Assembly (NCBI GenBank): GCA_963822445.1 | Contig: CAWGHO010000001.1 | Coordinates: 480,001 to 544,000 of the forward strand | Source of the DNA: an uncultured Acidobacteriota bacterium | GTDB taxonomy: Bacteria > Acidobacteriota > Thermoanaerobaculia > Gp7-AA8 | Length of the DNA stretch: 64,000 nt | Direction: 5' to 3' | Shown here: one piece after another, positions 1-64,000 of the stretch | Position numbering within the stretch: the stretch's first letter is position 1 | Layout: every line of letters begins with the position of its first letter | The notes under the pieces: model-generated | Seen by the model: the letters and a program-made list of their open reading frames with translations, nothing else | The model's database searches: none | What the model was told of the DNA's origin: nothing | Made by a program: the position numbers and the translations under genes

Positions 1-880
1 TGCGGCCGTCCTGGGGGCGGCGCTTCTCGGCGATGTCCATGCGGCACATCGTCTTGAGGCGCGAGGTGATGGCGAGGTTCACGAGCTTCGGCACGCGCTG
101 GATCTCGTGCAGCACGCCGTCGATACGGAAGCGGATGTTGGCGTGCTCGCGCTTCGGCTCGATGTGAATGTCGGACGCGCGCGAGTCGTACGCGTGCTGC
201 AGGAGGAAATCGACGGCATTGACGATGTGCGCGTCGCTGGTCTCGATCTCCGTGCCCGACTTGAGCTTGATGTACTGCTCGAGGTTGCCGAGGTCGATCG
301 CGCCTTTGCTCAGGTCGCGCTCGGCCTTGGTGACCGACGCGCGGAAGCCGTACTGCTCGTTGATCACCCCCATCACGTCCGACTCCGACGCGACGACGAT
401 GTCGAGCTCCTGCTTGGCCATCGGCTTGTACGAATCGATGGCGCCGGTGTCGAAGGGGTTGACCACGGCCACGACGAGCTTTCCGTCGCGAACGGCGACC
501 GGAATCATTTTGTGCCGCCGGGCGAAGGGGCGGGAGATCTTCGACTCGATCATCTCCACGTCGAGCTTGAGCGCGTCGATCTTGTAGAACGGCAGATGGG
601 CGTCTTCGGCGATGAGACGCGCCATCAGAAAGTCGTCGATGCGCGTTCCGTTGCCGCTGGCATCGGTGAGGTTCATCGCCGCGATCACGCGGAACGGACT
701 GCCGTCCTCATCGGACCGCGATTTGGAGCTGCGAGCCAGCGTGCGGAAGTGACGGTCCGCCGCTTCGATGTCGGCGCGCTGGCGCTCGTCGACGAAACCC
801 GCCCCGCGAAGAAGATCACCGAGATACGAGACCGTAATCTCGCGCGCGGACTTGGGGATGGGGATGTTGGTGACCGTCAT
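1..880 (-). CDS. GspE/PulE/PilB family secretion or pilus ATPase (N-terminal part; runs off the left edge)
   Basis: Manual translation from ATG at 880 gives MTVTNIPIPK...RASDIHIEP...RFRIDGVLHE...MDIAEKRRPQDGR, the GspE/PilB signature. Absent from the ORF track because its stop is outside the window. Confidence 0.9.
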   Translation of the reverse strand, partial: MTVTNIPIPKSAREITVSYLGDLLRGAGFVDERQRADIEAADRHFRTLARSSKSRSDEDGSPFRVIAAMNLTDASGNGTRIDDFLMARLIAEDAHLPFYKIDALKLDVEMIESKISRPFARRHKMIPVAVRDGKLVVAVVNPFDTGAIDSYKPMAKQELDIVVASESDVMGVINEQYGFRASVTKAERDLSKGAIDLGNLEQYIKLKSGTEIETSDAHIVNAVDFLLQHAYDSRASDIHIEPKREHANIRFRIDGVLHEIQRVPKLVNLAITSRLKTMCRMDIAEKRRPQDGR

Positions 881-883
881 GGT

Positions 884-975
884 GAAGGCAGAAAGCAGAA
901 GGCAGAAGTCAGAAGGGCAGAACTGAGAATTTCATGCGATTGTACTTCTGCCCTCTGCCTTCTGCCCTCCGCCTT
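884..975. repeat. Inverted heptamer tandem repeat (GAAGGCA)n...(TCTGCCY)n
   Basis: GAAGGCA GAAAGCA GAAGGCA GAAGTCA GAAGGGCA followed by TCTGCCC TCTGCCT TCTGCCC TCCGCCT; fills the intergenic gap and can fold back on itself. Confidence 0.8.
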
Positions 976-2154
976 TCAGTGGACCTCCAGCAAAAATCCC
1001 TTGAGGTACTCCCCTTCCGGGCAATACAGCGACACCGGATGATCGGGCCCGGCCGTGAGCCGGCGCACGATCGAGACGCGCCGTCCCGCATCGACCGCAG
1101 CCGCGAAGATCACCTTCTGAAACAGGTCGAGGGACATGTGACCCGAGCAGGAGAACGTCATCATCAATCCGCCCGGCTCGGCGAGACGCATCGCGTGAAG
1201 GTTGATGTCTTTGTAACCGCGCGCCGCGCGATCGACTTCGCCGCGCGATTTGGCAAAGGCCGGCGGGTCGCAGACGATCAGGCCGTACTGCTCGCGATGC
1301 TGCCGTACCCACTGGAAAGCGTCAGCGACGGTGAGCTCCGCCTCGGAATTGTTCAGCGCATGGTTTTCGCGCGCGACTTCGATCGCATCCTTCGACACAT
1401 CGACATTCGTCACCGACGCGGCTCCGCCCGCCGCCGCATACACGCCGAACGCTCCGGTGTACGAAAACAGATTGAGGACGCGTCGTCCCGATGCGAGTGT
1501 TCCCGCGAGCCGGCGGTTTTCGCGCTGATCGAGAAAGAAGCCTGTCTTCTGCCCTTTGCCCGCGTCCACGCGAAATGCAAGGCCGCTTTCGAGAATGCGC
1601 ACCGGCTCGACCGGCTCTTCCTCGGTCGGCAGCCGCTCGATCTCCCGCACTGGAAGATCGTTCTTGAAGTGGATGGCGCGCGGCGCGAGGTCGCGCTCGA
1701 GCGTCTCCACGATCAGCGGTTTGATCAGCTCCACGCCGCGATTGGCGATCTCGACCACGAGGAGGTCGTCGTAGCGATCGATCACCAGACCGCTGAGCTC
1801 ATCGCCGTCAGCGTGGACCAGCCTCGCGCAGTTCGTCGTTTCGTCGAGGATCGGCCGGCGACGCGCGATCGCCCGCGTCAAACGCGCAGCAATCACATCC
1901 GCGGTCAGCTCTTCTTCACCGAACGTGAGCGCCCGCAACCGGATCTGCGAATGACGCGAGTAAAAACCCGAGGCGATGCGCGTGCCTTCGCCGTCCACCA
2001 GATCGCCGATGGCCGCGTCTTCGGGCCCCTTTTCGGTGTGAATCGCACCGGCGAAGATCCAGGGATGGCGATTCGCGACGACACGCTCTTTTCCGCGTTT
2101 CAGAACAAGCGTTCGCCTTTGTTTCGAATCGAACACGTTCGGAAGGTTGGTCAT
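976..2154 (-). CDS. RlmI/RlmK-like class I SAM-dependent rRNA methyltransferase
   Basis: PUA-like HPWIF N-terminus, GQKTGFFLDQRENR, VLNLFSYTGAF, CDPPAF and TFSCSG motifs; start taken at MTNLPN (2154). Confidence 0.9.
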   Translation of the reverse strand: MTNLPNVFDSKQRRTLVLKRGKERVVANRHPWIFAGAIHTEKGPEDAAIGDLVDGEGTRIASGFYSRHSQIRLRALTFGEEELTADVIAARLTRAIARRRPILDETTNCARLVHADGDELSGLVIDRYDDLLVVEIANRGVELIKPLIVETLERDLAPRAIHFKNDLPVREIERLPTEEEPVEPVRILESGLAFRVDAGKGQKTGFFLDQRENRRLAGTLASGRRVLNLFSYTGAFGVYAAAGGAASVTNVDVSKDAIEVARENHALNNSEAELTVADAFQWVRQHREQYGLIVCDPPAFAKSRGEVDRAARGYKDINLHAMRLAEPGGLMMTFSCSGHMSLDLFQKVIFAAAVDAGRRVSIVRRLTAGPDHPVSLYCPEGEYLKGFLLEVH

Positions 2155-2170
2155 CGGTATAATCGCCGCC

Positions 2171-2674
2171 ATGCCATCGCTGGCGACCAAGCAGTTCCAC
2201 ACCCAGTGCCAGGAAGAGGTCTACCGGCAGGTGAAGTCGTACCTCGATGAGCTGGTGGACGAGCACTTCGATGACGCATCGCACTGCGACTTCTATCTCA
2301 AGTACGGCTCGACCGTGCTGGAGATCTCGATCGATCCGTACGAGGAAGACGACGCGGTCATCGAGATCCTCGCCTTCTGCGTGCAGGGTGCCGACCCCAC
2401 GTTCGAGCTGATGCAGGAGCTGCTGCTGCTCAATGCCGAGGTGCCGCTGGGGGCGTTCAGCGTGGTCGGCAATGACATCTACTACTCGCACTCGTTCCTC
2501 GGCCGCCGCCTCCGTCCGGAGCAACTGATCGCCTCGCTCGACAGCGTGGCCAGCATCTCCGACCTCTACGACGAGCGCCTCGTTGCCAAGTACGGCGGCG
2601 AGACCGCGCTGGAGCGTATCCGCAGCAATGCGGACATCGGCCGCGCCGCCGCCGCTCACGCGCAGAACAACTGA
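2171..2674 (+). CDS. YbjN/CesT-like chaperone-fold protein
   Basis: Acidic 167-aa ORF with ELLLLNAEVPLGAFSV pattern and terminal helix IASLDSVASISDLYDERL; TATAAT lies 7 nt before the ATG. Confidence 0.65.
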   Translation: MPSLATKQFHTQCQEEVYRQVKSYLDELVDEHFDDASHCDFYLKYGSTVLEISIDPYEEDDAVIEILAFCVQGADPTFELMQELLLLNAEVPLGAFSVVGNDIYYSHSFLGRRLRPEQLIASLDSVASISDLYDERLVAKYGGETALERIRSNADIGRAAAAHAQNN

Positions 2675-2689
2675 CCGAGCGAAGCGAGT

Positions 2690-2716
2690 GTCATCCTGAG
2701 CGCAGTCGAAGGATCT
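2690..2716. repeat. REP-like short palindromic element GTCATCCTGAGCGCAGTCGAAGGATCT
   Basis: ATCCT...AGGAT stem directly after a stop codon. Resembles dispersed intergenic repeats from recollection; only one copy in this window. Confidence 0.45.
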
Positions 2717-2718
2717 AC

Positions 2719-2732
2719 GGCACATCGATTGC
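2719..2732 (+). promoter_or_regulatory. Putative sigma-54 (-24/-12) promoter
   Basis: GGCAC-ATCGA-TTGC fits GG-N10-GC, 14 nt upstream of the lipoprotein ATG. Confidence 0.55.
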
Positions 2733-2746
2733 TCTCTAAAGCCGTA

Positions 2747-3361
2747 ATGACGACTCGAATCGGAGCCGCAGCGGCGATTCTCACACTCGCGCTCGCTTCC
2801 ACCGCCTGCACCGGCGGCAGCGAGACGAATGCCGCAGAAGAGGCGCCGAAAGCCACGACCGCAGCTGTTGCGGCCCAGGAGAAGATCGACGCGCGGCGCG
2901 AGCTCGAATCGATCAGCCGGGCCATCCCCATCTATCACGGCGCCCAGTTCAATCCCGACCTCAGCAAGCGCGACGAGATCACGATCCGCAATCAGTTCGG
3001 CCCGAATGCCGAGGTCTACACCCTGGCCACGGACGACTCGTTCCCCCAGGTCTTCCACTACTACACGACCTACCTCGGCCAGTTCGGCGGATATCAGCCC
3101 CAGGACACCTATCCCCCGAAACAGCAGAACTGGCGCAATCTCGAGGTGCAGCTCAATCAGGCCATGCAGGACCCCTTCATCCCCGGCCAGGGCATCGATC
3201 CCACCGGCCGCCAGGTGACCCTGCAGATCGCGGAGACCGAGGCCGAGCCGAAGACGGTGATCCGGTACGTGGTGACGCCGTATTCGCCGCCGGCGGCCGC
3301 GCCGCCACCCCCGGTTGCCGCAGTGACGACTCCGGCGCAGACACAGCCTGTGACACGATAG
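2747..3361 (+). CDS. Hypothetical lipoprotein
   Basis: Hydrophobic N-terminus ending LASTAC (lipobox-like), Pro-rich tail, host-like codon usage. Confidence 0.7.
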   Translation: MTTRIGAAAAILTLALASTACTGGSETNAAEEAPKATTAAVAAQEKIDARRELESISRAIPIYHGAQFNPDLSKRDEITIRNQFGPNAEVYTLATDDSFPQVFHYYTTYLGQFGGYQPQDTYPPKQQNWRNLEVQLNQAMQDPFIPGQGIDPTGRQVTLQIAETEAEPKTVIRYVVTPYSPPAAAPPPPVAAVTTPAQTQPVTR

Positions 3362-3437
3362 AGGCTCAAAGGCGCAAGGGCTCAAAGGCGCAAAGCTTTG
3401 AGCCTCTGAGCCTCTGAGCCTCTGAGCCTTTGAGCCT
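3362..3437. repeat. Inverted octamer tandem repeat (GGCKCAAR)n...(TYTGAGCC)n
   Basis: GGCTCAAA GGCGCAAG GGCTCAAA GGCGCAAA then TTTGAGCC, TCTGAGCC x3, TTTGAGCC; fills the whole intergenic gap. Confidence 0.8.
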
Positions 3438-3439
3438 TC

Positions 3440-4216
3440 ATGTTTTCCCGCATCCTCATCCCCACCGACTTCTCGACCGCTTCCGAGTGGGTCTTCGACG
3501 ATGCCGTGCGCATTGCCGGCGCGTCGGGGGCGGAGATCGTCATCCTCCATGTGCGCATGACGCGCACTTCGCATCCCGACGAATTGCGCTTCCCCGCCGA
3601 CGCGTCGATCTACGAGTATGCCGAGCAGCAGGAGCTCGATCGCCTTCGCGATCGCGTGCGGCGCGCCAACGCGACCGTCGCCACGCGGCTGATCGTGCGG
3701 CAGGCGCCGGATCCGGGGCATGAGATCTGTCGGACTGCCGAGGCGGAGAACGTGGACCTCATCGTCATCGCCACGCACGCGCGGCATCACGTCTCCCACC
3801 TGTTCATCGGAGCGACGACCGTGGCCGTGATCGAAAACCCTCCTGCACCGGTGCTCGCCATCCGCTACGGAATTCGCAAGCGATCCGAGCTTCATCGCGT
3901 GATCGTGCCGGTGCATTTCGAACAGACCTCGCGCGCCGCGCTGGAGCTCGCGACGCGCATGAACCTCGAAGTACAACTCGTGATCGTCTGTGATGAGAAA
4001 GACACGGCGCGCGCCGAAGCTCACTTGCGGTCGCTCGATATCCCGAGCGCCACGACGCGCGTGATCCAGGGCGACGATGCTCACAAGGAGATCGTCCGCT
4101 ACGCCGCGAAGTCGGACGTCGACGCGATTTTCCTGAACGCCGCGAAAGAACCGACCGAGGGGAAGCTGGACATCATTCGCCACGCGCCGGTGCCGGTCAT
4201 GGTCGTTCCGGCGTAG
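3440..4216 (+). CDS. Universal stress protein, tandem USP domains
   Basis: ILIPTDFS, VDLIVIATH, PAPVLAI and a second domain ending RHAPVPVMVVP. Confidence 0.9.
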   Translation: MFSRILIPTDFSTASEWVFDDAVRIAGASGAEIVILHVRMTRTSHPDELRFPADASIYEYAEQQELDRLRDRVRRANATVATRLIVRQAPDPGHEICRTAEAENVDLIVIATHARHHVSHLFIGATTVAVIENPPAPVLAIRYGIRKRSELHRVIVPVHFEQTSRAALELATRMNLEVQLVIVCDEKDTARAEAHLRSLDIPSATTRVIQGDDAHKEIVRYAAKSDVDAIFLNAAKEPTEGKLDIIRHAPVPVMVVPA

Positions 4217-7007
4217 TGCGCATCGTCTCGATCAGCTCTGCAACGCTCTCGAATCGCTCCTCCGCCTTTTTCGAGAGCGCGCGCTCCAGCGCGTCGGACA
4301 CGTGCTGCGGGATGTCGGGGACGACTTCGCGGATCGGCGGAAACGGCACTTCCGTGTGGCCCCGGACGACGGACGCCAGATCGGTCGAGCGTCCGAGGGG
4401 ATGTTCGCCGGCGATCAGTTCATAGGCGATCAAAGCGAGGCTGTACTGATCGGATTTCGGATCGGCGTTCTTCCCGCTGAGGACTTCCGGCGCCATGTAC
4501 ATGAGCGTCCCGACGACGCCCGCGCTGTGACCCGATTGCACGAGCGTGGCCTCGTCCTCACCGATCGGGCCTGTGAGCTTGGCCAGGCCGAAATCGAGCA
4601 CGCGCGGCGCGAGGACCGAGTGCGAGCGCACGATCATGATGTTCTCCGGCTTGAGATCGCGATGGACGACGCCGACTTTGTGAGCCGCGTCGACGGCCTC
4701 ACCGACCGGCGCGAGGATGCTCAACGCGGCGCCGAGCGGCTGCGGCCCCGAGGCGATCGTCTTTCGCAGCGTGTCGCCGTCGAGATACTCCATCACAAGG
4801 TACGCGTGGCCCGAGGGCAGCACCCCGAAGTCGTGAATGGTGACGATGGCCGGGTGCTTGAGACGCGCGACGATCCGCGCTTCGCGCTCGAACCGAGTGC
4901 GCATCGAAGCACTGCCTACCAGATGCGCGAGGAGCACTTTGATCGCGACCGGCCGGTTGAGCCGCTTCTGCGTCGCGAGATACACCGACCCCATTCCGCC
5001 GCGTCCCAGAAGCCGCGTAACGACGTACTTCTCCTCGATGACGTGCGGCACGCCCGATTCGGAAACGAGATCCTGCTGATCGAGCTCGCACTTCACCGCG
5101 TCCGGCGCGTAGCAGCGGTCGCAGCGCGGACAAAGCCGGACGACGTCGCTCATCTGCAGATGGACCGGCGCAGGCGTCGGCGGCGACCAGACCAGCGACG
5201 GCGAATGCTTGAGCCGCGTGTAATCGAGGGTGAGCGCGAGCTGCCCGCCCAGCATCCGCAACAGCTCGCGATCCTCACCCCCGTACGGCTCCTCGGACAT
5301 CCGCTCGCCGAGCACCATCACGCCGGCGAGCCGGCGATCGATCAGGAGCGGCACGATGAGATGCGCGTCGGCGAGTCGCAGCCACTCCCGTTCCTCGTCG
5401 GACAGCCGTTGCAGCAACACTTTGGTCTGCCGCCCATGCACGTCCAGCGGCTCCTCGTCGTTCGCGAGCAGTGCGGCGAGCGTTCCGTTCGCGCTCAGCG
5501 GTGGGACGTCCGCCGGTACCTCACCGCGATGAAAGCCGCGATGCAATTGGGCGCCCTCCGGATCGAGCGGCCAGAGGGAGATGTGTTTCGGGTGCAGGGC
5601 TTTGTCGATCTCATCGAGCGACGCGCGAGAGATCGCGAGCACGTCCGATCCGCCGCGCACGATCGATACGACGTGCAGGAGCAGGCGCCGGGCGTCGTAC
5701 TGCTCGCGGAAGAAGCGGCGATCGAGCGCTTCGAGGAGGCGGTTGCGATAGCGGATGACAGCGATCAGCGGAAGGATGAGCAGCAGGTAAACGCCGGGCG
5801 TGGCGATCAACAGGTCCGCCAGCGAGTCGCGACGATGACGGTACAGGAAGAACGCCAGGCCGAGGATCGGCAGCGACATCAGCACGAGCAACGTGCTGCG
5901 AGCCAGCGCGTACTGCAGGCTGCGCCGCACCAGGACGCGGATGTTGTACATGCGGTGCCGGACGACCGCGTACGCGTAAAGAGCCGAGCCGATCGCCGTC
6001 GCCGGCATCTGCAGGAGCCGTGAGACCTGGCTCCAGCCGAAGCCGAGGTTCAGGGTGTTCACCGTGTAATCGAAGATGAACGCGCCGGCCCCAGGCAGCA
6101 GCGACAGGAAAACGAGCTTCACGCGGCGGCGCGCATTCGCGTCCTCCATGCGCCGAAAGCGCACCACCAGGATGACCAGCGACGCGAGCAGGAGCAGCGC
6201 GCCGGTCGGCGAATACGCGTCCGTCCACGGTAATGGCGCACGTCCCACATTGCCGCGGAGTCGCTCGAAGCTGTGGGCGACAATTTCGATGAACGTCGGA
6301 ATCACTGCGATGTAGGGCAGCCACTCCCACCACCGCCGCTTCTCGGACCGCTCGCTCGGGAAGATCAGCGCGAAGTGCACGACCACGGAGAAGAAGAACG
6401 ACGCGAAGGCCGCGTCGATCAGCACCAACGGGACCCGCAACGGCTCCGGAATCGCACGCCACACGATCCCGAAGCCGGAGAGGTTGAACATGAACATGCA
6501 GCCGGCCCAATAGACCAGCGACATGGCCGAGATCCGCGCGTCGCGATAGTCCGGCCGCAGGAGCAGCAGCGCGACGCCGAGGCTGATCATGAAGACGTGC
6601 AGCGGATAGGAGAGGTAATTCGCGATCGCCGAGACCGTCCGCGCGCCGCCCGCGCGGAAGCTCCGCCAACGGAGTGTGTTGTTCGCGACGGTCGTGATCC
6701 GCAGTGTCTTCGTCGTGCCGTCGCGCTCGATCACCACCGGCACCGTGTCGCCTGCTTTCACGAAGTAGAGAGGCACGACCTCGACGCCGACGGGATGTCC
6801 GTTGAGCGAGACGATCGTGTCGCCGACCTTCAGACCCGCCTCTTTCGCCGGACCGTCGGCGGTGACGTGCAGGACTTTGCCGGTGCTACGCGCGTACTCG
6901 GCGCCGATCGTCGGGCGCGTGGTGAGACTGTAGAAATTGAGCGTGAGAATCGCTGTAGCGACGATGACCTGTGCCCAGCAGAACATCACCAGCGGACGCG
7001 TTTTCAT
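4197..7007 (-). CDS. Membrane Ser/Thr protein kinase (PDZ - multi-TM - GAF - kinase)
   Basis: GPAKEAGLKVGDTIV (PDZ), several TM helices, GAF-like segment, LGRGGMGSVY, VAIK, HRDLKPEN, DFG and YMAPE. Confidence 0.92.
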   Translation of the reverse strand: MKTRPLVMFCWAQVIVATAILTLNFYSLTTRPTIGAEYARSTGKVLHVTADGPAKEAGLKVGDTIVSLNGHPVGVEVVPLYFVKAGDTVPVVIERDGTTKTLRITTVANNTLRWRSFRAGGARTVSAIANYLSYPLHVFMISLGVALLLLRPDYRDARISAMSLVYWAGCMFMFNLSGFGIVWRAIPEPLRVPLVLIDAAFASFFFSVVVHFALIFPSERSEKRRWWEWLPYIAVIPTFIEIVAHSFERLRGNVGRAPLPWTDAYSPTGALLLLASLVILVVRFRRMEDANARRRVKLVFLSLLPGAGAFIFDYTVNTLNLGFGWSQVSRLLQMPATAIGSALYAYAVVRHRMYNIRVLVRRSLQYALARSTLLVLMSLPILGLAFFLYRHRRDSLADLLIATPGVYLLLILPLIAVIRYRNRLLEALDRRFFREQYDARRLLLHVVSIVRGGSDVLAISRASLDEIDKALHPKHISLWPLDPEGAQLHRGFHRGEVPADVPPLSANGTLAALLANDEEPLDVHGRQTKVLLQRLSDEEREWLRLADAHLIVPLLIDRRLAGVMVLGERMSEEPYGGEDRELLRMLGGQLALTLDYTRLKHSPSLVWSPPTPAPVHLQMSDVVRLCPRCDRCYAPDAVKCELDQQDLVSESGVPHVIEEKYVVTRLLGRGGMGSVYLATQKRLNRPVAIKVLLAHLVGSASMRTRFEREARIVARLKHPAIVTIHDFGVLPSGHAYLVMEYLDGDTLRKTIASGPQPLGAALSILAPVGEAVDAAHKVGVVHRDLKPENIMIVRSHSVLAPRVLDFGLAKLTGPIGEDEATLVQSGHSAGVVGTLMYMAPEVLSGKNADPKSDQYSLALIAYELIAGEHPLGRSTDLASVVRGHTEVPFPPIREVVPDIPQHVSDALERALSKKAEERFESVAELIETMRTTPERP

Positions 7008-7046
7008 CTCTGGATGGGGACCTGTCCCGATTGTACGATGCGGCTC

Positions 7047-7562
7047 ATGAGCAACGAGTTACGGATCCGCGCCGCGACCGAGGAGGACGTCCCGCTGATC
7101 CTCCGCTTCATCCGCGAGCTGGCGGAGTACGAAAAGCTGCCGCACGAATGCGTGGCCACGGAAGATTCGGTGCGATCGACGCTGTTCGGCACTCCCCGCT
7201 TCGCCGAGGTGCTGATCGGTGAGATCGACAGAGAGCCGGCCGGTTTCGCGCTCTTCTTTCACAACTACTCGACCTTCCTCGCGCGTCCGGGCATCTATCT
7301 CGAGGATCTGTACGTCCGCCCCGAGTGTCGCGGGAAAGGCTACGGCCGGGCGCTGCTGGTTCGGCTGGCGGAGATCGCGCGCGAGCGAAATTGCGGCCGT
7401 CTGGAATGGGCCGTTCTCACCTGGAACGAGCCCGCCATCCGCTTCTACAAAAGCCTCGGCGCGCGCCCGCTCGATGAGTGGATTACGTTCCGCCTGACCG
7501 GGAAAGAGCTGGCCGATTTGGCCGTGTTATCCTCGACGGCCTCACCTGACGTGCGGGGTTAG
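7047..7562 (+). CDS. GNAT family N-acetyltransferase (diamine/spermidine acetyltransferase-like)
   Basis: IRELAEYEK, YLEDLYV, RGKGYG and WNEPAIRFYKSLG motifs; TACGAT 7 nt upstream of ATG 7047. Confidence 0.9.
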   Translation: MSNELRIRAATEEDVPLILRFIRELAEYEKLPHECVATEDSVRSTLFGTPRFAEVLIGEIDREPAGFALFFHNYSTFLARPGIYLEDLYVRPECRGKGYGRALLVRLAEIARERNCGRLEWAVLTWNEPAIRFYKSLGARPLDEWITFRLTGKELADLAVLSSTASPDVRG

Positions 7563-7627
7563 CTCAGCGGTAGAGCATCTCGTTTACACCGAGGGGGTCG
7601 GGGGTTCGAATCCCTCACTCCGCACCA
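7553..7627 (+). tRNA. tRNA-Val(TAC)
   Basis: Acceptor GCGGGGT/ACTCCGC + ACCA, D arm AGCTCAGCGGTAGAGC, anticodon arm TCTCG-TTTACAC-CGAGG, T loop GGTTCGAATCC. Confidence 0.97.
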
Positions 7628-7635
7628 ACCCCCAA

Positions 7636-9618
7636 TCACCACCAACGCTTGAAGTTCTTCGGCTTCCGCGCGGGCGCTTCCGGCGTCGTGACGGTCGACG
7701 ACTGCTCCGATCCTTTCGGCACGCGCACCGTCACGCTGCTTTCGCTTGCGTTGCCTGAGAAGTCAGTACAGCGAACGTGAACGAAGTACAGCCGCTCGTC
7801 ACCGTCGTCGCGTTCCGCGCGCAGTTCCAGGCTCAGATCCGACACGAGGTTGAAGTCGTCATCGAGAGTCTGGTTGGACGTCACGTCGAACACGGCACAA
7901 CGGGGCATCGGATCGACGACGTCGCTGGCTTCGACAGTCACCGTCACAGTTGCGAACTTGCTGTTCGGCGGCGAGAGCTCGTCCGGCGTCGCCTTGACGT
8001 TGGAGATCATCGGTGAAAGCGAATCGACGACGGTGACGTCGAAGTCATCCTCGGCGTTATTGCCGAGATCGTCCGTCGCGACGCAATGAACCGTCGTCGT
8101 TCCGAGCGGGAACGTCGAGCCGGACTGCGGATCGCGTGTGATGTCCGGATCCGGATCCGACGTTCCGCCGGCGGTGACAGTGAACGTGACCATGGTGCCG
8201 TCGCCACTCTCCGCTTCCGCAACCACCGCATCCGGCACGTCGATCACGAGCGTCTCGGCCGGCTTGTCTTTCGGTACGCGCACCGTGACGCTGCTCTCGC
8301 TTGCATTGCGCGAGCTGTCGGTGCAGCGAACGTGAACGAAGTACAACCGCTCCTCGCCTTCGAGCTCAGCGCGCAGTTCGATGTTCAGATCCGACACCAG
8401 CTTGAAGTCGCCGTCGATGGTCTGGTTCGACGTTACGTCGAACACCGCGCAACGCGGCATCGGATCGACGAAATCGCTCGCTTCGACCTTGATCGCCACC
8501 GCCACGAATTCGTTGTTCGGCGGCGAGAGTACGTCCGGCGTCGCGGTGACGCTGGAGATCGCCGGCGACACCGTGTCGGCGACGGTGACGGTGAAGGCGT
8601 CCTCGGCCGTATTGCCGAAGTCGTCTTTCGCTACGCAATGAACCGTCGTCGTGCCGATGGGGAAGTTCGAGCCCGACTGCGGGTTGCAGGTGATTTCAGG
8701 ATCCGGATCCGAGGTTCCGTGTGCGGTGACGGTGAACGTCACCACGGCACCATTCGCCGTCTCTGCTTCCGCGGTGATCGGATCGGGAACGTCGATCACG
8801 AGTCTTTGCTCGTCGCTCGTGACTTCGACGGTGAACGTCCCCGTGCCTGTGTTGGCAGACGAATCGGTAGCGCTGCAGGCGACAGTCGTCTTGCCGATCG
8901 GGAAGCGCGACCCTGACGCAGGATTGCACGTCACCTGGAGATTGCCATCGATCGTGTCCGTGGCAGTGGCTTCGAACGTCACGACGGTGCCATCCGGTCC
9001 ATCGGCGCGCACGACGATGTCCTCGGGCACAGTGACGATCGGAATCCCGACGTCGTAGATGAAGATCGACAACCCGCCCTCGGCGCGCTCGCCGAACGAG
9101 TTCGTGGCCACGCAACGCACATGCGTGGTTCCCAGCGGGAACACCGAGCCGGAAGGCGGTTCGCAGGTGACCTGCGGATTCGGATCCCTTCCGCCGTAGG
9201 TCTGAACCTCGTACGTGACCTTCGCGCCTTCCCTGCTCGTCGCGACCATGGCGATCGGGTCCTGCCCAAGGATCATGAGCCGCTCAGGCTCGGGATCGAA
9301 GACCTTGAACGTCGCCGGGCCGGAGTCGCCTGTCGGCCCGCCGAGCACGGTCACGCTGTACGTCCCCGCCGTGACGGCCACCTCGGTAGGCACCCAGACG
9401 TCGACTTTGTCGCCGCTGGCGGCACTACCCTCGACCTCGATCTCACCCGCGGGGCCGGAAAAACGCACCCGATCGCCGAGCTCGGTTCCGTAGATGATCA
9501 AGAGTCGTTCACCGCTGTTCACTGCGATCGTGTCGGGGTCGATGAGGCGAATCGTCCCAGCCGTTGCAGTTGATGCCGCGAGGATCATGAGAAGGCCGAA
9601 CGCGACGTTCTTCATCAT
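7636..9618 (-). CDS. Secreted HYR-domain protein with an internal module duplication
   Basis: Signal peptide MMKNVAFGLLMILAASTATA; four HYR-like repeats (SGSxFPxGxTxVxCxAT/K); ~555-bp duplication of 7715-8250 and 8270-8802. Confidence 0.88.
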   Translation of the reverse strand: MMKNVAFGLLMILAASTATAGTIRLIDPDTIAVNSGERLLIIYGTELGDRVRFSGPAGEIEVEGSAASGDKVDVWVPTEVAVTAGTYSVTVLGGPTGDSGPATFKVFDPEPERLMILGQDPIAMVATSREGAKVTYEVQTYGGRDPNPQVTCEPPSGSVFPLGTTHVRCVATNSFGERAEGGLSIFIYDVGIPIVTVPEDIVVRADGPDGTVVTFEATATDTIDGNLQVTCNPASGSRFPIGKTTVACSATDSSANTGTGTFTVEVTSDEQRLVIDVPDPITAEAETANGAVVTFTVTAHGTSDPDPEITCNPQSGSNFPIGTTTVHCVAKDDFGNTAEDAFTVTVADTVSPAISSVTATPDVLSPPNNEFVAVAIKVEASDFVDPMPRCAVFDVTSNQTIDGDFKLVSDLNIELRAELEGEERLYFVHVRCTDSSRNASESSVTVRVPKDKPAETLVIDVPDAVVAEAESGDGTMVTFTVTAGGTSDPDPDITRDPQSGSTFPLGTTTVHCVATDDLGNNAEDDFDVTVVDSLSPMISNVKATPDELSPPNSKFATVTVTVEASDVVDPMPRCAVFDVTSNQTLDDDFNLVSDLSLELRAERDDGDERLYFVHVRCTDFSGNASESSVTVRVPKGSEQSSTVTTPEAPARKPKNFKRWW

Positions 9619-9693
9619 GGGCGGTGGCTCCTTGGGGTCAGGCGTGTCCGGCAGCAAAACGCGGGCCGGAGCGAGGTAAGATCGCGCCTCTTC

Positions 9694-10068
9694 ATGTTCC
9701 TCAAGCGCAAGGCGCGCCTTCTCCTGCTCGACGATGACCCCTCCATGCAGCGCCTGATGGCCGCTCTCCTGCGTCGCGACGGTCATCGCGTCGATGTCGT
9801 CAGCGAGGCCGCGCAGGCCATCGAGAAAATCGGCCGCTACGCGTACGACGTGCTGCTGCTCGACATCATGACTCCCACCGAAGGCGGCCTCACCGTGCTC
9901 AGGCATCTGCGCAAGACAAAGCCGGAGTTGATGAAGCGGGTCCTGCTCGTGACCGCGTCGCCCGACTCGATTCTCAAAGGCGTGAGCGGCGACGTCTTCG
10001 GAGTCGTGCGCAAGCCGTTCGAGGCCGAGGAACTGATGACGGCGATCCGCAAGGTCGTTGCGAGTTGA
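9694..10068 (+). CDS. Single-domain response regulator (receiver)
   Basis: LLLLDDD, VLLLDIMTP, LLVTAS and RKPF. Confidence 0.92.
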   Translation: MFLKRKARLLLLDDDPSMQRLMAALLRRDGHRVDVVSEAAQAIEKIGRYAYDVLLLDIMTPTEGGLTVLRHLRKTKPELMKRVLLVTASPDSILKGVSGDVFGVVRKPFEAEELMTAIRKVVAS

Positions 10069-10451
10069 AGCTGACGCTTCTCCCCGAGCGTCTCGCCGTT
10101 TGCAGACTGCCCGCGGATTCGATGTTGCCGCCGTGGCCAACCGGCGAATTCATCTCCATCACGCGAACGCCGGACGAACTGTCGGTGGTCTGTGAAGAAT
10201 CAGCAGTGCCCGATGACGTCGTGGCTGAGCGCGGGTGGCGCGCGCTGCAACTCGAAGGTCCGATCCCGTTCGACGTAACCGGCGTCGCGGCATCGCTGAC
10301 GGCGCCGCTGGCCGCGAAGGGCATCAGCCTTTTTCTGATCTCGACTTACGACACCGATTGGCTGCTCGTGAAAGACGCGGTGCTAGACCGCGCGATCGCG
10401 GCGCTCGGAACCGCCGGCTTCGACATCGCGGTCCCGCCGCGGCGCGGTTGA
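10065..10451 (+). CDS. ACT-domain protein (CASTOR/ACT_7-like)
   Basis: ISITRTPDELSVVC, GPIPFDVTGV and ISTYDTDWLLVK; TTG start overlaps the upstream stop. Confidence 0.85.
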   Translation: MKLTLLPERLAVCRLPADSMLPPWPTGEFISITRTPDELSVVCEESAVPDDVVAERGWRALQLEGPIPFDVTGVAASLTAPLAAKGISLFLISTYDTDWLLVKDAVLDRAIAALGTAGFDIAVPPRRG

Positions 10452-10811
10452 GCTTCGCACGCAGCTCGAGATCAGGTCGACCAGCTGGGGCACGTTGACC
10501 GGCCGCCGCAACACGATCTGCACGATCTCCACATCCAGCGACCGCGCCGCCTCGACCGTCCCCGCCAGAACCAGCACGATCGGCCGTTTCGCGCGCTCCA
10601 TCGCCGCGATCCTGCCGACGACCTGCTCGATTCCGCGCGAGGCCAGCTCGACGTCGGCGATCACCAGACCATACGGCGCGTCGTCGAGCTTCTGGAGAGC
10701 GTCCGCAGCCGTGCCGACGCAATCGGAAAAGACGTCGAAATCCAGAAGACGGCCATAGAGCCGTTGCCGCAATTCGGCGTCCGTGTCAGCTATCAGTACT
10801 CGTGAAATCAG
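10383..10811 (-). CDS. Atypical receiver-domain protein with a probable non-canonical start
   Basis: Frame reads (L)ISRVLIADTDAELRQRLY...LVIADVEL...RRPV; the receiver beta-1 lies upstream of the listed TTG (10772); AGGAAG precedes CTG 10811 and ATT 10808. Confidence 0.65.
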   Translation of the reverse strand: MISRVLIADTDAELRQRLYGRLLDFDVFSDCVGTAADALQKLDDAPYGLVIADVELASRGIEQVVGRIAAMERAKRPIVLVLAGTVEAARSLDVEIVQIVLRRPVNVPQLVDLISSCVRSSTAPRRDRDVEAGGSERRDRAV

Positions 10812-10878
10812 TGGTGCTTCCTGTCTTGTCCGCCGTGGGATACAAATAACCTGCCAAACCGCACAGCCCGGTGTGCAC

Positions 10879-12009
10879 CTACCCCGTGACGATGCCCGGC
10901 GGCGCCGTCGCCGAAAACGATCGTTTGTAGATGTCGATGATCGCCATCAGGAACGAAAAGACCAGCGGCCCGATCACCAGACCGACGAATCCGAACGCCT
11001 GCATGCCGCCCAGGACCGCGAACAGAAGCGGAATCGCGGGAAGCTGCGCTTTGCCGCGCATCGCCCACGGCCGGACGACGTTGTCGACCAGCGACACCGG
11101 GATGGCACCCCACAACGCGAGAAAGATCGGCTGCCACCAGCCGCGGTCGCCCATCGACGCGGAGATGGTCAGGTAAATCGTCGCCGGGACCCAGACCGCG
11201 GCCGCGCCAACCATCGGAATCAGCGAAAGCAGCGCTGCAACCGCGCCCCAGAATCCGGCACCCGGAACCTGGGCGATGCCCATCCCGACGCCGGTCATGA
11301 TCCCCTGCGCCAGCCCGGTGAAAAGCTGACCGCGGAAGGTCGCGTCGATCACGTCCTTGAATCGCGCGCGAAACTCCGCGTCATACCGTTTTGGCAGCGG
11401 CGACAGAATCGATAACTGGTCGACGATCTCCTCCCCTTCGACATAGAAGAAGTACATCGAGAGCAACACCAGCACGAAGCCGAGGAACATGCCCGCCAGG
11501 CCGCCGACGAGCGCGCCGCCGTGACGCGCGACCCAGCCCGGGAACTGGCGGATGGCCGGCAGGAACATGCGCTCCGGGCTCAGTGTCGCCGGATCGAAAT
11601 TCGGCGCGATGCGTTTCACCCATTGCAGATGCTGCGCGAGGTCGATCCGCCTGACCATCGCCTGCGCTTCGCCCGATTGCAGTTTCTCGACGACGACGTT
11701 GGCCTGTTGCACGAGCATCACCCCGAGAATCAGTGCGGGGATGACCAGCACGATGGTGATGCCGAGGAGCATGAGCAGCGCCGCACGAGGCGAGCTGCCT
11801 TTCTGCCTCGCCCGTATGCGCTGGAACGTCGGGAACGTCAGCGTCACCAGAATCGCGCCGATCAGGATGGCCGTGATGAACGGCCAGATGATCATGAACG
11901 CGGCGTAGAGCAGCAGCAGCGCCAGCAGCCCGAAGAAGATCACCCCCGCGAGCCGCCATTGCGGCTTGCGCTCCAGATGGGTTTCAGACAGCTCACCGGT
12001 TTCGATCAC
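10879..12009 (-). CDS. AI-2E (PerM/TqsA) family transporter
   Basis: Multi-TM protein with LIPMVG, VDNVVRP and GGMQAFGFVGLVIGP motifs. Confidence 0.92.
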   Translation of the reverse strand: MIETGELSETHLERKPQWRLAGVIFFGLLALLLLYAAFMIIWPFITAILIGAILVTLTFPTFQRIRARQKGSSPRAALLMLLGITIVLVIPALILGVMLVQQANVVVEKLQSGEAQAMVRRIDLAQHLQWVKRIAPNFDPATLSPERMFLPAIRQFPGWVARHGGALVGGLAGMFLGFVLVLLSMYFFYVEGEEIVDQLSILSPLPKRYDAEFRARFKDVIDATFRGQLFTGLAQGIMTGVGMGIAQVPGAGFWGAVAALLSLIPMVGAAAVWVPATIYLTISASMGDRGWWQPIFLALWGAIPVSLVDNVVRPWAMRGKAQLPAIPLLFAVLGGMQAFGFVGLVIGPLVFSFLMAIIDIYKRSFSATAPPGIVTG

Positions 12010-12919
12010 GGACGCCTCCTTCGAATGCTTCCCGCCGCGCAGCGCTCGTGATCGCGCCGACGAGCGGGTTCTTCACTTTTCGTTCCGCGGACACTGCGTA
12101 AAACCGTTCCCGCACCGCCGGCAGCCGCCCGACGACGCGCACACCATACTGACTTTGAATCTCGTCTTCGATGACCGTCGGCGCGGGAAAGATACCGATT
12201 CCGCCGCGGCCGAAGGCGGTCATCAACGCCAGATCGTCGAACTCGCCGACGCGGCGCGGCTCGATCGCGTTCGCATCGAGAAAGAGCTCGAGCGCGCGGC
12301 GGATCTGTGTCGCTGCGCCGGGCAGCAACAGCGGTGCGCCGGCAAGCGACCGAGGAAAGTCGTTCTTCACGCTGTTCGCGAGCGTGGCCGTGCCGAAGAA
12401 GGTCGTCCCGCTTTCGCCGAGGAAATGGTTGAACGCGCGAATCGGTGTCGCGGACGCGGGAGCATCGGTGAGTACGAGATCGACTTCGTGCTGGCCGAGG
12501 AGGTTCAGCAGCGTTTCCGGGGAGCCTTCGCGGCAGACGATCTCGATGGCCGCGCCGCCTGCGAACGCCGGCCGCAGGATGCGATAGGCCACGAGCTTGG
12601 GGACGACGTCGGCGATGCCGACGGTGATCCGCGACGGCCGGCCCGTGGGGCGATCGCGCAGGGTGTCGCGAAGCTCGCGGCCGAGCGCGAAGATCTCGTC
12701 GGCATAGCGCAGGGCGATTTTTCCGGCCTCGGTCAACGCCAGCCCGCGGCCCGATTTCGCGAACAGGCTCTCGCCCAGCGATCCCTCCAGCACCTTCAAC
12801 TGCGCGCTGATGGTCGGTTGGGTCAGGTTGAGTTTCTTCGTTGCCGCGGCGATGCTTCCCTCCCGGGCCACGACCCAGAAGTAGAAGAGGTGGTTGTAGT
12901 TGAGCCACTCCACACTCAT
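11993..12919 (-). CDS. nhaR: NhaR-like LysR family transcriptional regulator
   Basis: WLNYNHLFYFWVVAREGSI...LTQPTISAQLK and GIADVVPKLVAY, typical of the NhaR subfamily. Confidence 0.85.
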   Translation of the reverse strand: MSVEWLNYNHLFYFWVVAREGSIAAATKKLNLTQPTISAQLKVLEGSLGESLFAKSGRGLALTEAGKIALRYADEIFALGRELRDTLRDRPTGRPSRITVGIADVVPKLVAYRILRPAFAGGAAIEIVCREGSPETLLNLLGQHEVDLVLTDAPASATPIRAFNHFLGESGTTFFGTATLANSVKNDFPRSLAGAPLLLPGAATQIRRALELFLDANAIEPRRVGEFDDLALMTAFGRGGIGIFPAPTVIEDEIQSQYGVRVVGRLPAVRERFYAVSAERKVKNPLVGAITSAARREAFEGGVRDRNR

Positions 12920-12930
12920 AGAATAATTCA

Positions 12931-12946
12931 ATTCGTTACGACGAAT
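12931..12946. promoter_or_regulatory. Putative LysR operator (T-N11-A palindrome)
   Basis: ATTCGT-TACG-ACGAAT between the divergent LysR and htpX genes. Confidence 0.6.
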
Positions 12947-13000
12947 CTATCCATCTGATCTATGAATGTGGATGAGCCGCCGGCGGTTATCCCCGACGCT

Positions 13001-13855
13001 ATGAAGAACCAGATCCGAACCATCCTCCTCCTCGGAGTCCTCTCCGCGATCCTCATCGGATTCGGAGCGCTCCTCGGCCGGCAGTGGGTCGCCACCTTCA
13101 CCATCCTGGCGATGGTCATCAACTTCGCCGCCTACTTCTGGTCGGACAAGCTCGTTTTGCGCATCCATCGCGCGCAGCCGGTGAGCGAGGCCGACGCACC
13201 GCGGCTTTACGCGATCGTCCGGGAGTTGGCCATGCGCGCGCAGATTCCGATGCCGCGCGTTTATCGCGTCGCCTCGCCGCAGCCGAATGCCTTCGCCACG
13301 GGACGCGATCCGGAACATGGCGTCGTCGCCGTGACCGACGGCATCCTGCAGATCCTCAACGAGCGCGAGCTGCGCGGCGTGCTCGCGCACGAGATCGGTC
13401 ATATCCGCAATCGCGACATCCTCGTGTCGACGATCGCGGCCGCGGTGGCCGGGGCGATCGCGTACATCGCGAACATGCTGCAATGGACGGCGATCTTCGG
13501 CGGCGCGTCCGATGATGACGGTCCCGATCCGATCGCCGCGCTGGGCCTGGCGATCATCGCGCCGATCGCGGCGACGATCGTTCAGCTGGGGATCTCGCGT
13601 TCGCGCGAATATCTCGCCGATGAAACCGGCGCGGGACTCTGCGTCGATCCCGAGGGGCTCGCGTCCGCGCTGGCGAAACTCGAGCACGCAGCGCAGGTCG
13701 TGCCGCCGGCGACGGCCGCGCCCGCGACAGCGAGCCTGTTCATCGTCAACCCGTTCGCGGGCACTCGCGGGCTCGCCAATCTCTTCTCCACCCATCCTCC
13801 GATGGCCGAGCGCATCCGCCGGCTGCGCGCGATGCGTCTCGGGCGGGTGGTCTGA
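13001..13855 (+). CDS. htpX: HtpX zinc metalloprotease (M48)
   Basis: PNAFATGR, HEIGH, SRSREYLAD and FSTHPP. Confidence 0.93.
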   Translation: MKNQIRTILLLGVLSAILIGFGALLGRQWVATFTILAMVINFAAYFWSDKLVLRIHRAQPVSEADAPRLYAIVRELAMRAQIPMPRVYRVASPQPNAFATGRDPEHGVVAVTDGILQILNERELRGVLAHEIGHIRNRDILVSTIAAAVAGAIAYIANMLQWTAIFGGASDDDGPDPIAALGLAIIAPIAATIVQLGISRSREYLADETGAGLCVDPEGLASALAKLEHAAQVVPPATAAPATASLFIVNPFAGTRGLANLFSTHPPMAERIRRLRAMRLGRVV

Positions 13856-13858
13856 TCG

Positions 13859-14835
13859 ATGGAGACCATCGCCACACCGCTGCTCTGGACGGTCTTCAGC
13901 GTCTTCGTCCTGGGCATGCTGGCGCTCGACCTCGGCGTCTTCAGCCGCAAGCCGCATGAAGTTCATCATCGCGAGGCGCTGACCTGGAGCGGCGTGTGGG
14001 TCGGCCTCGCGCTGGTCTTCAACGGCTGGATCTACCTGCGATTCGGGAGCGGCAAGGCCCTCGAGTTCCTCACCGGCTACGTGATCGAGAAGGCGCTGTC
14101 GGTCGACAACATCTTCGTGTTCGTCGTGCTCTTCAGCGCGTTCGCGGTGCCGAAGATCTACCAGCACCGGGTCCTGTTCTGGGGCGTCATCGGCGCGATC
14201 GTCCTGCGCGCGATCTTCATCGTTCTCGGCGCGGCGCTGCTCGAGCGCTTTCACTGGGTGATGTACGTCTTCGGCGCGATCCTGATCTTCACCGGGCTTC
14301 GGCTGATGATCAAAGCGGACGTCGAGCCGCATCCGGAGCGGAACCCGATCTATCGCGGCCTGCGGCGCCTGATTCCGGCCGTGCCGGAGTACGACGGCAA
14401 GAAGTTTTTCGTGATCAGGAACGGCCGCCGCTTCGCCACGCCGCTCTTCCTGGTGCTGCTCGCGATCGAGGCGACCGACGTGGTGTTCGCTGTCGATTCG
14501 ATTCCGGCGATCTTCGCGGTCACGACCGATCCGTTCATCGTCTACACCTCGAACATCTTCGCCATCCTCGGCCTTCGCGCGATGTATTTCCTGCTGGCCA
14601 ACGTGATCGACCGCTTCCACTGCTGAAGTACGGCCTCGCGCTGGTGCTGCTGTTCGTCGGCACGAAGATGGTGATCGCGGAGTGGTACAAGATCCCGATC
14701 GTGGTCTCGCTGGGCGTGATCGCCTTCATCCTGGCCGGCTCGGTGGTCGCCTCGCTGCTATCATCCGCGCCGCTTGCAAACGAGGGAAACGACGCTTCCG
14801 GGAGTGATGATCCTCGAGCCGGCGGTCTTCGGTGA
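13859..14835 (+). CDS. TerC/Alx family membrane protein with a 1-nt frameshift near 14,620
   Basis: EKALSVDNIFVF, DVVFAVDSIPA and SNIFAILGLRAMYF; IDRFH continues as LLKYGLALVL... in another frame (one C missing in CAC[C]TG). Confidence 0.88.
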
Positions 14836-15316
14836 CGACCGGGGCTGGTTCATGGAGACGTTCAACGCCGCGAAGTTCGCTGACGCGGGCCTGCCGGCGG
14901 AGTTCGCGCAGGACAACCACTCGAAGTCGCGCCGCGGCGTCGTGCGCGGCCTGCATTACCAGTTGCACGAGCCGCAGGGAAAGCTGGTGCGCTGCGTCCA
15001 GGGGTCGATCCTCGACGTGGCCGTCGACATCCGCCGCAACTCGCCGCATTTCGGGAAGTGGACCGGTGTCGAGCTCACGGCGGAGAACAAGCTCATGCTT
15101 TGGGTCCCGCCGCGCTTCGCCCACGGCTTTTCCGTCCTGAGCGAGACGGCGGAGGTGATCTACAAATGCACGACGCTCTGGCATCAGCCTTCGGACCGTT
15201 CGCTTCTGTGGAACGACCCGGCGATCGGGATCGACTGGCGCGTTTCGGCTCCCCTCCTCGCCCCGAAAGACGCCGCCGCCCTCCCCCTGTCCGAGGCGGA
15301 GATTTTCGAGGGTTGA
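14774..15316 (+). CDS. rmlC: dTDP-4-dehydrorhamnose 3,5-epimerase
   Basis: FGDDRGWFME, QDNHS, RGLHYQ, QGKLVRC, DVAVDIR and FAHGF. Confidence 0.95.
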   Translation: MQTRETTLPGVMILEPAVFGDDRGWFMETFNAAKFADAGLPAEFAQDNHSKSRRGVVRGLHYQLHEPQGKLVRCVQGSILDVAVDIRRNSPHFGKWTGVELTAENKLMLWVPPRFAHGFSVLSETAEVIYKCTTLWHQPSDRSLLWNDPAIGIDWRVSAPLLAPKDAAALPLSEAEIFEG

Positions 15317-15402
15317 CACCCCCCCACCCCCCGGTTACGATGCGCCGCTCCTCGGGGAATGCACCTCCCACCCTCCCCGGTTAGCAAGTTTTCCTACGAC
15401 GC

Positions 15403-15480
<78 letters not shown>

Positions 15481-15495
15481 TCTAAAGCACTCACC

Positions 15496-15525
15496 AGCCG
15501 CCACTTCGGCGGCTTTCGTGTTTTC
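15496..15525 (+). terminator. Rho-independent terminator after tRNA-Asp
   Basis: AGCCGCC-ACTTC-GGCGGCT stem followed by TTCGTGTTTT. Confidence 0.7.
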
Positions 15526-15550
15526 AGAGGGTTGCGCTTAGAAAGTTGTA

Positions 15551-15655
15551 ACTCGCAAGCTGACTCGCAAGGTCGCGATTCTCGGACGCGAAAACCTGCA
15601 CGGAAACCGCCGCGAAAGCGCGCGATGTTTCACAAATCGCAGCGAGTGTTCCACG
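15551..15655 (+). promoter_or_regulatory. Putative integrase arm and accessory binding sites (left)
   Basis: ACTCGCAAG at 15551 and 15563; TGTTYCAC at 15626 and 15647; both pairs recur at the right end. Confidence 0.75.
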
Positions 15656-15666
15656 GAAAAAAAGCG

Positions 15667-16050
15667 TCAAAGCCGCTTCGGAAATCGGCCGGCGATCGGC
15701 GGCGGAACGTGCGGCCGGAGCGATGCGAGAGAGAGCGCGCCGCTAACGCGCGCTGACTGCCGCTGAAAGCGCGAACGGCGCACACCCGAAGGTGTACGCC
15801 GTTCCCCTGCGCGCGGCGGCTGGCGAGGCGGCAGGGCGTCACGCCAGCGACTCCTGAATTTTGGCGCATGCGTGGCGTAGTTGGTGAGGATCAAGCGACC
15901 CTGTGCGGCTTCGACGTAGACCTCTACCTCGATGCTGAAGCCGTGCTGCTTGAGCCAGTGGCCCGACAGGCGCAGCAAAGGGACGGTCTCACCGCCGGGC
16001 GTCGATGTGTAGCGGAGACCGCGATGCGACTTTCACGCAGGACGGCGTGC
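15667..16050 (-). pseudogene. SymE-like (AbrB-fold) toxin domain, frameshifted
   Basis: VPLLRLSGHWLKQHGFSIEVEVYVEAAQGRLIL matches the SymE PxLRLxGxWLxxxGF pattern; an in-frame stop just upstream implies frameshifts near 16,020-16,045. Confidence 0.65.
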
Positions 16051-16399
16051 GCGTGCGGCGTGGCTTCGGCGTTGCCGCAGCGGGCGCCACGGGCGCGATG
16101 GAATCGGGCGCGGCCGGGACGGGCTGCGCCTCGACGGCCGGCGACTGCGGCGCGGCTGCAGCGCGGCGGCGCGGACGCGAAAGCTTCGGGTGACGGTGAA
16201 GCGCGGAAAGAAGACGTGAGGGCATGACTTGTTCACCTCCGTTGGTGGCCTCGCGAATCTCGGGCGTGTGAGCGGAGCGGCGCGGTTTCATGGCGTGTTG
16301 ATCCTGAAGGTGAAGCGGTGCGGGGTGCCTAGCTGGCGAGGCCAGCGGTACGTCGCAGATCGGCGTTTGCTCGACGCCGAAGACTGTGGGCGATGCCGA

Positions 16400-17701
16400 C
16401 GACGGCACCGGAACGTCAGGACGTTCCCAACCGAGCACCATCTCCTGCATCAGGTCGAGCTCGATGTTGAAGTAGTGCTTGTTCACGGTCGCGACGCTCG
16501 TATCGCCCATCATCTTCACGACGGCGAGCAGGTGTGCGGGCGTTTTGCCGCGCTGCGCGATGTGCGAGGCGCCGGTGTGGCGGAAGTTGAAGAACTGGCC
16601 CTTCTTCCCTTCGAGGTCGTAGCCGAGCATGCGGCCGGCGATTTCGAGCGAGGCGATTCCACTGCTTGCGGATGTCGACGTACGGCTCGCCCGTTGAAGG
16701 GTTGACGTGGATCGGCCCGGAAGCGTTCGCGGGCCGAATGGACGCGAGGTAGTCGACCAGTTCCGCGGCGAGAGGGCCGCGCGCCTTGATGCCCTTGTTG
16801 ACGTTCTTGTGCTTGTCGAGCTGATACCAGCCGGTGCGGCTTGCGGGGTCTAGCGTGACCTCTTCCCACGTGAGGAAGCGATTGCACTTCGGCCGCATCA
16901 GCGTGTAGTAGCCGATGAGGCACAGCCCGCGGAGCGGGATGTACGAAGGCGACCGAAGGCCGCGGTTCTTCTTTTCCTGCGCAACGCGGGCGTTCCAGGC
17001 GGCTTGCTCGGCTTCGTACTCGCGGAGCGCTGGCCCCATGAGGATGCCGAGCTCCAAACGTGACCACGGCTCCGGCTCGTCATCGTGCACGACTTGCGGC
17101 ACCGGCACACCCTCTAAGTGATGGCGCGGGATGATCCGCTGCGCCTTCGCGCGGTTGAGCATCGCGAGGAGCATGTTTGCGTAATGGCGTTGCGTCTCAG
17201 CGCTGAGGCACCCGACCTCGGCGATCAGCTCCTCATAGAGCGGATAGGTCAGCGTCTCGATATCGCGCTCCGCGTCCGTAGAACGCTTCGATGGCGTCGA
17301 TGCGCGATTTGGCGTGGTCGTAATCCTTGCTTGTTGTCGATGAGGTACCGGCGATAGTTCGACGTGACGGCGAGGAAGCGAACGATGCTTGCCTCTTTAA
17401 CCTCGGCCGCTTTGGCGCGCACGACGCCAGCGTTCAGCTTCTTCTCCTCCGCCTCTTTCACCTGCTGCGCGGCGAGCTTCGATAGCTTCTTGTTACGAGG
17501 GTACGGCGAGTAACGCTTGATGCGAATGTCGATCGGCTCGGCTTCGATCTCCTCGATCGGCCGGCCCGTCTTCGCGGCGCGTTTCGCGCGGTACGGCGGA
17601 CACTGGTCGCACGTGCAGAAGGCGGGATGCGTAATCGGCGGCTCGATGCAGAGGCTACCGATGCGGCCCGAAACCCAGCTCGGCTCGGACTTATACGCCA
17701 T
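16400..17701 (-). pseudogene. Tyrosine recombinase/integrase split by at least 3 frameshifts (true 3' end uncertain)
   Basis: SD + ATG at 17701; pieces read ETQRHYANMLLAMLNRA, YYTLMRPKCNRFLTWEEV (catalytic R), HKN, FFNFRHTGASHI and MMGDTSVATVNKHY (catalytic Y); shifts near 17330, 17272 and 16645. Confidence 0.85.
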
Positions 17702-17898
17702 GTGTGTCTCCCTTACCCGCCGCGCGCGGCCGATCGCTCGCGGCGAGGTCCGCAAGGATCGGCCGCTGTTGGGTCACGCCGGAATGGAGGTTGAACCGGC
17801 GCGGCGCGGCGGAGGTGAAAGTGACGGCGAGTCCCTTACCTGCGGCCTGTCGTGAGTTGCGCTCGACCATCGATCACCTGTCAAGCGTTAATTATAGG

Positions 17899-17939
17899 TT
17901 CTCACTTGTGAGAAGACAAGCGTTATCATGACTGAGAAG
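17899..17939. promoter_or_regulatory. Paired operator TCA-N4-TGAGAAG, 24-bp spacing, between integrase and XRE
   Basis: TTCTCA-CTTG-TGAGAA (17899) and TTATCA-TGAC-TGAGAA (17923). Confidence 0.7.
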
Positions 17940-18000
17940 CATGCGAAAGCGGTCGTCGAGTGGACGGACTCCGCGCGGAAGCAGGGCGATACTTTCGCCG

Positions 18001-18414
18001 ATGGCAACGCGCACGCCGAGGGGCAAGGGAAAGACGTTCACGGAGGAGTTCGGAGAGCGGCTGCGGAGCGCGCGGGAGCGGCGCGGCTTCACGCAGGAGC
18101 AGCTCGCGGAGATGGTCGGCATCACCGCTTCGCGCGAATCGGAGTATGAAAGCGGACGCTTCGCGCCGCAGCTCGAGAAAGCGGCAAAGCTGGCGGTGGC
18201 GTTAGAGGTGTCACTCGATGCGCTGGTTGGACGCGACACACCCGAGGTGACCGAGGACATCCGCGATCCGAAGTTGCGGGCAAGCGTGCGAGAGCTGGAG
18301 GCGACGGCGAACGCGCGCTACCTCGACGCGGCAAGCCTGGCGGTGGAAGGCTTCGCATCGCTCGCGCGACATGACGAATTCGAGTCACGCCGGCCGAGGC
18401 GCCGGAAGCCGTAG
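18001..18414 (+). CDS. XRE-family HTH repressor
   Basis: FGERLRSARERRGFTQEQLAEMVG...YESGRFAP...LAVALEVSLDALVG; divergent from the integrase. Confidence 0.92.
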   Translation: MATRTPRGKGKTFTEEFGERLRSARERRGFTQEQLAEMVGITASRESEYESGRFAPQLEKAAKLAVALEVSLDALVGRDTPEVTEDIRDPKLRASVRELEATANARYLDAASLAVEGFASLARHDEFESRRPRRRKP

Positions 18415-18462
18415 CCCGGACGGGCGGGCGGCACGTGGTTCACGCCGAGCAGCCAGACGGAG

Positions 18463-18577
18463 CAGCCGACGCATAACTGCACGTCCTCTGCGCGTCACCG
18501 GCAGGGGTCAAGCCGGCCGGGCGGTGGAGGGCTTGACGCCTGCCGGTGACGCGCTATCACGTTGCATGCGTCGGCTG
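18463..18577. repeat. Long imperfect palindrome (attC-like)
   Basis: CAGCCGACGCAT/ATGCGTCGGCTG outer arms, GCGCGTCACCGGCAGG-GTCAAGCC inner stem, GCATAAC at 18471. Confidence 0.6.
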
Positions 18578-18675
18578 ATTCGGCGCCCGCAGCATGGAGG
18601 CGGGGCGGCGGACGAGCGATGCTCCAGAGGTCAGAGCACGTCGCGCTCCGTCGGCCATCGCTGCACTCACCCACG

Positions 18676-18741
18676 CGTGCTGCAGCGCACCGTTGTCAAG
18701 TCTCCCCGGCGAGAGACTTGATAACGGTGGGCTGCGGCACG
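18676..18741. repeat. ~29-bp-arm hairpin between convergent genes
   Basis: CGTGCTGCAGCGCACCGTTGTCAAGTCTC / GAGACTTGATAACGGTGGGCTGCGGCACG. Confidence 0.7.
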
Positions 18742-18785
18742 ACGTCCTAGCGCGATGGCCGACGGTCGTGTTTGCGAGTTAGTCG

Positions 18786-19223
18786 TTACGGGGTTTGAGA
18801 AGTGCGGCGCTTGCCGATGGCGGCAATCTCGAGCCGTTGCCGCAGTTCGTCTGTAGGCGTCCACGTACCGTCCTGGCGACGGCGAGCATCGAATCGCTCG
18901 CGGCCGTCGAGAACCGAGGGCGGCGAATCGACAGTCGGAAGCTCCCACGTCCGAATCGTGAAGTCGGAGTCTTCATCCCACTCCCCTGAGTCGAAGAAGC
19001 CATCGTCGCGGAAGGTCATGTAGTTGAACGTGGCGCCCGCGACCGAGACGGGACGCCGGCCGTCGAGTCGAACGTGGATCGTGGCGAGGCGGACGCGTTG
19101 GCCACTCAGCTCAGGGAACGGCACGACGACCTTCTGGAGGATCAGATCGTAGAACGCGGATCGAGCGAGCCGATGAATCGTGCCGTCCTCCGCGAGGAGG
19201 TAGTACCGCGGCGACGTCGCCAT
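18786..19223 (-). CDS. Hypothetical protein (145 aa)
   Basis: Globular-looking composition; TAAAAT 6 nt upstream of the ATG. Confidence 0.65.
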   Translation of the reverse strand: MATSPRYYLLAEDGTIHRLARSAFYDLILQKVVVPFPELSGQRVRLATIHVRLDGRRPVSVAGATFNYMTFRDDGFFDSGEWDEDSDFTIRTWELPTVDSPPSVLDGRERFDARRRQDGTWTPTDELRQRLEIAAIGKRRTSQTP

Positions 19224-19308
19224 GCCGCAATTTTACCTCGGCGGCCGCGATGCTCACTCAGCGCGGGAGGGCGGCACCCGCGGTGACAGGACAGTCGTGC
19301 GAACAGCG

Positions 19309-19851
19309 TCAGAACATCTGAGGCTGCGCGAACTCGGCGACGTGATCGTGGATGTACTCCTCGGCGCGCGAGCGCACGTCGGCGTCCGCGGACGAGAGAA
19401 GCGTCACGAGGTCGTCGGGCGTCTTCAGCGTCGAGAACGTCTTCGTCGGCGCGACGTACACGACCGCTGGTTTCGAGCGCGCGACGAGACGCGCGACGTT
19501 CACGAGTGTGCCGGTGCTCTGCCCGTCCCACAACGCCAATCCAACGTCGGCTTCTTCGGCCATCGCGGCGTCCTTCGCCGTGAAGAAAGCAAAGTCGCGG
19601 GCACGATGCGGCGCATCGATCGCACGCACGCGCCAGTTGCCGATGTTGTTCCGACAATCGCCGGCGGTGCAGAAGACGAGGACGTTCGGGTAGCGCTGGT
19701 CGGCGAAGTAGGTCTGAATCGCTTTGTCGGCGCCGTTGGCATCGCCGACAAGGATCGTGAGCTCCCGGCGGATCATCTCTTCGAGGCGCGACTGAACCTC
19801 GGCCGGAAGCCGGGAGATTCGTCGAGAACCGGAAAGGAACACTTTCTTCAT
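19309..19851 (-). CDS. SLOG-superfamily (DprA/YspA-like) protein
   Basis: VFLSGSR, LVGDANGAD, KDAAMAEEAD and LWDGQSTGT match the SLOG pattern; ATGA-coupled to the PRTase. Confidence 0.75.
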   Translation of the reverse strand: MKKVFLSGSRRISRLPAEVQSRLEEMIRRELTILVGDANGADKAIQTYFADQRYPNVLVFCTAGDCRNNIGNWRVRAIDAPHRARDFAFFTAKDAAMAEEADVGLALWDGQSTGTLVNVARLVARSKPAVVYVAPTKTFSTLKTPDDLVTLLSSADADVRSRAEEYIHDHVAEFAQPQMF

Positions 19852-20432
19852 ACGCGCCGCGTCTTGGTCAGAGCGAATGCAAAGATGATAGCCGCTCCGG
19901 CGTTGGCGAGCGCAGCGGCGACGGCACCGAGAGTCGCGCCCGAGCGGATCAGGTCGTCCACAAGCAGCACGCGCTTGCCGCCGATCGCCCGCGCGTTCAC
20001 GGTGAGTGCGTCTTTCAGCACGGCTTCGCGTTCGTGGAACTCGCGAAGGTCCTTCAACTCAGCCGCGCCCGGGGCTTTCTTGGAGACCGCCTTCACGACG
20101 GGCACGTTAAAGCGGCGCGCGAGCTCGTCGGCGATCTGGTGAAGCGGCTGAACGCGACGCGTTCGTGTCGGCGGCGCGGGAACGATCACGTCGAACTTGA
20201 TGCGCCAGGTGCGGATGAATTTCTCGGCGATGGTGCCGATCTCCTCGAGCGCGGACGCGTCGTTTCGATACTTCAGGCGGTAGAGCAACTCCCCGACCTC
20301 GGTGCGATGCGTGTCGAATTGCTCACGCCCGAATTCGTCGTGGCCGAGGAACTCGCTGCCCGTGGAGTGAAGGTCAAGGACTCGGCCGTCTGCCCATGGG
20401 CCGTCAATCTTACGAGGGTTCGTTTTAGTCAC
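19848..20432 (-). CDS. ComF-like phosphoribosyltransferase
   Basis: VLLVDDLIRSGATL PRPP-binding loop; LLYRLKY and IVPAPP motifs. Confidence 0.88.
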   Translation of the reverse strand: MTKTNPRKIDGPWADGRVLDLHSTGSEFLGHDEFGREQFDTHRTEVGELLYRLKYRNDASALEEIGTIAEKFIRTWRIKFDVIVPAPPTRTRRVQPLHQIADELARRFNVPVVKAVSKKAPGAAELKDLREFHEREAVLKDALTVNARAIGGKRVLLVDDLIRSGATLGAVAAALANAGAAIIFAFALTKTRRV

Positions 20433-20483
20433 GCTTAAATTGTAGCTGCCGTGGACCAGTGAACATCGCGTCTTCGAAACAGT

Positions 20484-21338
20484 TCACGTGTTAGCGCTTC
20501 GGGCATTCCACTCGGCGGATAGGCGAGCGCGATTGCGCTCGTGTATAAAGCTCGGAATGAGCGGTGCAGCGGCTCGCCGGACGTGATACTCCGACATCAT
20601 CGCGGCCGCTTCAAGAACCGAAATATCCTGTCGTTCCAGAAGCCGGCGAGCTTTTCGCTCACACGCTTCGGCACCGTCGCGAAATCCCTTATACCCGAGC
20701 GCCTGCCGGCCAACGGTGGCAGAAAACGCGAAAACAACAACCGCAATCGCAACACGCGCAGTTGTGTCGAGCGCTGCAACCTGATCCGCCATCTCGATCG
20801 CCACTATGAGACTAATGAAACCAAATGCAAGGAGCATCACGAAGGCGACCGCATATGAGCGGAACATCTCGGCCGCCAAATATTTGCTCCACCACGCAGA
20901 CTCGTGAGTCTGGCGGACAGCACGCGTGGAACCGTGAGCGTCGTTCGCGGCGGCGAAGTATGGCTGGACTGCAGTCTCTCCGGCCTGGCTCTTCGACGTG
21001 ACCCTGGGCAGCGTGAGCCTGAGGTCGGCGATCTCCTCGATTGGAAGTGGCTGGCCGAAGCCTTCGTGCAAGTCGAGTTGCCGGAGTAGCCACTCTGCAA
21101 CGCTCTTGCGTTTCTCGGCCAAGTACGCGGCTATTTCTGCAGCAACTGCAGCCGCGGCGACAATCCAAACAGCGCCACGCGCGTACTCTGCGAAGACAAC
21201 GACCGTCAGACCAATGACGAAAGTGAGAATGCGCAGCACTACCGAAACGATCCAGCGATTCTTCGCCGACTCGAAAAGCAGCCGCAAAAAGATGCGAACA
21301 GAGGTGAGACTGAGCTCAGGTATAGATTGGGAACTCAT
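20484..21338 (-). CDS. Four-TM effector (S-4TM-like) of CBASS
   Basis: Two pairs of TM helices, HESAWWSKYLA and C-terminal APLIPSFIHERNRARL; overlaps the CD-NTase end. Confidence 0.7.
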   Translation of the reverse strand: MSSQSIPELSLTSVRIFLRLLFESAKNRWIVSVVLRILTFVIGLTVVVFAEYARGAVWIVAAAAVAAEIAAYLAEKRKSVAEWLLRQLDLHEGFGQPLPIEEIADLRLTLPRVTSKSQAGETAVQPYFAAANDAHGSTRAVRQTHESAWWSKYLAAEMFRSYAVAFVMLLAFGFISLIVAIEMADQVAALDTTARVAIAVVVFAFSATVGRQALGYKGFRDGAEACERKARRLLERQDISVLEAAAMMSEYHVRRAAAPLIPSFIHERNRARLSAEWNARSANT

Positions 21339-22320
21339 TGCCGAACACCGCACGCCAAGTTGTCTTCGCAGCCATGGAATGCCCGCGACGGTCGAGCGCT
21401 ACGGCGCGTTGCACCGCCTGGGAAGTCTTTCGTACTGCGAAGCGGTATCGTGCCTTCGTAGCGAGATTCACGTCGCGATCAAGCGCAGGTCCAAGATTCT
21501 TAGGATCGGGACAGGCCGCCATCAGGTGCGGATCTATGTTGGCAAAGAACCGAGCGAGATAGTCAGGAACAGACAAAGACGGAGGCGCGCCGTCAAAGAG
21601 ATTCAGTACTAGCGTCTCCAGATGGTACGACCCGAGCACCGGCTTGTGAGTTCGCTTGTTCCAGTACTTGATGAGTCGAATCGTGGGCCGCAGGAGACCG
21701 CCGTGGGCAGCATTGCAGCGGTCGATTCGTGCTGCATCAAGGCGCGGATCGGTCAGTGACCACTGCGCGCGGCCGTTGGGGATCGCGAAGACGAGATCGC
21801 CGGATTCGAGACGAATCGGGATCGCTGGTGCGATATCGAATGCCCAAGGCGTTGATGAGAGGTCAACGTTTACGACGTGCATATCTTTGCGAACGTCAGA
21901 GCGTCTGTAATGCGGCAGAGCCTGTACGTGATCTCGGAGCGCAAAAAGAAGCCGAGTCGAATTTAAGAAACCATTCTGCGCAAGCGTTGATAACGGATTC
22001 AGCGGATGCACGTGCAGCTGGTACCCGCCAAACGGCCAAGTCCTCAGCTCCGTACCCCAACCATCAAACAGCAGGAGGAGATCGAGATCGTCGAGAGGTT
22101 GCAGTTTCGTTCCTCGAGCGAAAGATCCGGACGGCAACCAGTAGCCGGTCGGAGCCGGGAACATAGTGCTGTCGAGGATGCGGTCGATGAGAAACTGCTG
22201 ACTGGATTTGGCGCGTTCCACTTGGGTTGATTCGAGATCGACGTGCTCGCGTCGGAACCTTGCGAATGCGTCGGCCACAGGAAAAAGGGACGGAGGAGGA
22301 CGAAGCGCGAATGTGCTCAT
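21316..22320 (-). CDS. CD-NTase / SMODS nucleotidyltransferase (CBASS cyclase)
   Basis: SGSFARGTKLQPLDDLDLLL (GS...DxD), FDIAPA, IPNG..W..TDPR, IRLIKYWN and SYHLE. Confidence 0.9.
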   Translation of the reverse strand: MSTFALRPPPSLFPVADAFARFRREHVDLESTQVERAKSSQQFLIDRILDSTMFPAPTGYWLPSGSFARGTKLQPLDDLDLLLLFDGWGTELRTWPFGGYQLHVHPLNPLSTLAQNGFLNSTRLLFALRDHVQALPHYRRSDVRKDMHVVNVDLSSTPWAFDIAPAIPIRLESGDLVFAIPNGRAQWSLTDPRLDAARIDRCNAAHGGLLRPTIRLIKYWNKRTHKPVLGSYHLETLVLNLFDGAPPSLSVPDYLARFFANIDPHLMAACPDPKNLGPALDRDVNLATKARYRFAVRKTSQAVQRAVALDRRGHSMAAKTTWRAVFGNEFPIYT

Positions 22321-22330
22321 CTACATGATC

Positions 22331-24202
22331 TCACTCTGCCGGTACCGACTCAGGCGTCAGCTGAGCGACTCCTGATGCGGGCTGCAGTTTGCCAAGTTTT
22401 GAGCCGAGTTCGCGCTTCACAGAGTTGTACACGTGGTAGCGGGGCATTACGACCGCAGTTAGTGCTTCTTCGGAGATGGCCTTCTCGATGTGTTCTGGTG
22501 ACCATTCGCGTGAATTACGAAGAGCTTGAGCGCCAATGACGGTCTCGACCAGAGATTGCTCGAACCACCCATGAACAGCCTCCGTCACTAGATCGCGGAT
22601 CGCAGTGGACGTCGGAAGGTCATGGCACCATTTATCGATCATGTCAGTGAAGACTCGAAAATCGGCATTGATGAGAAGGTGATTGAGTTCGGGAATGTAT
22701 CGTCCTGCGCGATCCTCAAAGTCCCCCGGCTCGCGCGTACCGTTCTTAACGCTGACCCAATCAACTTTGGGGAATAGATCCGGCCGGACGCGATCTCCCG
22801 GCGCACCGTCTGTTTTAAGAAAGACGGCATATATCCCTCCCGCCTGGCCACCCTTTGTCCCGGACCGTGAAGTTGATGCGGTCGTTGAGCCACCGGCACC
22901 TCTCGGTTCACCACCGCGAACCGTTTCGTCGGGGTCGACCCGCAGAGACCCGTTTGGCGTTACCCGATAGCGGCTGACTTTATAGAGATCTAGAATTTGC
23001 TTGAGCCGTTCCCGGATGGATTGAGAGTGATCCGATGCGGAGGATGCTGCCGCTTTTTCTTCGATCAATTGCTGAATTGCCTTGGGCATGGCAGCTCGAA
23101 ATTCCGAGGCCCAGTCGCTCCACGGCAAGGGTTCTCTATGGATGAGAAGCTGCGTGCGAGCCGTGTTCGTCGTAATGAGCTTGCCATCCTCGCCCAGCGG
23201 TTCAACGTAGATGACAACTTGCCGATGGCCAAAAAGTACCCCGAACTGCTGTAGCTTCGCCATTCCTGGGCGCGCCGTCGCAAGTTCATAAAGCTCACCG
23301 CGGTAGAGCGCGGCGACATGACCGGATGATTCGATAAAGCCGGAGTTCTGAGATAGCGAGTCGTCGTCGCGAAGAATCCACCAATGAGCTGTGGCATTTG
23401 ACAGGGAGACCGTGCCGGATCCGACAGCGTGCTTCTGCAGATACTCGCGCTGGCCCGTTAGCGTGCGAAGCAAGTTGCGATCTTTGTCGGAGCGTGGTGT
23501 TTTCCAGCCCTCGCGCGCCTTGACTGTTATGCCGGAAGGAAATTCAAAAAAGCGACTGTTGAGATACTTGCTGATCCATCGCGATGGAGAGGAGGCCCCG
23601 GGCGGCGCTGTCATCGTATCGGCATTCGGCGAATTGCCCATGAGCAACACCATGGTGCCGTGATCAGCGATTAGCGGTGGACGAACGGTATCGTCAACTT
23701 CGACAAAGTGAGTCCAACCGCCATCGGGTAGCGGAAACTGCCGCAGTCCGTACTGACCGGTTTCAGGATCGCGCCACAAATGAAGCATCGTCCCGCGGCC
23801 GTTCTTCCAAGATAGGTAGATGAGGCCGTGGTGATTGCGCGTGGCAGCGGCGATCTTTGCTCCGACACCAAAGTTCCCCGTGAGTGACTGCTCGGAAACG
23901 GACGACGAGAGCTGGTTAAGGTACTTAACCATTTCGTCGCCTGTCATCCCCTCGCCGGTGTCGGTAATTGAGAGCTTGTAGGCGCCCGTTTCGTCTAGCT
24001 CAAACGAGTTCCAGTCAACGTCCCATACGATCTCGCCCGTACGATCAGGCGTGCGCTGAATGGCCTCGATGGCATTTTGGGTCAGCTCACGGAGAAACTG
24101 CAGGGGATGACAGTCTTCGCCCAGACGGTCGAGCAGGAAACCAGTGTTGGCTACTTTGAGTGGGTAAGTCTTCTCGGACGACAAGCGGAGCGGCTTCGCC
24201 AT
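22331..24202 (-). CDS. GHKL (MORC/Hsp90-like) ATPase with an unknown C-terminal region
   Basis: LRELTQNAIEA, ITDTGEGM, GNFGVGAK and HGTMV motifs; GGAGG SD before ATG 24202. Confidence 0.85.
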   Translation of the reverse strand: MAKPLRLSSEKTYPLKVANTGFLLDRLGEDCHPLQFLRELTQNAIEAIQRTPDRTGEIVWDVDWNSFELDETGAYKLSITDTGEGMTGDEMVKYLNQLSSSVSEQSLTGNFGVGAKIAAATRNHHGLIYLSWKNGRGTMLHLWRDPETGQYGLRQFPLPDGGWTHFVEVDDTVRPPLIADHGTMVLLMGNSPNADTMTAPPGASSPSRWISKYLNSRFFEFPSGITVKAREGWKTPRSDKDRNLLRTLTGQREYLQKHAVGSGTVSLSNATAHWWILRDDDSLSQNSGFIESSGHVAALYRGELYELATARPGMAKLQQFGVLFGHRQVVIYVEPLGEDGKLITTNTARTQLLIHREPLPWSDWASEFRAAMPKAIQQLIEEKAAASSASDHSQSIRERLKQILDLYKVSRYRVTPNGSLRVDPDETVRGGEPRGAGGSTTASTSRSGTKGGQAGGIYAVFLKTDGAPGDRVRPDLFPKVDWVSVKNGTREPGDFEDRAGRYIPELNHLLINADFRVFTDMIDKWCHDLPTSTAIRDLVTEAVHGWFEQSLVETVIGAQALRNSREWSPEHIEKAISEEALTAVVMPRYHVYNSVKRELGSKLGKLQPASGVAQLTPESVPAE

Positions 24203-24436
24203 CAAAATCCTCCATCGCGGGTCGGTAGGTGTGCGACCTCCCCACGTTTGAGTGTCGCGGCCGGCCGGCGGCAATGGGGAGCAACTCGCTCGCGATCGCG
24301 TGCCGGGCCAAGTCAACGACTGTTACAGCAAAGTATACCTGACGCAGCGGAGGGTCGAGCGGAGATGATCGCTACGAGGGAAGCTACGAGTTGCCGCACC
24401 GGCGAGATGCCTCAAATGCCAACGCGGGGGGGCGCC

Positions 24437-24746
24437 GGCGCGGCGCTTGCCCGCGGGACACGCGCGTGCACCACACGGACACCCGCTGCAAGCGACGTGA
24501 CGGCGCATGGGCGGTGGAAACGTGCGGCCGCGACGAGCGAACCCACAGGCGATGGGAGGGTGGGAAGTGGCGGCGCCGTTTTTGCGGCCGAGCCGCGCCG
24601 CTTTCATCCCATCGTTCTGCAAAAACGGTGACGCCACGAGGGGGCCGGCGATCTACACCCGGTGGACAACGCGACGCGCACGCAAGGTGCGTTGAACGAT
24701 CGACGAAGCGACCCATGTGCGTGATGGGCGGGCCGTGGGCGGAACA
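24437..24746. repeat. Hairpin-repeat cassette 1 (2 units + terminal motif)
   Basis: GGCGC-N5-TTGC...GCAA-N5-GTGAC at 24437-24501 and 24572-24632; terminal motif at 24718-24746. Confidence 0.8.
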
Positions 24747-24807
24747 TAAGAGAGAACTGGCGATCCCCGCGGCAACACCGCTCCATGCGATGCGCGTGCG
24801 GCTGCAA

Positions 24808-26295
24808 TTAGGTCGTCCGGCACGGGCATTGTGCGTAAATCTCACCACTGCCGCATGGGCAGGGACCGTCGGCGACTTTACGAGCCAGGGTTTGGAGAAA
24901 TTCCGGCGGTCTTTCGTTATATTCCGCGGGAAAGATCATTTGCGACTCGACTGGGCGTCTCTTACGGTGGAGTTCTCCCGCGGTTTGTGCGTCTTCTGCC
25001 GACCAGATGCGTGCGTTGAAGTACATGAGGTCTTCGGAACGATCAACATGATTGAATCCGGCCTCCCCCGCGATCCCAATGATGTCCGTGGCGCTGGGGT
25101 GGCGATGCTTGAGAAGGCGGCACTCGGTTTCCAGGATCGCGGCACGACGTTCGCGATATTCTTCGTACGTCATTGACGCAAGTCGCGGAACGAATAGGAA
25201 GATCCAGCACGTCTCGTCTGCGTCACTTGGCACCAAACAACGTGTGTACGTATCGGTGGGAGTTGATTTCGTAAGACCTTCTAGCCACATCCGCCCCAAT
25301 GTTCGGCGACGCACTCGGCCCTCGCGAGCCATGAAGCGAAGAATAAGCTCTGAATCACTAAAGGAATCGTGCGGGTATGCAAACCATCGCCGGTCGTCGA
25401 GCGTGTTCGTAGCTGAAGCGTCGATCATGCGGTCCCACGCATAACTGAGATCGTTCAGTTCTTGCTCGTGCTTCCACCAACCGGAAGCCTCTAGTTGTTG
25501 CCACTGACCTTCGTCAATTTGGATCCCTTCCGACGTTAACTCCACGGCGAAAACACGCTGACCGAAGGGGCCGACGTTAGGCAGGTAGGCCGCCAGAAGG
25601 TCCTCCTCTGAACGCGCAAGCAAGGGTATCGGCGACCGCAAAAGTTCTTCCTTCGCGGCAAGATAGTCGACGAAATCTGTGATGGTGTCGAGAGAACGCA
25701 GCACGATTGGAAGGGACGCGTCGTCGAAGATGTGGACGAACGTTTTTGTGGGACATAGTTCCCCGGCCGTGAAAGGTTTTTTCAGGAGGTCGTCTTCTGC
25801 AAGCATGTTTGTGACTACGAGTCCGCCGGTACCGCCGAGAGCTTGGCGGGTTCGCTGGACTGAGCCGTGCGCCACTACTAGCAGATGGTATTTTGCGTCT
25901 GCGAATGAAGGGATGGACACCGGGAATCTTTGCTTACAAGCTCGGTCAACAAAGATTCGATCAGGATGATCTTTGACCCATCGTTCGGCACCCCGCAGTT
26001 GCTTCTCCGCGGCAAGGACACTTCGTCGGTACCACCGACTCCAGTCGAGTTCTGAGTTCTCGGTCGATGGGAAAACGCAATGTTTGTCGGAAAAGATCAG
26101 TATATGGTTTTCAAACACGACCAAGAGGTCGCAGAGTTCCTTCCCCTCACCGGTTTGACTGACACCCTTGTCTTGGTAGACGCAAGGGTAGCTCCATAGA
26201 CGTAGAAACGTGCCTTCGCAGAGTTCAGCGACAAATCTTTCGGATTCCGTTGTCGGCGAAGACTTCCTGATCGGATCGCGTTCTCGTTCGTCCAC
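24808..26295 (-). CDS. NERD-like nuclease-domain protein with a C-terminal SEC-C motif
   Basis: GKELCDLLVVFENHILIFSDK (PD-(D/E)xK-like) and CPCGSGEIYAQC. Confidence 0.7.
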   Translation of the reverse strand: MDERERDPIRKSSPTTESERFVAELCEGTFLRLWSYPCVYQDKGVSQTGEGKELCDLLVVFENHILIFSDKHCVFPSTENSELDWSRWYRRSVLAAEKQLRGAERWVKDHPDRIFVDRACKQRFPVSIPSFADAKYHLLVVAHGSVQRTRQALGGTGGLVVTNMLAEDDLLKKPFTAGELCPTKTFVHIFDDASLPIVLRSLDTITDFVDYLAAKEELLRSPIPLLARSEEDLLAAYLPNVGPFGQRVFAVELTSEGIQIDEGQWQQLEASGWWKHEQELNDLSYAWDRMIDASATNTLDDRRWFAYPHDSFSDSELILRFMAREGRVRRRTLGRMWLEGLTKSTPTDTYTRCLVPSDADETCWIFLFVPRLASMTYEEYRERRAAILETECRLLKHRHPSATDIIGIAGEAGFNHVDRSEDLMYFNARIWSAEDAQTAGELHRKRRPVESQMIFPAEYNERPPEFLQTLARKVADGPCPCGSGEIYAQCPCRTT

Positions 26296-26465
26296 GAGAG
26301 GCGCAATGCAAGGGTGCCGTCATTTCTTCCGCTAGTTCGGTCGAGCTTACTAGTTCGGCGGCTTCCACTCAGCGTAGAACAGTGCAGTGTGCATAGCGCT
26401 ATCGAGCCCGAAGGAGAGCGGGTGATGTTGAAGTGAAGCGGGACATTTCCGCAGAATTTCCCACG

Positions 26466-26771
26466 ATGGCTGCGGAAATCACCACACGGAAGGTCGGAAC
26501 GAAGTGGCACGGCTACATCGCTGGCCGGCCGGACCTCGATGAGACCGCGCTGACGGAAGAAGCGGTGCGGCGGAAGATGGAACAGTTGCGCGATCGCATC
26601 GGAGCATGCGGCGCGAAGACGAAGATGTTCGGTGGACGAACGTGTGAACTGATCGCGGGCCACCACGAGCACGGCGAAAGGTACAACGTTCATCGAAGCG
26701 GGACCATCACATGGTTCGATGTGCCGCCGGATGAACCGCGCGATCGCGAGAAGGTTGGGCGGGCGGCATAG
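26466..26771 (+). CDS. Small hypothetical protein with a possible Cys/His metal site
   Basis: ACGAK...TCELIAGHHEH...H pattern; coding-like composition. Confidence 0.55.
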   Translation: MAAEITTRKVGTKWHGYIAGRPDLDETALTEEAVRRKMEQLRDRIGACGAKTKMFGGRTCELIAGHHEHGERYNVHRSGTITWFDVPPDEPRDREKVGRAA

Positions 26772-27428
26772 GCCCCGGGCGGGAGCCGCGCCGCCGGCGC
26801 CGGGGGCCGCGGAGCCGATGTGCGGCCGAAGCTGCGGCCCGAGGGCGGGCGGTGGCGGACGGGCCGCGCTCGGCCGCACATGGGCTCCGCGGCGGGAGGG
26901 CGGAAGCGCCGGGCCGCGGAGCGCAGCTTCGGCGGCAGGGGGCGCGGGCGGCGGCGCGGCCGAAGGTGCGCGGAGCGGCAGCGCGCGAGCCGAAGGCGAG
27001 CGCGCGCGGCGCGGCGAGGGGGAAACGTGCAGCGCCGATGCAGCACGCCACCGACGGCGAGGCGCACCGCGACCAACGGAAGCGGTGCGCCGGTCAAGCC
27101 GCTGGTGGCGCTGGCGAGACAGTTTGCTGCGCTCTCGGCAGAGAAATGGCCACTGGTTGACGGAACCCCGCGAGGTTGGGGCGCGGCGGCGTGAGCCGCG
27201 CCCCAACGAGCGGGCGGGGGCCTGGGTGGGAGCCGCGGCGCAGGGCGCTGCGAAGCTGCGCCCTGCGAGCAGCGCGCGGCGGACGCGCGCGGAGGTGGAG
27301 CCGGGGGGCGCGCCGCCTGCGCTGCGGCCGCGGCGAGGGGGAAGCTGCGGCCGCGACGCAGTAGCGGACGACGACGCACGCGGCGAATAAGGGTTGGGCG
27401 GTGGAGGGTGCGGCCATGGAAAGCGATC

Positions 27429-27574
27429 GCGCCTAAGGCTCGGCTAAGCTGCGTGGACCGCTTGAAAGTGATTCGCAGCGGGAACCTCCCCAGCGCGCTG
27501 CACGCGAGCGAGTGGAAACGCGCGGAGCCACGAAGCAGCGGGCCACGACAGCTTCAGCCGCGACCGTTAGGCGC
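27429..27574. repeat. attC-like recombination site
   Basis: GCGCCTAAGG..CGGCTAAGCTGCGTGGACCGCT / AGCGGGCCACGACAGCTTCAGCCG...CCGTTAGGCGC; long stem with unpaired extra bases and a GTTAGGC box. The partner box lacks one base. Confidence 0.6.
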
Positions 27575-27670
27575 AGCCACAGGCGCACACGTCGCGCATG
27601 CACGAGGACGGGCGTGGAAGCGCGCGGGCTCCGGGACGCCCGAAAGGCCACAGGCGAGGCGGCGCGGCGT

Positions 27671-28161
27671 GGCGCGACCGTTGCCGCGCGCACGGATCGC
27701 ATTCCTTTTCGCGCGCGCCTGCAACGGGCGTGACACGGCGCGGGCTTCACGAGGATCCGGGAAACGTGACGAGCTCGCGGGGTCGGGCGCGGGCAGCAAA
27801 AGCAATGTCGTCGGCGCGCCGGCGCGGCGTTTGCCCGCGCTGACGAGGCGCCACGCGAAAGAAGCCCGCTGCAAACGGCGTGACCGCGCGCGGGAGGGGG
27901 AAACGTGCAGCCGCGCAGAGCAAACCGACGGCGCGGGAGGGCGTGCAGCTGGCGGCGCCGTTTTTGCGGCTGGGCCGCGCCCGTTTCACCATGCCGATCT
28001 GCAAAAACCGTGACACCAGCGAGGGGGCGCGCGCTACCGCGGTAGCAGCGCACTGTAAACGAAACTTGCGCGCCGCGCGGGCGCGCGAAGGTGCGCTGCG
28101 CGTCGCGCGAACATCGCCATGCAACGAGCAGTTGCGTGATGGGCGGGCTGTGGACGGAACA
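27671..28161. repeat. Hairpin-repeat cassette 2 (3 units + 31-bp terminal motif)
   Basis: Units at 27671-27734, 27821-27884 and 27954-28014; terminal motif at 28131-28161. Confidence 0.82.
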
Positions 28162-28343
28162 AAAAAAATGAACGAACAACAATAGGGATTGTGACTATGG
28201 GACAAGCGTGCTCGCCGCGCGAGCGCGAGGACCCCGGCGCACCAGGAGCGCGGACAACCTCATGACCCGCACAAGCCACACGGGCGGGCGGTGGAGCGGT
28301 GCCTGTCGCGATGCCCTTCCCTACTTGCGGGGGCGGGAGCCGC

Positions 28344-28771
28344 GGCGCGGCCGTTGCGTGCGGGCGGCGCGCGACAGCGCGACGTCCCGCATGCAACGGA
28401 CGTGACGCGGCGAGGGCGGGGGGCGGGCGGGTGGTCCGCGATGCGCGTGCCACTCGCGCGGGGGGAAGCGGCGCGCCCGTTGCCGCGAGCACGGCGGCTT
28501 CATCGCGGTCCGAGCATGCAACGGGCGTGACGCGAGGGCGGGCGGGTGTCGCATCCGCGCCGAACGTGCCACTCGCGCGGGCGGGAGCCGCGCGGCGCGA
28601 CCGTTGCCAGCGAAGCACGGCCGCTTCATCGCGGTGCAAGCGTGCAACGGGCGTGACGCGGCGAGGGTGGGCGGGGTCGGGTCGGACGTGTTCGCGAGCA
28701 ACACGCGCCGCGGATCGGCGCATGTCGATCGGAGCGTGCAGTTGCGTGATGGGCGGGCTGTGGACGGAACA
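28344..28771. repeat. Hairpin-repeat cassette 3 (3 units, ~125-bp period, + 31-bp terminal motif)
   Basis: Units at 28344-28406, 28470-28531 and 28594-28657; terminal motif at 28741-28771 is identical to 28131-28161. Confidence 0.85.
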
Positions 28772-29136
28772 GAAAAGCCTCACGCGGCATCACGTGCTGC
28801 TGCATCAATGTCGGCAAATGTTCCTCTTCGACGACATCCGTGTCATACGCGATGACTTCACGTTGCCGGTTTCGCTGCGCGAAGTGATCGCGGGTCGGAA
28901 TCGCTCGTGCGGCTCTCGGCGTAAAGCGTCGGCGAATCGCACGTATCTGCGCGTCGATCGGATTCAAGCGACGCGGTGTGGTTTTCGCTCGTCAAGCCGT
29001 CGACGCGAAACGACCCGGCATCGTCCGCTATCGATCCCGGCGCGCTTTTAAGTCGTCGCCGGTGGCTTCGCGGTGCTCGAGCTGGTGCGCGAAACGGCTC
29101 CGGCGCACGTCGAAATGACGCTTGGGGCTTCCGGGT

Positions 29137-29287
29137 GATGCCGGGGCACTATTTTTTGGCCGTGGGGCACTTCGCGGTGATGCCCGGAAAGCTCTAATCG
29201 ATGTCCCGGGAGCTGTTTTTGAGGCCCCGGGAGCCGTTTTCGAGGGCCGGGCGGCCGTTTCCGCGGCCGGCGCGCTTTTAAGTGATG
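29137..29287. repeat. Degenerate ~21-bp tandem repeat
   Basis: CCCGGGAGCTGTTTTTGAGG / CCCGGGAGCCGTTTTCGAGG / CCGGGCGGCCGTTTCCGCGG and related units. Confidence 0.6.
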
Positions 29288-29453
29288 TGGGCGATGGATG
29301 GTGGAGGTCAGGCCATGGCCATCACCGCGTCTCCCATGCCGGCGACAGCTTGCCTATCCCGATACTCCCCACGATCTGCACGGCGATCATCCCGAGATAT
29401 GCGGTGCAGTAGAGACACGTCGGCATACCGGGTATGAGCATCAAAGCTTCTGA

Positions 29454-32400
29454 CTATGCCGGGATCAATTCATTGTCGACCGCTTTGATCACGATCCCAT
29501 CCACCGCCGCGAGCAATTGAGGCGTGAGGTTGTTGCGCACAACGGTTAGGGGCTCGAAGGACATCGGTTCAGCTTCTTCGATCATCCTGCGCAACGTTGC
29601 GAGAAACTCCATCAAATTGCGAACGGACTCGGCCCCGTCATCGAAGAGCGATACAGGCAGCATCTCCGCGATCTCAGACGACCTCTGCAAACGATGAATC
29701 AGTTCCGATGTCGCATTGCTCCAGTGCTCTTGCAGCACCACCGTTCCGACACCAGTCGGAGGTGGAGCTTCGTCGATCCCGAGTAGCGCTTCGACCTCGG
29801 CGACTGCGAGCGCGATCTCCGCACGAAGATTCCGCGCCGTCTCTGCGAGCGTCTGCGGATGCAGCGGAATGCCGAGTCGTGTCCAGACGGAATCGTCGAT
29901 GGGAAGAGGCAGGAGCCGCCATCCCGGGAGTTCGTCATCAGGCTGCGGAAGCGTCGAAATCATGAGCGTGCGGCGCGTCGGCTCGAGCGCCTTCCCGCGA
30001 ATCAGGCCGACAAAATGAACTTCTCCCCAAACGAGGTCGAGCGCGTAGCGTTCGACTGCTTCGAAGTCGGGCGGTGGACGAAGGGTGTCGATGGTTGTCG
30101 CAATCACCGCAGCAAGACCAGCGTCGGTGTCAGCCGCGGTATCCACGTCGAGGACGACCCACAGTCCCGCTCCATCCGACCACCGGTCGATCTCCGCATG
30201 AATTCTGGAGCGTGCTTGCGTTAGCGCTTCGAGCCGGCGCGTGAGCTCACGCCGGTACTTCGAGATGACCTGATCGATCTTGGCGCGGGATTCCCGCGTA
30301 GCATCGGTCGGGTATTGCCGTGGGTCGTAGGCGAACTGATACCAGACGGCCCAAAGATTCCATAGCCATGTCTGTTCCTCGTCTTCCAGCGACGGAAGAG
30401 AACCTTGCGCGAACCGCCCGAATCGGGATCGGAACTCATCCTGAAACCGTCGAAGTGCCTTCACGGCATCGGCCAGTCGCCACGTGGGCAGGTGGGGAGT
30501 TTTTCCGCCGGCATGTTCTTCGAGGAGGGCTTGCGCGCGCTCAATCCCGTCGGGAGAAGGACGCCCCAGATCTGGGTTCGCGCGAAGATATGGAATTGCA
30601 GCGCTCATGAAATCGGAAAGCGCATTCGCGTAGTCGTAGAGCGCTTTCAGAAACTCGCCAATCTCATCGCGCGGGTCGACCGTTCGCGCTTCGCTGCGCA
30701 GCCTCACCTCGTAGCCCAGCTCGTCCACAGCCGCGTTCGGAGGCTTCGGAAGCCGGCGCAGCGCTTCGTTGAGCGCAAGCCACTCATCGAGGTTCGCTCC
30801 GAGCTCGAAGATGTGCTTGGGTTTGTCGCGATTGAAGTACTTGCGCAGCGCGGAAACGACATCACGCGCGAGCGCGACGACACGCTGGCGCAATTCCAGA
30901 ATCGCTTTCGCGTATTCACCCCAAGGCAGATAGACGCGCGCGGCGTGCGAAAACAGAAGATGCAGACGTGTGGCCCACGGTACGGGAAACGACTGCTTTG
31001 GAATGCCCTTCTTCTCAGACGGATCGTGCGCGAAGATGGCCATCCCCGCGACGCCGCATGCTCGAGCGCCGAAGGTGCTCTCGTCCGGGAAGAGACGGCG
31101 CAAGACATCGACCCGCCGGATGGTCTCTCCATGAAGATCCAACGGCGCAGACGGAGCGGGCGACATGACGTAGTACGCCATGACTTCACCATCGTCGATG
31201 TCAATCGCGAACGTCGCTGACTCCTCCTGGAACCGCGCGATCAGCGTCTGACGGAGAGACTCAAAAGCCTCCGGCCGCGCGTCACGGGATTGGAACGAGA
31301 GCGCGAAGACGAAGTCGGCACATGTCTCCAGCGAAACATCTGTCTGGCTTGCCGTCAGACGTTGGGTCGCACTCGCCATCGCCGCCGGGTCAACGACGTT
31401 CCAGGCGATCGCCCAGAAGAGCATTTCCGCCACCGCTGACCAATCGGATGAAGGAGTCGCGAGCACGGACTTGCCCGCACCTCCGAGCCAAGCGCGCGCT
31501 TCTTCGAACACAGGCTCGTTCGATGGAATCCGCGATTGCACATCGGCGTACCACTCCCGCTGACTCGGCACCATTCCGAAGATCGTGTCGAAATTGTCCG
31601 AGAAGCCGGGGATGAATTGTTTCAGGCCTGCAGGGTCGAGGATGCCCCATGCGATCTCGGCTCCGCCCACATGCACGCGAATCTCCTCGAGGATGGCCCC
31701 ATGTTGCGCGCGGTATCGCTGGATTCCGCGCCAGAGCAACGCGCGAACGACGCCGACGGCCCCCGTCATCGTTTCGGGTTTGAATGTGCGAACGTGCAGC
31801 AAGATCGCCTCGGCTTCCGCTTCAGACCGGCGCGCGAATCCGTGCAGGAGAAACGCTTCGAGGTCGGCCTCATCGAGCGACGCCATCGCTGCAATGGCCG
31901 CCTCGGACCACGATGGGTCGAGCTCATCCCGTGTGAGGAGATCGGCCGTGAGTTGCGACCGCAGAGGATGTAGCCCTTCGGCATAGAGTCGGTCTTTCGA
32001 CAACCGGATCAGGTACTCCTTCTCGAACAACTCCAGGGTGTGACTCGGCAGAGCAAGTCCGAGATCTGCCACAGCCGTCGGGAGTCGCACGCGGCCGCCC
32101 ACCGACGAAGCCACGGCGATGCGACGCAACAGATCCAGCTCTGCGGGCTGCAACTCGCCGCGCCGCACGTCCTCCTTCAATCTCCGGATTTGGCTGTCCA
32201 GCGTCTTGCCGAGGGCTTCGCCCTTCGTGACGAGATACGTGAATTCCATGAGCGGGCCGGCTCCGCCGAACTTCGTCCAGGCGTCCGCGAAATCGAGGAA
32301 CTCTCCCGAGACCTCACGGCGCTGGAGATCAGCGAACACGAGCGCCGCTTCCTCTTTATCGAGCGCGAGATCGATCTCCGCGGCGGACAGCGTCACGCCG

Positions 32401-33509
32401 GCGTTTTTCGCCCGTGTCCAATCCTCCTCTCGGATCGTGACGAGCACCTGTACATCCTCCAAGTCTCGGATGCCATCGACGACCTGCGCCCATGCGGTTG
32501 CACGCGGCGTTGCGTCCAACCAGACCATCGTCCGGACGCCGATCCGCGCGTGAGCCTGCAGCGCCAGAATCACGTTGCGCGCATGGCGGATGTCCTGCAA
32601 TTCGGCGATCTCGAAGCGCCACGTCGATGGCGGCGCTTCCAGGAGATACCGGCAGGCCAGCGCGGTCTTTCCCTGTCCGGATGCTCCGTGGATCACCACG
32701 ACGTTCGACGCCTGGAAGCCGCTCTCGATCGCCCTCAGCTTCGCGTCGCGCCGGACATCCACGCCCGCAAGCACGTGATCGAAGCGCGCGGAAACACCGT
32801 CGTAAAACTGCTGCGCGAGTTTTTCGCGTTCGGTGGCGTCGATCTCACGCTCGATCAGCGGACGAATGGTCCGGAACCATTCTTCGTGATGCGCCGCCTC
32901 CTCGGCGATGTACTGGCCAACGGCGAGCAGTCGCGCCTGAACGTCGGCCGCCGTCACGCGCCGCCGATCCTCCGTCGCGCGAGCCAGCCATCCGCTGAGA
33001 TAGAGAAACGCCACATCGGCATTCGCGCTCGTTACGGTGGCGGAAAGCTGATCGAGCACAACTCGCTCGATGTCCGCTTCGCTCACTTCAGTAACGCGGA
33101 AGGCTGCGGAAAACGCATCGGCCTCGCCGGCATCGAGCCCATACACCTTCAGCGCGTCACGCGCATCGTCAGATGGGCTTTCGAGGAGACGAAGGCTCAG
33201 GCCGACGTCACCGAAGCTGACGACATGCTGGAGCGATTCAGGCGCACTCCGCAGGCGTTCTTTGGCGCGGATGAAGAAGGAGTCGTCCTTGCTTCGCAAC
33301 CTGGAAGGCGTCAGCGGTGCGCTCTCGCGCGCCTTGACCTGGATGGCCTCGATCAGGTGGCCGCTCTCATCGAAAATCTCGAGATCTTCCGTACCCTCGA
33401 GCTGAATGCTGTATCGCTCCCGCGAGGCGTCCGTCAGCAGCCGGAAGAGCGCGTACAGATGCTGACGTCGGAAACCCCGTAGCGCGGGCGGCGCACCGGC
33501 AAGTGTCAT
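29454..33509 (-). CDS. Nuclease-STAND-like P-loop NTPase with a long helical C-terminus (Avs-like defence protein, 1351 aa)
   Basis: N-terminal GAPPALRGFRRQ...EGTEDL...AIQVK (Cap4/DUF4297-like PD-(D/E)xK), Walker A HGASGQGKT, Walker B-like VWLD; ATGA overlap with the upstream gene. Confidence 0.8.
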   Translation of the reverse strand: MTLAGAPPALRGFRRQHLYALFRLLTDASRERYSIQLEGTEDLEIFDESGHLIEAIQVKARESAPLTPSRLRSKDDSFFIRAKERLRSAPESLQHVVSFGDVGLSLRLLESPSDDARDALKVYGLDAGEADAFSAAFRVTEVSEADIERVVLDQLSATVTSANADVAFLYLSGWLARATEDRRRVTAADVQARLLAVGQYIAEEAAHHEEWFRTIRPLIEREIDATEREKLAQQFYDGVSARFDHVLAGVDVRRDAKLRAIESGFQASNVVVIHGASGQGKTALACRYLLEAPPSTWRFEIAELQDIRHARNVILALQAHARIGVRTMVWLDATPRATAWAQVVDGIRDLEDVQVLVTIREEDWTRAKNAGVTLSAAEIDLALDKEEAALVFADLQRREVSGEFLDFADAWTKFGGAGPLMEFTYLVTKGEALGKTLDSQIRRLKEDVRRGELQPAELDLLRRIAVASSVGGRVRLPTAVADLGLALPSHTLELFEKEYLIRLSKDRLYAEGLHPLRSQLTADLLTRDELDPSWSEAAIAAMASLDEADLEAFLLHGFARRSEAEAEAILLHVRTFKPETMTGAVGVVRALLWRGIQRYRAQHGAILEEIRVHVGGAEIAWGILDPAGLKQFIPGFSDNFDTIFGMVPSQREWYADVQSRIPSNEPVFEEARAWLGGAGKSVLATPSSDWSAVAEMLFWAIAWNVVDPAAMASATQRLTASQTDVSLETCADFVFALSFQSRDARPEAFESLRQTLIARFQEESATFAIDIDDGEVMAYYVMSPAPSAPLDLHGETIRRVDVLRRLFPDESTFGARACGVAGMAIFAHDPSEKKGIPKQSFPVPWATRLHLLFSHAARVYLPWGEYAKAILELRQRVVALARDVVSALRKYFNRDKPKHIFELGANLDEWLALNEALRRLPKPPNAAVDELGYEVRLRSEARTVDPRDEIGEFLKALYDYANALSDFMSAAIPYLRANPDLGRPSPDGIERAQALLEEHAGGKTPHLPTWRLADAVKALRRFQDEFRSRFGRFAQGSLPSLEDEEQTWLWNLWAVWYQFAYDPRQYPTDATRESRAKIDQVISKYRRELTRRLEALTQARSRIHAEIDRWSDGAGLWVVLDVDTAADTDAGLAAVIATTIDTLRPPPDFEAVERYALDLVWGEVHFVGLIRGKALEPTRRTLMISTLPQPDDELPGWRLLPLPIDDSVWTRLGIPLHPQTLAETARNLRAEIALAVAEVEALLGIDEAPPPTGVGTVVLQEHWSNATSELIHRLQRSSEIAEMLPVSLFDDGAESVRNLMEFLATLRRMIEEAEPMSFEPLTVVRNNLTPQLLAAVDGIVIKAVDNELIPA

Positions 33510-35299
33510 CGGCCCTGCCCCTCCTCGATGCGGCCAAATACCACCACACACTTGAGCAGCAGCCACCAAGCATAGACGGCGGTCTCACCGTAGAACGCAC
33601 TCGTTTCCAACAATCCGTGCGCCAGATCGTTGCGGAGATTTCCGCCGAAGCGATTGACGAATACCGCGGTCATGGTGAAGACCAGATCCTCACCGAGGAT
33701 CTTTGTAGTCTGAGGATCGCGCAGCACGGCGTTGAGATCCGGAAGCTCCTCGTATCCCTGTTTCGTCCACGCAACCGGCACTTTGCCGGATCGCACGAGC
33801 AGGATCCGGATCGAATGCTCGACCTGCGGCACGAGCACGTGCGTAGCGGTGAGGAAGTCGCCCATCATTCCGGCTTGAAGACCAAGCGCCCAGATCGACT
33901 CCCGGCTTCGCGGAATGAATTCGCTGAGCGACGCGAGTCTCAGAAACGGTTGCGCGGTGATCACATGCTCATGAACGATCTGATCCCGAGCGGGATCGAT
34001 GAACCCGAAAACGGTAACTACACGGCGTTGGCGAAGATCTTTGAACATTCGTGACTTGAGGGCGTGGTTGGCTTCGTCAGCATCCGGATTGAGCGGGCCG
34101 AAACCGGCGAGCGGCGCACCTTCGTCGTTCACCAGGACGGTGGGAAAGAGCTGATCCGAAATGAATGTCTTCGCGCTCTCGAGTACATCCTTGCGTAGCG
34201 CATCGACCGACGGAATCGGCAGGATGTCCGTGAGAGCAACGATGGCCTCGTCGAGAGAGAGACCTGCCACTCGTTTCCTCGCCGCGGCGACGCATTCGGT
34301 GACGTCCACCTTCCCGCCGATCGGCTTCATCTCACTCACGCCGCGGCGCTGCAGTTCTTTGTACCGCGCGAGAAGTGAAGAGACGCGATCCTTCTGATTC
34401 TGGAGGCGCCTCAAGGCAGCGATTCCGTGGCCATACATCGTTGCCGCAACACCGAAATCAGGAGACGCCGACGTCGCGACGAGTTCTCCTTCCTGAATGT
34501 ATGTCTCCCCGAAACCGGCGCGGGCCGCGTTTTCGGCAGCGTCGTCGTGACTCATGCGATGCCATTCGGCAGCAACGATCCAGCGCTGACGCGCAACGTG
34601 GTATTTAGATCGATCGCCCTGCGCGGCCTCTTCCTCGGCCCGCCGCGCGCCCTTCTCCGCAAGGGCAGCATAGGTTGTGGCGTCGCCACCTGCTCGCGTT
34701 TCGATCAATGCCTCCATCAACTTCACGGAGAGAAACCGAGGATCCTCGCCATTGAGCCGTCGCAGCAACTCATCCACCGCACTGACGACCTGTTGGAAGA
34801 GTGGGCCGCGACCCAGGCGCGCCGCAAGGCGCAGCGCGCGATTGTAGTAATCCGCCGTCGCCATCCAGCTTTCGTCGTTCTCGTGCTCTTTCGCAAGCTT
34901 CACGTATGCATCGACGGCACGCCGCGCGTACGTGTGATCGGATCTCGCTAGCCAGACGTAGTCCGCCAGCCTCGCCAGCGCCGCCGGCCGATCCACACGC
35001 TCGACGAGCGTCTTCAGCAGCTCGACCTGGGGATCGGTCAAGGTCTTGGGGTTCACCCAAAACGTATTCGCCTCCATCCCGCTCTCTCTGAGCGCTCCGA
35101 CGGAAGGGAAGAACACCCGCGCGACGAGTCGAATCCACTCCTCGAGTGCTGCATCCTCTCTTTCCTGCGCCACTCGAACCAGCGGAAAGAGGGCGGACGA
35201 ATACTTCATGGCCTCGTCCTCGCCCGCACCTGTGATGGCGGCGAGGATCAGGCGTACTTCATCATCTGTCAGTGGCCGCAGGTTGGGTTCGTTCGGCAA
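33506..35299 (-). CDS. DUF4209-like HEPN-domain protein
   Basis: Helical N-terminus; LVPQVEHSIR and GGNLRNDLAHGLL (Rx4H). Confidence 0.8.
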   Translation of the reverse strand: MPNEPNLRPLTDDEVRLILAAITGAGEDEAMKYSSALFPLVRVAQEREDAALEEWIRLVARVFFPSVGALRESGMEANTFWVNPKTLTDPQVELLKTLVERVDRPAALARLADYVWLARSDHTYARRAVDAYVKLAKEHENDESWMATADYYNRALRLAARLGRGPLFQQVVSAVDELLRRLNGEDPRFLSVKLMEALIETRAGGDATTYAALAEKGARRAEEEAAQGDRSKYHVARQRWIVAAEWHRMSHDDAAENAARAGFGETYIQEGELVATSASPDFGVAATMYGHGIAALRRLQNQKDRVSSLLARYKELQRRGVSEMKPIGGKVDVTECVAAARKRVAGLSLDEAIVALTDILPIPSVDALRKDVLESAKTFISDQLFPTVLVNDEGAPLAGFGPLNPDADEANHALKSRMFKDLRQRRVVTVFGFIDPARDQIVHEHVITAQPFLRLASLSEFIPRSRESIWALGLQAGMMGDFLTATHVLVPQVEHSIRILLVRSGKVPVAWTKQGYEELPDLNAVLRDPQTTKILGEDLVFTMTAVFVNRFGGNLRNDLAHGLLETSAFYGETAVYAWWLLLKCVVVFGRIEEGQGR

Positions 35300-35339
35300 G
35301 CGTCGTAGTGTCGCCGATTCGCAACGCCTATGGCAGCCT

Positions 35340-35537
35340 GAAGAATCGCTAGCGCTCGAAGCCGACGGTCCGCAGCCGGCGCTCTACACGTGGCTCTCCG
35401 CGATCCTCCTCCGGCGGCTGTTGTTGAACGCTCGTAGGGCCGATCCCGTCGCGGCGCTGGTCATGCTGCCGATCATCGCGCGCGATCGCCTCGAAGGCAT
35501 CCCCGGCGAGCGCTGCAACGATGGCTGCGGGGACTAA
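35340..35537 (+). pseudogene. Degraded C-terminal fragment of a cation-efflux (CDF-like) transporter
   Basis: SLALEADG..LYTWLSAILL..LLLNA..ADPVAALVMLPII..GERCNDGC; no N-terminus. Confidence 0.6.
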
Positions 35538-35594
35538 AAAGACGTGCGGACGAGCTGGGATGAGTCCGTGCCACGGAAGGTGTTCTAGTGTCGT

Positions 35595-36437
35595 ATGGCG
35601 ACGACGAAACCTGCAGTGATCAAGCAGACGCTGCTTGAAAATGCTCTCGATCACGTGCGCGAGGGAATCGAACGGTTTTTCTCCGACGAACAGCCGAGTA
35701 CCGGCGCACACAAGTTCGGACTGAGCGATCTCTACACCGGCGTGTTGCTGCTGCTGAAAGAGCGACTGCGGCGCACGGACCCGGCGTTGATCCTCCAGCC
35801 GTCGAAGAAGAACCCGAACAAAACGGTCGACTTCCACGAGCTGCTCAAACGGCTGGAGAGCGATGCAGGAGTGACGCTCGATCCAACCGACCGCACGATG
35901 CTGGAGACCGTGCGCGAGTTGCGTAACCCGATCGAGCACGGCGAAGTAACGCTCACGGTCTCGGATGCGGAGCAAATGATCGCCGGGATGACATCGTTCG
36001 CGTATCTGTTCGCGCGAGATGAACTAGCGGTCGCTCTGGAGACGGAGCTCGACTCAACGGCGTTCTTCCGTGTCTCCCACCTCAGAAAAGTCTCCGAGCG
36101 GCTGAACAAAGAGTTCGCCGAATACATGGAGCAGTGGTGGAAAGACCTCGCAGCGAAGTACACGAAGATGTCGAAGAAGAAGGTCCTGGCGCTGCGTGAC
36201 GTGGAGCCGTACCACCCGAAGCACAAACCTGATGCTGAGGAGATTTACATTTGCCCGGCTTGCGGTGAAGAAACCGTCGTGAAGGTCGAGGAAGGCGCTG
36301 CGAGGTTCTGCACCAATCCGGACTGTCGTGAGCTGTACTCGTCGAAGACATGCGAGCGGTGCGGAGAGCCGACGTTCGACGATGATGCGATCCTCTGCGA
36401 CGGTTGCTCCGACCATGTTTTTGGAGGAGACGACTGA
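35595..36437 (+). CDS. Putative HEPN protein with C-terminal zinc ribbons
   Basis: ELRNPIEHG (Rx4H); CPAC, CTNPDC, CERC and CDGC. Confidence 0.7.
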   Translation: MATTKPAVIKQTLLENALDHVREGIERFFSDEQPSTGAHKFGLSDLYTGVLLLLKERLRRTDPALILQPSKKNPNKTVDFHELLKRLESDAGVTLDPTDRTMLETVRELRNPIEHGEVTLTVSDAEQMIAGMTSFAYLFARDELAVALETELDSTAFFRVSHLRKVSERLNKEFAEYMEQWWKDLAAKYTKMSKKKVLALRDVEPYHPKHKPDAEEIYICPACGEETVVKVEEGAARFCTNPDCRELYSSKTCERCGEPTFDDDAILCDGCSDHVFGGDD

Positions 36438-37046
36438 ATGATGCTCGTGAAGCTCGATAGCGCCCCGGCATCGGTTCAGAAAGCGCTCGCCCGGCTGTAC
36501 CGCCGGCTTGGTGTGCATGATGTTGTAGTCGTGCCAGTGAAGCCGGAGTTGGATGCCGAATTTGACGAATGCTTCGCGGCCGTCCAGAAGAAGATCGGCC
36601 GCGATGGCGGCAAGCCCGTGTACGGTTGGGCGATTCACGCCAATCCAATCCTCGTCCAGGCGGAATGTCATGCCGTTTGGCAGGCGCCAACTGGCGAACT
36701 CGTGGACGTCACGCCGAAACGCAACGATGCGCACGCAACCTCGTTCGTCGCTGACCCACAGATTTCAGATGACGGTCGACAGCGCAATAACGTACGCTTG
36801 CCTGTGTACGAGAACGATGTAATCGTCAGTCGGTTCATCCGGGTCTGTGACGAAATCTTCGAGGTTATGAACCGCGGCGATCGCGCGGAGCAACTCGGCG
36901 CGATGATGATCCCTGCGGCGGAAATCGCGCCGCTGGTGCGTAAGCAAGAGATGTTGGAGACTCGCATGAGCGAGCGACCCTTCGGACCCGACGAACCGTG
37001 CGTATGCGGCAGCTCGCGCAAGCTGAAGAAGTGCTGCGGCATTTGA
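36438..37046 (+). CDS. SEC-C protein with a putative Cys-His-Asp (papain/transglutaminase-like) core
   Basis: ECFAAV...YGW...ECHAVW...LVDVTP; PCVCGSSRKLKKCCG. Confidence 0.65.
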   Translation: MMLVKLDSAPASVQKALARLYRRLGVHDVVVVPVKPELDAEFDECFAAVQKKIGRDGGKPVYGWAIHANPILVQAECHAVWQAPTGELVDVTPKRNDAHATSFVADPQISDDGRQRNNVRLPVYENDVIVSRFIRVCDEIFEVMNRGDRAEQLGAMMIPAAEIAPLVRKQEMLETRMSERPFGPDEPCVCGSSRKLKKCCGI

Positions 37047-37407
37047 AACTCGCGAGGCAGGAACACGCCCCAGCTAGAAGTGCGCGGTTGCACGCCACCC
37101 CGGCCTCAAGTGGCGAGCGACCGCGACGAGCGCTAGAGCGGGTTGACAAGCTAGAAGTCCGGCCGATGAGAGCCGTAGTAAAATGTCCGAACGGACCTCT
37201 CATGAGAGAGGTCATAGGTCCGAAGGGGACCTTGCCCGAATCGTTCGGGTATAGCAGCTTGGATAACAGCGAGATCTAAGCAAGGTCGCGTTTCGAGGCT
37301 GTATCGAAACACGGTCTCAGCGAGACGGTCATAGGCTCAACCCCTCCGCGGGCAGCAATGCAACCCCTCAACTCGCCAACCCTCGAAAGAGGTGCTTGGA
37401 GAGAGCT

Positions 37408-37662
37408 ATGGGTGCTGTCAATTTCATTTCGAGCCTTGCTGCTGACCATCCTGTCGTTACCGTCTTCTTCATGATCTTTCTCGGAAACGCGCTCGTCCTC
37501 GGGCTGATGCACGAGATGCGGTTGCTCGGCGAGTGCCTCATCCTCGGCGTCCACCTTTTCAAACATGAGCTGCTCGCATGGCGTGAGTTCCTCCGTCGGC
37601 TGCGGCGGGAGATCACGACGTGGGACACGGGTGAACCTACGGAACGGAATCCCGAGCAGTGA
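37408..37662 (+). CDS. Small membrane protein
   Basis: GGAGAG SD; TM segment VVTVFFMIFLGNALVLGLM followed by an amphipathic basic helix. Confidence 0.55.
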   Translation: MGAVNFISSLAADHPVVTVFFMIFLGNALVLGLMHEMRLLGECLILGVHLFKHELLAWREFLRRLRREITTWDTGEPTERNPEQ

Positions 37663-37693
37663 CTGCGGCGTTCGCTTCTTCCGGAGAGCAGAC

Positions 37694-38344
37694 ATGAAGA
37701 ATCCGGTTCTCTTCAAGGAATCCGATATTCGCGTTCCGGGGTCCGTCGATCTCTGGAACGGGTGGGATGCGGCCGTGGAGTTCGGGATGTACGCGGAGAA
37801 CTTTCAGGCCACGGCGCGGGCACTCGTTCACGAGTTGATGGCCGATGAGACGTTCATGCGATCTGCCTCTGCTCGCGCGAGTTTCCGCGCGTATCCGGCG
37901 TTCTACAACTATCGCCACGCGCTTGAACTGGCGCTCAAAGGCATCATCGTCGCGGGCGCGGACCTTCTCGAGTACGACGGCACGCCGATGAACGAGAAGG
38001 CGGTCTACCAGAATCACAGCTTCGGGATGTTGCGGACGGATCTCGAGCGGACCTTCGAACTGATCGGCTGGGAGTGGGACCTCGGCATTGCTGGATTCAA
38101 AACGGTCGAGGACTTCCGGGCGCTCCTGTCTGAGCTCGACGAGTTCGACGCAAAGTCCACGCTCTGGCGCTACCCCGTGACCGTGAAAGGTACCGCTTCG
38201 ATGGAGATACAGCGGTGCGTGAATCTCATCGAGTTCGCGAACACGATGGAAGCGCTGCTCGACGTTCTGGCCGACGTGCCGAGCATCGTGAAAGACGAAG
38301 TCGACCAGTACATGAGCTACGTCGCCGACGTAGCCGGATATTGA
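37694..38344 (+). CDS. HEPN-fold-like hypothetical protein
   Basis: YPAFYNYRHALELALK...NHS...D..STLWRYP pattern; GGAGAG SD. Confidence 0.6.
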   Translation: MKNPVLFKESDIRVPGSVDLWNGWDAAVEFGMYAENFQATARALVHELMADETFMRSASARASFRAYPAFYNYRHALELALKGIIVAGADLLEYDGTPMNEKAVYQNHSFGMLRTDLERTFELIGWEWDLGIAGFKTVEDFRALLSELDEFDAKSTLWRYPVTVKGTASMEIQRCVNLIEFANTMEALLDVLADVPSIVKDEVDQYMSYVADVAGY

Positions 38345-38454
38345 GCCGCTGCTCGACTGCGCCGCGCGCCCGGTCGGCCATCGCCAACGCGAAGCGCGTC
38401 GCGACGTAGCCGGGCGGCGGAACAGCATCACGACTGCGGTCGGAACCACGCGCG

Positions 38455-38805
38455 TCAAGTGTCGAGCGACGATGACGACCGCTTGCCATGTCGACGTCGC
38501 GCCATGGTTCGCCACCGCGCCATGCGTTCGCCCCGCGGCAGCATGCGCCCGATGTTCGGACGGATGCATGCGACCGTCGCGCGGATGAAGGCCATGCGCG
38601 GGTTATCCGCCGTGATGAGCAGGTCCGGCACCTCGTGCGGCTCGTAGCCGACGTCGGCTGCGGCCTGCATCAGCGCGTCCGCGGCGTGCCACATGGCGAT
38701 GAAGTCGCCGAAAGGCAACAAGCCGAAGCGGTCGCAGAAGTAGGTGTAATCGATCAGGAGTCGCGGAGCGAACGGGTCAACCTTCACGCGATCCACTCTA
38801 AGCAA
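38455..38805 (-). CDS. Hypothetical protein (start uncertain)
   Basis: 116-aa ORF with host-like codon usage; no motif recognised. Confidence 0.45.
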   Translation of the reverse strand: MLRVDRVKVDPFAPRLLIDYTYFCDRFGLLPFGDFIAMWHAADALMQAAADVGYEPHEVPDLLITADNPRMAFIRATVACIRPNIGRMLPRGERMARWRTMARRRHGKRSSSSLDT

Positions 38806-39053
38806 GGTGTGGCCGAAATGAGCAAAATGCTACCCATTGGAGAGGCACAGGGTTGTAGCGCGATGCGACGCCGGCGTGCGGCGTCGCATCGGAACCGCTA
38901 GGTGCTGAGCATGTGATGCAGTTCGTTGATCCGCGCGATCGCGCGGCGAAGATACTCGCGGACCTTCTTGCTGCCGGAGCGGCGCCGTGCAGCCTCGAGG
39001 TCGCGGAGTGCGAGTTGGAGCAGCCACAGTGTGTCGTCCATGGTGGCGCTCCA

Positions 39054-39713
39054 TCACGATGCGAGGCGGATCCCCGCCGCTTCGATCTTCTCGTAAACCC
39101 ACTGCGGCAGACAGAGGTCGGTCTTGTCGGTGCGGCAGTTGGAGTGACAGATGATCGTCGCGACCTGGAAGCATCGCGGGAAGTCGTACGTGGTGGACGG
39201 GTAGTAGAAGACGGGCTCGATCTTGTGGCGCTTGCAGATGTCGAGCGTGAGCTCGATCCCCGCGTCGACTTGCGGCTCGTCGAGCTGCGCGAAGAAGTTG
39301 AAGCCGCGCCAGTCGTGCGTGATGAACGGGCCGTTGTAGACGGTGTTCGGCGTGTTCATGCCGAATGCGTACAGGCGATCGCCGTCCAGGTCGAGCGGGC
39401 CTTCGTTCGCGAACTCGATCGCGACCGATTGCTTGTCGTAGGCGCCCTTCGTGCCCTTCAGCCCGAGATGGTAAATCCACCCGGAGTCGTTGAAGGTCTC
39501 GAAGACCGTGCCGTCGCGATCGACGAGCCACGGAGCGCCGACGCGATCCGCGGTGAGGTTCCAGCCGTCGATGGACGTCGTGGCCTTGCCGGGACGTCCG
39601 GAGACGGGCGTGTGCATCGTGCGGCCGGCCGTGCCGTGCCAGACGACGAATTTTTTGGCGGTGAGATCGGGAAAGTATTGGCCTTTCTTGAGCGGGTATT
39701 GCTGGACGTTCAT
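39054..39713 (-). CDS. N-acetylmuramoyl-L-alanine amidase (Amidase_2-like), no signal peptide
   Basis: VVWHGTAG, WLVDRDGTVFE, WIYHLG, SVAIEFAN and ICHSNCRTDKTD; GGAGAG SD. Confidence 0.85.
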   Translation of the reverse strand: MNVQQYPLKKGQYFPDLTAKKFVVWHGTAGRTMHTPVSGRPGKATTSIDGWNLTADRVGAPWLVDRDGTVFETFNDSGWIYHLGLKGTKGAYDKQSVAIEFANEGPLDLDGDRLYAFGMNTPNTVYNGPFITHDWRGFNFFAQLDEPQVDAGIELTLDICKRHKIEPVFYYPSTTYDFPRCFQVATIICHSNCRTDKTDLCLPQWVYEKIEAAGIRLAS

Positions 39714-39762
39714 GGTCTCTCTCCGAAGAGGTGGAGCGCGCGCGAACGCGCGCCCCACCGGG

Positions 39763-40032
39763 TCAACTGCGTGAAGCGTCAGAGATCACGGCCGGCCTTG
39801 AAGTTGCGGCCGGTGTTCTTCCCCTTCGCGGTGCGGATGATCCTGCCCCGCCTTGAAGCTGTGGCGGTTCTGGTTCTCCTCGGTGAGTGACCGCGGCGCG
39901 GCGGCGACGCAGCCGCGAAGACGACGGATAGTTGATCGTCTCCACGACCGTGTATTGCGGCCAGCGGCGCGCGTCACGGGCGCTGATGAAGCGGCCGGAC
40001 GAGGCGCTGCGTGCGACCTTGCGCGTGCTCAT
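39763..40032 (-). CDS. Small basic protein (RSASSGRF type), probably frameshifted, with FKAGxD motifs in alternate frames
   Basis: ATGA-coupled MSTRKVARSASSGRFISARDARRWPQYTVVETI; downstream frames read HSFKAGQD and RNFKAGRDL*. Confidence 0.6.
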   Translation of the reverse strand: MSTRKVARSASSGRFISARDARRWPQYTVVETINYPSSSRLRRRRAAVTHRGEPEPPQLQGGAGSSAPRRGRTPAATSRPAVISDASRS

Positions 40033-40370
40033 TCCTGCTCCGCGAGGTCCTTCCCCGCCTTGAACTGCGCGGTGATCTCGCCGCCGACGGCCGACAGCGA
40101 TTCGAGCGCCTGCGTGAACATGACGATGGCGGCACGCCACGTCGACGGGATGAGCGGGAGCGACGACAGGACGGTGAAGACCGGCCGGATGCCGCGCCAG
40201 ATCTTCAGCACCTTCTGCAGGCGGCCGTTCGGCGTGTCCTGCACGAGGGTGTTCTCCTGCTCCATGTCGACGTTGAGCGCGCGCAGCGTGCGATCGGTCG
40301 AGCGCTTGCTCTTCTCGATCATGGACTTCGACGCTTCGAGGGGATTCAGTTCTTTGGGATTCGTGCTCAT
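40029..40370 (-). CDS. Small protein with an amphipathic helical hairpin and FKAGKDL near the C-terminus
   Basis: Strong AAGGAG SD; KIWRGIRPVFTVLSSLPLIPSTWRAAIVMFTQALESL. Confidence 0.75.
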   Translation of the reverse strand: MSTNPKELNPLEASKSMIEKSKRSTDRTLRALNVDMEQENTLVQDTPNGRLQKVLKIWRGIRPVFTVLSSLPLIPSTWRAAIVMFTQALESLSAVGGEITAQFKAGKDLAEQE

Positions 40371-40429
40371 GTTGATGCCTCTCCTTTCGAGGCAGGTCGG
40401 ATGCTGGTGGATGGGTGAAGAGAAGGCGG

Positions 40430-41588
40430 TCAGCGGGCGGGCCGGCGACGCACGCGCGGCATGCGCGTAGCGACGACGGCGGCGCGCTGGCGCGGCCTTG
40501 GGACGGCGGTGTGTTTGGCGACACACCCGACGACGGCCGGGAACAGGCCCACGTCCGACCAGGCGTCGGCGACGACACGCTGGATCGACGCGCCGTGGCC
40601 GTAAAGCTCGCCGGCGATGTCGACGGTGGCCTGCACGAAGTCCGCGAAGTCAGCCTCGGGCCGGAGCCGTTCGGTGAGCGCGGCGTACCAGATGCGCCCC
40701 AGCACGTTCCCACGTGTCGCCGCCGAGAGTCATCGCGGCGATGTAGAACGCGTGGTTGAGAATGCCGGAGTTGATGTGGACGCCGCCGTTGTCTTCCGTC
40801 GTTTCGACGTAGTCGCGCATGTGCGACGGTTGCGGGTCTTTGCCGAGGACGGGATCGTCGTAGGCAGTGCCCGGAAACGCCATGGACCGCACGGCTACGC
40901 CGTTTACGGCAGGGCCGAAAATCTCCGCGCCGATGAGCCAATCGGACTCGCTTGCGGACTGGCCGAGCAACCACTGCTTGACCATGATCCCGAACGCGTC
41001 GGAAAGGTGCTCGTTGAGCGCACCGGTCTGACCGTGATAGCCGAGAGCCGCGGCGAACTGCGTGAGGCCGTGCGTCAGCTCATGGGCGATCACATCGACG
41101 GATGCGGTGAAGCGCTTGAAGATTCGTCCGTCCGCGTGGCCGTAGACCATCTGGCGGCCGTTCCAGAGCGCGTTCTCGAAGGACGTGCCGTAGTGCACGG
41201 TGGAATCGAGACGCATTCCGCTGCCGTCGATGGAGGAACGCTGAAAGACGCTTGCGAAAAAATCGTACGTCGAGCCGCTCCCGTCGTAAGCCTCGTTGAC
41301 TTCGACGTCCTTGCCGCGCGTCTTGTGCTCGCTCATGACGAGCTTCCCGGGCAGGCGAAGGGTGTGGTTCGCGGAGTAGACGTTCCGCCGTTTTTTCGGA
41401 GTGGTGAGCGTGGCGGCAACCGCGCTCGGTCGTTCGAGGAGCGTTGCGGCGCGACCCGTGGCCAGCTCGCGCATGTGCTCGAGCGTGGCGCGGGCGGTGC
41501 CGCTTGCTTCAGAGGATGTGTGCTCGGCAACCCGCGTCAGGATGTGAGGCGGGATGACGCCGCATATGTACTGCGGTATGTTTCCCAT
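40430..41588 (-). CDS. Protealysin-like M4 metalloprotease with a 1-nt frameshift near 40,705
   Basis: IPPHIL propeptide, NALWNG, HELTHG, GALNEHLSD and DNGGVHINSG; the C-terminus GRIWYAALT...AWSDVG is in another frame. Confidence 0.9.
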
Positions 41589-41669
41589 GACACTGCTGCT
41601 CCTTTGGTCCTAGCAGACGGAGGGGCGTTCGTGTCCGGCCCGAGCCGCGTGCCGCGCGGCTCGGAGTCG

Positions 41670-42306
41670 TCACGAATCCCGCATCTCCTTCCGACTCGGA
41701 AGCAGGCGCGGCGTGGGAACGCCGATGCCGGGAGTCGCGGTGGTCTTACGCAACGCGAGAGGCGTTTTCGGACGGCCGCGGCGGCCGAGATCGCGCTTCA
41801 TGTTCGCGACGAGCGACGCGATGGTGGCGCTGTTCGGATCGCGAGCGAGGCCTTTCGCCACGTCGTACGTCAGCAGCGAGTCGGTGGCGAGTTTCGCCTT
41901 GCGCGAATCCATCGTGTACTTCAGGTTCTTCGCGAAGGCGTCCACCTTGTCGCGGACGGGACGGAAGGCTTCGAGGAACTGGATGGTGTCACGGGCGGCG
42001 TTCACGTCGAGCTTGTTGATCGCCTGAAGCTCCGGAACCTGTTCGACGGCCGCGGTGACGGTGGCCAGGAACTCGTTCGGAACGTTGAGGCGGGAGCGCA
42101 CGAGATTCGCGGTGGAGACGTGGATCGCTTCCAGCTTCGGAATGATCTGCGCAATCTCGTCGAGCGCGGACATGAACTCTGCGGCGACTTGCTGGTAATG
42201 CGTGATCGTCGGGGTCGGGAGTCTCGACGGTCGGTGCTGCGGTGGTGCCATCGGTCGCTGTTGCTGCTCCGGTGGCGTTTGCGGTGGTGGCTTTCGTTGT
42301 AGCCAT
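41670..42306 (-). CDS. Helical-bundle hypothetical protein, probable frameshift near 42,215
   Basis: MATTKATTANA...PTVETP joins TPTITHYQQVAAEF...MKRDLGRRGRPK if one C of a C-run is removed. Confidence 0.65.
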
Positions 42307-42579
42307 ACACCCACACATTTCCTTCCCATCGCAACCGAACGCTACGCGCGGGCGGCGCGATGAATTCGCGTTACCGGCCACGTTTCGGCCGAAGCGTGGC
42401 GGGCGATCGTTGCTGCAGCAACTTGGTGAAGCGGTCTGGACCTGTCACTAAGATACGTGACGTTCGTCAAAGTCAGTTCGTTACCAAATTGTAACGACGC
42501 CTAGTTATTTGTCCCCCGCGTTGATTCTTAAAGACTTATGTTTTAGGCCGTTTATCCGCCTTTTTATGGTGTTTCAGCA

Positions 42580-42620
42580 TAGTCAATTCTGAGAAGTCAG
42601 TTGGCATCAAAACTGAGAAG
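42580..42620. promoter_or_regulatory. Paired operator TCA-N4-TGAGAAG, 24-bp spacing, in an AT-rich promoter region
   Basis: TAGTCA-ATTC-TGAGAAG (42580) and GCATCA-AAAC-TGAGAAG (42604); same architecture as 17899-17939. Confidence 0.65.
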
Positions 42621-43083
42621 TTTCCGCCCGATCTCGGAAACTCTGGCGCATGGCACGCCGATGGCGGATGGTAGGGAAACGTGCCGGAATGACACCCCTA
42701 CAGGGTAGGGAGAGTTGTGCGTCGCATCCGGCCCCCGGCCTGGTAGATCGGCGCGACCGCCGCGCAGCGCGCCGGTCACGACGATCGGGGTGGGCGGCGT
42801 ACTCTCAGGGCGGCGGGATCTCTCGGGGGTGGTGAGCCCGGCGCGGCCGTTGCGCAGGCAGCGGACGTGACGGGCGGGGGTGGCGCGGCAGAATCTACGA
42901 GCGGTGGAGTCCCCCGGAGGGACGGGCGGCGCGGCGAGGCCGGCGCGAAGCGGCGGACGCGACGCGCGGGGGGCGCGCGGCCGCATCTACCAGGCGTAGA
43001 GCGCCTCGAGCGCTGGCGGTTTACCCCTCCTCTGCTGGGCCGATCGCCCGCGACCAGGAACGATCGCCGGCGCGAGCTCGCGG

Positions 43084-43300
43084 AAGTGAACCGCGGGCAC
43101 TTTCAAATGCGGAGCGATCAAAAACACGCGACCCGCGGTCACTTAAAAGTGAGCGCGGCGCACGTTCAACTGTCCTCAAGTTGAGATCAAAGTGAGGCGC
43201 GGTCACTTTCACTGTCCTCCAGACGAGAAGCAAGTGACCGGCGATCACTTTCACATGCCCGCGCGTCGAGTGAAAGTGACGCGCGGGCACTTAAAAGCGA
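43084..43300. repeat. ~21-bp tandem array with palindromic AAGTGA-N7-TCACTT units
   Basis: GTGAACCGCGGGCACTTTCAA, GCGACCCGCGGTCACTTAAAA, GTGAGGCGCGGTCACTTTCAC, GTGACCGGCGATCACTTTCAC and GTGACGCGCGGGCACTTAAAA. Confidence 0.8.
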
Positions 43301-43311
43301 AACGCGCGACG

Positions 43312-43911
43312 TCACCGCGTCTTGCGGCGAGGATGCGCACCGGACGGCGGCGACGTGACGGCCGGCGACGCGGCGCGAGCAGCCTTCGCGCGGCGCCAGC
43401 TCCGGAAGCGGCGAGCGAAACGGCGATCCCGCTCCGCGTACGCGAGCAGCGCCCGAATGAACGGCGACGTCCAGCCGTCGTACGCGAGCGAGAGAGTGGC
43501 CACGAATTCGCGCTCGCGTGACGTCTCTTCCTCGCGGTCGAGAGCACGCACCGCGAGGACGGTGCTCAGCACGGCGTTGACGTCGAAGGAATCGCGCCGC
43601 CAGCGCCGCACCGGGTGATTCTGGGTCCCGATCGGATCGGGCTTACCGAGCAGCGGAGGAACGGCGCACTTGCTGGCGCGCCAAGTGCGGAAGCGGCGGG
43701 CGACGCGCTGGGCGCGTTCCATGTACACCACGGCTGCAATGATGAAGATCGAAGCCGAATGACGGCGGCCGTCCGTGAGTGCTTCGTGCACGAAGCTGGT
43801 GAACACGTCGTGCATGCGGGCGTCCGCCTTCGCGAGATCGCGCAACGCGAGGCCGGCGTTGATGATCAACGCGACGTCGATCGACTCCGCGGCATTGCGG
43901 TAATGCCTCAT
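43312..43911 (-). CDS. Hypothetical protein made of two internal repeats
   Basis: SIDVA..LALRDL..DG..FI..YMER..VARRFRTWR recurs as SFDVN..LAVRAL..DG..FI..YAER..FARRFRSWR; ATGA-coupled. Confidence 0.7.
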   Translation of the reverse strand: MRHYRNAAESIDVALIINAGLALRDLAKADARMHDVFTSFVHEALTDGRRHSASIFIIAAVVYMERAQRVARRFRTWRASKCAVPPLLGKPDPIGTQNHPVRRWRRDSFDVNAVLSTVLAVRALDREEETSREREFVATLSLAYDGWTSPFIRALLAYAERDRRFARRFRSWRRAKAARAASPAVTSPPSGAHPRRKTR

Positions 43912-45047
43912 GCGCGCCTCACCACACGCTGCGCGGCGACGGCGGCAGCGGATGCGGAGACGCGTTGCCTCCGGCCGACGCGCGCGGCCACCACTTGCGC
44001 GACGGTGCCCGGCTGCTCAGCCGGAGACTGCGCCGCCTTCTCTGCCTGCGCGGGATCTTTGACGGTGATGACGAGGCAACCTTGCGACGCTTTGATGTAG
44101 ATGCGCGTGCGCGTCTTGAACCCGAACGACGCGAGCCAATGACCGCGCAGCCGCAGGAAAGGCACGAAGCGCTGATAGCCGAGTTCAAAGTAGCTGAGCG
44201 TCGCTTCGCGGATGCCATCGGGACGGTTGCGCCGCGCGGGCGCCGGCGACGTCTGCAGCGGTTCACCCGAGCGACGGCGCGCGCCGAGACGCCGACGACG
44301 TTTCGCCGGCGACTCGGGAACGTAGGGCATCAGCGGAGGCAACGGAGCAGCCGGAACAGCGACGCCCGGCGCGACGCCGGGCGATGCGCTGCCGTGGTCA
44401 CGGATCACCGAAGGTGCGGCAGCGACCTCCCGCATGGGCGGCGGCCGATCACAACCGCGAGAAGGCGGCGTTGCGGCAAGAGCGGGCGGCGGGATGAGGG
44501 CACAGGTGCGCGCGCTGCGGCCGCCCACTCGGGCAGCGCGCGCAACATGAACGCTGACAGGATCGGCGGCAGCGGTGTGCTTCGCCTCCCCCATGAACGA
44601 GGCAGCATCGTTGAACACGGGCACGTTGGCGACCAGCTCCGTGATGTGCTGCGCGGCGTAGTCGTCCAGGATGCGACCGAGCACCGTTTCTTTCGACTCG
44701 TTCCCCTTCTTGGCGAAGTACTCGAGCATCGCATCCGCGTACTCGTGGACCGGGACGATCAGCGGGCGGACGAGCAGACCGGGAGGAAAGACGTTGACCA
44801 CGTTCGGTCCTAGCGCTTCCTGAATGACCGAAAACGGCCATTGATGCGTGGCCTTTTCGATCAGTTCTGCGCGCGAGATCCGCGCGTCTTCTGCCGTGGG
44901 ATCGAGCTCGATATCGCCCCACTTGATGGCCTTGTCCATTTCGTCGAGCGTCCAGCCGAGCAGTTCCGCCGCGTGATCGGGCGTGACGGGCTGGCCGTCG
45001 TGTAGGAAGATGGCGCAGATGGATTTGACGAGGTCTGAATTCAGCAT
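43908..45047 (-). CDS. Multi-domain protein: excisionase-like HTH / RHH-like segment / linker / SymE-like domain
   Basis: TPDHAAELLGWTLDEMDKAIKWGDI; PVHEYADAMLEYFAKKGNESKETVLGRILDDY; VPFLRLRGHWLASFGFKTRTRIYI; GGAGG SD. Confidence 0.65.
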   Translation of the reverse strand: MLNSDLVKSICAIFLHDGQPVTPDHAAELLGWTLDEMDKAIKWGDIELDPTAEDARISRAELIEKATHQWPFSVIQEALGPNVVNVFPPGLLVRPLIVPVHEYADAMLEYFAKKGNESKETVLGRILDDYAAQHITELVANVPVFNDAASFMGEAKHTAAADPVSVHVARAARVGGRSARTCALIPPPALAATPPSRGCDRPPPMREVAAAPSVIRDHGSASPGVAPGVAVPAAPLPPLMPYVPESPAKRRRRLGARRRSGEPLQTSPAPARRNRPDGIREATLSYFELGYQRFVPFLRLRGHWLASFGFKTRTRIYIKASQGCLVITVKDPAQAEKAAQSPAEQPGTVAQVVAARVGRRQRVSASAAAVAAQRVVRRA

Positions 45048-45064
45048 GATTCTGCCCTCCTGCT

Positions 45065-45082
45065 TATACAAAGTATTGTATA
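45065..45082. promoter_or_regulatory. Palindromic operator between divergent genes
   Basis: TATACAA-AGTA-TTGTATA. Confidence 0.65.
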
Positions 45083-45118
45083 CGCGGAGCGCGTCAGAAT
45101 CAACGCTAACGGCGGCCG

Positions 45119-45373
45119 ATGACTGAGCCGCTGAACGTCGGTAAGGTCTTCGGCGAGCGGCTGCGCGAGTTGCGCCTGAAGCGCAAGCTGACGCAGACAG
45201 AAGTAGCGCAGCGGTCGGGCCTGCTGCAGCATCACATCAGCCAGTTGGAGAACGGCGTGGGTATGCCGACGCTCGCAACGATGCTCAAGCTCGCGGCTGC
45301 GATCGGCTGCAAACCCACCGAGTTGCTCGCGCCGTTCAACGGGATAGACCTCGCAACGCTGCTCGACCAGTGA
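45119..45373 (+). CDS. XRE-family HTH regulator
   Basis: FGERLRELRLKRKLTQTEVAQRSGL...ISQLENGVGMPTL. Confidence 0.92.
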   Translation: MTEPLNVGKVFGERLRELRLKRKLTQTEVAQRSGLLQHHISQLENGVGMPTLATMLKLAAAIGCKPTELLAPFNGIDLATLLDQ

Positions 45374-45419
45374 CGCGGCAATCGCGCGGAAACGCGCGCG
45401 GAGGCATCCAAAAATCGAA

Positions 45420-45504
45420 TGTTCCACGGCTCAAGGGGTGTGTTCCACGCACAAGAAAGTGTGCACCTTGCGAGTCGACCGAAACTCGCAAGGTGACTCG
45501 CAAG
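45420..45504 (+). promoter_or_regulatory. Putative integrase arm and accessory binding sites (right)
   Basis: TGTTCCACG at 45420 and 45441; inverted CCTTGCGAGTC at 45466; ACTCGCAAG at 45484 and 45496. Confidence 0.75.
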
Positions 45505-45591
45505 GTCGCTGTTCCGCGCCCGCAAGTCACTCGGTTTCAGTGAGTTATCCCACGGCTCGTAGATCGACTCCTCTCTATGTACCCACGACCT

Positions 45592-45642
45592 CCGGCCTGT
45601 CACGCCGGAGGTCGCGGGTTCGAGTCCCGTCGGCCCCGCCAA
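45592..45642 (+). repeat. Right att core (duplicated 3' part of tRNA-Asp)
   Basis: 50/51 match to 15430-15480 (C/T difference in the T arm); lacks the 5' acceptor strand and D arm. Confidence 0.95.
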
Positions 45643-45658
45643 ATATCGAATGTGAGTG

Positions 45659-45683
45659 AACGCCGCCGAAAGGCGGCGTTTTG
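45659..45683 (+). terminator. Rho-independent terminator (probably the displaced original tRNA terminator)
   Basis: AACGCCGCC-GAAA-GGCGGCGTTTT. Confidence 0.8.
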
Positions 45684-45723
45684 CGTTATCCACGCGTCCG
45701 CCCACGCCGGGCGCAAACGCGTT

Positions 45724-46359
45724 TCACCGCCTAAACGCCAGCACCTCCGCTTGATACGTCTCGACGACCTCTGAAAATGCAACATGGTCCGCCGTGTAAA
45801 GAACAGCGCGGTGCTGGAAGACCTCGTTGGGAATCGCAAGCATCTGCCGGCGATTTGGGCGGAATCGCGATCGCGGCTGCTGCTCCCAACCGTGCGGTAG
45901 CGGGGTCCAGAGCATCGTCGCGGCGATCGTGCGTCGATAGGGTGCGAGCGCTTGGACCGCTTTGCCGAACGGAGTATCGGTCGTGGTCAAGAGCGCGTTC
46001 ATCTCCGGCGTCAGCCGGGCCGGCACGTACCAGTTGTCGGCCACGGACAGGACGTGCGCGCCGCAGCGCAGCTCGACGCGGCGGTACTGCAGTGCCGAAG
46101 CGTCGCGAACGCCGAGCCGCTGCAACTGTTCGGCGGACGGCTCCTTGCGGACGTCAGGCACTCGAATCGCGACGATCTTCGGATCCTCCGCCATGCGGTG
46201 TTCGCCGCACCACGCCTCCAACGTCCGCGTTGCGCTCGAACTGGCGAGAATCTCGCCGTTGAGCGTTTGCAGCAGAGCGAGGATCTCCAGTCGCGATTCA
46301 TACGTATCGCGCCACGCAATCGAGAAGAAGAGAGCGATGATCAGCGCCGCACGTTTCAT
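45724..46359 (-). CDS. Exported hypothetical protein, chorismate-lyase/UTRA-like fold
   Basis: Hydrophobic N-terminus; SATRTLE, YRRVELRCG..LSVADNWY, TDTPFG and FSEVVETY. Confidence 0.6.
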   Translation of the reverse strand: MKRAALIIALFFSIAWRDTYESRLEILALLQTLNGEILASSSATRTLEAWCGEHRMAEDPKIVAIRVPDVRKEPSAEQLQRLGVRDASALQYRRVELRCGAHVLSVADNWYVPARLTPEMNALLTTTDTPFGKAVQALAPYRRTIAATMLWTPLPHGWEQQPRSRFRPNRRQMLAIPNEVFQHRAVLYTADHVAFSEVVETYQAEVLAFRR

Positions 46360-46382
46360 GGCGGCATGGTACGGCGAGGCTG

Positions 46383-47159
46383 TTACCGCCCGAACTGCAC
46401 GGACCTTCGCGTCAACGATCCCATCCACCATCCGTCGATCGGAAACTGCACGCGCTCCCCTTCCGCGGCTGCGCCGAGGGAGACCAGGAGGGGGATGAAG
46501 TGCTCGCGGGTGGGGAGGGCGATGTTCGCGCCGGGACCCTTCCGCTGGTAGTCGAGCAGCGCGTCGACGTCCTTGCGTACCAGCGCGTCCGCGGTCCACG
46601 CGTCGAAGTCCGTGGCCCACGCCGGTGGCGGAGTCGCGCCGTGCCAGTCGAGCGTGCGCAGGTTGTGCGTGATGAAACCGCTTCCGATGATAAGCACGCC
46701 CGCGTCGCGCAACGGTTGTAGAGCGCGGCCAAAGGCGAAGAGCTCCTGCGGGTTCTCACTCGGAAGCGAGACCTGCAGAACAGGCACGTCCGCGTTCGGA
46801 TACATCGCCACGAGCGGCACGTACGCGCCGTGATCGAGTCCGCGATCCGGATGCTCGGCAATCGGCTGTCCCTCGAGAAGACCGCGCACCATCTTCGCGA
46901 GCTCCGGTGCGCCCGGCGCCGGGTACTTCTGTTCGTAGTGGTGCGGCAGGAAGCCGTGAAAGTCGTAGATCAGAGGAATGGTGCGCGTCGCGCCGATCGT
47001 GATGGGACGTTCCTCCCAATGGGCGGAGAGCATGAGGATCGCCTGCGGCCTCGGAAGCGCGGCGGCCCAGGAGCCGAGCTCCTCGACCCAGTTCGGATCG
47101 TCGAGCAGCGGCGGCGCGCCGTGCGCCAGAAAAATCGAAGGAAGGCGATCCTCATTCAT
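46383..47159 (-). CDS. DODA/YgiD-type class III extradiol dioxygenase
   Basis: FLAHGAP, SAHW, IYDFHGF, RGLDHGAYVPL, GSGFITHNL and EHFIPL. Confidence 0.92.
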   Translation of the reverse strand: MNEDRLPSIFLAHGAPPLLDDPNWVEELGSWAAALPRPQAILMLSAHWEERPITIGATRTIPLIYDFHGFLPHHYEQKYPAPGAPELAKMVRGLLEGQPIAEHPDRGLDHGAYVPLVAMYPNADVPVLQVSLPSENPQELFAFGRALQPLRDAGVLIIGSGFITHNLRTLDWHGATPPPAWATDFDAWTADALVRKDVDALLDYQRKGPGANIALPTREHFIPLLVSLGAAAEGERVQFPIDGWWMGSLTRRSVQFGR

Positions 47160-47162
47160 TGA

Positions 47163-47720
47163 TCAGGCTCCGACGAGGGCAACTTTGACAGCCTGCACCT
47201 CGATCTCGATTCGCACTTCATTGGCAACCAGGATTCCGCCCGTCTCCAACGCCTGATTCCACTTCAGGCCCCACTCGCGGCGGTCGATGGTAGTCGTCGC
47301 GCGAGCACCGCCGCGCGTTCCGCCCCACGGATCCTTGCCGGTCCCCTCGTACACCGCGTCGAGCGTCACTTCCATGGTCGTGCCACGGATGGTGAGGTCG
47401 CCGACGATCTTGAACTTGTCGCCTTCCTTCTTCATCGCCCCTTCCACGCGCTTGCTGCGGAACGTCAGCACCGGATGAGTCTCGACGTCGAGAAAGTCAG
47501 CCGAGCGCAGATGAGTGTCGCGATCGGCGGCGCCGGTATCGATGCTGGCCGCGCCGATCTCGACGTTGACCGTCGAGCGGTCCGGATTCTGTTCGTCGAT
47601 TTCGATCGTCCCCTTCACGTCCTTGAAACGCCCGCGGACGGTGGTGAACATCATGTGCTTGACCGCAAATTCGACCGAAGAGTGGGCAGGGTCGATCTGC
47701 CAGGAAATGGTGTTGGTCAT
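47163..47720 (-). CDS. YceI family protein
   Basis: WQIDPAHSSVEFAVKHMM, RDTHLRSADF and GDLTIRG. Confidence 0.93.
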   Translation of the reverse strand: MTNTISWQIDPAHSSVEFAVKHMMFTTVRGRFKDVKGTIEIDEQNPDRSTVNVEIGAASIDTGAADRDTHLRSADFLDVETHPVLTFRSKRVEGAMKKEGDKFKIVGDLTIRGTTMEVTLDAVYEGTGKDPWGGTRGGARATTTIDRREWGLKWNQALETGGILVANEVRIEIEVQAVKVALVGA

Positions 47721-47762
47721 CGGTGCTTCTCCTTTTCGTCCATTCAGAACTACCGGTCTCAC

Positions 47763-47790
47763 GACGATATTCCTCATCACAAATATCGTC
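47763..47790. promoter_or_regulatory. Putative MarR operator
   Basis: GACGATATT-N10-AATATCGTC between the divergent yceI and marR genes. Confidence 0.65.
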
Positions 47791-47810
47791 TAAAGGCGTA
47801 TAGTCGGGAC

Positions 47811-48275
47811 ATGAGCCTGAAACGAGACATCAAGCAGAAACGGCCGTTTCGCAGCCTGCAGGAAGAGGTGATCCTTTCCATGAACCGCACCGCGGATCAG
47901 CTCGCCGGGCCTGTCTCGGAGGTTCTGCGCGGGGCGAACCTGAGCCTGTCGCAGTACAACGTGCTGCGGATCCTGCGCGGTGCGGGCGAGGAAGCGCTGG
48001 CGTGCGGCGAGATTGCCGAACGGATGATCCGCCGCGATCCGGATCTCACCCGACTGCTCGACAAACTCGAAGCGCGCGGACTCGTCACGCGCTCGCGGGG
48101 AACGAGCGACCGCCGCGTGGTGCGCGCGGCGATCGCCCCGGCTGGTCTGCGTCTTCTGGAGTCGCTCGATGACCTCATCGACAAAACGACGAAGAAGACG
48201 CTGTCGCACATGTCCACCGATCGGCTGAAGCTGTTGTCCGAGCTCCTCGACGAAGCTCGGACCTCAGCCGACTGA
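47811..48275 (+). CDS. MarR family regulator
   Basis: LSLSQYNVLRILRG, TRLLDKLEARGLV and DRR; TATAGT 6 nt before the ATG. Confidence 0.92.
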   Translation: MSLKRDIKQKRPFRSLQEEVILSMNRTADQLAGPVSEVLRGANLSLSQYNVLRILRGAGEEALACGEIAERMIRRDPDLTRLLDKLEARGLVTRSRGTSDRRVVRAAIAPAGLRLLESLDDLIDKTTKKTLSHMSTDRLKLLSELLDEARTSAD

Positions 48276-48287
48276 CATGGTTCTCCG

Positions 48288-50114
48288 TTACTGCGCGATC
48301 ACCAGCTCCACCCGCCGGTTCTGCTGACGGCCCGCTGGTGTGTCGTTGGTAGCAACCGGCGACGTCTCCCCCATCCCGGTGACCGTCATCCGATTGGCTG
48401 GAATGCCGCGGCTGACCAGGTAAGAGCGCACGGCCTCAGCGCGTTTTTCGGACAGCGACTGATTGAGCGAGTCGCTGCCCACGCTGTCGGTATGACCTTC
48501 GATGGTGATCGTGAGCTGATCGTTGACGCGCAGCTGATCGGCGATCTTCGAAAGCGTGTTGCGCGCTCCCGCTTTCAACGCCGATTTGCCGGAATCGAAG
48601 AACAGACCAGGCAGCGTGACGATGAATCCACGCTCGGTCGTTTTCGTCGCCGCGAGTTTCGACAGCTCTTCCTGCATCCTGGCGATCCGATCCGCGCTCG
48701 CGGCGTCGCGCCGTGAAAGCTCTTCCCGCGCACGAGCCAGTTCCGCCTCGGTCTCCGCGGCGCGGCTGCGCTCGACCGCAATCTGCTGACGAAGCGCCTC
48801 GGCCTGACTCTCGGCCTCGGACCGCTTGCGTTCCGCTTCCGCGATCGCCGCGGCCCGCGCGGTCTCCGCTTCCACGCGCCGGCGATTGCTTTCCTCGCGC
48901 TCGGCCTGCAGACGTGTGAGCTCCTCGCGTTGCGTGCGCAACTCGCTTTCGCGTTGGGCGATCACGTCCTGGTTCAGGCGTCCGTCGCTCCGCTCCTTGT
49001 CCAGCGCGGTCTCGAGCGTTTTGATCTGACTCTCCAGCGAGGCCTCGCTGGCCTGCTCGCGCGCCTGAATGGTGCGCAAGGCCAGCGACTGGTCTTCGAC
49101 CTGCCGGCGCAACATCTCCACTTCCGCGCTGCTCGCACCACGCTCGGCGAGAGCGGTCTGATAGCGCGCGACGACGTCGTCGAGGGTTCGCTCGGCGGCG
49201 ATGCGCGCGTCGCGGTCCGCCTGAAGACGCGTCCGAAATTCGGCTTCACTCGACGCGACCTGCTGGCGCAAGCGGTCCAGCTCCGCCTGTTCCATCTGCC
49301 TGCTGCGCGACTCGGCCTCGAGCCGCTGCCGCAGTTCGGCCGCCTGACGCTCGGCTTCGACCCGGCGAGCTTGTTCCTCGCGAGCTCGCGCGTCGGCCGC
49401 GAGTTGCGCGAGGCGCGTGCGCTCGGCGCGAAATTCAGGAAGGCGCGGCCCGATGGCGTTGCGACGGGCCAGGTATTCGGCGCGGCGCGCCATCATTTCA
49501 GCCATGAAAGCGAGGTGATCGGCACCTTCGTGCTGGGTTTTGCTTCGCGCCAGCATGCGGGCCGTTTTCAGGATGTCCCCCGCACGGTCGAGATCGGCCT
49601 GAGCGACCGAGTTGCCGCCGGCGGCGCGCGCCGCGGCGAGCGCGTTCTCCGCGACGATGACGCGATCGAGGGACGTCGCCCCGCGACTGGACAGCGCCGG
49701 CGGGTCGTACAACTGGACCGGGCGGACCGTGCCGCCGAGGGTTCCGATTTCCGTCGTCAGGGTCCGAATCTCGCGATTCGCCGATACGAGCAGAGCCAGC
49801 GCTTCCGCCGCGCCCGCGGCAGCGCCCGCTTCGATCGCACGAAGCGCCGCCAGGCGGCGGTCGTCAGCGTCGTTGTTGTTCCAATTGGAGCGGGCGACGT
49901 TCAGCCGCCGCTCTGCTTCCTCATACAGCTCTCTCGCAAGCTCCGGCGCATCCGCCGCCCGCGCCGCGGCCAATGCGGCCTCGGCAATGGTCACGTGCGA
50001 CTGCGCTGTTGCCTTCTCGCGGTCCGTCGTCGACTGGGCACCCGCCGGGATTGCCGGCGAGAGAGCCATGAGAACCGCGCAAATTACGCTTACCAGGCTC
50101 GTTTTCAGGTTCAT
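48288..50114 (-). CDS. OmpA-like peptidoglycan-binding protein with DUF4398-like repeats and a long coiled coil
   Basis: Signal peptide; FDSGKS, IEGHTDSVG, NQSLSEKRA and NRRVE. Confidence 0.9.
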   Translation of the reverse strand: MNLKTSLVSVICAVLMALSPAIPAGAQSTTDREKATAQSHVTIAEAALAAARAADAPELARELYEEAERRLNVARSNWNNNDADDRRLAALRAIEAGAAAGAAEALALLVSANREIRTLTTEIGTLGGTVRPVQLYDPPALSSRGATSLDRVIVAENALAAARAAGGNSVAQADLDRAGDILKTARMLARSKTQHEGADHLAFMAEMMARRAEYLARRNAIGPRLPEFRAERTRLAQLAADARAREEQARRVEAERQAAELRQRLEAESRSRQMEQAELDRLRQQVASSEAEFRTRLQADRDARIAAERTLDDVVARYQTALAERGASSAEVEMLRRQVEDQSLALRTIQAREQASEASLESQIKTLETALDKERSDGRLNQDVIAQRESELRTQREELTRLQAEREESNRRRVEAETARAAAIAEAERKRSEAESQAEALRQQIAVERSRAAETEAELARAREELSRRDAASADRIARMQEELSKLAATKTTERGFIVTLPGLFFDSGKSALKAGARNTLSKIADQLRVNDQLTITIEGHTDSVGSDSLNQSLSEKRAEAVRSYLVSRGIPANRMTVTGMGETSPVATNDTPAGRQQNRRVELVIAQ

Positions 50115-50269
50115 ATCGTTTCCTTCTCCAGCGCCGCATGGCGCCGGCTGTTACACCGGCTCTGAGCGTTGCAAGATCCGGGCGGGAAATGACTTACAGC
50201 TGCCCGAGGCGGGCCGGCACGCAGCCTGAACCGCGGCTGCTACAATCCGCTCCCCTCTCGGGAACCGCC

Positions 50270-52252
50270 ATGCCGAAGTTCTACCTCACCACAGCGATTC
50301 ACTACGTCAACGACGACCCGCACATCGGGCACATGTACGAGAACATCGTCGGCGACGTCATAGCCCGTCATCGACGGCGCATGGGGGACGATGTCCGCTT
50401 TCTGACAGGCACCGATGAGCATGGGCAGAAGATCGAGCGCGCCGCGGCGAAGGAAGGGATCTCGCCGATCGAGCTCGCCGACCGCGTCGTGAAGACCCAT
50501 CACGCCCTGTGGGAAAAGCTCGGCATCAGCCACGACGACTTCATTCGCACGACCGAGTCGCGGCATCGCATCGGCGTGCTCGAGATGATCCGCCGCATTC
50601 AGGAGCGGAATCCCGAGGACATTTATCTCGGGGAGCACTCCGGCTGGTATTGCCAGAGCGAAGAGACCTTCATCCCCGAAAATCAGGTGAAGGCCGCCCG
50701 CGAGGGCGTATCTGACGCCACGGACGCGGACGGGCACAAGGTCGAGTGGACGACCGAGCGGAATTACTTCTTCAAGCTCTCCCGCTACACGAAGCCGCTC
50801 CTCGAGCACTATCGCGCGAATCCGCAATTCGTCTGGCCGCCGACGCGTCTCAATGAAGTGGTGACGTTCGTCGAGCAGGGTCTGCGTGATCTGTCGATCT
50901 CGCGCAGCTCGATCAAATGGGGCATCCCCTTCCCGGGCAATCCCGATCACGTGATCTACGTCTGGATGGACGCGCTGACGAATTACATCGCCGCGCTCGG
51001 TTTCGGCAGCGCGCAGCACGATCTGTTCGATCGGTACTGGCCGGCGGACATTCATCTCATCGGCAAGGACATCATCCGGTTCCACGCCGTCTACTGGCCG
51101 GCGTTCCTGATGGCGGCCGGCGTCGAGCTGCCGAAGCGCGTCGTCGGCCACGGGTTCTGGCTTCGCGATCAGCAGAAGATCTCGAAGTCGCTGGGCAACG
51201 TCGTGCGTCCGTACAACATCCTCGAGGACTTCGGCGCGGACGCGCTGCGCTACTACGTCACGCGGGAGATGGTCTTCGGCCAGGATCAGGACTATTCGGA
51301 CGAATCACTCCTCACCCGCTACAACGCCGACCTCGCCAACGGCCTCGGCAACGCTTTGTCGCGGGCGATCACCATGGCCAACAGCTACTTCGACGGAAAG
51401 ACGCCGCCGGAGCGCTGCTTCGACAACGAGTTGCGGACCAAGGCCGAGGAGGTCGTGCCGCGCTATCTGCAGTCGATGGACGACCTCGGCTTTCAACGCG
51501 CGCTCGAGGCGGCGTGGGAGCTCGTGGGCGCGATCGATCGTTACATCGTCACGCGCGAACCGTGGAAGCACTTCAAACAACAAGGCGCCGACCGGGCCCT
51601 GGCCCGGATCATCTGGAGCACGCTCGAGGCCCTTCGGATCGTCTGCGTGATGACCGCGCCGTTCATGCCGGTGTCGTCGCGCGAGGCGTTGTCGCGGCTG
51701 GGAGCGGATCCGGAAGAGATCGGGGCCACGGCCTTGCGTTGGGGCCTGCTTCCGGCGAACGCGCCGGTGAGAGTCGGCGAGTCGATCTTTCCGCGCGTCG
51801 ACGTCGCCAAATACATCGGAGATCAAACGAAAATGAGCGAAAGCACCCCTGAACCGCCGGCTCAACCAATTCAAGCAGCGCCTCAAGCGGCGCCGATCGA
51901 AACGACCCAGGCCGTGCCGCCGGATGTCGCCAAGATCGGGATCGACCAGTTCATGCAGACTGATCTGCGCGTGGCGGAGATCCGGGCCGCAGAGCGCGTG
52001 CCGAAGTCGAAGAAGCTCATCAAGATGTCGGTCTTCACCGGCGACGGTGAGCGGACGATCGTCGCGGGCATCGGGACGAAGTACACGCCCGAGGAACTGT
52101 TGGGGCGCAAGGTCGTGATCGTGGCGAACCTGCAGCCGGCGACGCTGATGGGTGTCGAATCGAACGGGATGGTGCTGGCCGCGTCGATCGACGGCGAGCC
52201 CAGCCTGGTGAGTGTCGATCCCGGCGTTCCGGCGGGAACGAAAGTCCGCTGA
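50270..52252 (+). CDS. metG: Methionine--tRNA ligase with a C-terminal tRNA-binding domain
   Basis: PHIGH, TGTDEHG, YVWMDAL, GKDIIRFHAVYWP, KISKSLGN and an OB-fold tail. Confidence 0.97.
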   Translation: MPKFYLTTAIHYVNDDPHIGHMYENIVGDVIARHRRRMGDDVRFLTGTDEHGQKIERAAAKEGISPIELADRVVKTHHALWEKLGISHDDFIRTTESRHRIGVLEMIRRIQERNPEDIYLGEHSGWYCQSEETFIPENQVKAAREGVSDATDADGHKVEWTTERNYFFKLSRYTKPLLEHYRANPQFVWPPTRLNEVVTFVEQGLRDLSISRSSIKWGIPFPGNPDHVIYVWMDALTNYIAALGFGSAQHDLFDRYWPADIHLIGKDIIRFHAVYWPAFLMAAGVELPKRVVGHGFWLRDQQKISKSLGNVVRPYNILEDFGADALRYYVTREMVFGQDQDYSDESLLTRYNADLANGLGNALSRAITMANSYFDGKTPPERCFDNELRTKAEEVVPRYLQSMDDLGFQRALEAAWELVGAIDRYIVTREPWKHFKQQGADRALARIIWSTLEALRIVCVMTAPFMPVSSREALSRLGADPEEIGATALRWGLLPANAPVRVGESIFPRVDVAKYIGDQTKMSESTPEPPAQPIQAAPQAAPIETTQAVPPDVAKIGIDQFMQTDLRVAEIRAAERVPKSKKLIKMSVFTGDGERTIVAGIGTKYTPEELLGRKVVIVANLQPATLMGVESNGMVLAASIDGEPSLVSVDPGVPAGTKVR

Positions 52253-52360
52253 CCTTCCACAAAATAGTGGTGACGTAACGGGTCCGCGGACCTACATTGG
52301 CAGCTGTCGCTGCAATGTGGATTTTGGCAGCGACCCAGCCGCCGCGCTCGTGCGCGATGT

Positions 52361-52396
52361 CCCGCTTCCCCTGGCCAGGGAAGCGGGTTTTTGTTT
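52361..52396 (+). terminator. Rho-independent terminator between metG and rhs
   Basis: CCCGCTTCCC-CTGGCCA-GGGAAGCGGG-TTTTTGTTT. Confidence 0.8.
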
Positions 52397-52513
52397 GCGC
52401 GTGAAAAGCGAAACGCCTCCGCCGAAAGTGCCAATACGCAGGTCCGGCCTCCGTCTCTACGAGCGAATACCGCCGATCGCGGTGTCGCCGCTCGCATGGA
52501 GAGGAAAATTTCA

Positions 52514-55500
52514 ATGGTCCGTCTGCGCCGCATCATCGCCGCCGTTCCGTCGCGTTCACCTGTCACGCAAGTTCGTACCATGGCCATCGCGCTCGGTCTT
52601 CTCTGGGCTGTGGCGACGGCGCCGGATGTACAGGCCGTCTGCCAGACTCCCCCTCAGGTAGGGGTCTCGGTGAGCGGCGATCTGAACGGCCAGGTGACGG
52701 CCCAAGTCACTTACAGTTTTCCGGACACCGAGGGCGCCGGGCACCGCCATCTCTCGCTGAGCGTCAAGCGAGACGGCGATACAGCGGGCGCCTTTCTCGG
52801 GGCGATACAGCCCGAGCAAATCTCCGGAGTGTGGGAGGTCAGCCACAGCCTCTCCTGCTCGCCACCCGGAACGTATGTTTACACCGCGCAGGCCATTTCC
52901 TGTGGCAAGGCCGATCTCAAGAGAGAGGCGACGGATTCGTATGAGCTCATTACCCAGACCACAGGGGACATCACGTACGACGGCCCCGACGATCTAAGCC
53001 ACGGCACCGTCACCGTCGACTACAACTTTCCGAACACTTCGGCGGACTCGCACCGGTTTCTCTCGCATCGCGTCATCGACCCCGACGGCTTCTCAGGTCT
53101 TGGTCCTTCGCTGCACCCGACCCAGCAACAAGGCCAGTGGATCTTCCCCTTCAACATGGCCTGTCGACGCAGCGGGACGTACATCCACGAGATCACCGCG
53201 CGTCATTGCAACGGACAGGTCGTGACCAAGACCGACGTCGCGGTCGTCCAGGCTACGCCAACGATCTCCGTCTCGGCCGAGGGTCCGGATCCGACAGGCA
53301 ACGTAGTGGTGACCATGGACTTCGGCTTTCCGAACACCGATGCTCCCGGCTATCGACATCTGCAACCCTGGATCGAAACGGAATCCGGGACGATCGCGAT
53401 GCAGGGGTTTCCACCCGAGCAGCAATACGGTCAGTACATCTTCACGTACAACGCGGCGTGCTTCGTGGGCGAGCTCACATTCGTGGGCGAAGTGCGGAGT
53501 TGCAATGGCGAAACAGCGCAGGCTCGCGACTCGGTGACGATCGATCCGAAACCGAGCGTATCGCTCTCGTATTCGGAGCAGAACGGCGGCGTTGCGTCAG
53601 TGACGTATGACTTCCCGAACACCAATCATCACGTGCAGAGGCTGCTGGAGCTATACATCGACGACGCCTTCGCCGGCGCTTACGAAGCACCATCGACAAA
53701 CGGCGTCTGGTCGCCCACGGTCGGAACGTGCTGGAAAAAGCTACGGGTCGTGGCCACGGCTTGTGGCCAGCGCGGAAACGACGAGTTCACCGCCGAGGAC
53801 GAGATCGAGCAAGAGGACAAGACCAAGGATGCGGTCTCGGTGGCGCTTCTCAAGGTCAGCGACACGGACATTCAGGCAACCATTACCTGGCACGATGTAA
53901 TCGCCGGGGGCACGATCAAGCTCGAGCTTCAGAACTGGACGAACCCTGCCGGACAGGAGATCCCGGGCGGACCATTGACGACCTTCACGGCTACGACGGC
54001 CAGTGGCACGCACGTGTTCACATTCTCCAGACCTCCAGGAGCCCGGCAACTGAAAGTGCTGGCCACAGCTCCCACAGCGTGCGGGCCTGCGACCGACGAC
54101 GCCTGGATCGAGTGCGGCTGCGAAGACGCCACGCTCAACCCGGTGTATTGGAGCGACGGGAACATGAGACTGACCGATGGCGAGCCGTTGCCGGCCATCG
54201 GCGGGCATGGGCTCACCCGGACGTATGACAGCGACGAACAGCTCGGCGGCCTGTTCGGCCGCGGATGGACCACGCTCTTCGAGCAGCGTCTCATCACCCA
54301 CGACGACGGTGCGATCTCGATCCTGAGCGCCACCAACGAGGCTGTGACTTTTCGCCCGGCGGCAGGGTCGTTCCGGCAGACGTGGCCACGGTCCCAATCG
54401 CCGGGGACGCTCGCCCATGATGCTGCGGCGGGAACGTTCACATACCGAGCTCCCGGTTCCACGGAAACGGCAATCTTCCGCGCCGCCGATGGCCGGCTTC
54501 TGACGCTGCGCGACGCAGCGAACGCCCGCGAGGCGGTGATCGCGTACGACGCGCAGGGCCGGCCTTCGACATTCACCGACGCTGTGACCGGTGTGACGTG
54601 GAACCTGACCATCAACGCGCAACGGAGAGTCACGTCCATCGGCGTGGCCTCCCATCCGGAACTGACCTGGACCTATTCGTACGACGCGAACGGCAACCTG
54701 CTGTCGGTATTCGCGCCCGGGAATGCGGTCTGGCGAACCTACGAATACGAAAACGATTGGATGACGGCGTCGTACGACGCACTGGGCAACCTCATCGAAA
54801 GTCATACCTACGACGCGGAAGGCCGCGCCATCACGTCCACGGGCGACGGCGATGAGATCGCGAACATCGAATATGGCTTGCCCGGCGCGACTGCCGGAGA
54901 ACGAGTGACTCGCGTGACGTACAAGACCGGCGCAACGGCCGAGTACGCGCTTCGGGCCGTGGGTGGTGCGTGGCGGGCCGTGTCCGTGCGTGGCAGCTGC
55001 GCGAGTTGCGGAGCGGACGAAGCCACGTACGTCCGCGACACGCAGGGCCGTGCGATTCGCCAGCAAGGAGCGGACGGCTACATTCAGGCCACCACCTACG
55101 CCGGCGATCGGGTCCAGTCCAGGGAGCGGGCGTTGAAGCCGGCGGGCTGCGATCCGCAGACTGACCCGCAACGTTGCCGACTGGGACCGGATGCATTGGC
55201 GACGGCATTGCTCGAGCCGACCGCGGCAACGGTCGAGACTACCTACGAATACAGCGATTCACGGTGGCCCGACAGAATCACGGCAAGAACGACCCCAAGC
55301 GTCCGCGCGCCCGCGAATCAGCGCCGCGAGGAGTACACCTACCATCCCGTGACAGGAGCGGGCAACAGCGCGACCGTCCGCGGCTGGGCGGATGAAGAAG
55401 AGCCGGAAATCGATCGCGTCACGCGGACGTCGTTCTACGGCGACGTGCCGGCGTGCGGCCAGGAGCCGTGTCCACCATCCGATCCCCATGCTCCGGCCTT

Positions 55501-58402
55501 TGCACCGGGCGGCTCGTTCCAGAGTGCGTGGCTCGCACTGCCGCAGCCATCGCATCTGCCGAAAGCGATCGACGGCTCGCGCACGGATGTGCAGGACATC
55601 ACTGCGCGAGTGTATTACCCGATCGATGCGTCCGTCCCGGCATTGCTTCGCGGGCGACTGGCGGCGACGAAAAACGCGGCCGGACACATCACTCGCTACG
55701 AGGGTTATGACGTCTTCGGCAACGTCACCCGGATCGTCGATCCGAACGGCGTGGTCACCGAAATGACTTTCGACACCCTCGGCCGGCTGTCCACATCGAC
55801 GACCAGAGGTGTGGCGGGCTGCAACACCACGGACGATCCTCTGTGCGCCACGGACCTCACCGTCACGCGCGCGTATGCCTCTGTTGTCGGACCATTGCGG
55901 CTGGAACGGGCACCCGGCGGCGGCGTGACGGTCTATACCTACGATGCGCGCGGCCGCGTGCAGACGATCTCGCGCGGCCCGTCCGAGAGTGACCTGCGCG
56001 AACAGATCGAAACGAGCTACGACGCGCTGACCGGCAAGAAGAGCATCGAGCGGACGCTGGCCCGTGAGGCGGGAACGTGGGTCGAGAAACGGCGCCAGTC
56101 GTTCTCGTACGACGGGCAGGCGCGATTGCAGACCGTCACTCACGCGGACGGCGCCGCGATCCACTACACGTACGACTCCGCGGATCGCCTCGCGGGAGTC
56201 CGCGATGAAAATCATGCGGCTCCCAACACGCTCTATGCGTACGACCCCGCTGGACGAATGGCAACCGTGACGCAGACGCTCGCCAACGCACCGGGCGGCG
56301 TCATCACCACACGCTATTCATATGACACGCATGACAACCTGACCACGGTCACCGACCCGAATGGAAACGTCACCAGCTACGTGTACGACGATTTCGGTCA
56401 GATGGCTTCGCAACACAGTCCTGTCACCGGGACGACCGCCTACGCCTACGACACTGCCGGAAATCCGACGCAAGTGGTCGACGCGAACGGAGCCGTGACG
56501 ACGCGCACGTACGACGTCCTGAACCGAGTCACGACCGCCACATCCACCTTGGCTCCCGTGTCAGAAGTCGTGTCTTGGTCCTATGACGACCCGACGACCG
56601 GACGCTTTGCCATCGGCCGGCTGGCGACAATGGGAGATCCCAGCGGCCTGACGGCGTACAGCTACGACCGGCGCGGCTTGCTGCGGCTCGAGACGCACGC
56701 GATGCTCGACTCGACCTTCGTGCAGACCTATGGATATGACGCGAACGGCAATCGAACCTCCATCGGTTATCCGTCCGGCCGTGTCGTGACGTATGTGTTC
56801 GACAATGCCGGACGACCGATCGCGGCCACGGGCACGGCCGCGGGACAGGTCACTCCCTACGTCACGGGCGCGGCCTACCTGCCGTTCGGCCCGATGACCT
56901 CGCTGACCCTCGGCAACGGCACCACCGAAACACGAACGTACAACACGCGATACCTGCCGCTGGCGAACCGCCTGGCCTACGGTGCGACGACGATCGCTCA
57001 CTACACGCATCAGACCGATCCGGCCGGCAACATCACCGCCATCACCGACCTGATGCAGCCGACTTACAGCCGCACGTTCGGGTACGACGATCTCCATCGG
57101 CTGACAGTCGCAAATACTGGCGCCTCGCTGTGGGGCACTGGATCGTACTCGTATGACCGGATGGGCAACATGCTCTCGGCAACGCTCGGCGGCAACCCGA
57201 GAACGTTCTCACACCAGGGCACGACACCGCGGATTGCCACGGCCACGGGCTTGGGAGGATCGATGGCGTACGACGCCGCGGGTAACGAGTTGAAGAGTCC
57301 GGCCGGCGATCCGGAGGACGGCTCACCGGCTGCCTCGTATTCGCCCCGTAACCTGCTGCAGTCGCAGTTCGTACGCGCTTATGACCGCTGCTATGAGGAG
57401 CAAGGCAGCGCATGTATCCAACCCGACCCCGTGCAGGAGTGGCGATCGAACGTTTACGACGGCCGCGGCGTGCGCGTGCAGTCGACCAGGACCATCATCA
57501 GCCTCGGCTCGATCACCATCGAGGATCCGCCGCCGGCGGAGCTGTTCTTTTACACGCCTGAGTTGAAGATGCTGAACGTCGTGTCTCCCACCTACGGCCG
57601 CGTGGCCGACGTGATCTGGTTCGGATCACGGCCCGTCGCGGATCATGATGAGAGCACGGTCCGCTACACCTTCACCGATCATCTCGACACGCCAATCCTT
57701 CAGACCGTGTCCAACGGCGCGGTGGTATGGCGCGTGGAGTACGAACCCTTCGGCAATGTTTACGCTCTACGCGCCGGCGACGCCGCCGACGACCAACCCC
57801 TCCGCTTCCCCGGCCAGCAGGTCGCGTACAACACTGGCTCCGGAGAGGAGACCTACAACGTCTTCCGGTGGTACCGGAGCGGGTGGGGGCGGTATACGCA
57901 GGCGGATCCGATTGGAATCCACGGAGGTCTAAATCTCTACGCATATGTGAACGGCCAACCCACAGCTCATACCGATCGTTTCGGCCTCGCGGGCGACCTC
58001 GCTATGGAAACGATTAGCCCGGTCGCGCAATTGCTGGCGCACCTGCTCGACACGTTCTATGAAGACATCCAGAAACGGCGGGCTGACGGTCACCAGCGTT
58101 TCCCGGGCGAAGAGAACTCCAGAATGCGACACTGCACCGTAAGCTGCGAAGCCGCACAGTTTTGGGGTAAGCCGTTAGTTCGATTTGCTGGTGGCGCAAA
58201 CGAAATTCAAGGGTTTGTGCGCTGGGACATTCTCAATATCTGGAGCCGGATCACCGGGAAATCACCTTGGGCATTCCAGTTCGACGATCTCGCGAACAAC
58301 GAGCAGGGCTTCGCCTGCGTGGATCGGCTTGCGTCAGGTAACGACAAGCAGTGCACGACCTGTGAAGAGTGCTGCGCCGGAAAGTGCTGCGGTAACAAAT
58401 GA
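52514..58402 (+). CDS. RHS/YD-repeat polymorphic toxin with signal peptide and N-terminal beta repeats
   Basis: GGAGAGG SD; RTYDS..FGRGW (DUF6531-like), many YD repeats, PLRFPGQ and DPIG..GGLNLYAYV...DRFGL core, variable C-terminus. Confidence 0.93.
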   Translation: MVRLRRIIAAVPSRSPVTQVRTMAIALGLLWAVATAPDVQAVCQTPPQVGVSVSGDLNGQVTAQVTYSFPDTEGAGHRHLSLSVKRDGDTAGAFLGAIQPEQISGVWEVSHSLSCSPPGTYVYTAQAISCGKADLKREATDSYELITQTTGDITYDGPDDLSHGTVTVDYNFPNTSADSHRFLSHRVIDPDGFSGLGPSLHPTQQQGQWIFPFNMACRRSGTYIHEITARHCNGQVVTKTDVAVVQATPTISVSAEGPDPTGNVVVTMDFGFPNTDAPGYRHLQPWIETESGTIAMQGFPPEQQYGQYIFTYNAACFVGELTFVGEVRSCNGETAQARDSVTIDPKPSVSLSYSEQNGGVASVTYDFPNTNHHVQRLLELYIDDAFAGAYEAPSTNGVWSPTVGTCWKKLRVVATACGQRGNDEFTAEDEIEQEDKTKDAVSVALLKVSDTDIQATITWHDVIAGGTIKLELQNWTNPAGQEIPGGPLTTFTATTASGTHVFTFSRPPGARQLKVLATAPTACGPATDDAWIECGCEDATLNPVYWSDGNMRLTDGEPLPAIGGHGLTRTYDSDEQLGGLFGRGWTTLFEQRLITHDDGAISILSATNEAVTFRPAAGSFRQTWPRSQSPGTLAHDAAAGTFTYRAPGSTETAIFRAADGRLLTLRDAANAREAVIAYDAQGRPSTFTDAVTGVTWNLTINAQRRVTSIGVASHPELTWTYSYDANGNLLSVFAPGNAVWRTYEYENDWMTASYDALGNLIESHTYDAEGRAITSTGDGDEIANIEYGLPGATAGERVTRVTYKTGATAEYALRAVGGAWRAVSVRGSCASCGADEATYVRDTQGRAIRQQGADGYIQATTYAGDRVQSRERALKPAGCDPQTDPQRCRLGPDALATALLEPTAATVETTYEYSDSRWPDRITARTTPSVRAPANQRREEYTYHPVTGAGNSATVRGWADEEEPEIDRVTRTSFYGDVPACGQEPCPPSDPHAPAFAPGGSFQSAWLALPQPSHLPKAIDGSRTDVQDITARVYYPIDASVPALLRGRLAATKNAAGHITRYEGYDVFGNVTRIVDPNGVVTEMTFDTLGRLSTSTTRGVAGCNTTDDPLCATDLTVTRAYASVVGPLRLERAPGGGVTVYTYDARGRVQTISRGPSESDLREQIETSYDALTGKKSIERTLAREAGTWVEKRRQSFSYDGQARLQTVTHADGAAIHYTYDSADRLAGVRDENHAAPNTLYAYDPAGRMATVTQTLANAPGGVITTRYSYDTHDNLTTVTDPNGNVTSYVYDDFGQMASQHSPVTGTTAYAYDTAGNPTQVVDANGAVTTRTYDVLNRVTTATSTLAPVSEVVSWSYDDPTTGRFAIGRLATMGDPSGLTAYSYDRRGLLRLETHAMLDSTFVQTYGYDANGNRTSIGYPSGRVVTYVFDNAGRPIAATGTAAGQVTPYVTGAAYLPFGPMTSLTLGNGTTETRTYNTRYLPLANRLAYGATTIAHYTHQTDPAGNITAITDLMQPTYSRTFGYDDLHRLTVANTGASLWGTGSYSYDRMGNMLSATLGGNPRTFSHQGTTPRIATATGLGGSMAYDAAGNELKSPAGDPEDGSPAASYSPRNLLQSQFVRAYDRCYEEQGSACIQPDPVQEWRSNVYDGRGVRVQSTRTIISLGSITIEDPPPAELFFYTPELKMLNVVSPTYGRVADVIWFGSRPVADHDESTVRYTFTDHLDTPILQTVSNGAVVWRVEYEPFGNVYALRAGDAADDQPLRFPGQQVAYNTGSGEETYNVFRWYRSGWGRYTQADPIGIHGGLNLYAYVNGQPTAHTDRFGLAGDLAMETISPVAQLLAHLLDTFYEDIQKRRADGHQRFPGEENSRMRHCTVSCEAAQFWGKPLVRFAGGANEIQGFVRWDILNIWSRITGKSPWAFQFDDLANNEQGFACVDRLASGNDKQCTTCEECCAGKCCGNK

Positions 58403-58746
58403 GAGTTATCCTCAGTCTTGCGTTCGCTACGCTCCTCGCTTGTTCGGATGCGAAGCCGAGCCAGGAAGATCAGCGCCGAGAAGCACTGCTTGAGCAGCAG
58501 TATGGTGCGGAGTATGACTTTCGCCTCGAGGACGTCTATATCGTCGCGACGCGCCGGTCTGGTGAACCCACCCACCGTGAAGCAGCCGCGATCAGCAAGG
58601 CTTTTTGGTCCGACACAACTGGTCAGCTCCGCAGTGATACGACGATGACGTACCTCAATATGCACGGTCCAGCGGGATTTCAGTTCCAGGCGTACTACGA
58701 TCGAAAGTCGGGTGAACTGAAGTTTGCGACCACCGAGCACTACTGA
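58399..58746 (+). CDS. Putative immunity lipoprotein
   Basis: ATGA overlap with the RHS stop; lipobox LLAC. Confidence 0.75.
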   Translation: MRVILSLAFATLLACSDAKPSQEDQRREALLEQQYGAEYDFRLEDVYIVATRRSGEPTHREAAAISKAFWSDTTGQLRSDTTMTYLNMHGPAGFQFQAYYDRKSGELKFATTEHY

Positions 58747-59046
58747 TGGCGAAGAGAGATGTAACAAGCATGTGCAGGGTGTCCAAATGGGGATCTGTCA
58801 TATTTTTCCTCCGCGAAGGTTGGTGGTTCTGACTCACCGATGTCCATCCGAGACAGGGCAGTGACGTGCTTGACGAAGCGTCGTCGCGAGATTGACTAAC
58901 TGCCCGAGGTGATGAGCAAGACCAAGGTGTCCTGGTTCGTCGAAAGCACCCAAGGACGATAGAAACTCGCAATCTGATCGCCAACCGGCTCGACGATCCC
59001 GTTCCCTTCCACCACCGCCCTTCCTCCCCTCCGCTAAACTCCCTCC

Positions 59047-62000
59047 ATGCTCAGCCTTCTCCTACTCCTCGGTATTGCCGTGCCGGTCGGTGGTGTGTGG
59101 CCCCCGCCCGCTGAGACGGTCGCGACTGAATTCGTTCGTGTGCTCCGTTCGGGCGACATGGAGCAGCTGGCGACGATCGCCACGGGCGCAGCGGTTGCCT
59201 CCGAGGATTGGAGAGAGCTGCGCCACGCCGTAGAGAAGTTCGACTGCATCTCCATTCGCGCGCATTCCGTCGAGGTAACGAACATTACCGAGACTGAGGC
59301 CGCGCTTGTCGTGACCACCGACGCCACCGCGTTCGCACGTGGAAACAAGTCCCCCCTTCGCCTTCCGAGGCGCTGGCATGTCGTCGCCGTGCCTGCCGAC
59401 GGTGGCTGGAAACTGCAGAGCATCCTCAACGAGGAAAAAGTGATCGCCCGCCGTCTCATGGCCGTGCCGGAACTGACCGAGCAGACGTTCCTCGACGCGG
59501 TGGGAAACGGCGACCTCGAGCGCATCCTGCTCGAGTTCATCAGCCACCCGGGACTCTACGCGAACGAAGGGACCGCGAAAGCAGACCTCGCCCGAGGCAT
59601 CGCCAGGAAGCGCGGCCTCGTGATGCCCGAGCTCGTCTCCCTGCTCGAGGAATCTCTCCTTCTGCTTGAACACAGGAACAACCCGGCCGGTGCGCAAGAA
59701 GTCGGAGAGAGGATGATCGCCTTCGCGGAGCTGCATGCCCTTCCCGACGGCCTTGCCACGGCGCGGCTGACCGCTGGCGTGCTCGCCTGGCGCAACGGAC
59801 GCTTCGACGATGCGCTCGAACACTTCGCAGTCGCGTCCTCGCTGATGAACGACGTCGAGGATCCCCGGGGCCCGATGAAAGCGCTGTACATGCGCGCTCT
59901 CCTGTTGATGAACCGCGGTCGCTATCGCGAAGCTTTGGCATCCGCGGCGATCCTCGGCGATGCGGCGGAGCGATTCTCGTGGCTCGAAGGTGTGTTCCTG
60001 ACGTCCGTTCTTCGCGGTTCAACCTTCACCCTGCTGCAGGACAAGTCGACGGCCGCCCATTTCGACCGGCATGCTCTCCGGCTGGCCGAACGGATGCGTC
60101 GCGAAGAATTCATCACCATCAGTCTTTCCAACCTCGCCGAGGCCGAAGAGGCCTTGGAAAACGGCGCCGAGGCCGCGCGGCTCCGGCAGAGAATCGTCGC
60201 CCGTGCGCGCTCGGCGAAGGCGGATCAGGCGGCGCTCGCCACGATGCATTTGTCTCTGGCCACGGCGCTCGCGAAAGACAACCGTCGGGCCCAAGCCGAT
60301 GCCGAGCTCCAGACGGCGCTTCGCATCGCACGGAGCTCGCCCGAAAAGCTGCTCGAAGCGGAGATCGTGCAGGCGTTGGCGCAGCTCCGGCTCGCTGAAA
60401 GCCGCCCTGAAGAAGCGCTTAGATTCGCCGAGGAAGCCGATGCGCTCGCTCGCCAGTTCGGAGCGACCATCGGTCTCCATCGCGGCACCAGACTCTGGGC
60501 CATCCGCAGTACGCTCGGCAGCGCTCTCCGCGCGACCGGAAAAGAGCGGGAAGCGGCCGAGGCGCTGCGGTCCTCGATCGATCTGATCGAAGCGGCGCGC
60601 TCGAGTGTCGGCGCCGACGAGGTCGCGTTGTCCTCGTTCCTGCGGGACAAGGCACATCCTTACCTCGAACTGATGTCGCTGCACATCGACCAGGGACGCT
60701 CCCTCGATGCTCTCGTTGTCTCCGAACGGTTCCGCGCGCGCGCACTGGCGACCGCCGCCGCCCAGGGGAATGTCGATCCGTTCGCGTCAATGACGGAGGC
60801 GGATCGCAAACGTCATGACTCTTTGCAGGACGCGATCTCGGACCTGAATCGCAAGCTGCTGGCTGACCGAGACGCCCCCGCGAATGCCGCGATCGACGAG
60901 CAACTTGGTCAGGTGCGCGCCGAGCTACGCGCATTCCTTTCCCAAATCTACGCCGCGCGCGCGGACATCCGGCACCGCAGCCTCGAGGACCCGGCGATCG
61001 TGCTCGCGGATGGCGCGCGCGTGCTTCCGGATGCCAACGAGATCGCGCTGAGTTTCTCCGTGCACGATGATCGAACCTACGTGTTTTGCATCGAGCGTGC
61101 GGCGGACCGGCTGGAGCTGTCGGTCCGGCGAATTCCGGTCGGAAAAGCCGAGCTCGAGGAACGGATCCGCCGGTTCGTCGCGCGCATCGAGCGGCGAGAC
61201 CTCGACTATCGGCGCGACGCGCGCTCCCTTCACGACCTCCTCCTGCAGCCGTTCGCCTCGCAGGTAGCGGGCAAACGGCTGCTCTACCTCATCCCTGATG
61301 GCATGCTGTGGCGCCTGCCGTTCCAGGCCCTGCAGCGGCCTGACGGAAAATACGTGGCCGAGACGGTGGCCGTGGCCTATACGCCGTCACTGCTGTTGCT
61401 TCGAAACAAGCGTCGCCGCGATCAGGCAGAGCCGGCCAGGCCGGCACTCCTGGCCATCGCGGATCCCACACTGCCGCAATACACGGCCACCACGGCCCGC
61501 GCCACGCACCGGGATGTGGATCTCGGTCCGCTTCCGGATACGCGATCGGAGGTAGAGGCGATCCGGGACCTGTATGACGAAAAGAGCCGGGTTCTTCTCG
61601 GCCCCGCTGCCACCGAGTCGGCCGCGAAGTCGCTTGCGCCGCGGTTCGGGGTTCTCCACTTCGCAACGCACGGCATTCTCGTCGACGGAGCGCCGATGTA
61701 TTCGGCGCTGGTTCTCGCGGGCTCGGGTACGGACGACGGGCTGCTCGAAGCGCGAGAGATGATGGAGCTGCCTCTGGGCGCTGATCTCGCGATTCTTTCG
61801 GCCTGCGAATCCGCCGGTGGGGACGTCACGCCCGGCGAAGGCATCATCGGAATGTCGTGGGCGCTCATGGTTGCCGGCTGCCGCAATACCGTCGTCAGCC
61901 AGTGGAAGGTCGAATCGCGAAGCACGGCCGCACTGATGATCGCGTTTCATCGCCACGCCGCGCGCGGCGGCGACTATGCCTACGCCCTCCAGCGCGCACA

Positions 62001-62079
62001 ACGGGAGCTGATGAAGCAGGACGAATTCAGCCACCCGTACTACTGGTCGGCGTTCGTTCTCGTAGCGACTTCGCAATGA
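59047..62079 (+). CDS. TPR-CHAT (caspase-like) protease with signal peptide
   Basis: LHFATHG and LSACES dyad, IPDGMLWRLPF, SQWKVES and HPYYWSAF. Confidence 0.93.
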   Translation: MLSLLLLLGIAVPVGGVWPPPAETVATEFVRVLRSGDMEQLATIATGAAVASEDWRELRHAVEKFDCISIRAHSVEVTNITETEAALVVTTDATAFARGNKSPLRLPRRWHVVAVPADGGWKLQSILNEEKVIARRLMAVPELTEQTFLDAVGNGDLERILLEFISHPGLYANEGTAKADLARGIARKRGLVMPELVSLLEESLLLLEHRNNPAGAQEVGERMIAFAELHALPDGLATARLTAGVLAWRNGRFDDALEHFAVASSLMNDVEDPRGPMKALYMRALLLMNRGRYREALASAAILGDAAERFSWLEGVFLTSVLRGSTFTLLQDKSTAAHFDRHALRLAERMRREEFITISLSNLAEAEEALENGAEAARLRQRIVARARSAKADQAALATMHLSLATALAKDNRRAQADAELQTALRIARSSPEKLLEAEIVQALAQLRLAESRPEEALRFAEEADALARQFGATIGLHRGTRLWAIRSTLGSALRATGKEREAAEALRSSIDLIEAARSSVGADEVALSSFLRDKAHPYLELMSLHIDQGRSLDALVVSERFRARALATAAAQGNVDPFASMTEADRKRHDSLQDAISDLNRKLLADRDAPANAAIDEQLGQVRAELRAFLSQIYAARADIRHRSLEDPAIVLADGARVLPDANEIALSFSVHDDRTYVFCIERAADRLELSVRRIPVGKAELEERIRRFVARIERRDLDYRRDARSLHDLLLQPFASQVAGKRLLYLIPDGMLWRLPFQALQRPDGKYVAETVAVAYTPSLLLLRNKRRRDQAEPARPALLAIADPTLPQYTATTARATHRDVDLGPLPDTRSEVEAIRDLYDEKSRVLLGPAATESAAKSLAPRFGVLHFATHGILVDGAPMYSALVLAGSGTDDGLLEAREMMELPLGADLAILSACESAGGDVTPGEGIIGMSWALMVAGCRNTVVSQWKVESRSTAALMIAFHRHAARGGDYAYALQRAQRELMKQDEFSHPYYWSAFVLVATSQ

Positions 62080-63169
62080 GCGCGGCGTTTGCCGCGACGC
62101 GCTGCGCACGAGCCGATCGGGGATAGTCCGCGGCGTGACGCGCCAGCGATCGCGCGCCTTCCTCAATGAGTCCTTCGCGCATGCAGATCAATCCCGCTTC
62201 GAGCGGCGAGTCCGAGCGGCGTGCGGCCAGGAGCTCTTCGTGCGCGTCGCTGCCGAGGACGTGAAAGAGCACCGGCGGATCGGGAGGCGCCGGAACCGTC
62301 GTGCTTCGACCGTCCGGCGACACGACGCGCAACTGCCAGCGGTAAGTCGCTCCACGCTTCAGCGGACGGTCCACGGGCCACGACGTACCCTTCGACGGAG
62401 GACTCTCGGCGACGAGCGCATACGTGCGATCAAAAACCTGCACTCTCATCTCCACCCCGTCAGCGCGCCTGTTCCACCGAAACGTGGGCCGATCCGATTC
62501 AATGACCATCCCAGCCGGGTCCATCAACTGCACCTCGGATTCCACCGTCGCACCGACGGAACGTTGAGATTCGTTGGGCGGGTGCAGCGACGAGACAAGG
62601 GCGACCGCCGGAAACGTTCCGGCCTCGATCGCCGCCGCGACACCGCGCAGCGGAGGCGCCAGCGAATCCATCGGATCGGCGGCCGGAAGAGTGGGGGTCT
62701 TTTCCGCCGTCTGCGTCGGGGGCATGACATCACGGTGCGCGATGGGCTGCCGCGACTCGGCGGGAACGTACCTGTCGTACACCCAGAAAGACATCGCAGC
62801 GATGAGCACCGCCGCCGCAGCAGCCGCCCACCAACGCCATGGTCGATGCGCGAACGTGCGGGCGTACGCTTCGAGATCCTCCATCTCCCGAGCGCACGAG
62901 GAACACGCTTCTGCGTGTCCGATGATGTCCGTACGTTCCTCCGGCGAGAGCTCGCCGTTCACGTAGCGCTCAATCGTTTCGTACGGAATGTGTTCGCCGC
63001 GCGTGGCGTCGAGCGTCCGTTGCCACGCGACCGTGTTCGTCACGCCGGAAGCAACCACGCGGCGGCACTCGTCACAAGCGGCGAGATGATCGTCGACCGC
63101 GAGCAACTTCTTCGAATCGAGCTTCCGCCGTTTGTAGGCCTCGAGGTCCGCCGCGACGGGATGGATCAT
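62027..63169 (-). CDS. Anti-sigma-like protein: two zf-HC2 motifs, a TM helix and an extracytoplasmic domain
   Basis: HLAACDEC and HAEACSSC; WWAAAAAAVLIAAM TM; ATGA-coupled to the sigma gene. Confidence 0.85.
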   Translation of the reverse strand: MIHPVAADLEAYKRRKLDSKKLLAVDDHLAACDECRRVVASGVTNTVAWQRTLDATRGEHIPYETIERYVNGELSPEERTDIIGHAEACSSCAREMEDLEAYARTFAHRPWRWWAAAAAAVLIAAMSFWVYDRYVPAESRQPIAHRDVMPPTQTAEKTPTLPAADPMDSLAPPLRGVAAAIEAGTFPAVALVSSLHPPNESQRSVGATVESEVQLMDPAGMVIESDRPTFRWNRRADGVEMRVQVFDRTYALVAESPPSKGTSWPVDRPLKRGATYRWQLRVVSPDGRSTTVPAPPDPPVLFHVLGSDAHEELLAARRSDSPLEAGLICMREGLIEEGARSLARHAADYPRSARAQRVAANAALIAKSLRERTPTSSTGG

Positions 63170-64000
63170 GAAGGATTCCTCCGCTTGGTTCGAACCGGAT
63201 TGAGACGGCGCGCGAGACGGTCGCGCGCGGAGCGCCGGAGATTGATCACCTGCTGCCGCGTGATGTGGAGAATGACCGCGATCCGCGTGTCCTCGAGCGG
63301 CAGTTCGTTCCAGAGGTCGCCGAATGCCTCGGGGTCGAGCGCAAGGGTGTCCGCCACCTGGCGGATCGTGGCCACGCCGGTGATGGGAAGGAACTGCGTG
63401 ACCGACTCGCCCGCGGCGTCGCGTGCACTGAGCAGAAGTGCGATGCGCTGGTTGAGCGGCAGCTCGCAGATCTCCCGCCAGAGCTCCCGCAACAACTGGA
63501 GGTTCTCGAGCTCCTGTCCGGGTGCGCCGGCCCTCGGCGTCGATTCGTCGCGCAGGTCCTCGCTCCCGAAAGCCGAGGCTGGCGCAAGCCGCGCCATCAC
63601 ATCGTCGAAGGCGATCGGACCACCGGTCTGCTGAAAAAGATCGATCAGGTTCAGGCGGACGTCAGCTCCCGGCGCAATGCTCACTTCGTCGATGCGGACC
63701 TGGGCCGGAGGAGTACGCCCCTCCTCTCCGGCAAAGCCGCAGTACGCTGTGCCGGCGACTTCCCAGAGCGCGAACCGCGCGTCGTTCCGGAGCGCATACC
63801 GCACGCGATTTCGCAACTTCGTCCACGCCGGAAATGCCCGGCGCATGAAGTCATCGAACGTGTTGAAGGCGACGACCGAGACGTAGTCCGCGAAATTCTG
63901 GAGCGGCTCGGGCGCGAGCCGTTGAAGGCGATGCACCAGTTTGAGCAGAATCTCGGCGCGTACGTCGTCCCGCTGGTCCGCGGCGAGGCTCGAGCGGCGG
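63166..64000 (-). CDS. ECF-type sigma factor-like protein (5' end outside the window)
   Basis: Region-2-like YVSVVAFNTFDDFMRR; region-4-like ELPLNQRIALLL and IAVILHITRQQVINLRRSAR. Confidence 0.8.
   Translation of the reverse strand, partial: RRSSLAADQRDDVRAEILLKLVHRLQRLAPEPLQNFADYVSVVAFNTFDDFMRRAFPAWTKLRNRVRYALRNDARFALWEVAGTAYCGFAGEEGRTPPAQVRIDEVSIAPGADVRLNLIDLFQQTGGPIAFDDVMARLAPASAFGSEDLRDESTPRAGAPGQELENLQLLRELWREICELPLNQRIALLLSARDAAGESVTQFLPITGVATIRQVADTLALDPEAFGDLWNELPLEDTRIAVILHITRQQVINLRRSARDRLARRLNPVRTKRRNPS

Follow-up and report, generated by a model that had tools for sequence, protein, structure and literature searches.

In CBASS, a CD-NTase makes a cyclic oligonucleotide upon infection, and a 4TM effector damages the membrane, leading to abortive infection. 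Type I CBASS reportedly consists of a CD-NTase plus an effector only. How infection is sensed by minimal type I CBASS and by Pycsar, and how these systems are silenced, is an open question in the field.

Proteins with GHKL folds have been described near immune operons. Chambers et al. (2026; PMC13373217) find that, of 443 cases, 75 have CapK, an HTH-STAS-GHKL kinase, and CapS upstream of CBASS, and call the two “controllers of adjacent pathways.” Given CapK, the view of the preliminary description of the present locus, that GHKL proteins are not among the CBASS ancillaries, is out of date. Prokaryotic MORC and paraMORC ATPases, which combine GHKL and S5 domains, are placed in restriction-modification contexts by Iyer, Abhiman and Aravind (2008; PMC2292703); there, paraMORC1-5 are marked by motifs of the single families or by C-terminal domains (RecB-like nuclease, TIR, HxH). 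Tiamat (TmtA), as outlined in its preprint (bioRxiv 10.64898/2026.09.30.754977), is an Hsp90-like ATPase with DUF3684 and a PD-(D/E)xK nuclease. GHKL-Shedu VcSduA/paraMORC3, a Shedu of type I-D, is summarized in PMC12137116 as a GHKL-DUF4263 protein with a C-terminal PD-(D/E)xK nuclease. A full-text literature search for a GHL ATPase linked with CBASS or Pycsar found no paper, the CapK/CapS work being all that it returned.

The window analyzed here is a stretch of 64,000 nucleotides from an uncultured Acidobacteriota bacterium. ORF calls in the window give three co-directional genes on the minus strand, in the order GHKL ATPase, CD-NTase, 4TM effector. The first (22331..24202) encodes a GHL ATPase of the Hsp90/MORC/MutL type; its longest ORF is 22331..24316 (661 aa), and the ATG at 24202, with a GGAGG lying 6-10 nt upstream, gives a protein of 623 aa. 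By inspection, this gene ends in a TGA (22333-22331), followed after 10 nt by the ATG (22320) of the second gene, a CBASS oligonucleotide cyclase of 334 aa at 21316..22320. No terminator-like site lies between the two. The third gene (20484..21353, 289 aa) encodes a 4TM CBASS effector of the S-4TM type. It starts at a GTG (21353) or an ATG (21338), overlapping the 3' end of the CD-NTase gene by 38 or 23 nt. GC content is 0.56-0.60 across 20000-24000, versus 0.64-0.67 in the flanks, and the GC3 values of the ATPase, CD-NTase, and 4TM genes are 0.614, 0.609, and 0.632. The preliminary description was therefore correct in the 10-bp spacing, the overlap, the common strand, and the similar, lower GC of the three genes.

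The same gene order is seen in close relatives, on Logan contigs from four soil-metagenome runs belonging to four studies. One contig of 4907 nt spans positions 19708-24614 with 365 differences from the window, and the CD-NTase/ATPase junction is covered by short contigs as well. The block on these contigs has ~93% DNA identity. Such relatives are, of course, near kin, and hence offer no independent evidence.

Downstream, 51 nt past the 4TM gene and on the same strand, lies a gene for a ComF/PsyrT-like phosphoribosyltransferase (PRTase; 19848..20432). It matches Pfam Pribosyltran (1.6e-10) and, in PADLOC, the PsyrT C-terminus (1.2e-18) and ShosT (4.6e-8). Its stop is overlapped by 4 nt by the start of a minus-strand ORF of 180 aa (19309..19851) that weakly resembles nucleoside 2-deoxyribosyltransferases (NDT); the Pfam Nuc_deoxyrib_tr match (E 1.1e-3, 19.5 bits) falls below the cut-off of 28.8, and PADLOC has no match. 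The GC3 of these two genes is 0.785 and 0.818. Because the PRTase differs in this from the three genes before it, it probably belongs to a separate module.

That the CD-NTase and the 4TM gene are CBASS, as originally proposed, is borne out by PADLOC, which recognizes both. The CD-NTase matches the PADLOC model Cyclase PDLC00802 (8.6e-69) and Pfam SMODS (4.7e-10), as well as NCBIfam CBASS_cyclase_b at 9.3e-36, which is under the cut-off of that model. The catalytic residues of CBASS cyclases, GS...[DE]x[DE]...[DE], are present as an intact GS...DxD...D site, and G65, S66, D78, D80, and D162 are invariant across 12 aligned sequences. The effector matches PADLOC 4TM PDLC00724 (4.8e-13) over residues 22-284, and four hydrophobic stretches are visible in its translation. 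Type I CBASS requires an effector gene beside the cyclase; here it is present, with an overlapping start. The pair is a complete minimal type I CBASS, which would work by the known route from CD-NTase through cyclic oligonucleotide to membrane damage by the 4TM protein. Cap2, Cap3, HORMA, TRIP13, QueC, TGT, and OGG were not found beside the operon by PADLOC among ORFs picked across 15989-46620. A weak E1-E2/E2 match (E 4e-4) traces to the SEC-C tail encoded by an ORF at 36438-37046, 14 kb away.

While PADLOC recognizes the cyclase and the effector, it has no model for the ATPase, none of its families matching at E<=0.01. In Pfam, the ATPase does match HATPase_c (1e-7) as well as HATPase_c_3 (1.2e-5), and NCBIfam gives weak sacsin and HtpG-type matches. 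Residues ~15-390 are a GHKL domain plus a transducer/S5-like domain, residues ~428-458 a disordered linker, and residues ~460-610 a conserved C-terminal beta+helical domain with no recognizable fold. In the structure model (pLDDT 88.3), the second, transducer/S5-like domain is present after the GHKL domain, and residues ~17-390 align across both of these domains in GHL references. VIA-align gives Z 19.8 for GRP94 (298 residues, rmsd 4.6), 19.1 for SMCHD1, 18.5 for MORC3, 16.0 for MutL, and 15.3 for TopoVI-B; histidine kinases reach only Z<=7.5, and the anti-sigma kinase SpoIIAB 6.3. Foldseek finds TRAP1/Hsp90 at 4e-12. The fold (Z 18-20 for the first three) thus upholds the earlier label “GHKL/MORC-like.” The Bergerat-fold ATP site (ExxxN, DxGxG, GxxGxG) is complete; across 85 homologs, no variation is seen at E39, N43, G83, G112, or G114, and at least 90% conserve D81 and G85. 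With the C-terminal domain, VIA reaches no more than Z 5.2, Foldseek has no match at E<=1e-3, and the fold searches recognized no nuclease, TIR, or HxH domain.

Two described systems can be set aside as homes for this protein. Membership in CapK/CapS is ruled out by the GHL clamp fold, by the absence of any HTH or STAS domain in Pfam searches, and by the next gene, which is the CD-NTase and not a CapS-like gene. Membership in Tiamat is ruled out as well; only the ATPase domain is there, and Pfam and PADLOC detect no DUF3684, NOV_C, or PD-(D/E)xK. The DUF4263 of type I-D Shedu likewise gives no Pfam or PADLOC match.

The ATPase gene also has a conserved 5' leader (24203..24315, minus strand), delineated by leader alignments. 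Conservation extends over about 110 nt in the window and two loci of its clade, L043 and L041. The leader holds a Shine-Dalgarno GGAGG at 24209-24213 and a hairpin at ~24220-24238, written GGTCG...CGACC in the window clade. RNAalifold gives a hairpin of 6 pairs with compensatory changes at all of them; 84.8% of cells are paired, where shuffled alignments give 69.0% (0/500), and covariation scores 0.522, compared with 0.250 in shuffles (0/500) and 0.10-0.21 in slid controls. A covariance model (R1) matches, at E<0.1, only the leader site in the window's own genome (33.5 bits). No Rfam family matches. We consider this covarying element a candidate for a new cis-regulatory RNA.

The ATPase family is large, sporadic, and horizontally mobile. 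It includes 2061 proteins at E<=1e-5 and 1991 cluster representatives at E<=1e-3. Its members are single proteins of ~606 aa, the best 120 of the 2061 homologs all having 585-632 aa; the finding of no longer, fused forms is weak evidence. Full-length homologs were not detected in 24 genomes of the same genus and are present in 5 of 400 genomes sampled from the phylum. No neighbor is conserved across 35 genome loci. Upstream of the homologs are found the PD-T4-6 kinase, PDC-S31, PDC-M30/M41, AriA, dCTPase, Mrr, Dcm+Vsr, HEPN, and AbiTii; downstream are Hachiman, PDC-S21, SoFic, PDC-S28, Cas1, and mad3. Of 73 distinct loci, 22 have a co-directional ORF starting -45 to +40 nt from the ATPase stop; at 19, there is no such ORF within 300 nt of it. 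Tightly coupled 3' genes include some that have no link to nucleotide signaling: a PD-T4-6-like kinase, a DUF900 hydrolase, Schlafen/AlbA_2, and DUF4062. Within the window clade, which comprises nine rows of the ATPase tree, the 3' slot itself varies, holding CBASS in the window, Pycsar in L043, and two unknown genes in L041. In L043, L041, and L102, the stop/start overlaps 3' of the ATPase are of the kind that operons typically show.

The preliminary description had offered two readings of the ATPase, a new CBASS subtype or an independent defense gene. The first would predict CD-NTase genes beside other members of the family. The first neighbor screens picked ORFs greedily and thereby missed both Pycsar cyclases; their negatives are reliable only where six-frame scans repeat them. 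Six-frame HMM scans found no CD-NTase at any of 146 other ATPase loci, and tblastn found none at 107. The ATPase thus does not appear to be a general CBASS ancillary; with no conserved neighbor either, a new CBASS subtype is unsupported as a rule. The reverse view agrees. Five loci with relatives of the CD-NTase have no ATPase within 1.5 kb on either side, and one of these has a CD-NTase (31% identity) and a 4TM gene (30%) only, the 1.5 kb upstream of them being free of the ATPase. The second reading, an independent defense gene, fits most of the family.

Cyclases of a different kind do, however, appear beside the ATPase. Among the 146 loci are five distinct class III cyclase genes, four of which directly follow the ATPase gene on the same strand. 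In L043 (= L001) and L102, PycC and PycTM follow directly with 4-nt start/stop overlaps, a complete Pycsar pair occupying the slot that CBASS has in the window. In L136 (= L137) and L151, whose ATPases are distant relatives of that in the window, the next gene encodes a CHASE2-cyclase, either overlapping by 11 nt or starting 56 nt further on. Pycsar is rare. Two independent Pycsar cases in 73 loci thus exceed a rough expectation of ~0.1, an estimate rather than a computed value, and the adjacency of ATPase and cyclase looks non-random rather than a matter of plain chance. Further, an ATPase with 77% identity to that in the window (P0005) and a CD-NTase with 54% identity (P0272) each occur in exactly one Logan contig, in both cases of 25,202 nt. 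These are probably one and the same contig, and thus a second, diverged ATPase/CD-NTase pair that is a candidate adjacency. P0005 and the window ATPase branch off at the base of the window clade, which, with the pairing, fits long co-inheritance.

What, then, does the ATPase do? In the best reading, which we hold in even balance between belief and doubt, it is an autonomous defense-island ATPase heading an operon with swappable cargo, which here is CBASS. The CBASS pair would be carried in one co-directional unit behind the ATPase, the three genes probably being co-transcribed. By analogy with Hsp90, MORC, and MutL, ATP-driven dimerization of the N-terminal GHKL domains would close a clamp, made up of the transducer and C-terminal domains, around a ligand that might be DNA or a phage protein. 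The ATPase would have a role in defense or conflict that does not involve the cyclase, and the two mechanisms would be independent. This reading draws on the completeness of the CBASS without the ATPase, and on the CD-NTase and 4TM genes that stand alone in a related genome. It draws also on a family that is large, self-contained, and sporadic, with changing neighbors, defense genes on both sides, few coupled 3' genes, no CD-NTase at the other loci scanned, a leader hairpin of its own, and an exchangeable 3' slot. The last suggests that the promoter and leader of the ATPase would set the expression of the cargo. Counting against it are the apparently non-random adjacency to cyclases, the common GC3, and the P0005/P0272 pairing.

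These same observations lend some weight to a second explanation, which we consider plausible yet not the one to prefer. Here, the ATPase would work together with the cyclase module, either by sensing infection or regulating, so that minimal cyclase/TM-effector systems (CBASS, Pycsar) are switched on or kept off, or as a second effector that answers their signal; family members lacking a cyclase would work with other or unlinked outputs. The repeated position before cyclases hints at such a partnership. Three kinds of cyclase (CD-NTase, PycC, CHASE2-cyclase) lie directly 3', mostly translationally coupled, with four of the five class III genes at exactly that position, and the linked systems are all minimal, having no known sensor or ancillary gene. 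The ATPase TRIP13, which serves as a regulator in type III CBASS, is a precedent. With cyclases in four other contexts and the probable second pair, the ATPase may have a sensing or regulating role. However, more than 90% of the surveyed ATPase loci have no cyclase, CD-NTase and 4TM genes also occur without the ATPase, other coupled 3' genes are unrelated to nucleotide signaling, and the P0005/P0272 adjacency is itself putative. Moreover, the linked cyclases differ in fold (Pol-beta NTase versus class III cyclase), making one specific protein contact unlikely. A bolder version, in which the ATPase is a pluggable infection sensor or gatekeeper for unrelated cyclases and the leader hairpin a new riboregulator of the whole suicide module, we regard as rather doubtful.

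Least probable by far is that the adjacency is a by-product of defense-island packing, with separate transcription units joined by insertion and sharing no regulation: the homologs do sit amid many unrelated defense and mobile genes, tRNA or tmRNA genes flank 11 of 30 loci scanned (with a tRNA-Asp at 15403-15479 in the window), and the 22 coupled neighbors in 73 loci may approximate the rate for ordinary bacterial gene pairs, but the 10-nt gap, free of a terminator-like site, would force any promoter of the CD-NTase into the ATPase coding sequence, GC3 is alike in the three genes and not beyond, the block is kept in close relatives and probably at the divergence of P0005 and P0272, and other loci have operon-typical overlaps.

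Either of the first two readings would matter. A GHL ATPase is translationally coupled to minimal CBASS or Pycsar modules in several independent lineages, making this family of ~2000 cluster representatives a candidate, open to test, for the upstream sensing or regulation of minimal cyclase modules. Were the sensor reading true, it would define a new ATPase-associated class of cyclic-nucleotide defense operons, both CBASS and Pycsar. If the ATPase is independent, it is a strong candidate for an unnamed single-gene defense system of the MORC/Hsp90 type, a class that ties bacterial immunity to eukaryotic MORC, SMCHD1, and sacsin-like proteins.

Among known systems, type I CBASS is matched by the window in its CD-NTase with an intact site, its overlapping 4TM gene, and its lack of ancillary genes. 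What sets the window pair apart is the gene for the 623-aa GHL ATPase, which shares its composition and ends 10 nt before it, and the PRTase/NDT-like pair that follows at 51 nt. Unlike the Pycsar loci of the family, the window has no class III cyclase beside the ATPase. With CapK+CapS it shares a GHKL-fold protein encoded directly upstream of immune operons, CBASS included. CapK (PMC13373217), however, is a kinase of the anti-sigma type whose gene invariably has CapS after it, whereas the window ATPase is a GHL clamp with a transducer, and many members of its family have nothing downstream. Tiamat and VcSduA (bioRxiv 10.64898/2026.09.30.754977; PMC12137116) are likewise single-protein defenses led by an Hsp90-like or GHKL ATPase; the window protein, at only 623 aa, appears to differ in its C-terminal domain, which has no nuclease-like fold match. 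The paraMORCs, compared by their description in PMC2292703, differ in that restriction-modification genes are missing at most ATPase loci, although Dcm+Vsr, methylases, or SF2 helicases adjoin some (L009, L084, L021). As in the paraMORCs, the motifs of the GHKL domain are intact in the window ATPase, which continues into an S5-like transducer and a conserved C-terminal extension specific to its family, and that family is wide, sporadic, and laterally mobile.

The three reading frames that had been described as a minus-strand string are present in the sequence. In order of transcription they encode a GHL (Hsp90/MORC/MutL-type) ATPase (22331-24202), a CD-NTase (21316-22320), and a 4TM effector (20484-21353). 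The ATPase frame reaches back to 24316; its start is placed at an ATG (24202) that follows a GGAGG and agrees with where homologs begin, giving 623 amino acids. Ten nucleotides separate the TGA of the ATPase from the ATG of the 334-aa CD-NTase, exactly as had been read, and the overlap reported for the next junction is also there, with the CD-NTase frame running 23-38 nt into that of the 289-aa effector. Between the ATPase and the CD-NTase there is neither a terminator-like nor a promoter-like site. The lower GC content that the three genes were said to share is likewise real, and their GC3 values are alike (0.614, 0.609 and 0.632 in the same order); for the next two genes 3', the values are 0.785 and 0.818.

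Those two genes (19309-20432, minus strand) form a pair of their own, starting 51 nt after the CBASS effector. A ComF/PsyrT/ShosT-like phosphoribosyltransferase (19848-20432) overlaps by 4 nt, and is thereby translationally coupled to, a 180-aa frame (19309-19851) with a weak nucleoside 2-deoxyribosyltransferase-like match. The GC3 of the pair is host-like (0.79-0.82), and the two genes may be a distinct, nucleotide-centred module.

The assignment of the middle and last genes to CBASS holds. PADLOC scores the middle gene as a CBASS cyclase (PDLC00802, 8.6e-69) and the last as a 4TM effector (4.8e-13). The cyclase has a Pfam SMODS match and retains all of its active-site residues (G65, S66, D78, D80 and D162), while the effector sequence has four hydrophobic stretches. 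Relatives of this CD-NTase are few: 12 proteins at E<=1e-10, four in a phylum sample of 400 genomes, and a single distant match among 24 genomes of the same genus. Neither PADLOC nor the neighbouring frames gave a known CBASS ancillary gene adjoining the pair, and one locus of the phylum sample, L113, has a CD-NTase and a 4TM gene with no ATPase in the 1.5 kb upstream. Since both are so, the pair is read as a self-sufficient type I CBASS. The CBASS of the window is itself real and ordinary.

The label "GHKL/MORC-like" given to the first gene was correct, as it has both a two-domain GHL fold and a Bergerat site. Pfam finds HATPase_c and HATPase_c_3, and the ATP-site residues are retained across an alignment of 85 ATPase sequences. 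The AlphaFold model (pLDDT 88.3) resembles the two-domain modules of GRP94 (Z 19.8), SMCHD1 (19.1), MORC3 (18.5), MORC2 (18.0), MutL (16.0), and TopoVI-B (15.3), and Foldseek agrees with these GHL-type matches; histidine kinases and SpoIIAB reach Z <=7.5, through the GHKL domain only. Searching the PDB by sequence gave only marginal GHKL matches (E at least 0.14), and no PADLOC model matched the ATPase. Residues 390-623, modelled alone (pLDDT 80.3), have no convincing match in the PDB (best Z 5.2, and no Foldseek match at E<=1e-3).

The family is large. Among 8000 candidates scored, 2061 proteins fall at E<=1e-5, and clustering at 50% identity leaves 1991 representatives at E<=1e-3. The best 120 relatives are 585-632 aa long, are 59-98% identical, and are named from several phyla; a search for longer fused forms, a weak test, found none. 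No full-length homolog occurs in the 24 same-genus genomes, and one occurs in 5 of the 400 phylum-sample genomes, so the distribution is sporadic. Clusters of look-alikes in the ESM Atlas carry HATPase_c_3, some of their members being labelled viral. In viral contigs an alignment-based scan found 38 relatives, all distant (22-38% identity), and a narrow scan with the single ATPase protein found none; a plasmid collection yielded one relative (54%) within an unannotated stretch. The ATPase belongs to an unnamed and very widespread MORC/Hsp90-like defence-island family.

The preliminary description raised the possibility of a new CBASS subtype, which would link homologs of the ATPase to CD-NTases. 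As a general rule this fails. The loci surveyed comprised 35 from genomes, 72 from metagenomes, 38 distant viral loci, and four usable loci of the phylum sample, a further one (L166) being left out of every analysis. Cyclases were counted by six-frame HMM scans with home-made profiles built from four cyclase domains and 17 CD-NTases; no CD-NTase was found in 146 other ATPase loci, by a profile small enough that divergent CD-NTases may escape it. The four extra phylum-sample loci had neither a class III cyclase nor a CD-NTase. By tblastn, the CD-NTase, the effector, the phosphoribosyltransferase, and the 495-aa neighbour upstream had no match in the 107 close loci.

Nor was any neighbour family shared by more than three of the 35 genome loci when flank genes were picked longest-ORF-first, a procedure that drops genes overlapping the end of the ATPase or lying beneath long antisense frames in GC-rich DNA. 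What does surround the ATPase, on both sides, is defence and mobile genes: Hachiman, PD-T4-6 kinases, PDC-S21/S28/S31, PDC-M30/M41, AriA, dCTPase, Cas1, SoFic, Mrr, Dcm+Vsr, HEPN, PIN, RES, IS elements, and integrases, the PADLOC survey covering the flank ORFs except for 79 in L085-L112. In 11 of 30 loci the flanks include a tRNA or tmRNA gene. Such neighbourhoods fit a stand-alone defence-island gene. The favoured account, at about an even chance, is of an autonomous ATPase with exchangeable, co-expressed cargo.

On one metagenome contig (L045 and L047), the ATPase context occurs twice, some 11 kb apart, with three upstream genes that include a GajB/UvrD-like helicase. The same context recurs in L046 and L003, pointing to a repeated or mobile element of larger size.

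Cyclases of another kind do follow the ATPase. In L043 (identical to L001), where the ATPase is 80% identical to that of the window, its stop codon runs into the GTG start of a PycC gene (PADLOC 3.2e-23; Pfam Guanylate_cyc 1e-9), followed by PycTM and then by a bSEFIR gene. The same layout is found in L102 (ATPase 49% identical), with a PycC of a different cluster (2.6e-65) and a PycTM recognized by Pfam (3.7e-12). In the viral-classified contigs L136 (the same as L137) and L151, the gene directly after a full-length ATPase of 22-23% identity, overlapping it by 11 nt or separated from it by 56 nt, encodes a membrane protein of about 700 aa that joins CHASE2 to a class III cyclase (7859-9970 in L136/L137, 7955-10006 in L151; PADLOC PycC models ~3e-24). 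Only one further class III cyclase came out of the six-frame scans of 146 loci, unrelated and 5 kb distant, in L007. Four of the five distinct class III cyclases are at position +1 of the ATPase; by a rough estimate, systems this rare would be expected there much less often by chance. That minimal cyclic-nucleotide modules are repeatedly and translationally coupled behind this ATPase is a genuine and unreported pattern. A true functional partnership of ATPase and cyclase module is a tentative alternative, to be taken seriously but somewhat improbable.

The only close relatives of the CD-NTase are P0271 (97% identity), which shares a 4907-nt contig with the ATPase P0001 (98% identity), and P0272 (54% identity), found on just one Logan contig, 25,202 nt long. 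The sole Logan contig with the ATPase P0005 (77% identity) has that length too and is very probably the same. The ATPase tree places P0005 and the window pair at the base of a nine-row clade (support 100/99), within which the Pycsar-linked L043 and also L041 are nested. This topology suggests either an old ATPase/CBASS block with later exchange of cargo, or else repeated capture. In L041 the ATPase gene (product 79% identical) is joined by an ATGA overlap to two genes without known family (6860-9032; 200 and 552 aa). Translationally coupled to it, they take the place that CBASS or Pycsar has in sister lineages, and make a candidate cargo or defence module of unknown kind.

Close relatives of the window keep an identical gene order, in Logan contigs from four soil-metagenome runs; one Logan contig of 4907 nt spans 19708-24614 at ~93% identity. 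Of 73 distinct loci in which 400 nt or more follow the ATPase, 22 have a co-directional frame that starts -45 to +40 nt from its stop; in 32 the nearest lies at 41-300 nt, and in the other 19 the first 300 nt hold no such frame. These spacings, like the flanking genes, fit a stand-alone defence-island gene. Mere packing of the ATPase beside CBASS is an improbable account.

Co-expression of cargo with an autonomous ATPase would come from upstream. About 110 nt before the ATPase start (24203-24315, minus strand) are conserved in the window, L043, and L041. Here, between the promoter region and the Shine-Dalgarno sequence, lies a hairpin (~24220-24238) that stands 8-12 nt before the latter across 83 distinct leaders from many phyla (alignment A4), with the consensus GAGAGGT-CGC...CY-ACCTCTC. 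All six of its pairs show compensatory changes; paired cells amount to 84.8%, versus 69.0% in shuffles (0/500), and the covariation score is 0.522, versus 0.250 in shuffles (0/500) and 0.10-0.21 in slid controls. In the window's own genome, the leader covariance model has this site as its sole match at E<0.1. Rfam 15 has no match to the leader beyond a sub-threshold RAGATH-28 (11.9 bits against a gathering score of 45.3, E 7.9), and finds nothing at the leaders of 36 loci. The ATPase gene thus comes with a regulated 5' end of its own, and cargo coupled to the gene would be expressed from there; the conserved, covarying hairpin is a candidate for a new cis-regulatory RNA.

Further upstream, at 24410-24780 and 27650-28780, one family of GC-rich direct repeats (30-80 nt long, GC up to 0.74) occupies the intergenic space before the ATPase and a gene-poor stretch of 2 kb; similarity to relatives stops, and synteny with related strains breaks inside the repeats, near 24645. 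Between them lies the low-GC 495-aa frame (24808-26295, minus strand; GC3 0.587), which ends in a SEC-C-like Cys motif and matches no family in Pfam or NCBIfam and none convincingly in PADLOC. More defence-type genes lie upstream at 29454-36437: a 1371-aa protein with an LmuA-like N-terminus (1.3e-11) and an nSTAND NTPase5 domain, then a PDC-S39 protein (2.6e-136; DUF7380 and DUF4209) and a PDC-S64-like frame (3.3e-20). On the other side are a CapH/RmrA-like HTH frame (17941-18414) and a tRNA-Asp gene (15403-15479) that may be the island edge.

A search of the literature found no paper linking such a GHL ATPase with CBASS or Pycsar. Several known systems were compared with it. CapK and CapS (PMC13373217) are regulators with a GHKL domain, encoded ahead of CBASS and other systems, with an HTH-STAS-kinase build and an obligatory CapS; neither this architecture nor a CapS partner is present here, and membership is not supported. 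Tiamat (bioRxiv 10.64898/2026.09.30.754977) and VcSduA/paraMORC3 (PMC12137116) join an Hsp90-like or GHKL ATPase to nuclease domains, whereas no nuclease domain was detected in the window ATPase, leaving membership in Tiamat or Shedu unsupported. Closest in architecture are the paraMORC families of Iyer et al. 2008 (PMC2292703), which combine GHKL and S5 domains with a private C-terminal extension and are sporadic and mobile.

Follow-up and report, generated by a model that had tools for sequence, protein, structure and literature searches.

Integron attC sites are the closest described relatives of the array analysed here, together with clusters of attC sites that lack an integron integrase, which were reportedly named CALIN by Cury and colleagues in 2016. 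The term CALIN requires two or more bona fide attC sites. In the portion of one structural account that was available (Bouvier et al., 2009, PMC2727003), attC is an imperfect palindrome that forms a hairpin, with one strand favoured, and its R and L boxes are separated by an unpaired central spacer and by extrahelical bases. Its ends carry the R'' (..AAC) and R' (GTT..) boxes, mutually complementary heptanucleotides at which strand exchange takes place. In the same portion, conservation was described for the end boxes only, and the tip was called 'variable' (PMC2727003). Taxon-specific attC types, Acidobacteria included, are also described in the available part of a later paper (Ghaly et al., 2021, PMC8352920).

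The window, which is the whole stretch of 64,000 nucleotides that was analysed, carried eight hairpin units starting at 24437, 24572, 27671, 27821, 27954, 28344, 28470, and 28594, all on the + strand. Each is a free-standing copy of the hairpin at the apex of this lineage's integron attC sites. The hairpin pattern matched eight times in the window, whereas 100 dinucleotide-preserving shuffles gave a mean of 0.00, and all of the eight units claimed in the sequence-only reading were present at their starts. The claimed period of 124–150 bp within groups agreed with the measured spacings (135; 150 and 133; 126 and 124 bp), and the variable bases beside TTGC/GCAA were complementary in all eight units, as had been noted. 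The pattern itself was correct; the true unit was longer than that reading saw. From the outside inward, a 6-bp outer helix is followed by a G•A mismatch and then by a CGCG:CGTG helix that contains one G•T; next come an R•G position, mismatched or paired, a helix of 7 bp, and the loop. The units were 61–65 nt long and were imperfect palindromes with strand-biased folding.

The units belong to a core of ~3.3 kb that comprised hairpins in pairs or arrays, spacers rich in G, a 28-nt terminal motif in repeated copies, and a single small ORF. In this genome the core spanned 4.9 kb because of an inserted gene. Its features, and one further hairpin of the window, were as follows.

24431..24507, + strand: HPa (unit 1) with its 6-bp outer helix, 65.2 bits on + and 22.6 on -
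24514..24525, + strand: gga motif (GTGGAAACGTGC) in the HPa-HPb spacer, with more copies at 27019, 27512, 27758, and 27897
24566..24638, + strand: HPb (unit 2), 67.4 bits
24718..24745, + strand: TERM1, the 28-nt terminal motif; similarity to relatives ends just 3' of it in this genome
24808..26295, - strand: gene for a 495-aa protein, lower in GC, function not assigned
26466..26771, + strand: small conserved ORF of 101 aa with third-position bias, the sole coding part of the core
26772..27640, + strand: non-coding, G-skewed stretch of ~74% GC with other long hairpins and gga motifs, kept in congeners
27665..27740, + strand: HPc (unit 3), 70.2 bits, loop 94% conserved among orthologues
27815..27890, + strand: HPa' (unit 4), a paralogue of HPa
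27948..28020, + strand: HPb' (unit 5), a paralogue of HPb (79% over 80 nt)
28133..28160, + strand: TERM2, terminal motif
28338..28412, + strand: HPd1 (unit 6), 64.6 bits
28464..28537, + strand: HPd2 (unit 7)
28588..28663, + strand: HPd3 (unit 8), 70.5 bits
28743..28770, + strand: TERM3, terminal motif
28791..29300, + strand: conserved non-coding tail of the core, ending in a TERM-like AAGTGATG..GGG, beyond which species diverge completely
42834..42877, + strand: ninth, minimal hairpin of the same family with a 4-nt loop, 39.1 bits (E 8.4e-7)

The ninth hairpin lay in a separate non-coding gap, with gga-like and GGTGGGCGG motifs close by. The 495-aa gene was missing at the same position in G005, G008, and G018, which indicated an insertion or replacement within the core. 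The 101-aa ORF might encode a HicB-like N-terminal domain, although the fold match was weak, and its C-terminal half was rich in Cys and His. No codon periodicity was found in 26770–29300 or 24400–24800, where indels of 1–2 nt were abundant. The earlier statement that no credible ORF covers the units thus held for the array, which is non-coding with no conserved frame, but it had missed the small conserved ORF at 26466–26771. The GGAAACGTG-like motif said to follow several units was real and conserved, at 24514 and the other gga positions given above. A search of 23500–29500 returned no Rfam match at E ≤ 1, an outcome that would otherwise have counted against the sequence-only proposal, and no other copies of the window modules were found in the rest of the 6-Mb genome.

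Covariation was assessed in an alignment of 46 units from seven genomes. In this alignment 96.8% of the cells were paired, compared with 79.3% in shuffles, and the covariation score was 0.418, compared with 0.113 (0 of 500 shuffles as high), the inner-pair statistics being biased and partly circular because units were selected by pattern match plus an inner complementarity of at least 7 of 9. Both sides had changed in 9 of the 17 pairs, and slid controls scored at most 0.092. The outer helix took no part in the selection, yet it covaried as well. The view that pairing is conserved while the sequence varies was therefore borne out by strong covariation.

The folding strand was the + strand for all units in the window. 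The G•U pair was retained in 43 of 44 rows of the alignment; a covariance model scored the window units at 53–70.5 bits on + versus 15.6–34.6 bits on -; and as single-stranded DNA the + strand was more stable by 4–8 kcal/mol. The equivalent strand in the integron was the bottom (recombining) strand, with the integron polarity taken from one duplicated cassette. By hand pairing, the arm-length asymmetry beside the R boxes of the main-array attC sites looked opposite to the published EHB rule, so the folding-strand assignment is set by cassette boundaries and wobble pairs only.

The asymmetric hairpin GGCGCG-N4-TTGC / GCAA-N4-CGTGAC, with its G•A and G•T mispairs, is the tip of the attC sites of the same genome. 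The canonical attC sites were ~200 nt long (GCCTAAC…GTTAGGC), and 50 sites outside the window aligned as GCCTAAC...hairpin...GTTAGGC. The chromosomal integron was located on another contig (C2:2120555-2226600), where ~94 long attC matches spread over ~106 kb beside an intI gene (456 bits versus a cut-off of 265 bits), and the GGCRCG...CGTGMC centre existed in nearly all of these ~94 sites. Isolated attC sites and small clusters were also found outside the main array. A covariance model built from the window units matched ~69 sites in the genome that were either attC or a second kind of element (class 2, compared below). The hairpin core was further observed inside attC on contigs of Steroidobacteraceae, Pyrinomonadaceae, Thermoanaerobaculia, Eisenbacteria, Bacteroidales, and Treponema. 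The sequence-only reading knew of no named element with such an architecture; that was wrong, since the hairpin is the apical module of attC sites in the same genome.

The full-length attC profile gave a single match in the window, to HPd2, and it was limited to the central hairpin (model positions 60–129). A box-pair scan of 22001–31000 found no R''/R' candidates, compared with 5 distinct sites (8 strand-specific matches) in 20 kb of the array used as positive control, and the outer helix of the units showed no conserved AAC/GTT. The units failed the attC end-box test (complementary R''/R' heptanucleotides) and passed the folding test (imperfect palindrome with one strand favoured). They had two 1x1 mismatches (G•A; R•G) around a 4-bp helix and no bulged bases, and their likeness to the unpaired central spacer (UCS) was one of geometry only. 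They also failed the cassette-layout test, in which attC sites lie at the 3' ends of cassettes and intI/attI at the end of the array. There were no ORFs between units at the 124–150 bp spacing, no integrase match to TIGR02249 at E ≤ 0.001 in the window (the intI of this genome being on contig C2), and no recombinase among the 48 window ORFs scanned against Pfam. Lacking R/L boxes, the window units are neither attC sites nor cassettes. The 'three cassettes' described before are accordingly not cassettes: their units have no boxes and stand 124–150 bp apart, with no cassette-length spacing. The suggestion of folded single-stranded recombination sites pointed to the right relatives, namely the attC apex, but the units are probably not substrates of IntI, given the missing R''/R' boxes, the short spacing, and an ordered array that is conserved across species.

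Of 35 congeners, 11 retained the core with its order and sequence conserved, and so did other genera of the family. Between species, the identity of the non-coding core was 74–86%, close to the 72–91% of the genes that flank it. Stems were better conserved than loops in most units, and the copy number of HPd-type units varied from 2 to 4 by species. Every strict-pattern match in G007, G008, and G018 was inside the core. Among the 11 core-bearing genomes, two had no intI match and two had fragments only; in G007 and G018 the core was present with no detectable intI, which genome incompleteness may hide there. The units have thus been retained in related species without the parts that IntI cuts, and they probably have another role at a hotspot of gene swapping.

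Gene slots with contents that differed between species lay on either side of the core and interrupted it; in this genome they held CBASS, a HATPase protein, a STAND NTPase, and PDC-S39. The edges of the variable cargo were sharp and coincided with the HPa foot and with TERM-like motifs, and similarity across species started ~3–9 nt to the left of HPa. In all seven genomes compared, the first ORF beyond HPa was on the opposite strand and read away from the core, with starts taken from a crude ORF caller.

Here, the explanation that we favour, and to which we give an even chance, is that strand-specific folded hairpins punctuate a cargo-exchange hotspot. The hairpins would act as folded, strand-specific single-stranded nucleic acid, and whatever binds or reads them would not be the integrase active site. 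They may form the fixed punctuation of a hotspot of defence-gene exchange, with a boundary 5' of the variable cargo, and they could serve as conserved homology anchors between the slots; they would not be sites of IntI cutting. DNA was favoured over RNA because the mispair asymmetry is kept in attC, whose folding strand is not cassette-coding. However, a long structured RNA would be in keeping with the fixed unit order, the 94% conserved HPc loop, and the ORF on the + strand, and the exchange of cargo could be ordinary homologous recombination between conserved flanks to which the hairpins are unrelated.

Such an RNA would be transcribed from the + strand of the core; it could be a long, structured non-coding RNA or a small-ORF mRNA with structured 5' and 3' parts. 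Its hairpins would be protein- or RNA-binding modules through which the defence genes nearby are regulated, for instance in a divergent or antisense manner. A processed ncRNA array was among the proposals of the sequence-only reading; no RNA run was found to contain this DNA. The covariation and the conserved G•U are compatible with RNA, as are the distinct units in fixed order across genera, the HPc loop (94%), the small ORF on the + strand, and the cargo genes that diverge from HPa in all seven genomes. We nevertheless consider it unlikely, if well worth keeping in mind: no Rfam family was matched, there is no conserved promoter upstream of HPa, as conservation begins at the hairpin foot, and stems are better conserved than loops in most units. 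The identical mispair asymmetry in attC, on the non-cassette-coding strand, points instead to selection at the DNA level. Cutting by IntI or by a structure-specific recombinase at or near the hairpin foot would make the units non-canonical functional recombination sites that capture cargo, and this would account for variable DNA starting a few nt from the HPa foot and after TERM-like motifs, and for 2 to 4 HPd copies. When compared by hand with the available portion of the published description (PMC2727003), the 6-bp helix, the 6-nt part-mispaired spacer, and the 7-bp helix with GTT/AAC resemble R box-UCS-L box. Functional sites of this kind are improbable, because AAC/GTT is not conserved in the outer helix, the inserted 495-aa gene brings neither an attC site nor a hairpin with it, searches of the window turned up no recombinase, the core persists with no detectable intI in G007 and G018, and the order of units is stable across genera, unlike that of shuffling arrays.

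Scarcely credible, and already disfavoured, is a fossil CALIN, in which the units would be decaying remnants of an old attC array with no present function. An attC apex that has lost its R/L boxes would fit this, as would the isolated attC sites and small clusters elsewhere in the genome. However, compensatory changes maintain the pairing, the core is as similar between species as the flanking genes (74–86% versus 72–91%), the architecture is kept in other genera, and decay would be expected to remove the variable tip before or along with the boxes. A sigma-54 promoter combines GG and GC elements at a distance of 10 nt with a downstream gene in the same orientation, and it calls for an activator and for RpoN; its consensus is TGGCACG-N4-TTGCW, and sigma-54 binds fork junctions. 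The 5' arm of the units might be a promoter of this type (GG-N10-GC), as duplex or as folded strand, driving short transcripts or primers; in the folded form, the stem would end exactly at the -12 GC, adjoining unpaired bases. The resemblance noticed earlier is real in its GG-N10-GC spacing, and rpoN is present in the genome (478 bits). The arm reads GGCGCG-N4-TTGC, many attC copies read GGCACG-N4-TTGC, and in attC variants located through their flanks, not by the pattern, no letters are kept better than GG and GC. Yet we hold a promoter to be very improbable. The T before GG is missing, TGGCACG-N4-TTGC occurs 0 times genome-wide, and the gene arrangement is unsupportive: the integron motif is on the strand opposite to the cassette genes, and the small ORF is the only co-oriented gene after the arrays in the window. 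In addition, no activator gene was among the 48 window ORFs scanned against Pfam, a promoter leaves the covariation of the outer helix unexplained, and bare hairpins in other phyla do not share a consistent context. No paper was found to link attC with RpoN, as judged by title or abstract.

We give only a slim chance to a wider explanation, in which the hairpin would be an autonomous, integrase-independent module, its arrays a 'switch-region'-like recombination or priming element that exchanges defence genes at a chromosomal hotspot, and attC a structure built around it. The G-rich strand could then form hairpins and G-quadruplexes, and attC sites in several phyla would have been built later. 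If so, the arrays would be a living relative of the long-sought attC precursor.

Against the description of the tip as 'variable', attC sites from several phyla share one defined hairpin at the tip, its mispairs fixed, and the same hairpin stands alone, under selection, in arrays that may mark swap sites of defence genes. If it has its own binding partner or activity, it would be an extra functional part for integron sites, a handle on the folding or recognition of long attC sites, and a concrete candidate for the origin of attC sites. The rest of the genome thus allowed what had seemed an unknown ncRNA array to be resolved.

Compared with the attC sites of sedentary chromosomal integrons, the window units share the stem sequence, the mispair geometry, and the folding strand with the attC tip (the variable terminal structure), but they have no R''/R' boxes, no intervening ORF, and no nearby intI. 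Moreover, attC arrays shuffle, whereas the window units are fixed in order across species. As in CALIN, co-oriented hairpins of integron type are clustered far from an integrase among accessory genes; the members of CALIN, however, are full attC sites that bound cassettes, whereas the window units fail the box test and bound none. Identity with CALIN was rejected because it depends on attC sites, and the units fail the end-box and cassette-layout tests. REP/BIME palindromes and MITEs are GC-rich intergenic hairpins, sometimes in tandem, with many dispersed genomic copies. The window units are likewise GC-rich, intergenic, and at times tandem, but they are not dispersed: among the matches listed, those outside the window came from the integron array or from small clusters of attC sites, which does not fit the genome-wide REP/MITE that the sequence-only reading had set against its own proposal. 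The class-2 element is a non-coding element of ~420 nt within eight cassettes of the genome's integron; it folds on the bottom strand and lies 5' of diverse, partly defence-type genes, such as TIR. It matched no Rfam family, and nhmmer gave no link between it and the window modules. It differs from them in having a single hairpin inside a larger multi-helix structure and in being carried in mobile cassettes, but it has in common with the window units the hairpin and the flanking G-rich motifs (GCGAGGGTGGGCGG, GGCCGCGACGAGCG, and GAGGGGGAACGTGC).

Eight matches to the pattern GGCGC-N5-TTGC / 30–40 nt / GCAA-N5-GTGAC were found in the window, all on the + strand, against 0.00 expected. They coincided in position with the eight units that the sequence-only reading had listed.

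24437 and 24572 (+), starts of hairpin units HPa and HPb
27671, 27821 and 27954 (+), starts of hairpin units HPc, HPa′ and HPb′
28344, 28470 and 28594 (+), starts of hairpin units HPd1, HPd2 and HPd3
42834–42877, ninth unit with a short loop, a covariance-model match

That reading had recognized the hairpin correctly and underestimated its extent, as each hairpin is longer than described. Inward from the 6-bp outer helix, a unit has a G•A mismatch and then a CGCG:CGTG helix containing one G•T. A second mismatch or pair separates this helix from a 7-bp one, which meets the loop with TTGC/GCAA. A covariance model built from the units and run on the window returned exactly the eight units and the ninth copy.

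The reported covariation was confirmed in an alignment of 46 units from the source genome and six congeners. Paired cells reached 96.8% (79.3% in shuffles), the covariation score was 0.418 (0.113 in shuffles, none of 500 reaching the observed value), and 9 of 17 pairs changed on both sides; because the units were selected by the pattern plus inner complementarity, these statistics are partly circular for the inner stem. When the partners were slid by 1–3 columns, the score was at most 0.092. The outer helix, which was unused in the selection, covaried too; one pair, for example, was CG in 21 units and GC in 20.

The cross-species mismatches in 26770–29300 lacked codon periodicity and 1–2 nt indels were abundant, and the same non-coding signs were found in 24400–24800, which rejects a conserved coding frame over the units. 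The exception in this non-coding region was a small ORF (26466–26771), in which a third-position bias was present. The fold was strand-biased: G•U was retained on the pattern strand in 43 of 44 alignment rows, the covariance-model scores were 53–70.5 bits on that strand vs. 15.6–34.6 on the opposite one, and as ssDNA the pattern strand was more stable by 4–8 kcal/mol. Only three G-quadruplex motifs existed in the 64-kb window (27212, 28414, and 28665), all within 26772–29300 and on the + strand, the one that folds into the hairpins.

The hairpins are organized in three composite modules, HPa-gga-HPb-TERM, HPc-HPa′-gga-HPb′-TERM, and HPd (three copies)-TERM, where TERM denotes a 28-nt motif and gga a GGGGAAACGTGC-like one. 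The whole block (24426–29300, the core) was found in the same order and with 74–86% identity in the congeners G005, G007, G008, G014, G018, and G023, and modules M2-M3 were present in 11 of the 35 genomes of the genus; the genus counts for strict pattern, block conservation, intI, and core cover G002 and/or G041, two unpublished genomes, and no specific claim rests on either. The source genome contained no other copies of the window modules. They are therefore not a dispersed repeat, and a genome-wide REP/MITE was rejected.

The small ORF, which encodes 101 aa, was the only conserved coding part of the core. It had 74 relatives, nearly all unnamed and none with a Pfam domain. The N-terminal half of its protein had a confident predicted fold of three strands and a helix. 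The fold search gave no match at E ≤ 0.001; the antitoxin 3k6q came first (probability 0.89, E 0.62) and HicB entries ranked below it, so a HicB-like protein is only a lead from the predicted structure. The 495-aa gene at 24808–26295 was absent at this position in G005, G008, and G018, indicating an insertion, and it carried no hairpin of its own. This lineage-specific protein belonged to no Pfam family and had a very weak PADLOC match in its non-catalytic part to RT_UG26 (reverse-transcriptase-associated; E 8.7e-4).

Across the class, the covariance model matched in 20 of 151 genomes, and in 15 of 35 in the family of the window. The same HPa-gga-HPb pairs with a period of ~135 nt occurred in genomes of other genera (G091, G112, and G053). 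TERM was also present in G091 and G112, and G091 had in addition a 66%-identical small ORF and an HPc with the same loop core. The core architecture predates the genus.

Conservation started no more than a few nt from the foot of HPa and ended just past a TERM-like motif near 29300. The outer flanks were conserved between species up to about 18774 on the left and beyond about 38450 on the right, and the DNA between these flanks and the core differed from species to species. The slots of the source genome contained CBASS (cyclase plus 4TM effector), a HATPase protein, a STAND NTPase, and PDC-S39; those of G008 a Type II methyltransferase and an MzaB-like protein; those of G005 a DUF3800 protein and unknowns; and those of G007 unknowns. 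In 7 of 7 genomes, by crude ORF calls, the first ORF beyond HPa was on the opposite strand, reading away from the core. The hairpins keep a constant position bordering the variable gene slots.

On its left, the variable region was flanked by the following stretch, conserved with the relatives.

15403–15479, tRNA-Asp gene
15667–18774, SymE-like ORF and HTH_3 regulator

No integrase was seen beside the tRNA-Asp gene. Further to the right, a series of short repeats of the CACTT(T/A)(C/A)A / GTGAAAGTGA type was observed at 43080–43310, just upstream of a gene with a SymE-toxin-like domain (43312–45071, – strand); these repeats may form an operator or an iteron array.

The whole genome contained 46 exact pattern matches, most of them on another contig (C2), co-oriented and 1–6 kb apart. 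C2 also encoded a genuine integron integrase (intI, 2118113–2119048, + strand; TIGR02249 456 bits vs. a 265-bit cut-off). Aligned with their flanks, the sites outside the window formed a ~200-nt repeat starting with GCCTAAC and ending with GTTAGGC, the canonical R″ and R′ boxes, with the hairpin at its centre. Because of this central position, the unit is the tip of the attC sites of this organism. The repeat profile found 94 long copies in C2:2120555–2226600 and small clusters elsewhere. Nearly all long copies had a GGCRCG...CGTGMC centre, and the strict pattern fitted 38 of 108 long attC sites genome-wide. The integron (C2:2116000–2230999) is large, sedentary, and chromosomal; its attC sites are ~200 nt long vs. 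a published range of 57–142 nt, and several of its cassettes encode TIR-domain proteins.

Pfam found real genes on both strands of the integron. Cassette orientation from ORF picking was mixed and unreliable and was dropped, and a duplicated cassette was used instead. The ~100% identity of its copies began at the right R box of the attC with the lower coordinate and extended over a non-coding element and a TIR gene to the far end of the higher-coordinate attC, which it included in full. Two 40-nt bins were lower (78% and 95%), and identity dipped to 85% where the insertion of copy B had been left out. At the lower-coordinate attC, the copies were merely 44–85% identical. These boundaries indicated that the cassettes are read on the C2 + strand, as intI is, which makes the pattern strand the bottom one, in agreement with the G•U retention, model scores, and ssDNA stability. 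Applying the rule for extrahelical bases (EHB) by hand pairing gave the opposite polarity. By hand pairing, the arm beside the cleaved R box was 2 nt longer than its partner in all main-array attC sites, which places the extra bases on the R′-L′ side, opposite to the published rule; this reflects either a hand-pairing error or a trait peculiar to this integron clade. One copy of the duplicated cassette carried a ~1-kb insertion with a 311-aa ORF exactly at the attC start (C2:2203360–2204392). This ORF recurred in the array in both orientations, and the insertion thus looks like an attC-targeting insertion sequence.

The window units are not attC sites, as the cutting boxes are absent. The full attC profile had a single match in the window, confined to the hairpin part (model positions 60–129). 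A scan of 22001–31000, with low but not zero sensitivity, found no stable fold closed by complementary AAC/GTT boxes; on 20 kb of the array it recovered five distinct sites (eight strand-specific hits). One palindrome candidate of the box scan (45964–46134) lay inside an ORF, had the look of chance, and was discarded. The earlier interpretation was right in part; the hairpins are relatives of integron sites, and neither cassettes nor an unknown class.

Full-length intI was present in 20 of the 35 genomes of the genus. Among the 11 core-bearing genomes, it was full-length in seven, represented by fragments only in two, and absent in two, namely G007 (97% complete) and G018. Every strict-pattern match in G007, G008, and G018 was inside the core.

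With one genome scanned per species, at least 118 loci with the pattern were found, against an estimated couple of hundred chance matches to the pattern alone in 596 Gb; the scan fixed 18 letters and does not measure how conserved those letters are. At least four of the five N5 bases were complementary in 102 of the 154 matches listed, so most of these are real hairpins. At least 27 of the listed hairpins lay between complementary AAC/GTT boxes (an undercount) and at least 21 were bare with an outer helix, 54 being left out of this classification. Among the matches listed, attC sites of three architectures contained the hairpin, and its GC-rich core was conspicuous in the AT-rich attC of Bacteroidales and Treponema contigs. 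One uncultured bacterium (about 50% GC) carried bare pairs of the same hairpin family ~83 nt apart at three loci outside any attC (L066:785–931, L061, and L059); their loops were AT-rich, and they shared the A•G mismatch. In a Planctomycetota MAG, the hairpin lay within two inverted ~130-nt repeat copies 4.6 kb apart (L069:1055–1120 and 5738–5803), an arrangement like mobile-element ends, and also on several other contigs.

A non-coding element of ~420 nt (class-2) lay 5′ of diverse genes, TIR among them, in eight cassettes of the integron; its copies included the following.

L150:7842–8273, class-2 element
L149:14112–14530, class-2 element
L152:5743–6165, class-2 element

It contained the same hairpin as the units, G-rich motifs seen also in the window spacers, and several covarying helices that folded better on the bottom strand. 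nhmmer gave no link between this element and the window. No Rfam family was found for it, the matches being far-sub-threshold microRNA/sRNA entries (best 46 bits vs. a gathering score of 197), and it may represent a new structured RNA or ssDNA element carried by integron cassettes.

The hairpin design is identical to that of the attC tip, and its folding is strand-biased. Here, an explanation to which we give about an even chance is proposed: the units would act folded, as single-stranded nucleic acid, more likely DNA than RNA, be recognized by a partner other than the active site of the integrase, and provide the fixed punctuation and the homology anchors of a hotspot of defence-gene exchange. 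A structured RNA of the + strand is a weaker candidate, though one to be taken seriously; the window region had no Rfam match at E ≤ 1, and a known family was thereby set aside.

Non-canonical recombination sites are unlikely, and no integrase was found in the window by TIGR02249 and Pfam searches. It is somewhat less likely still that the units are sigma-54-type promoters: rpoN exists in the genome, but the strict consensus is absent from it, and the gene context is unsupportive both in the window and at the bare hairpins of other phyla, where the ORFs around 21 loci had no consistent arrangement. Remnants without function are the least probable, and the hairpin units are under purifying selection.

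No description of this hairpin or of free-standing arrays was found in the portions of the literature available, and supplementary attC model alignments might show it. Taxon-specific attC types, Acidobacteria included, were modelled previously, and the available part of that report does not mention a shared attC tip (Ghaly et al., 2021; PMC8352920). The hairpin occupies what Bouvier et al. (2009; PMC2727003) call the "variable terminal structure" atop the L stem. This supposedly variable tip holds a defined, recurrent module, relevant to specialists of integrons and defence islands, and the module is also retained by itself at a site of defence-gene exchange.
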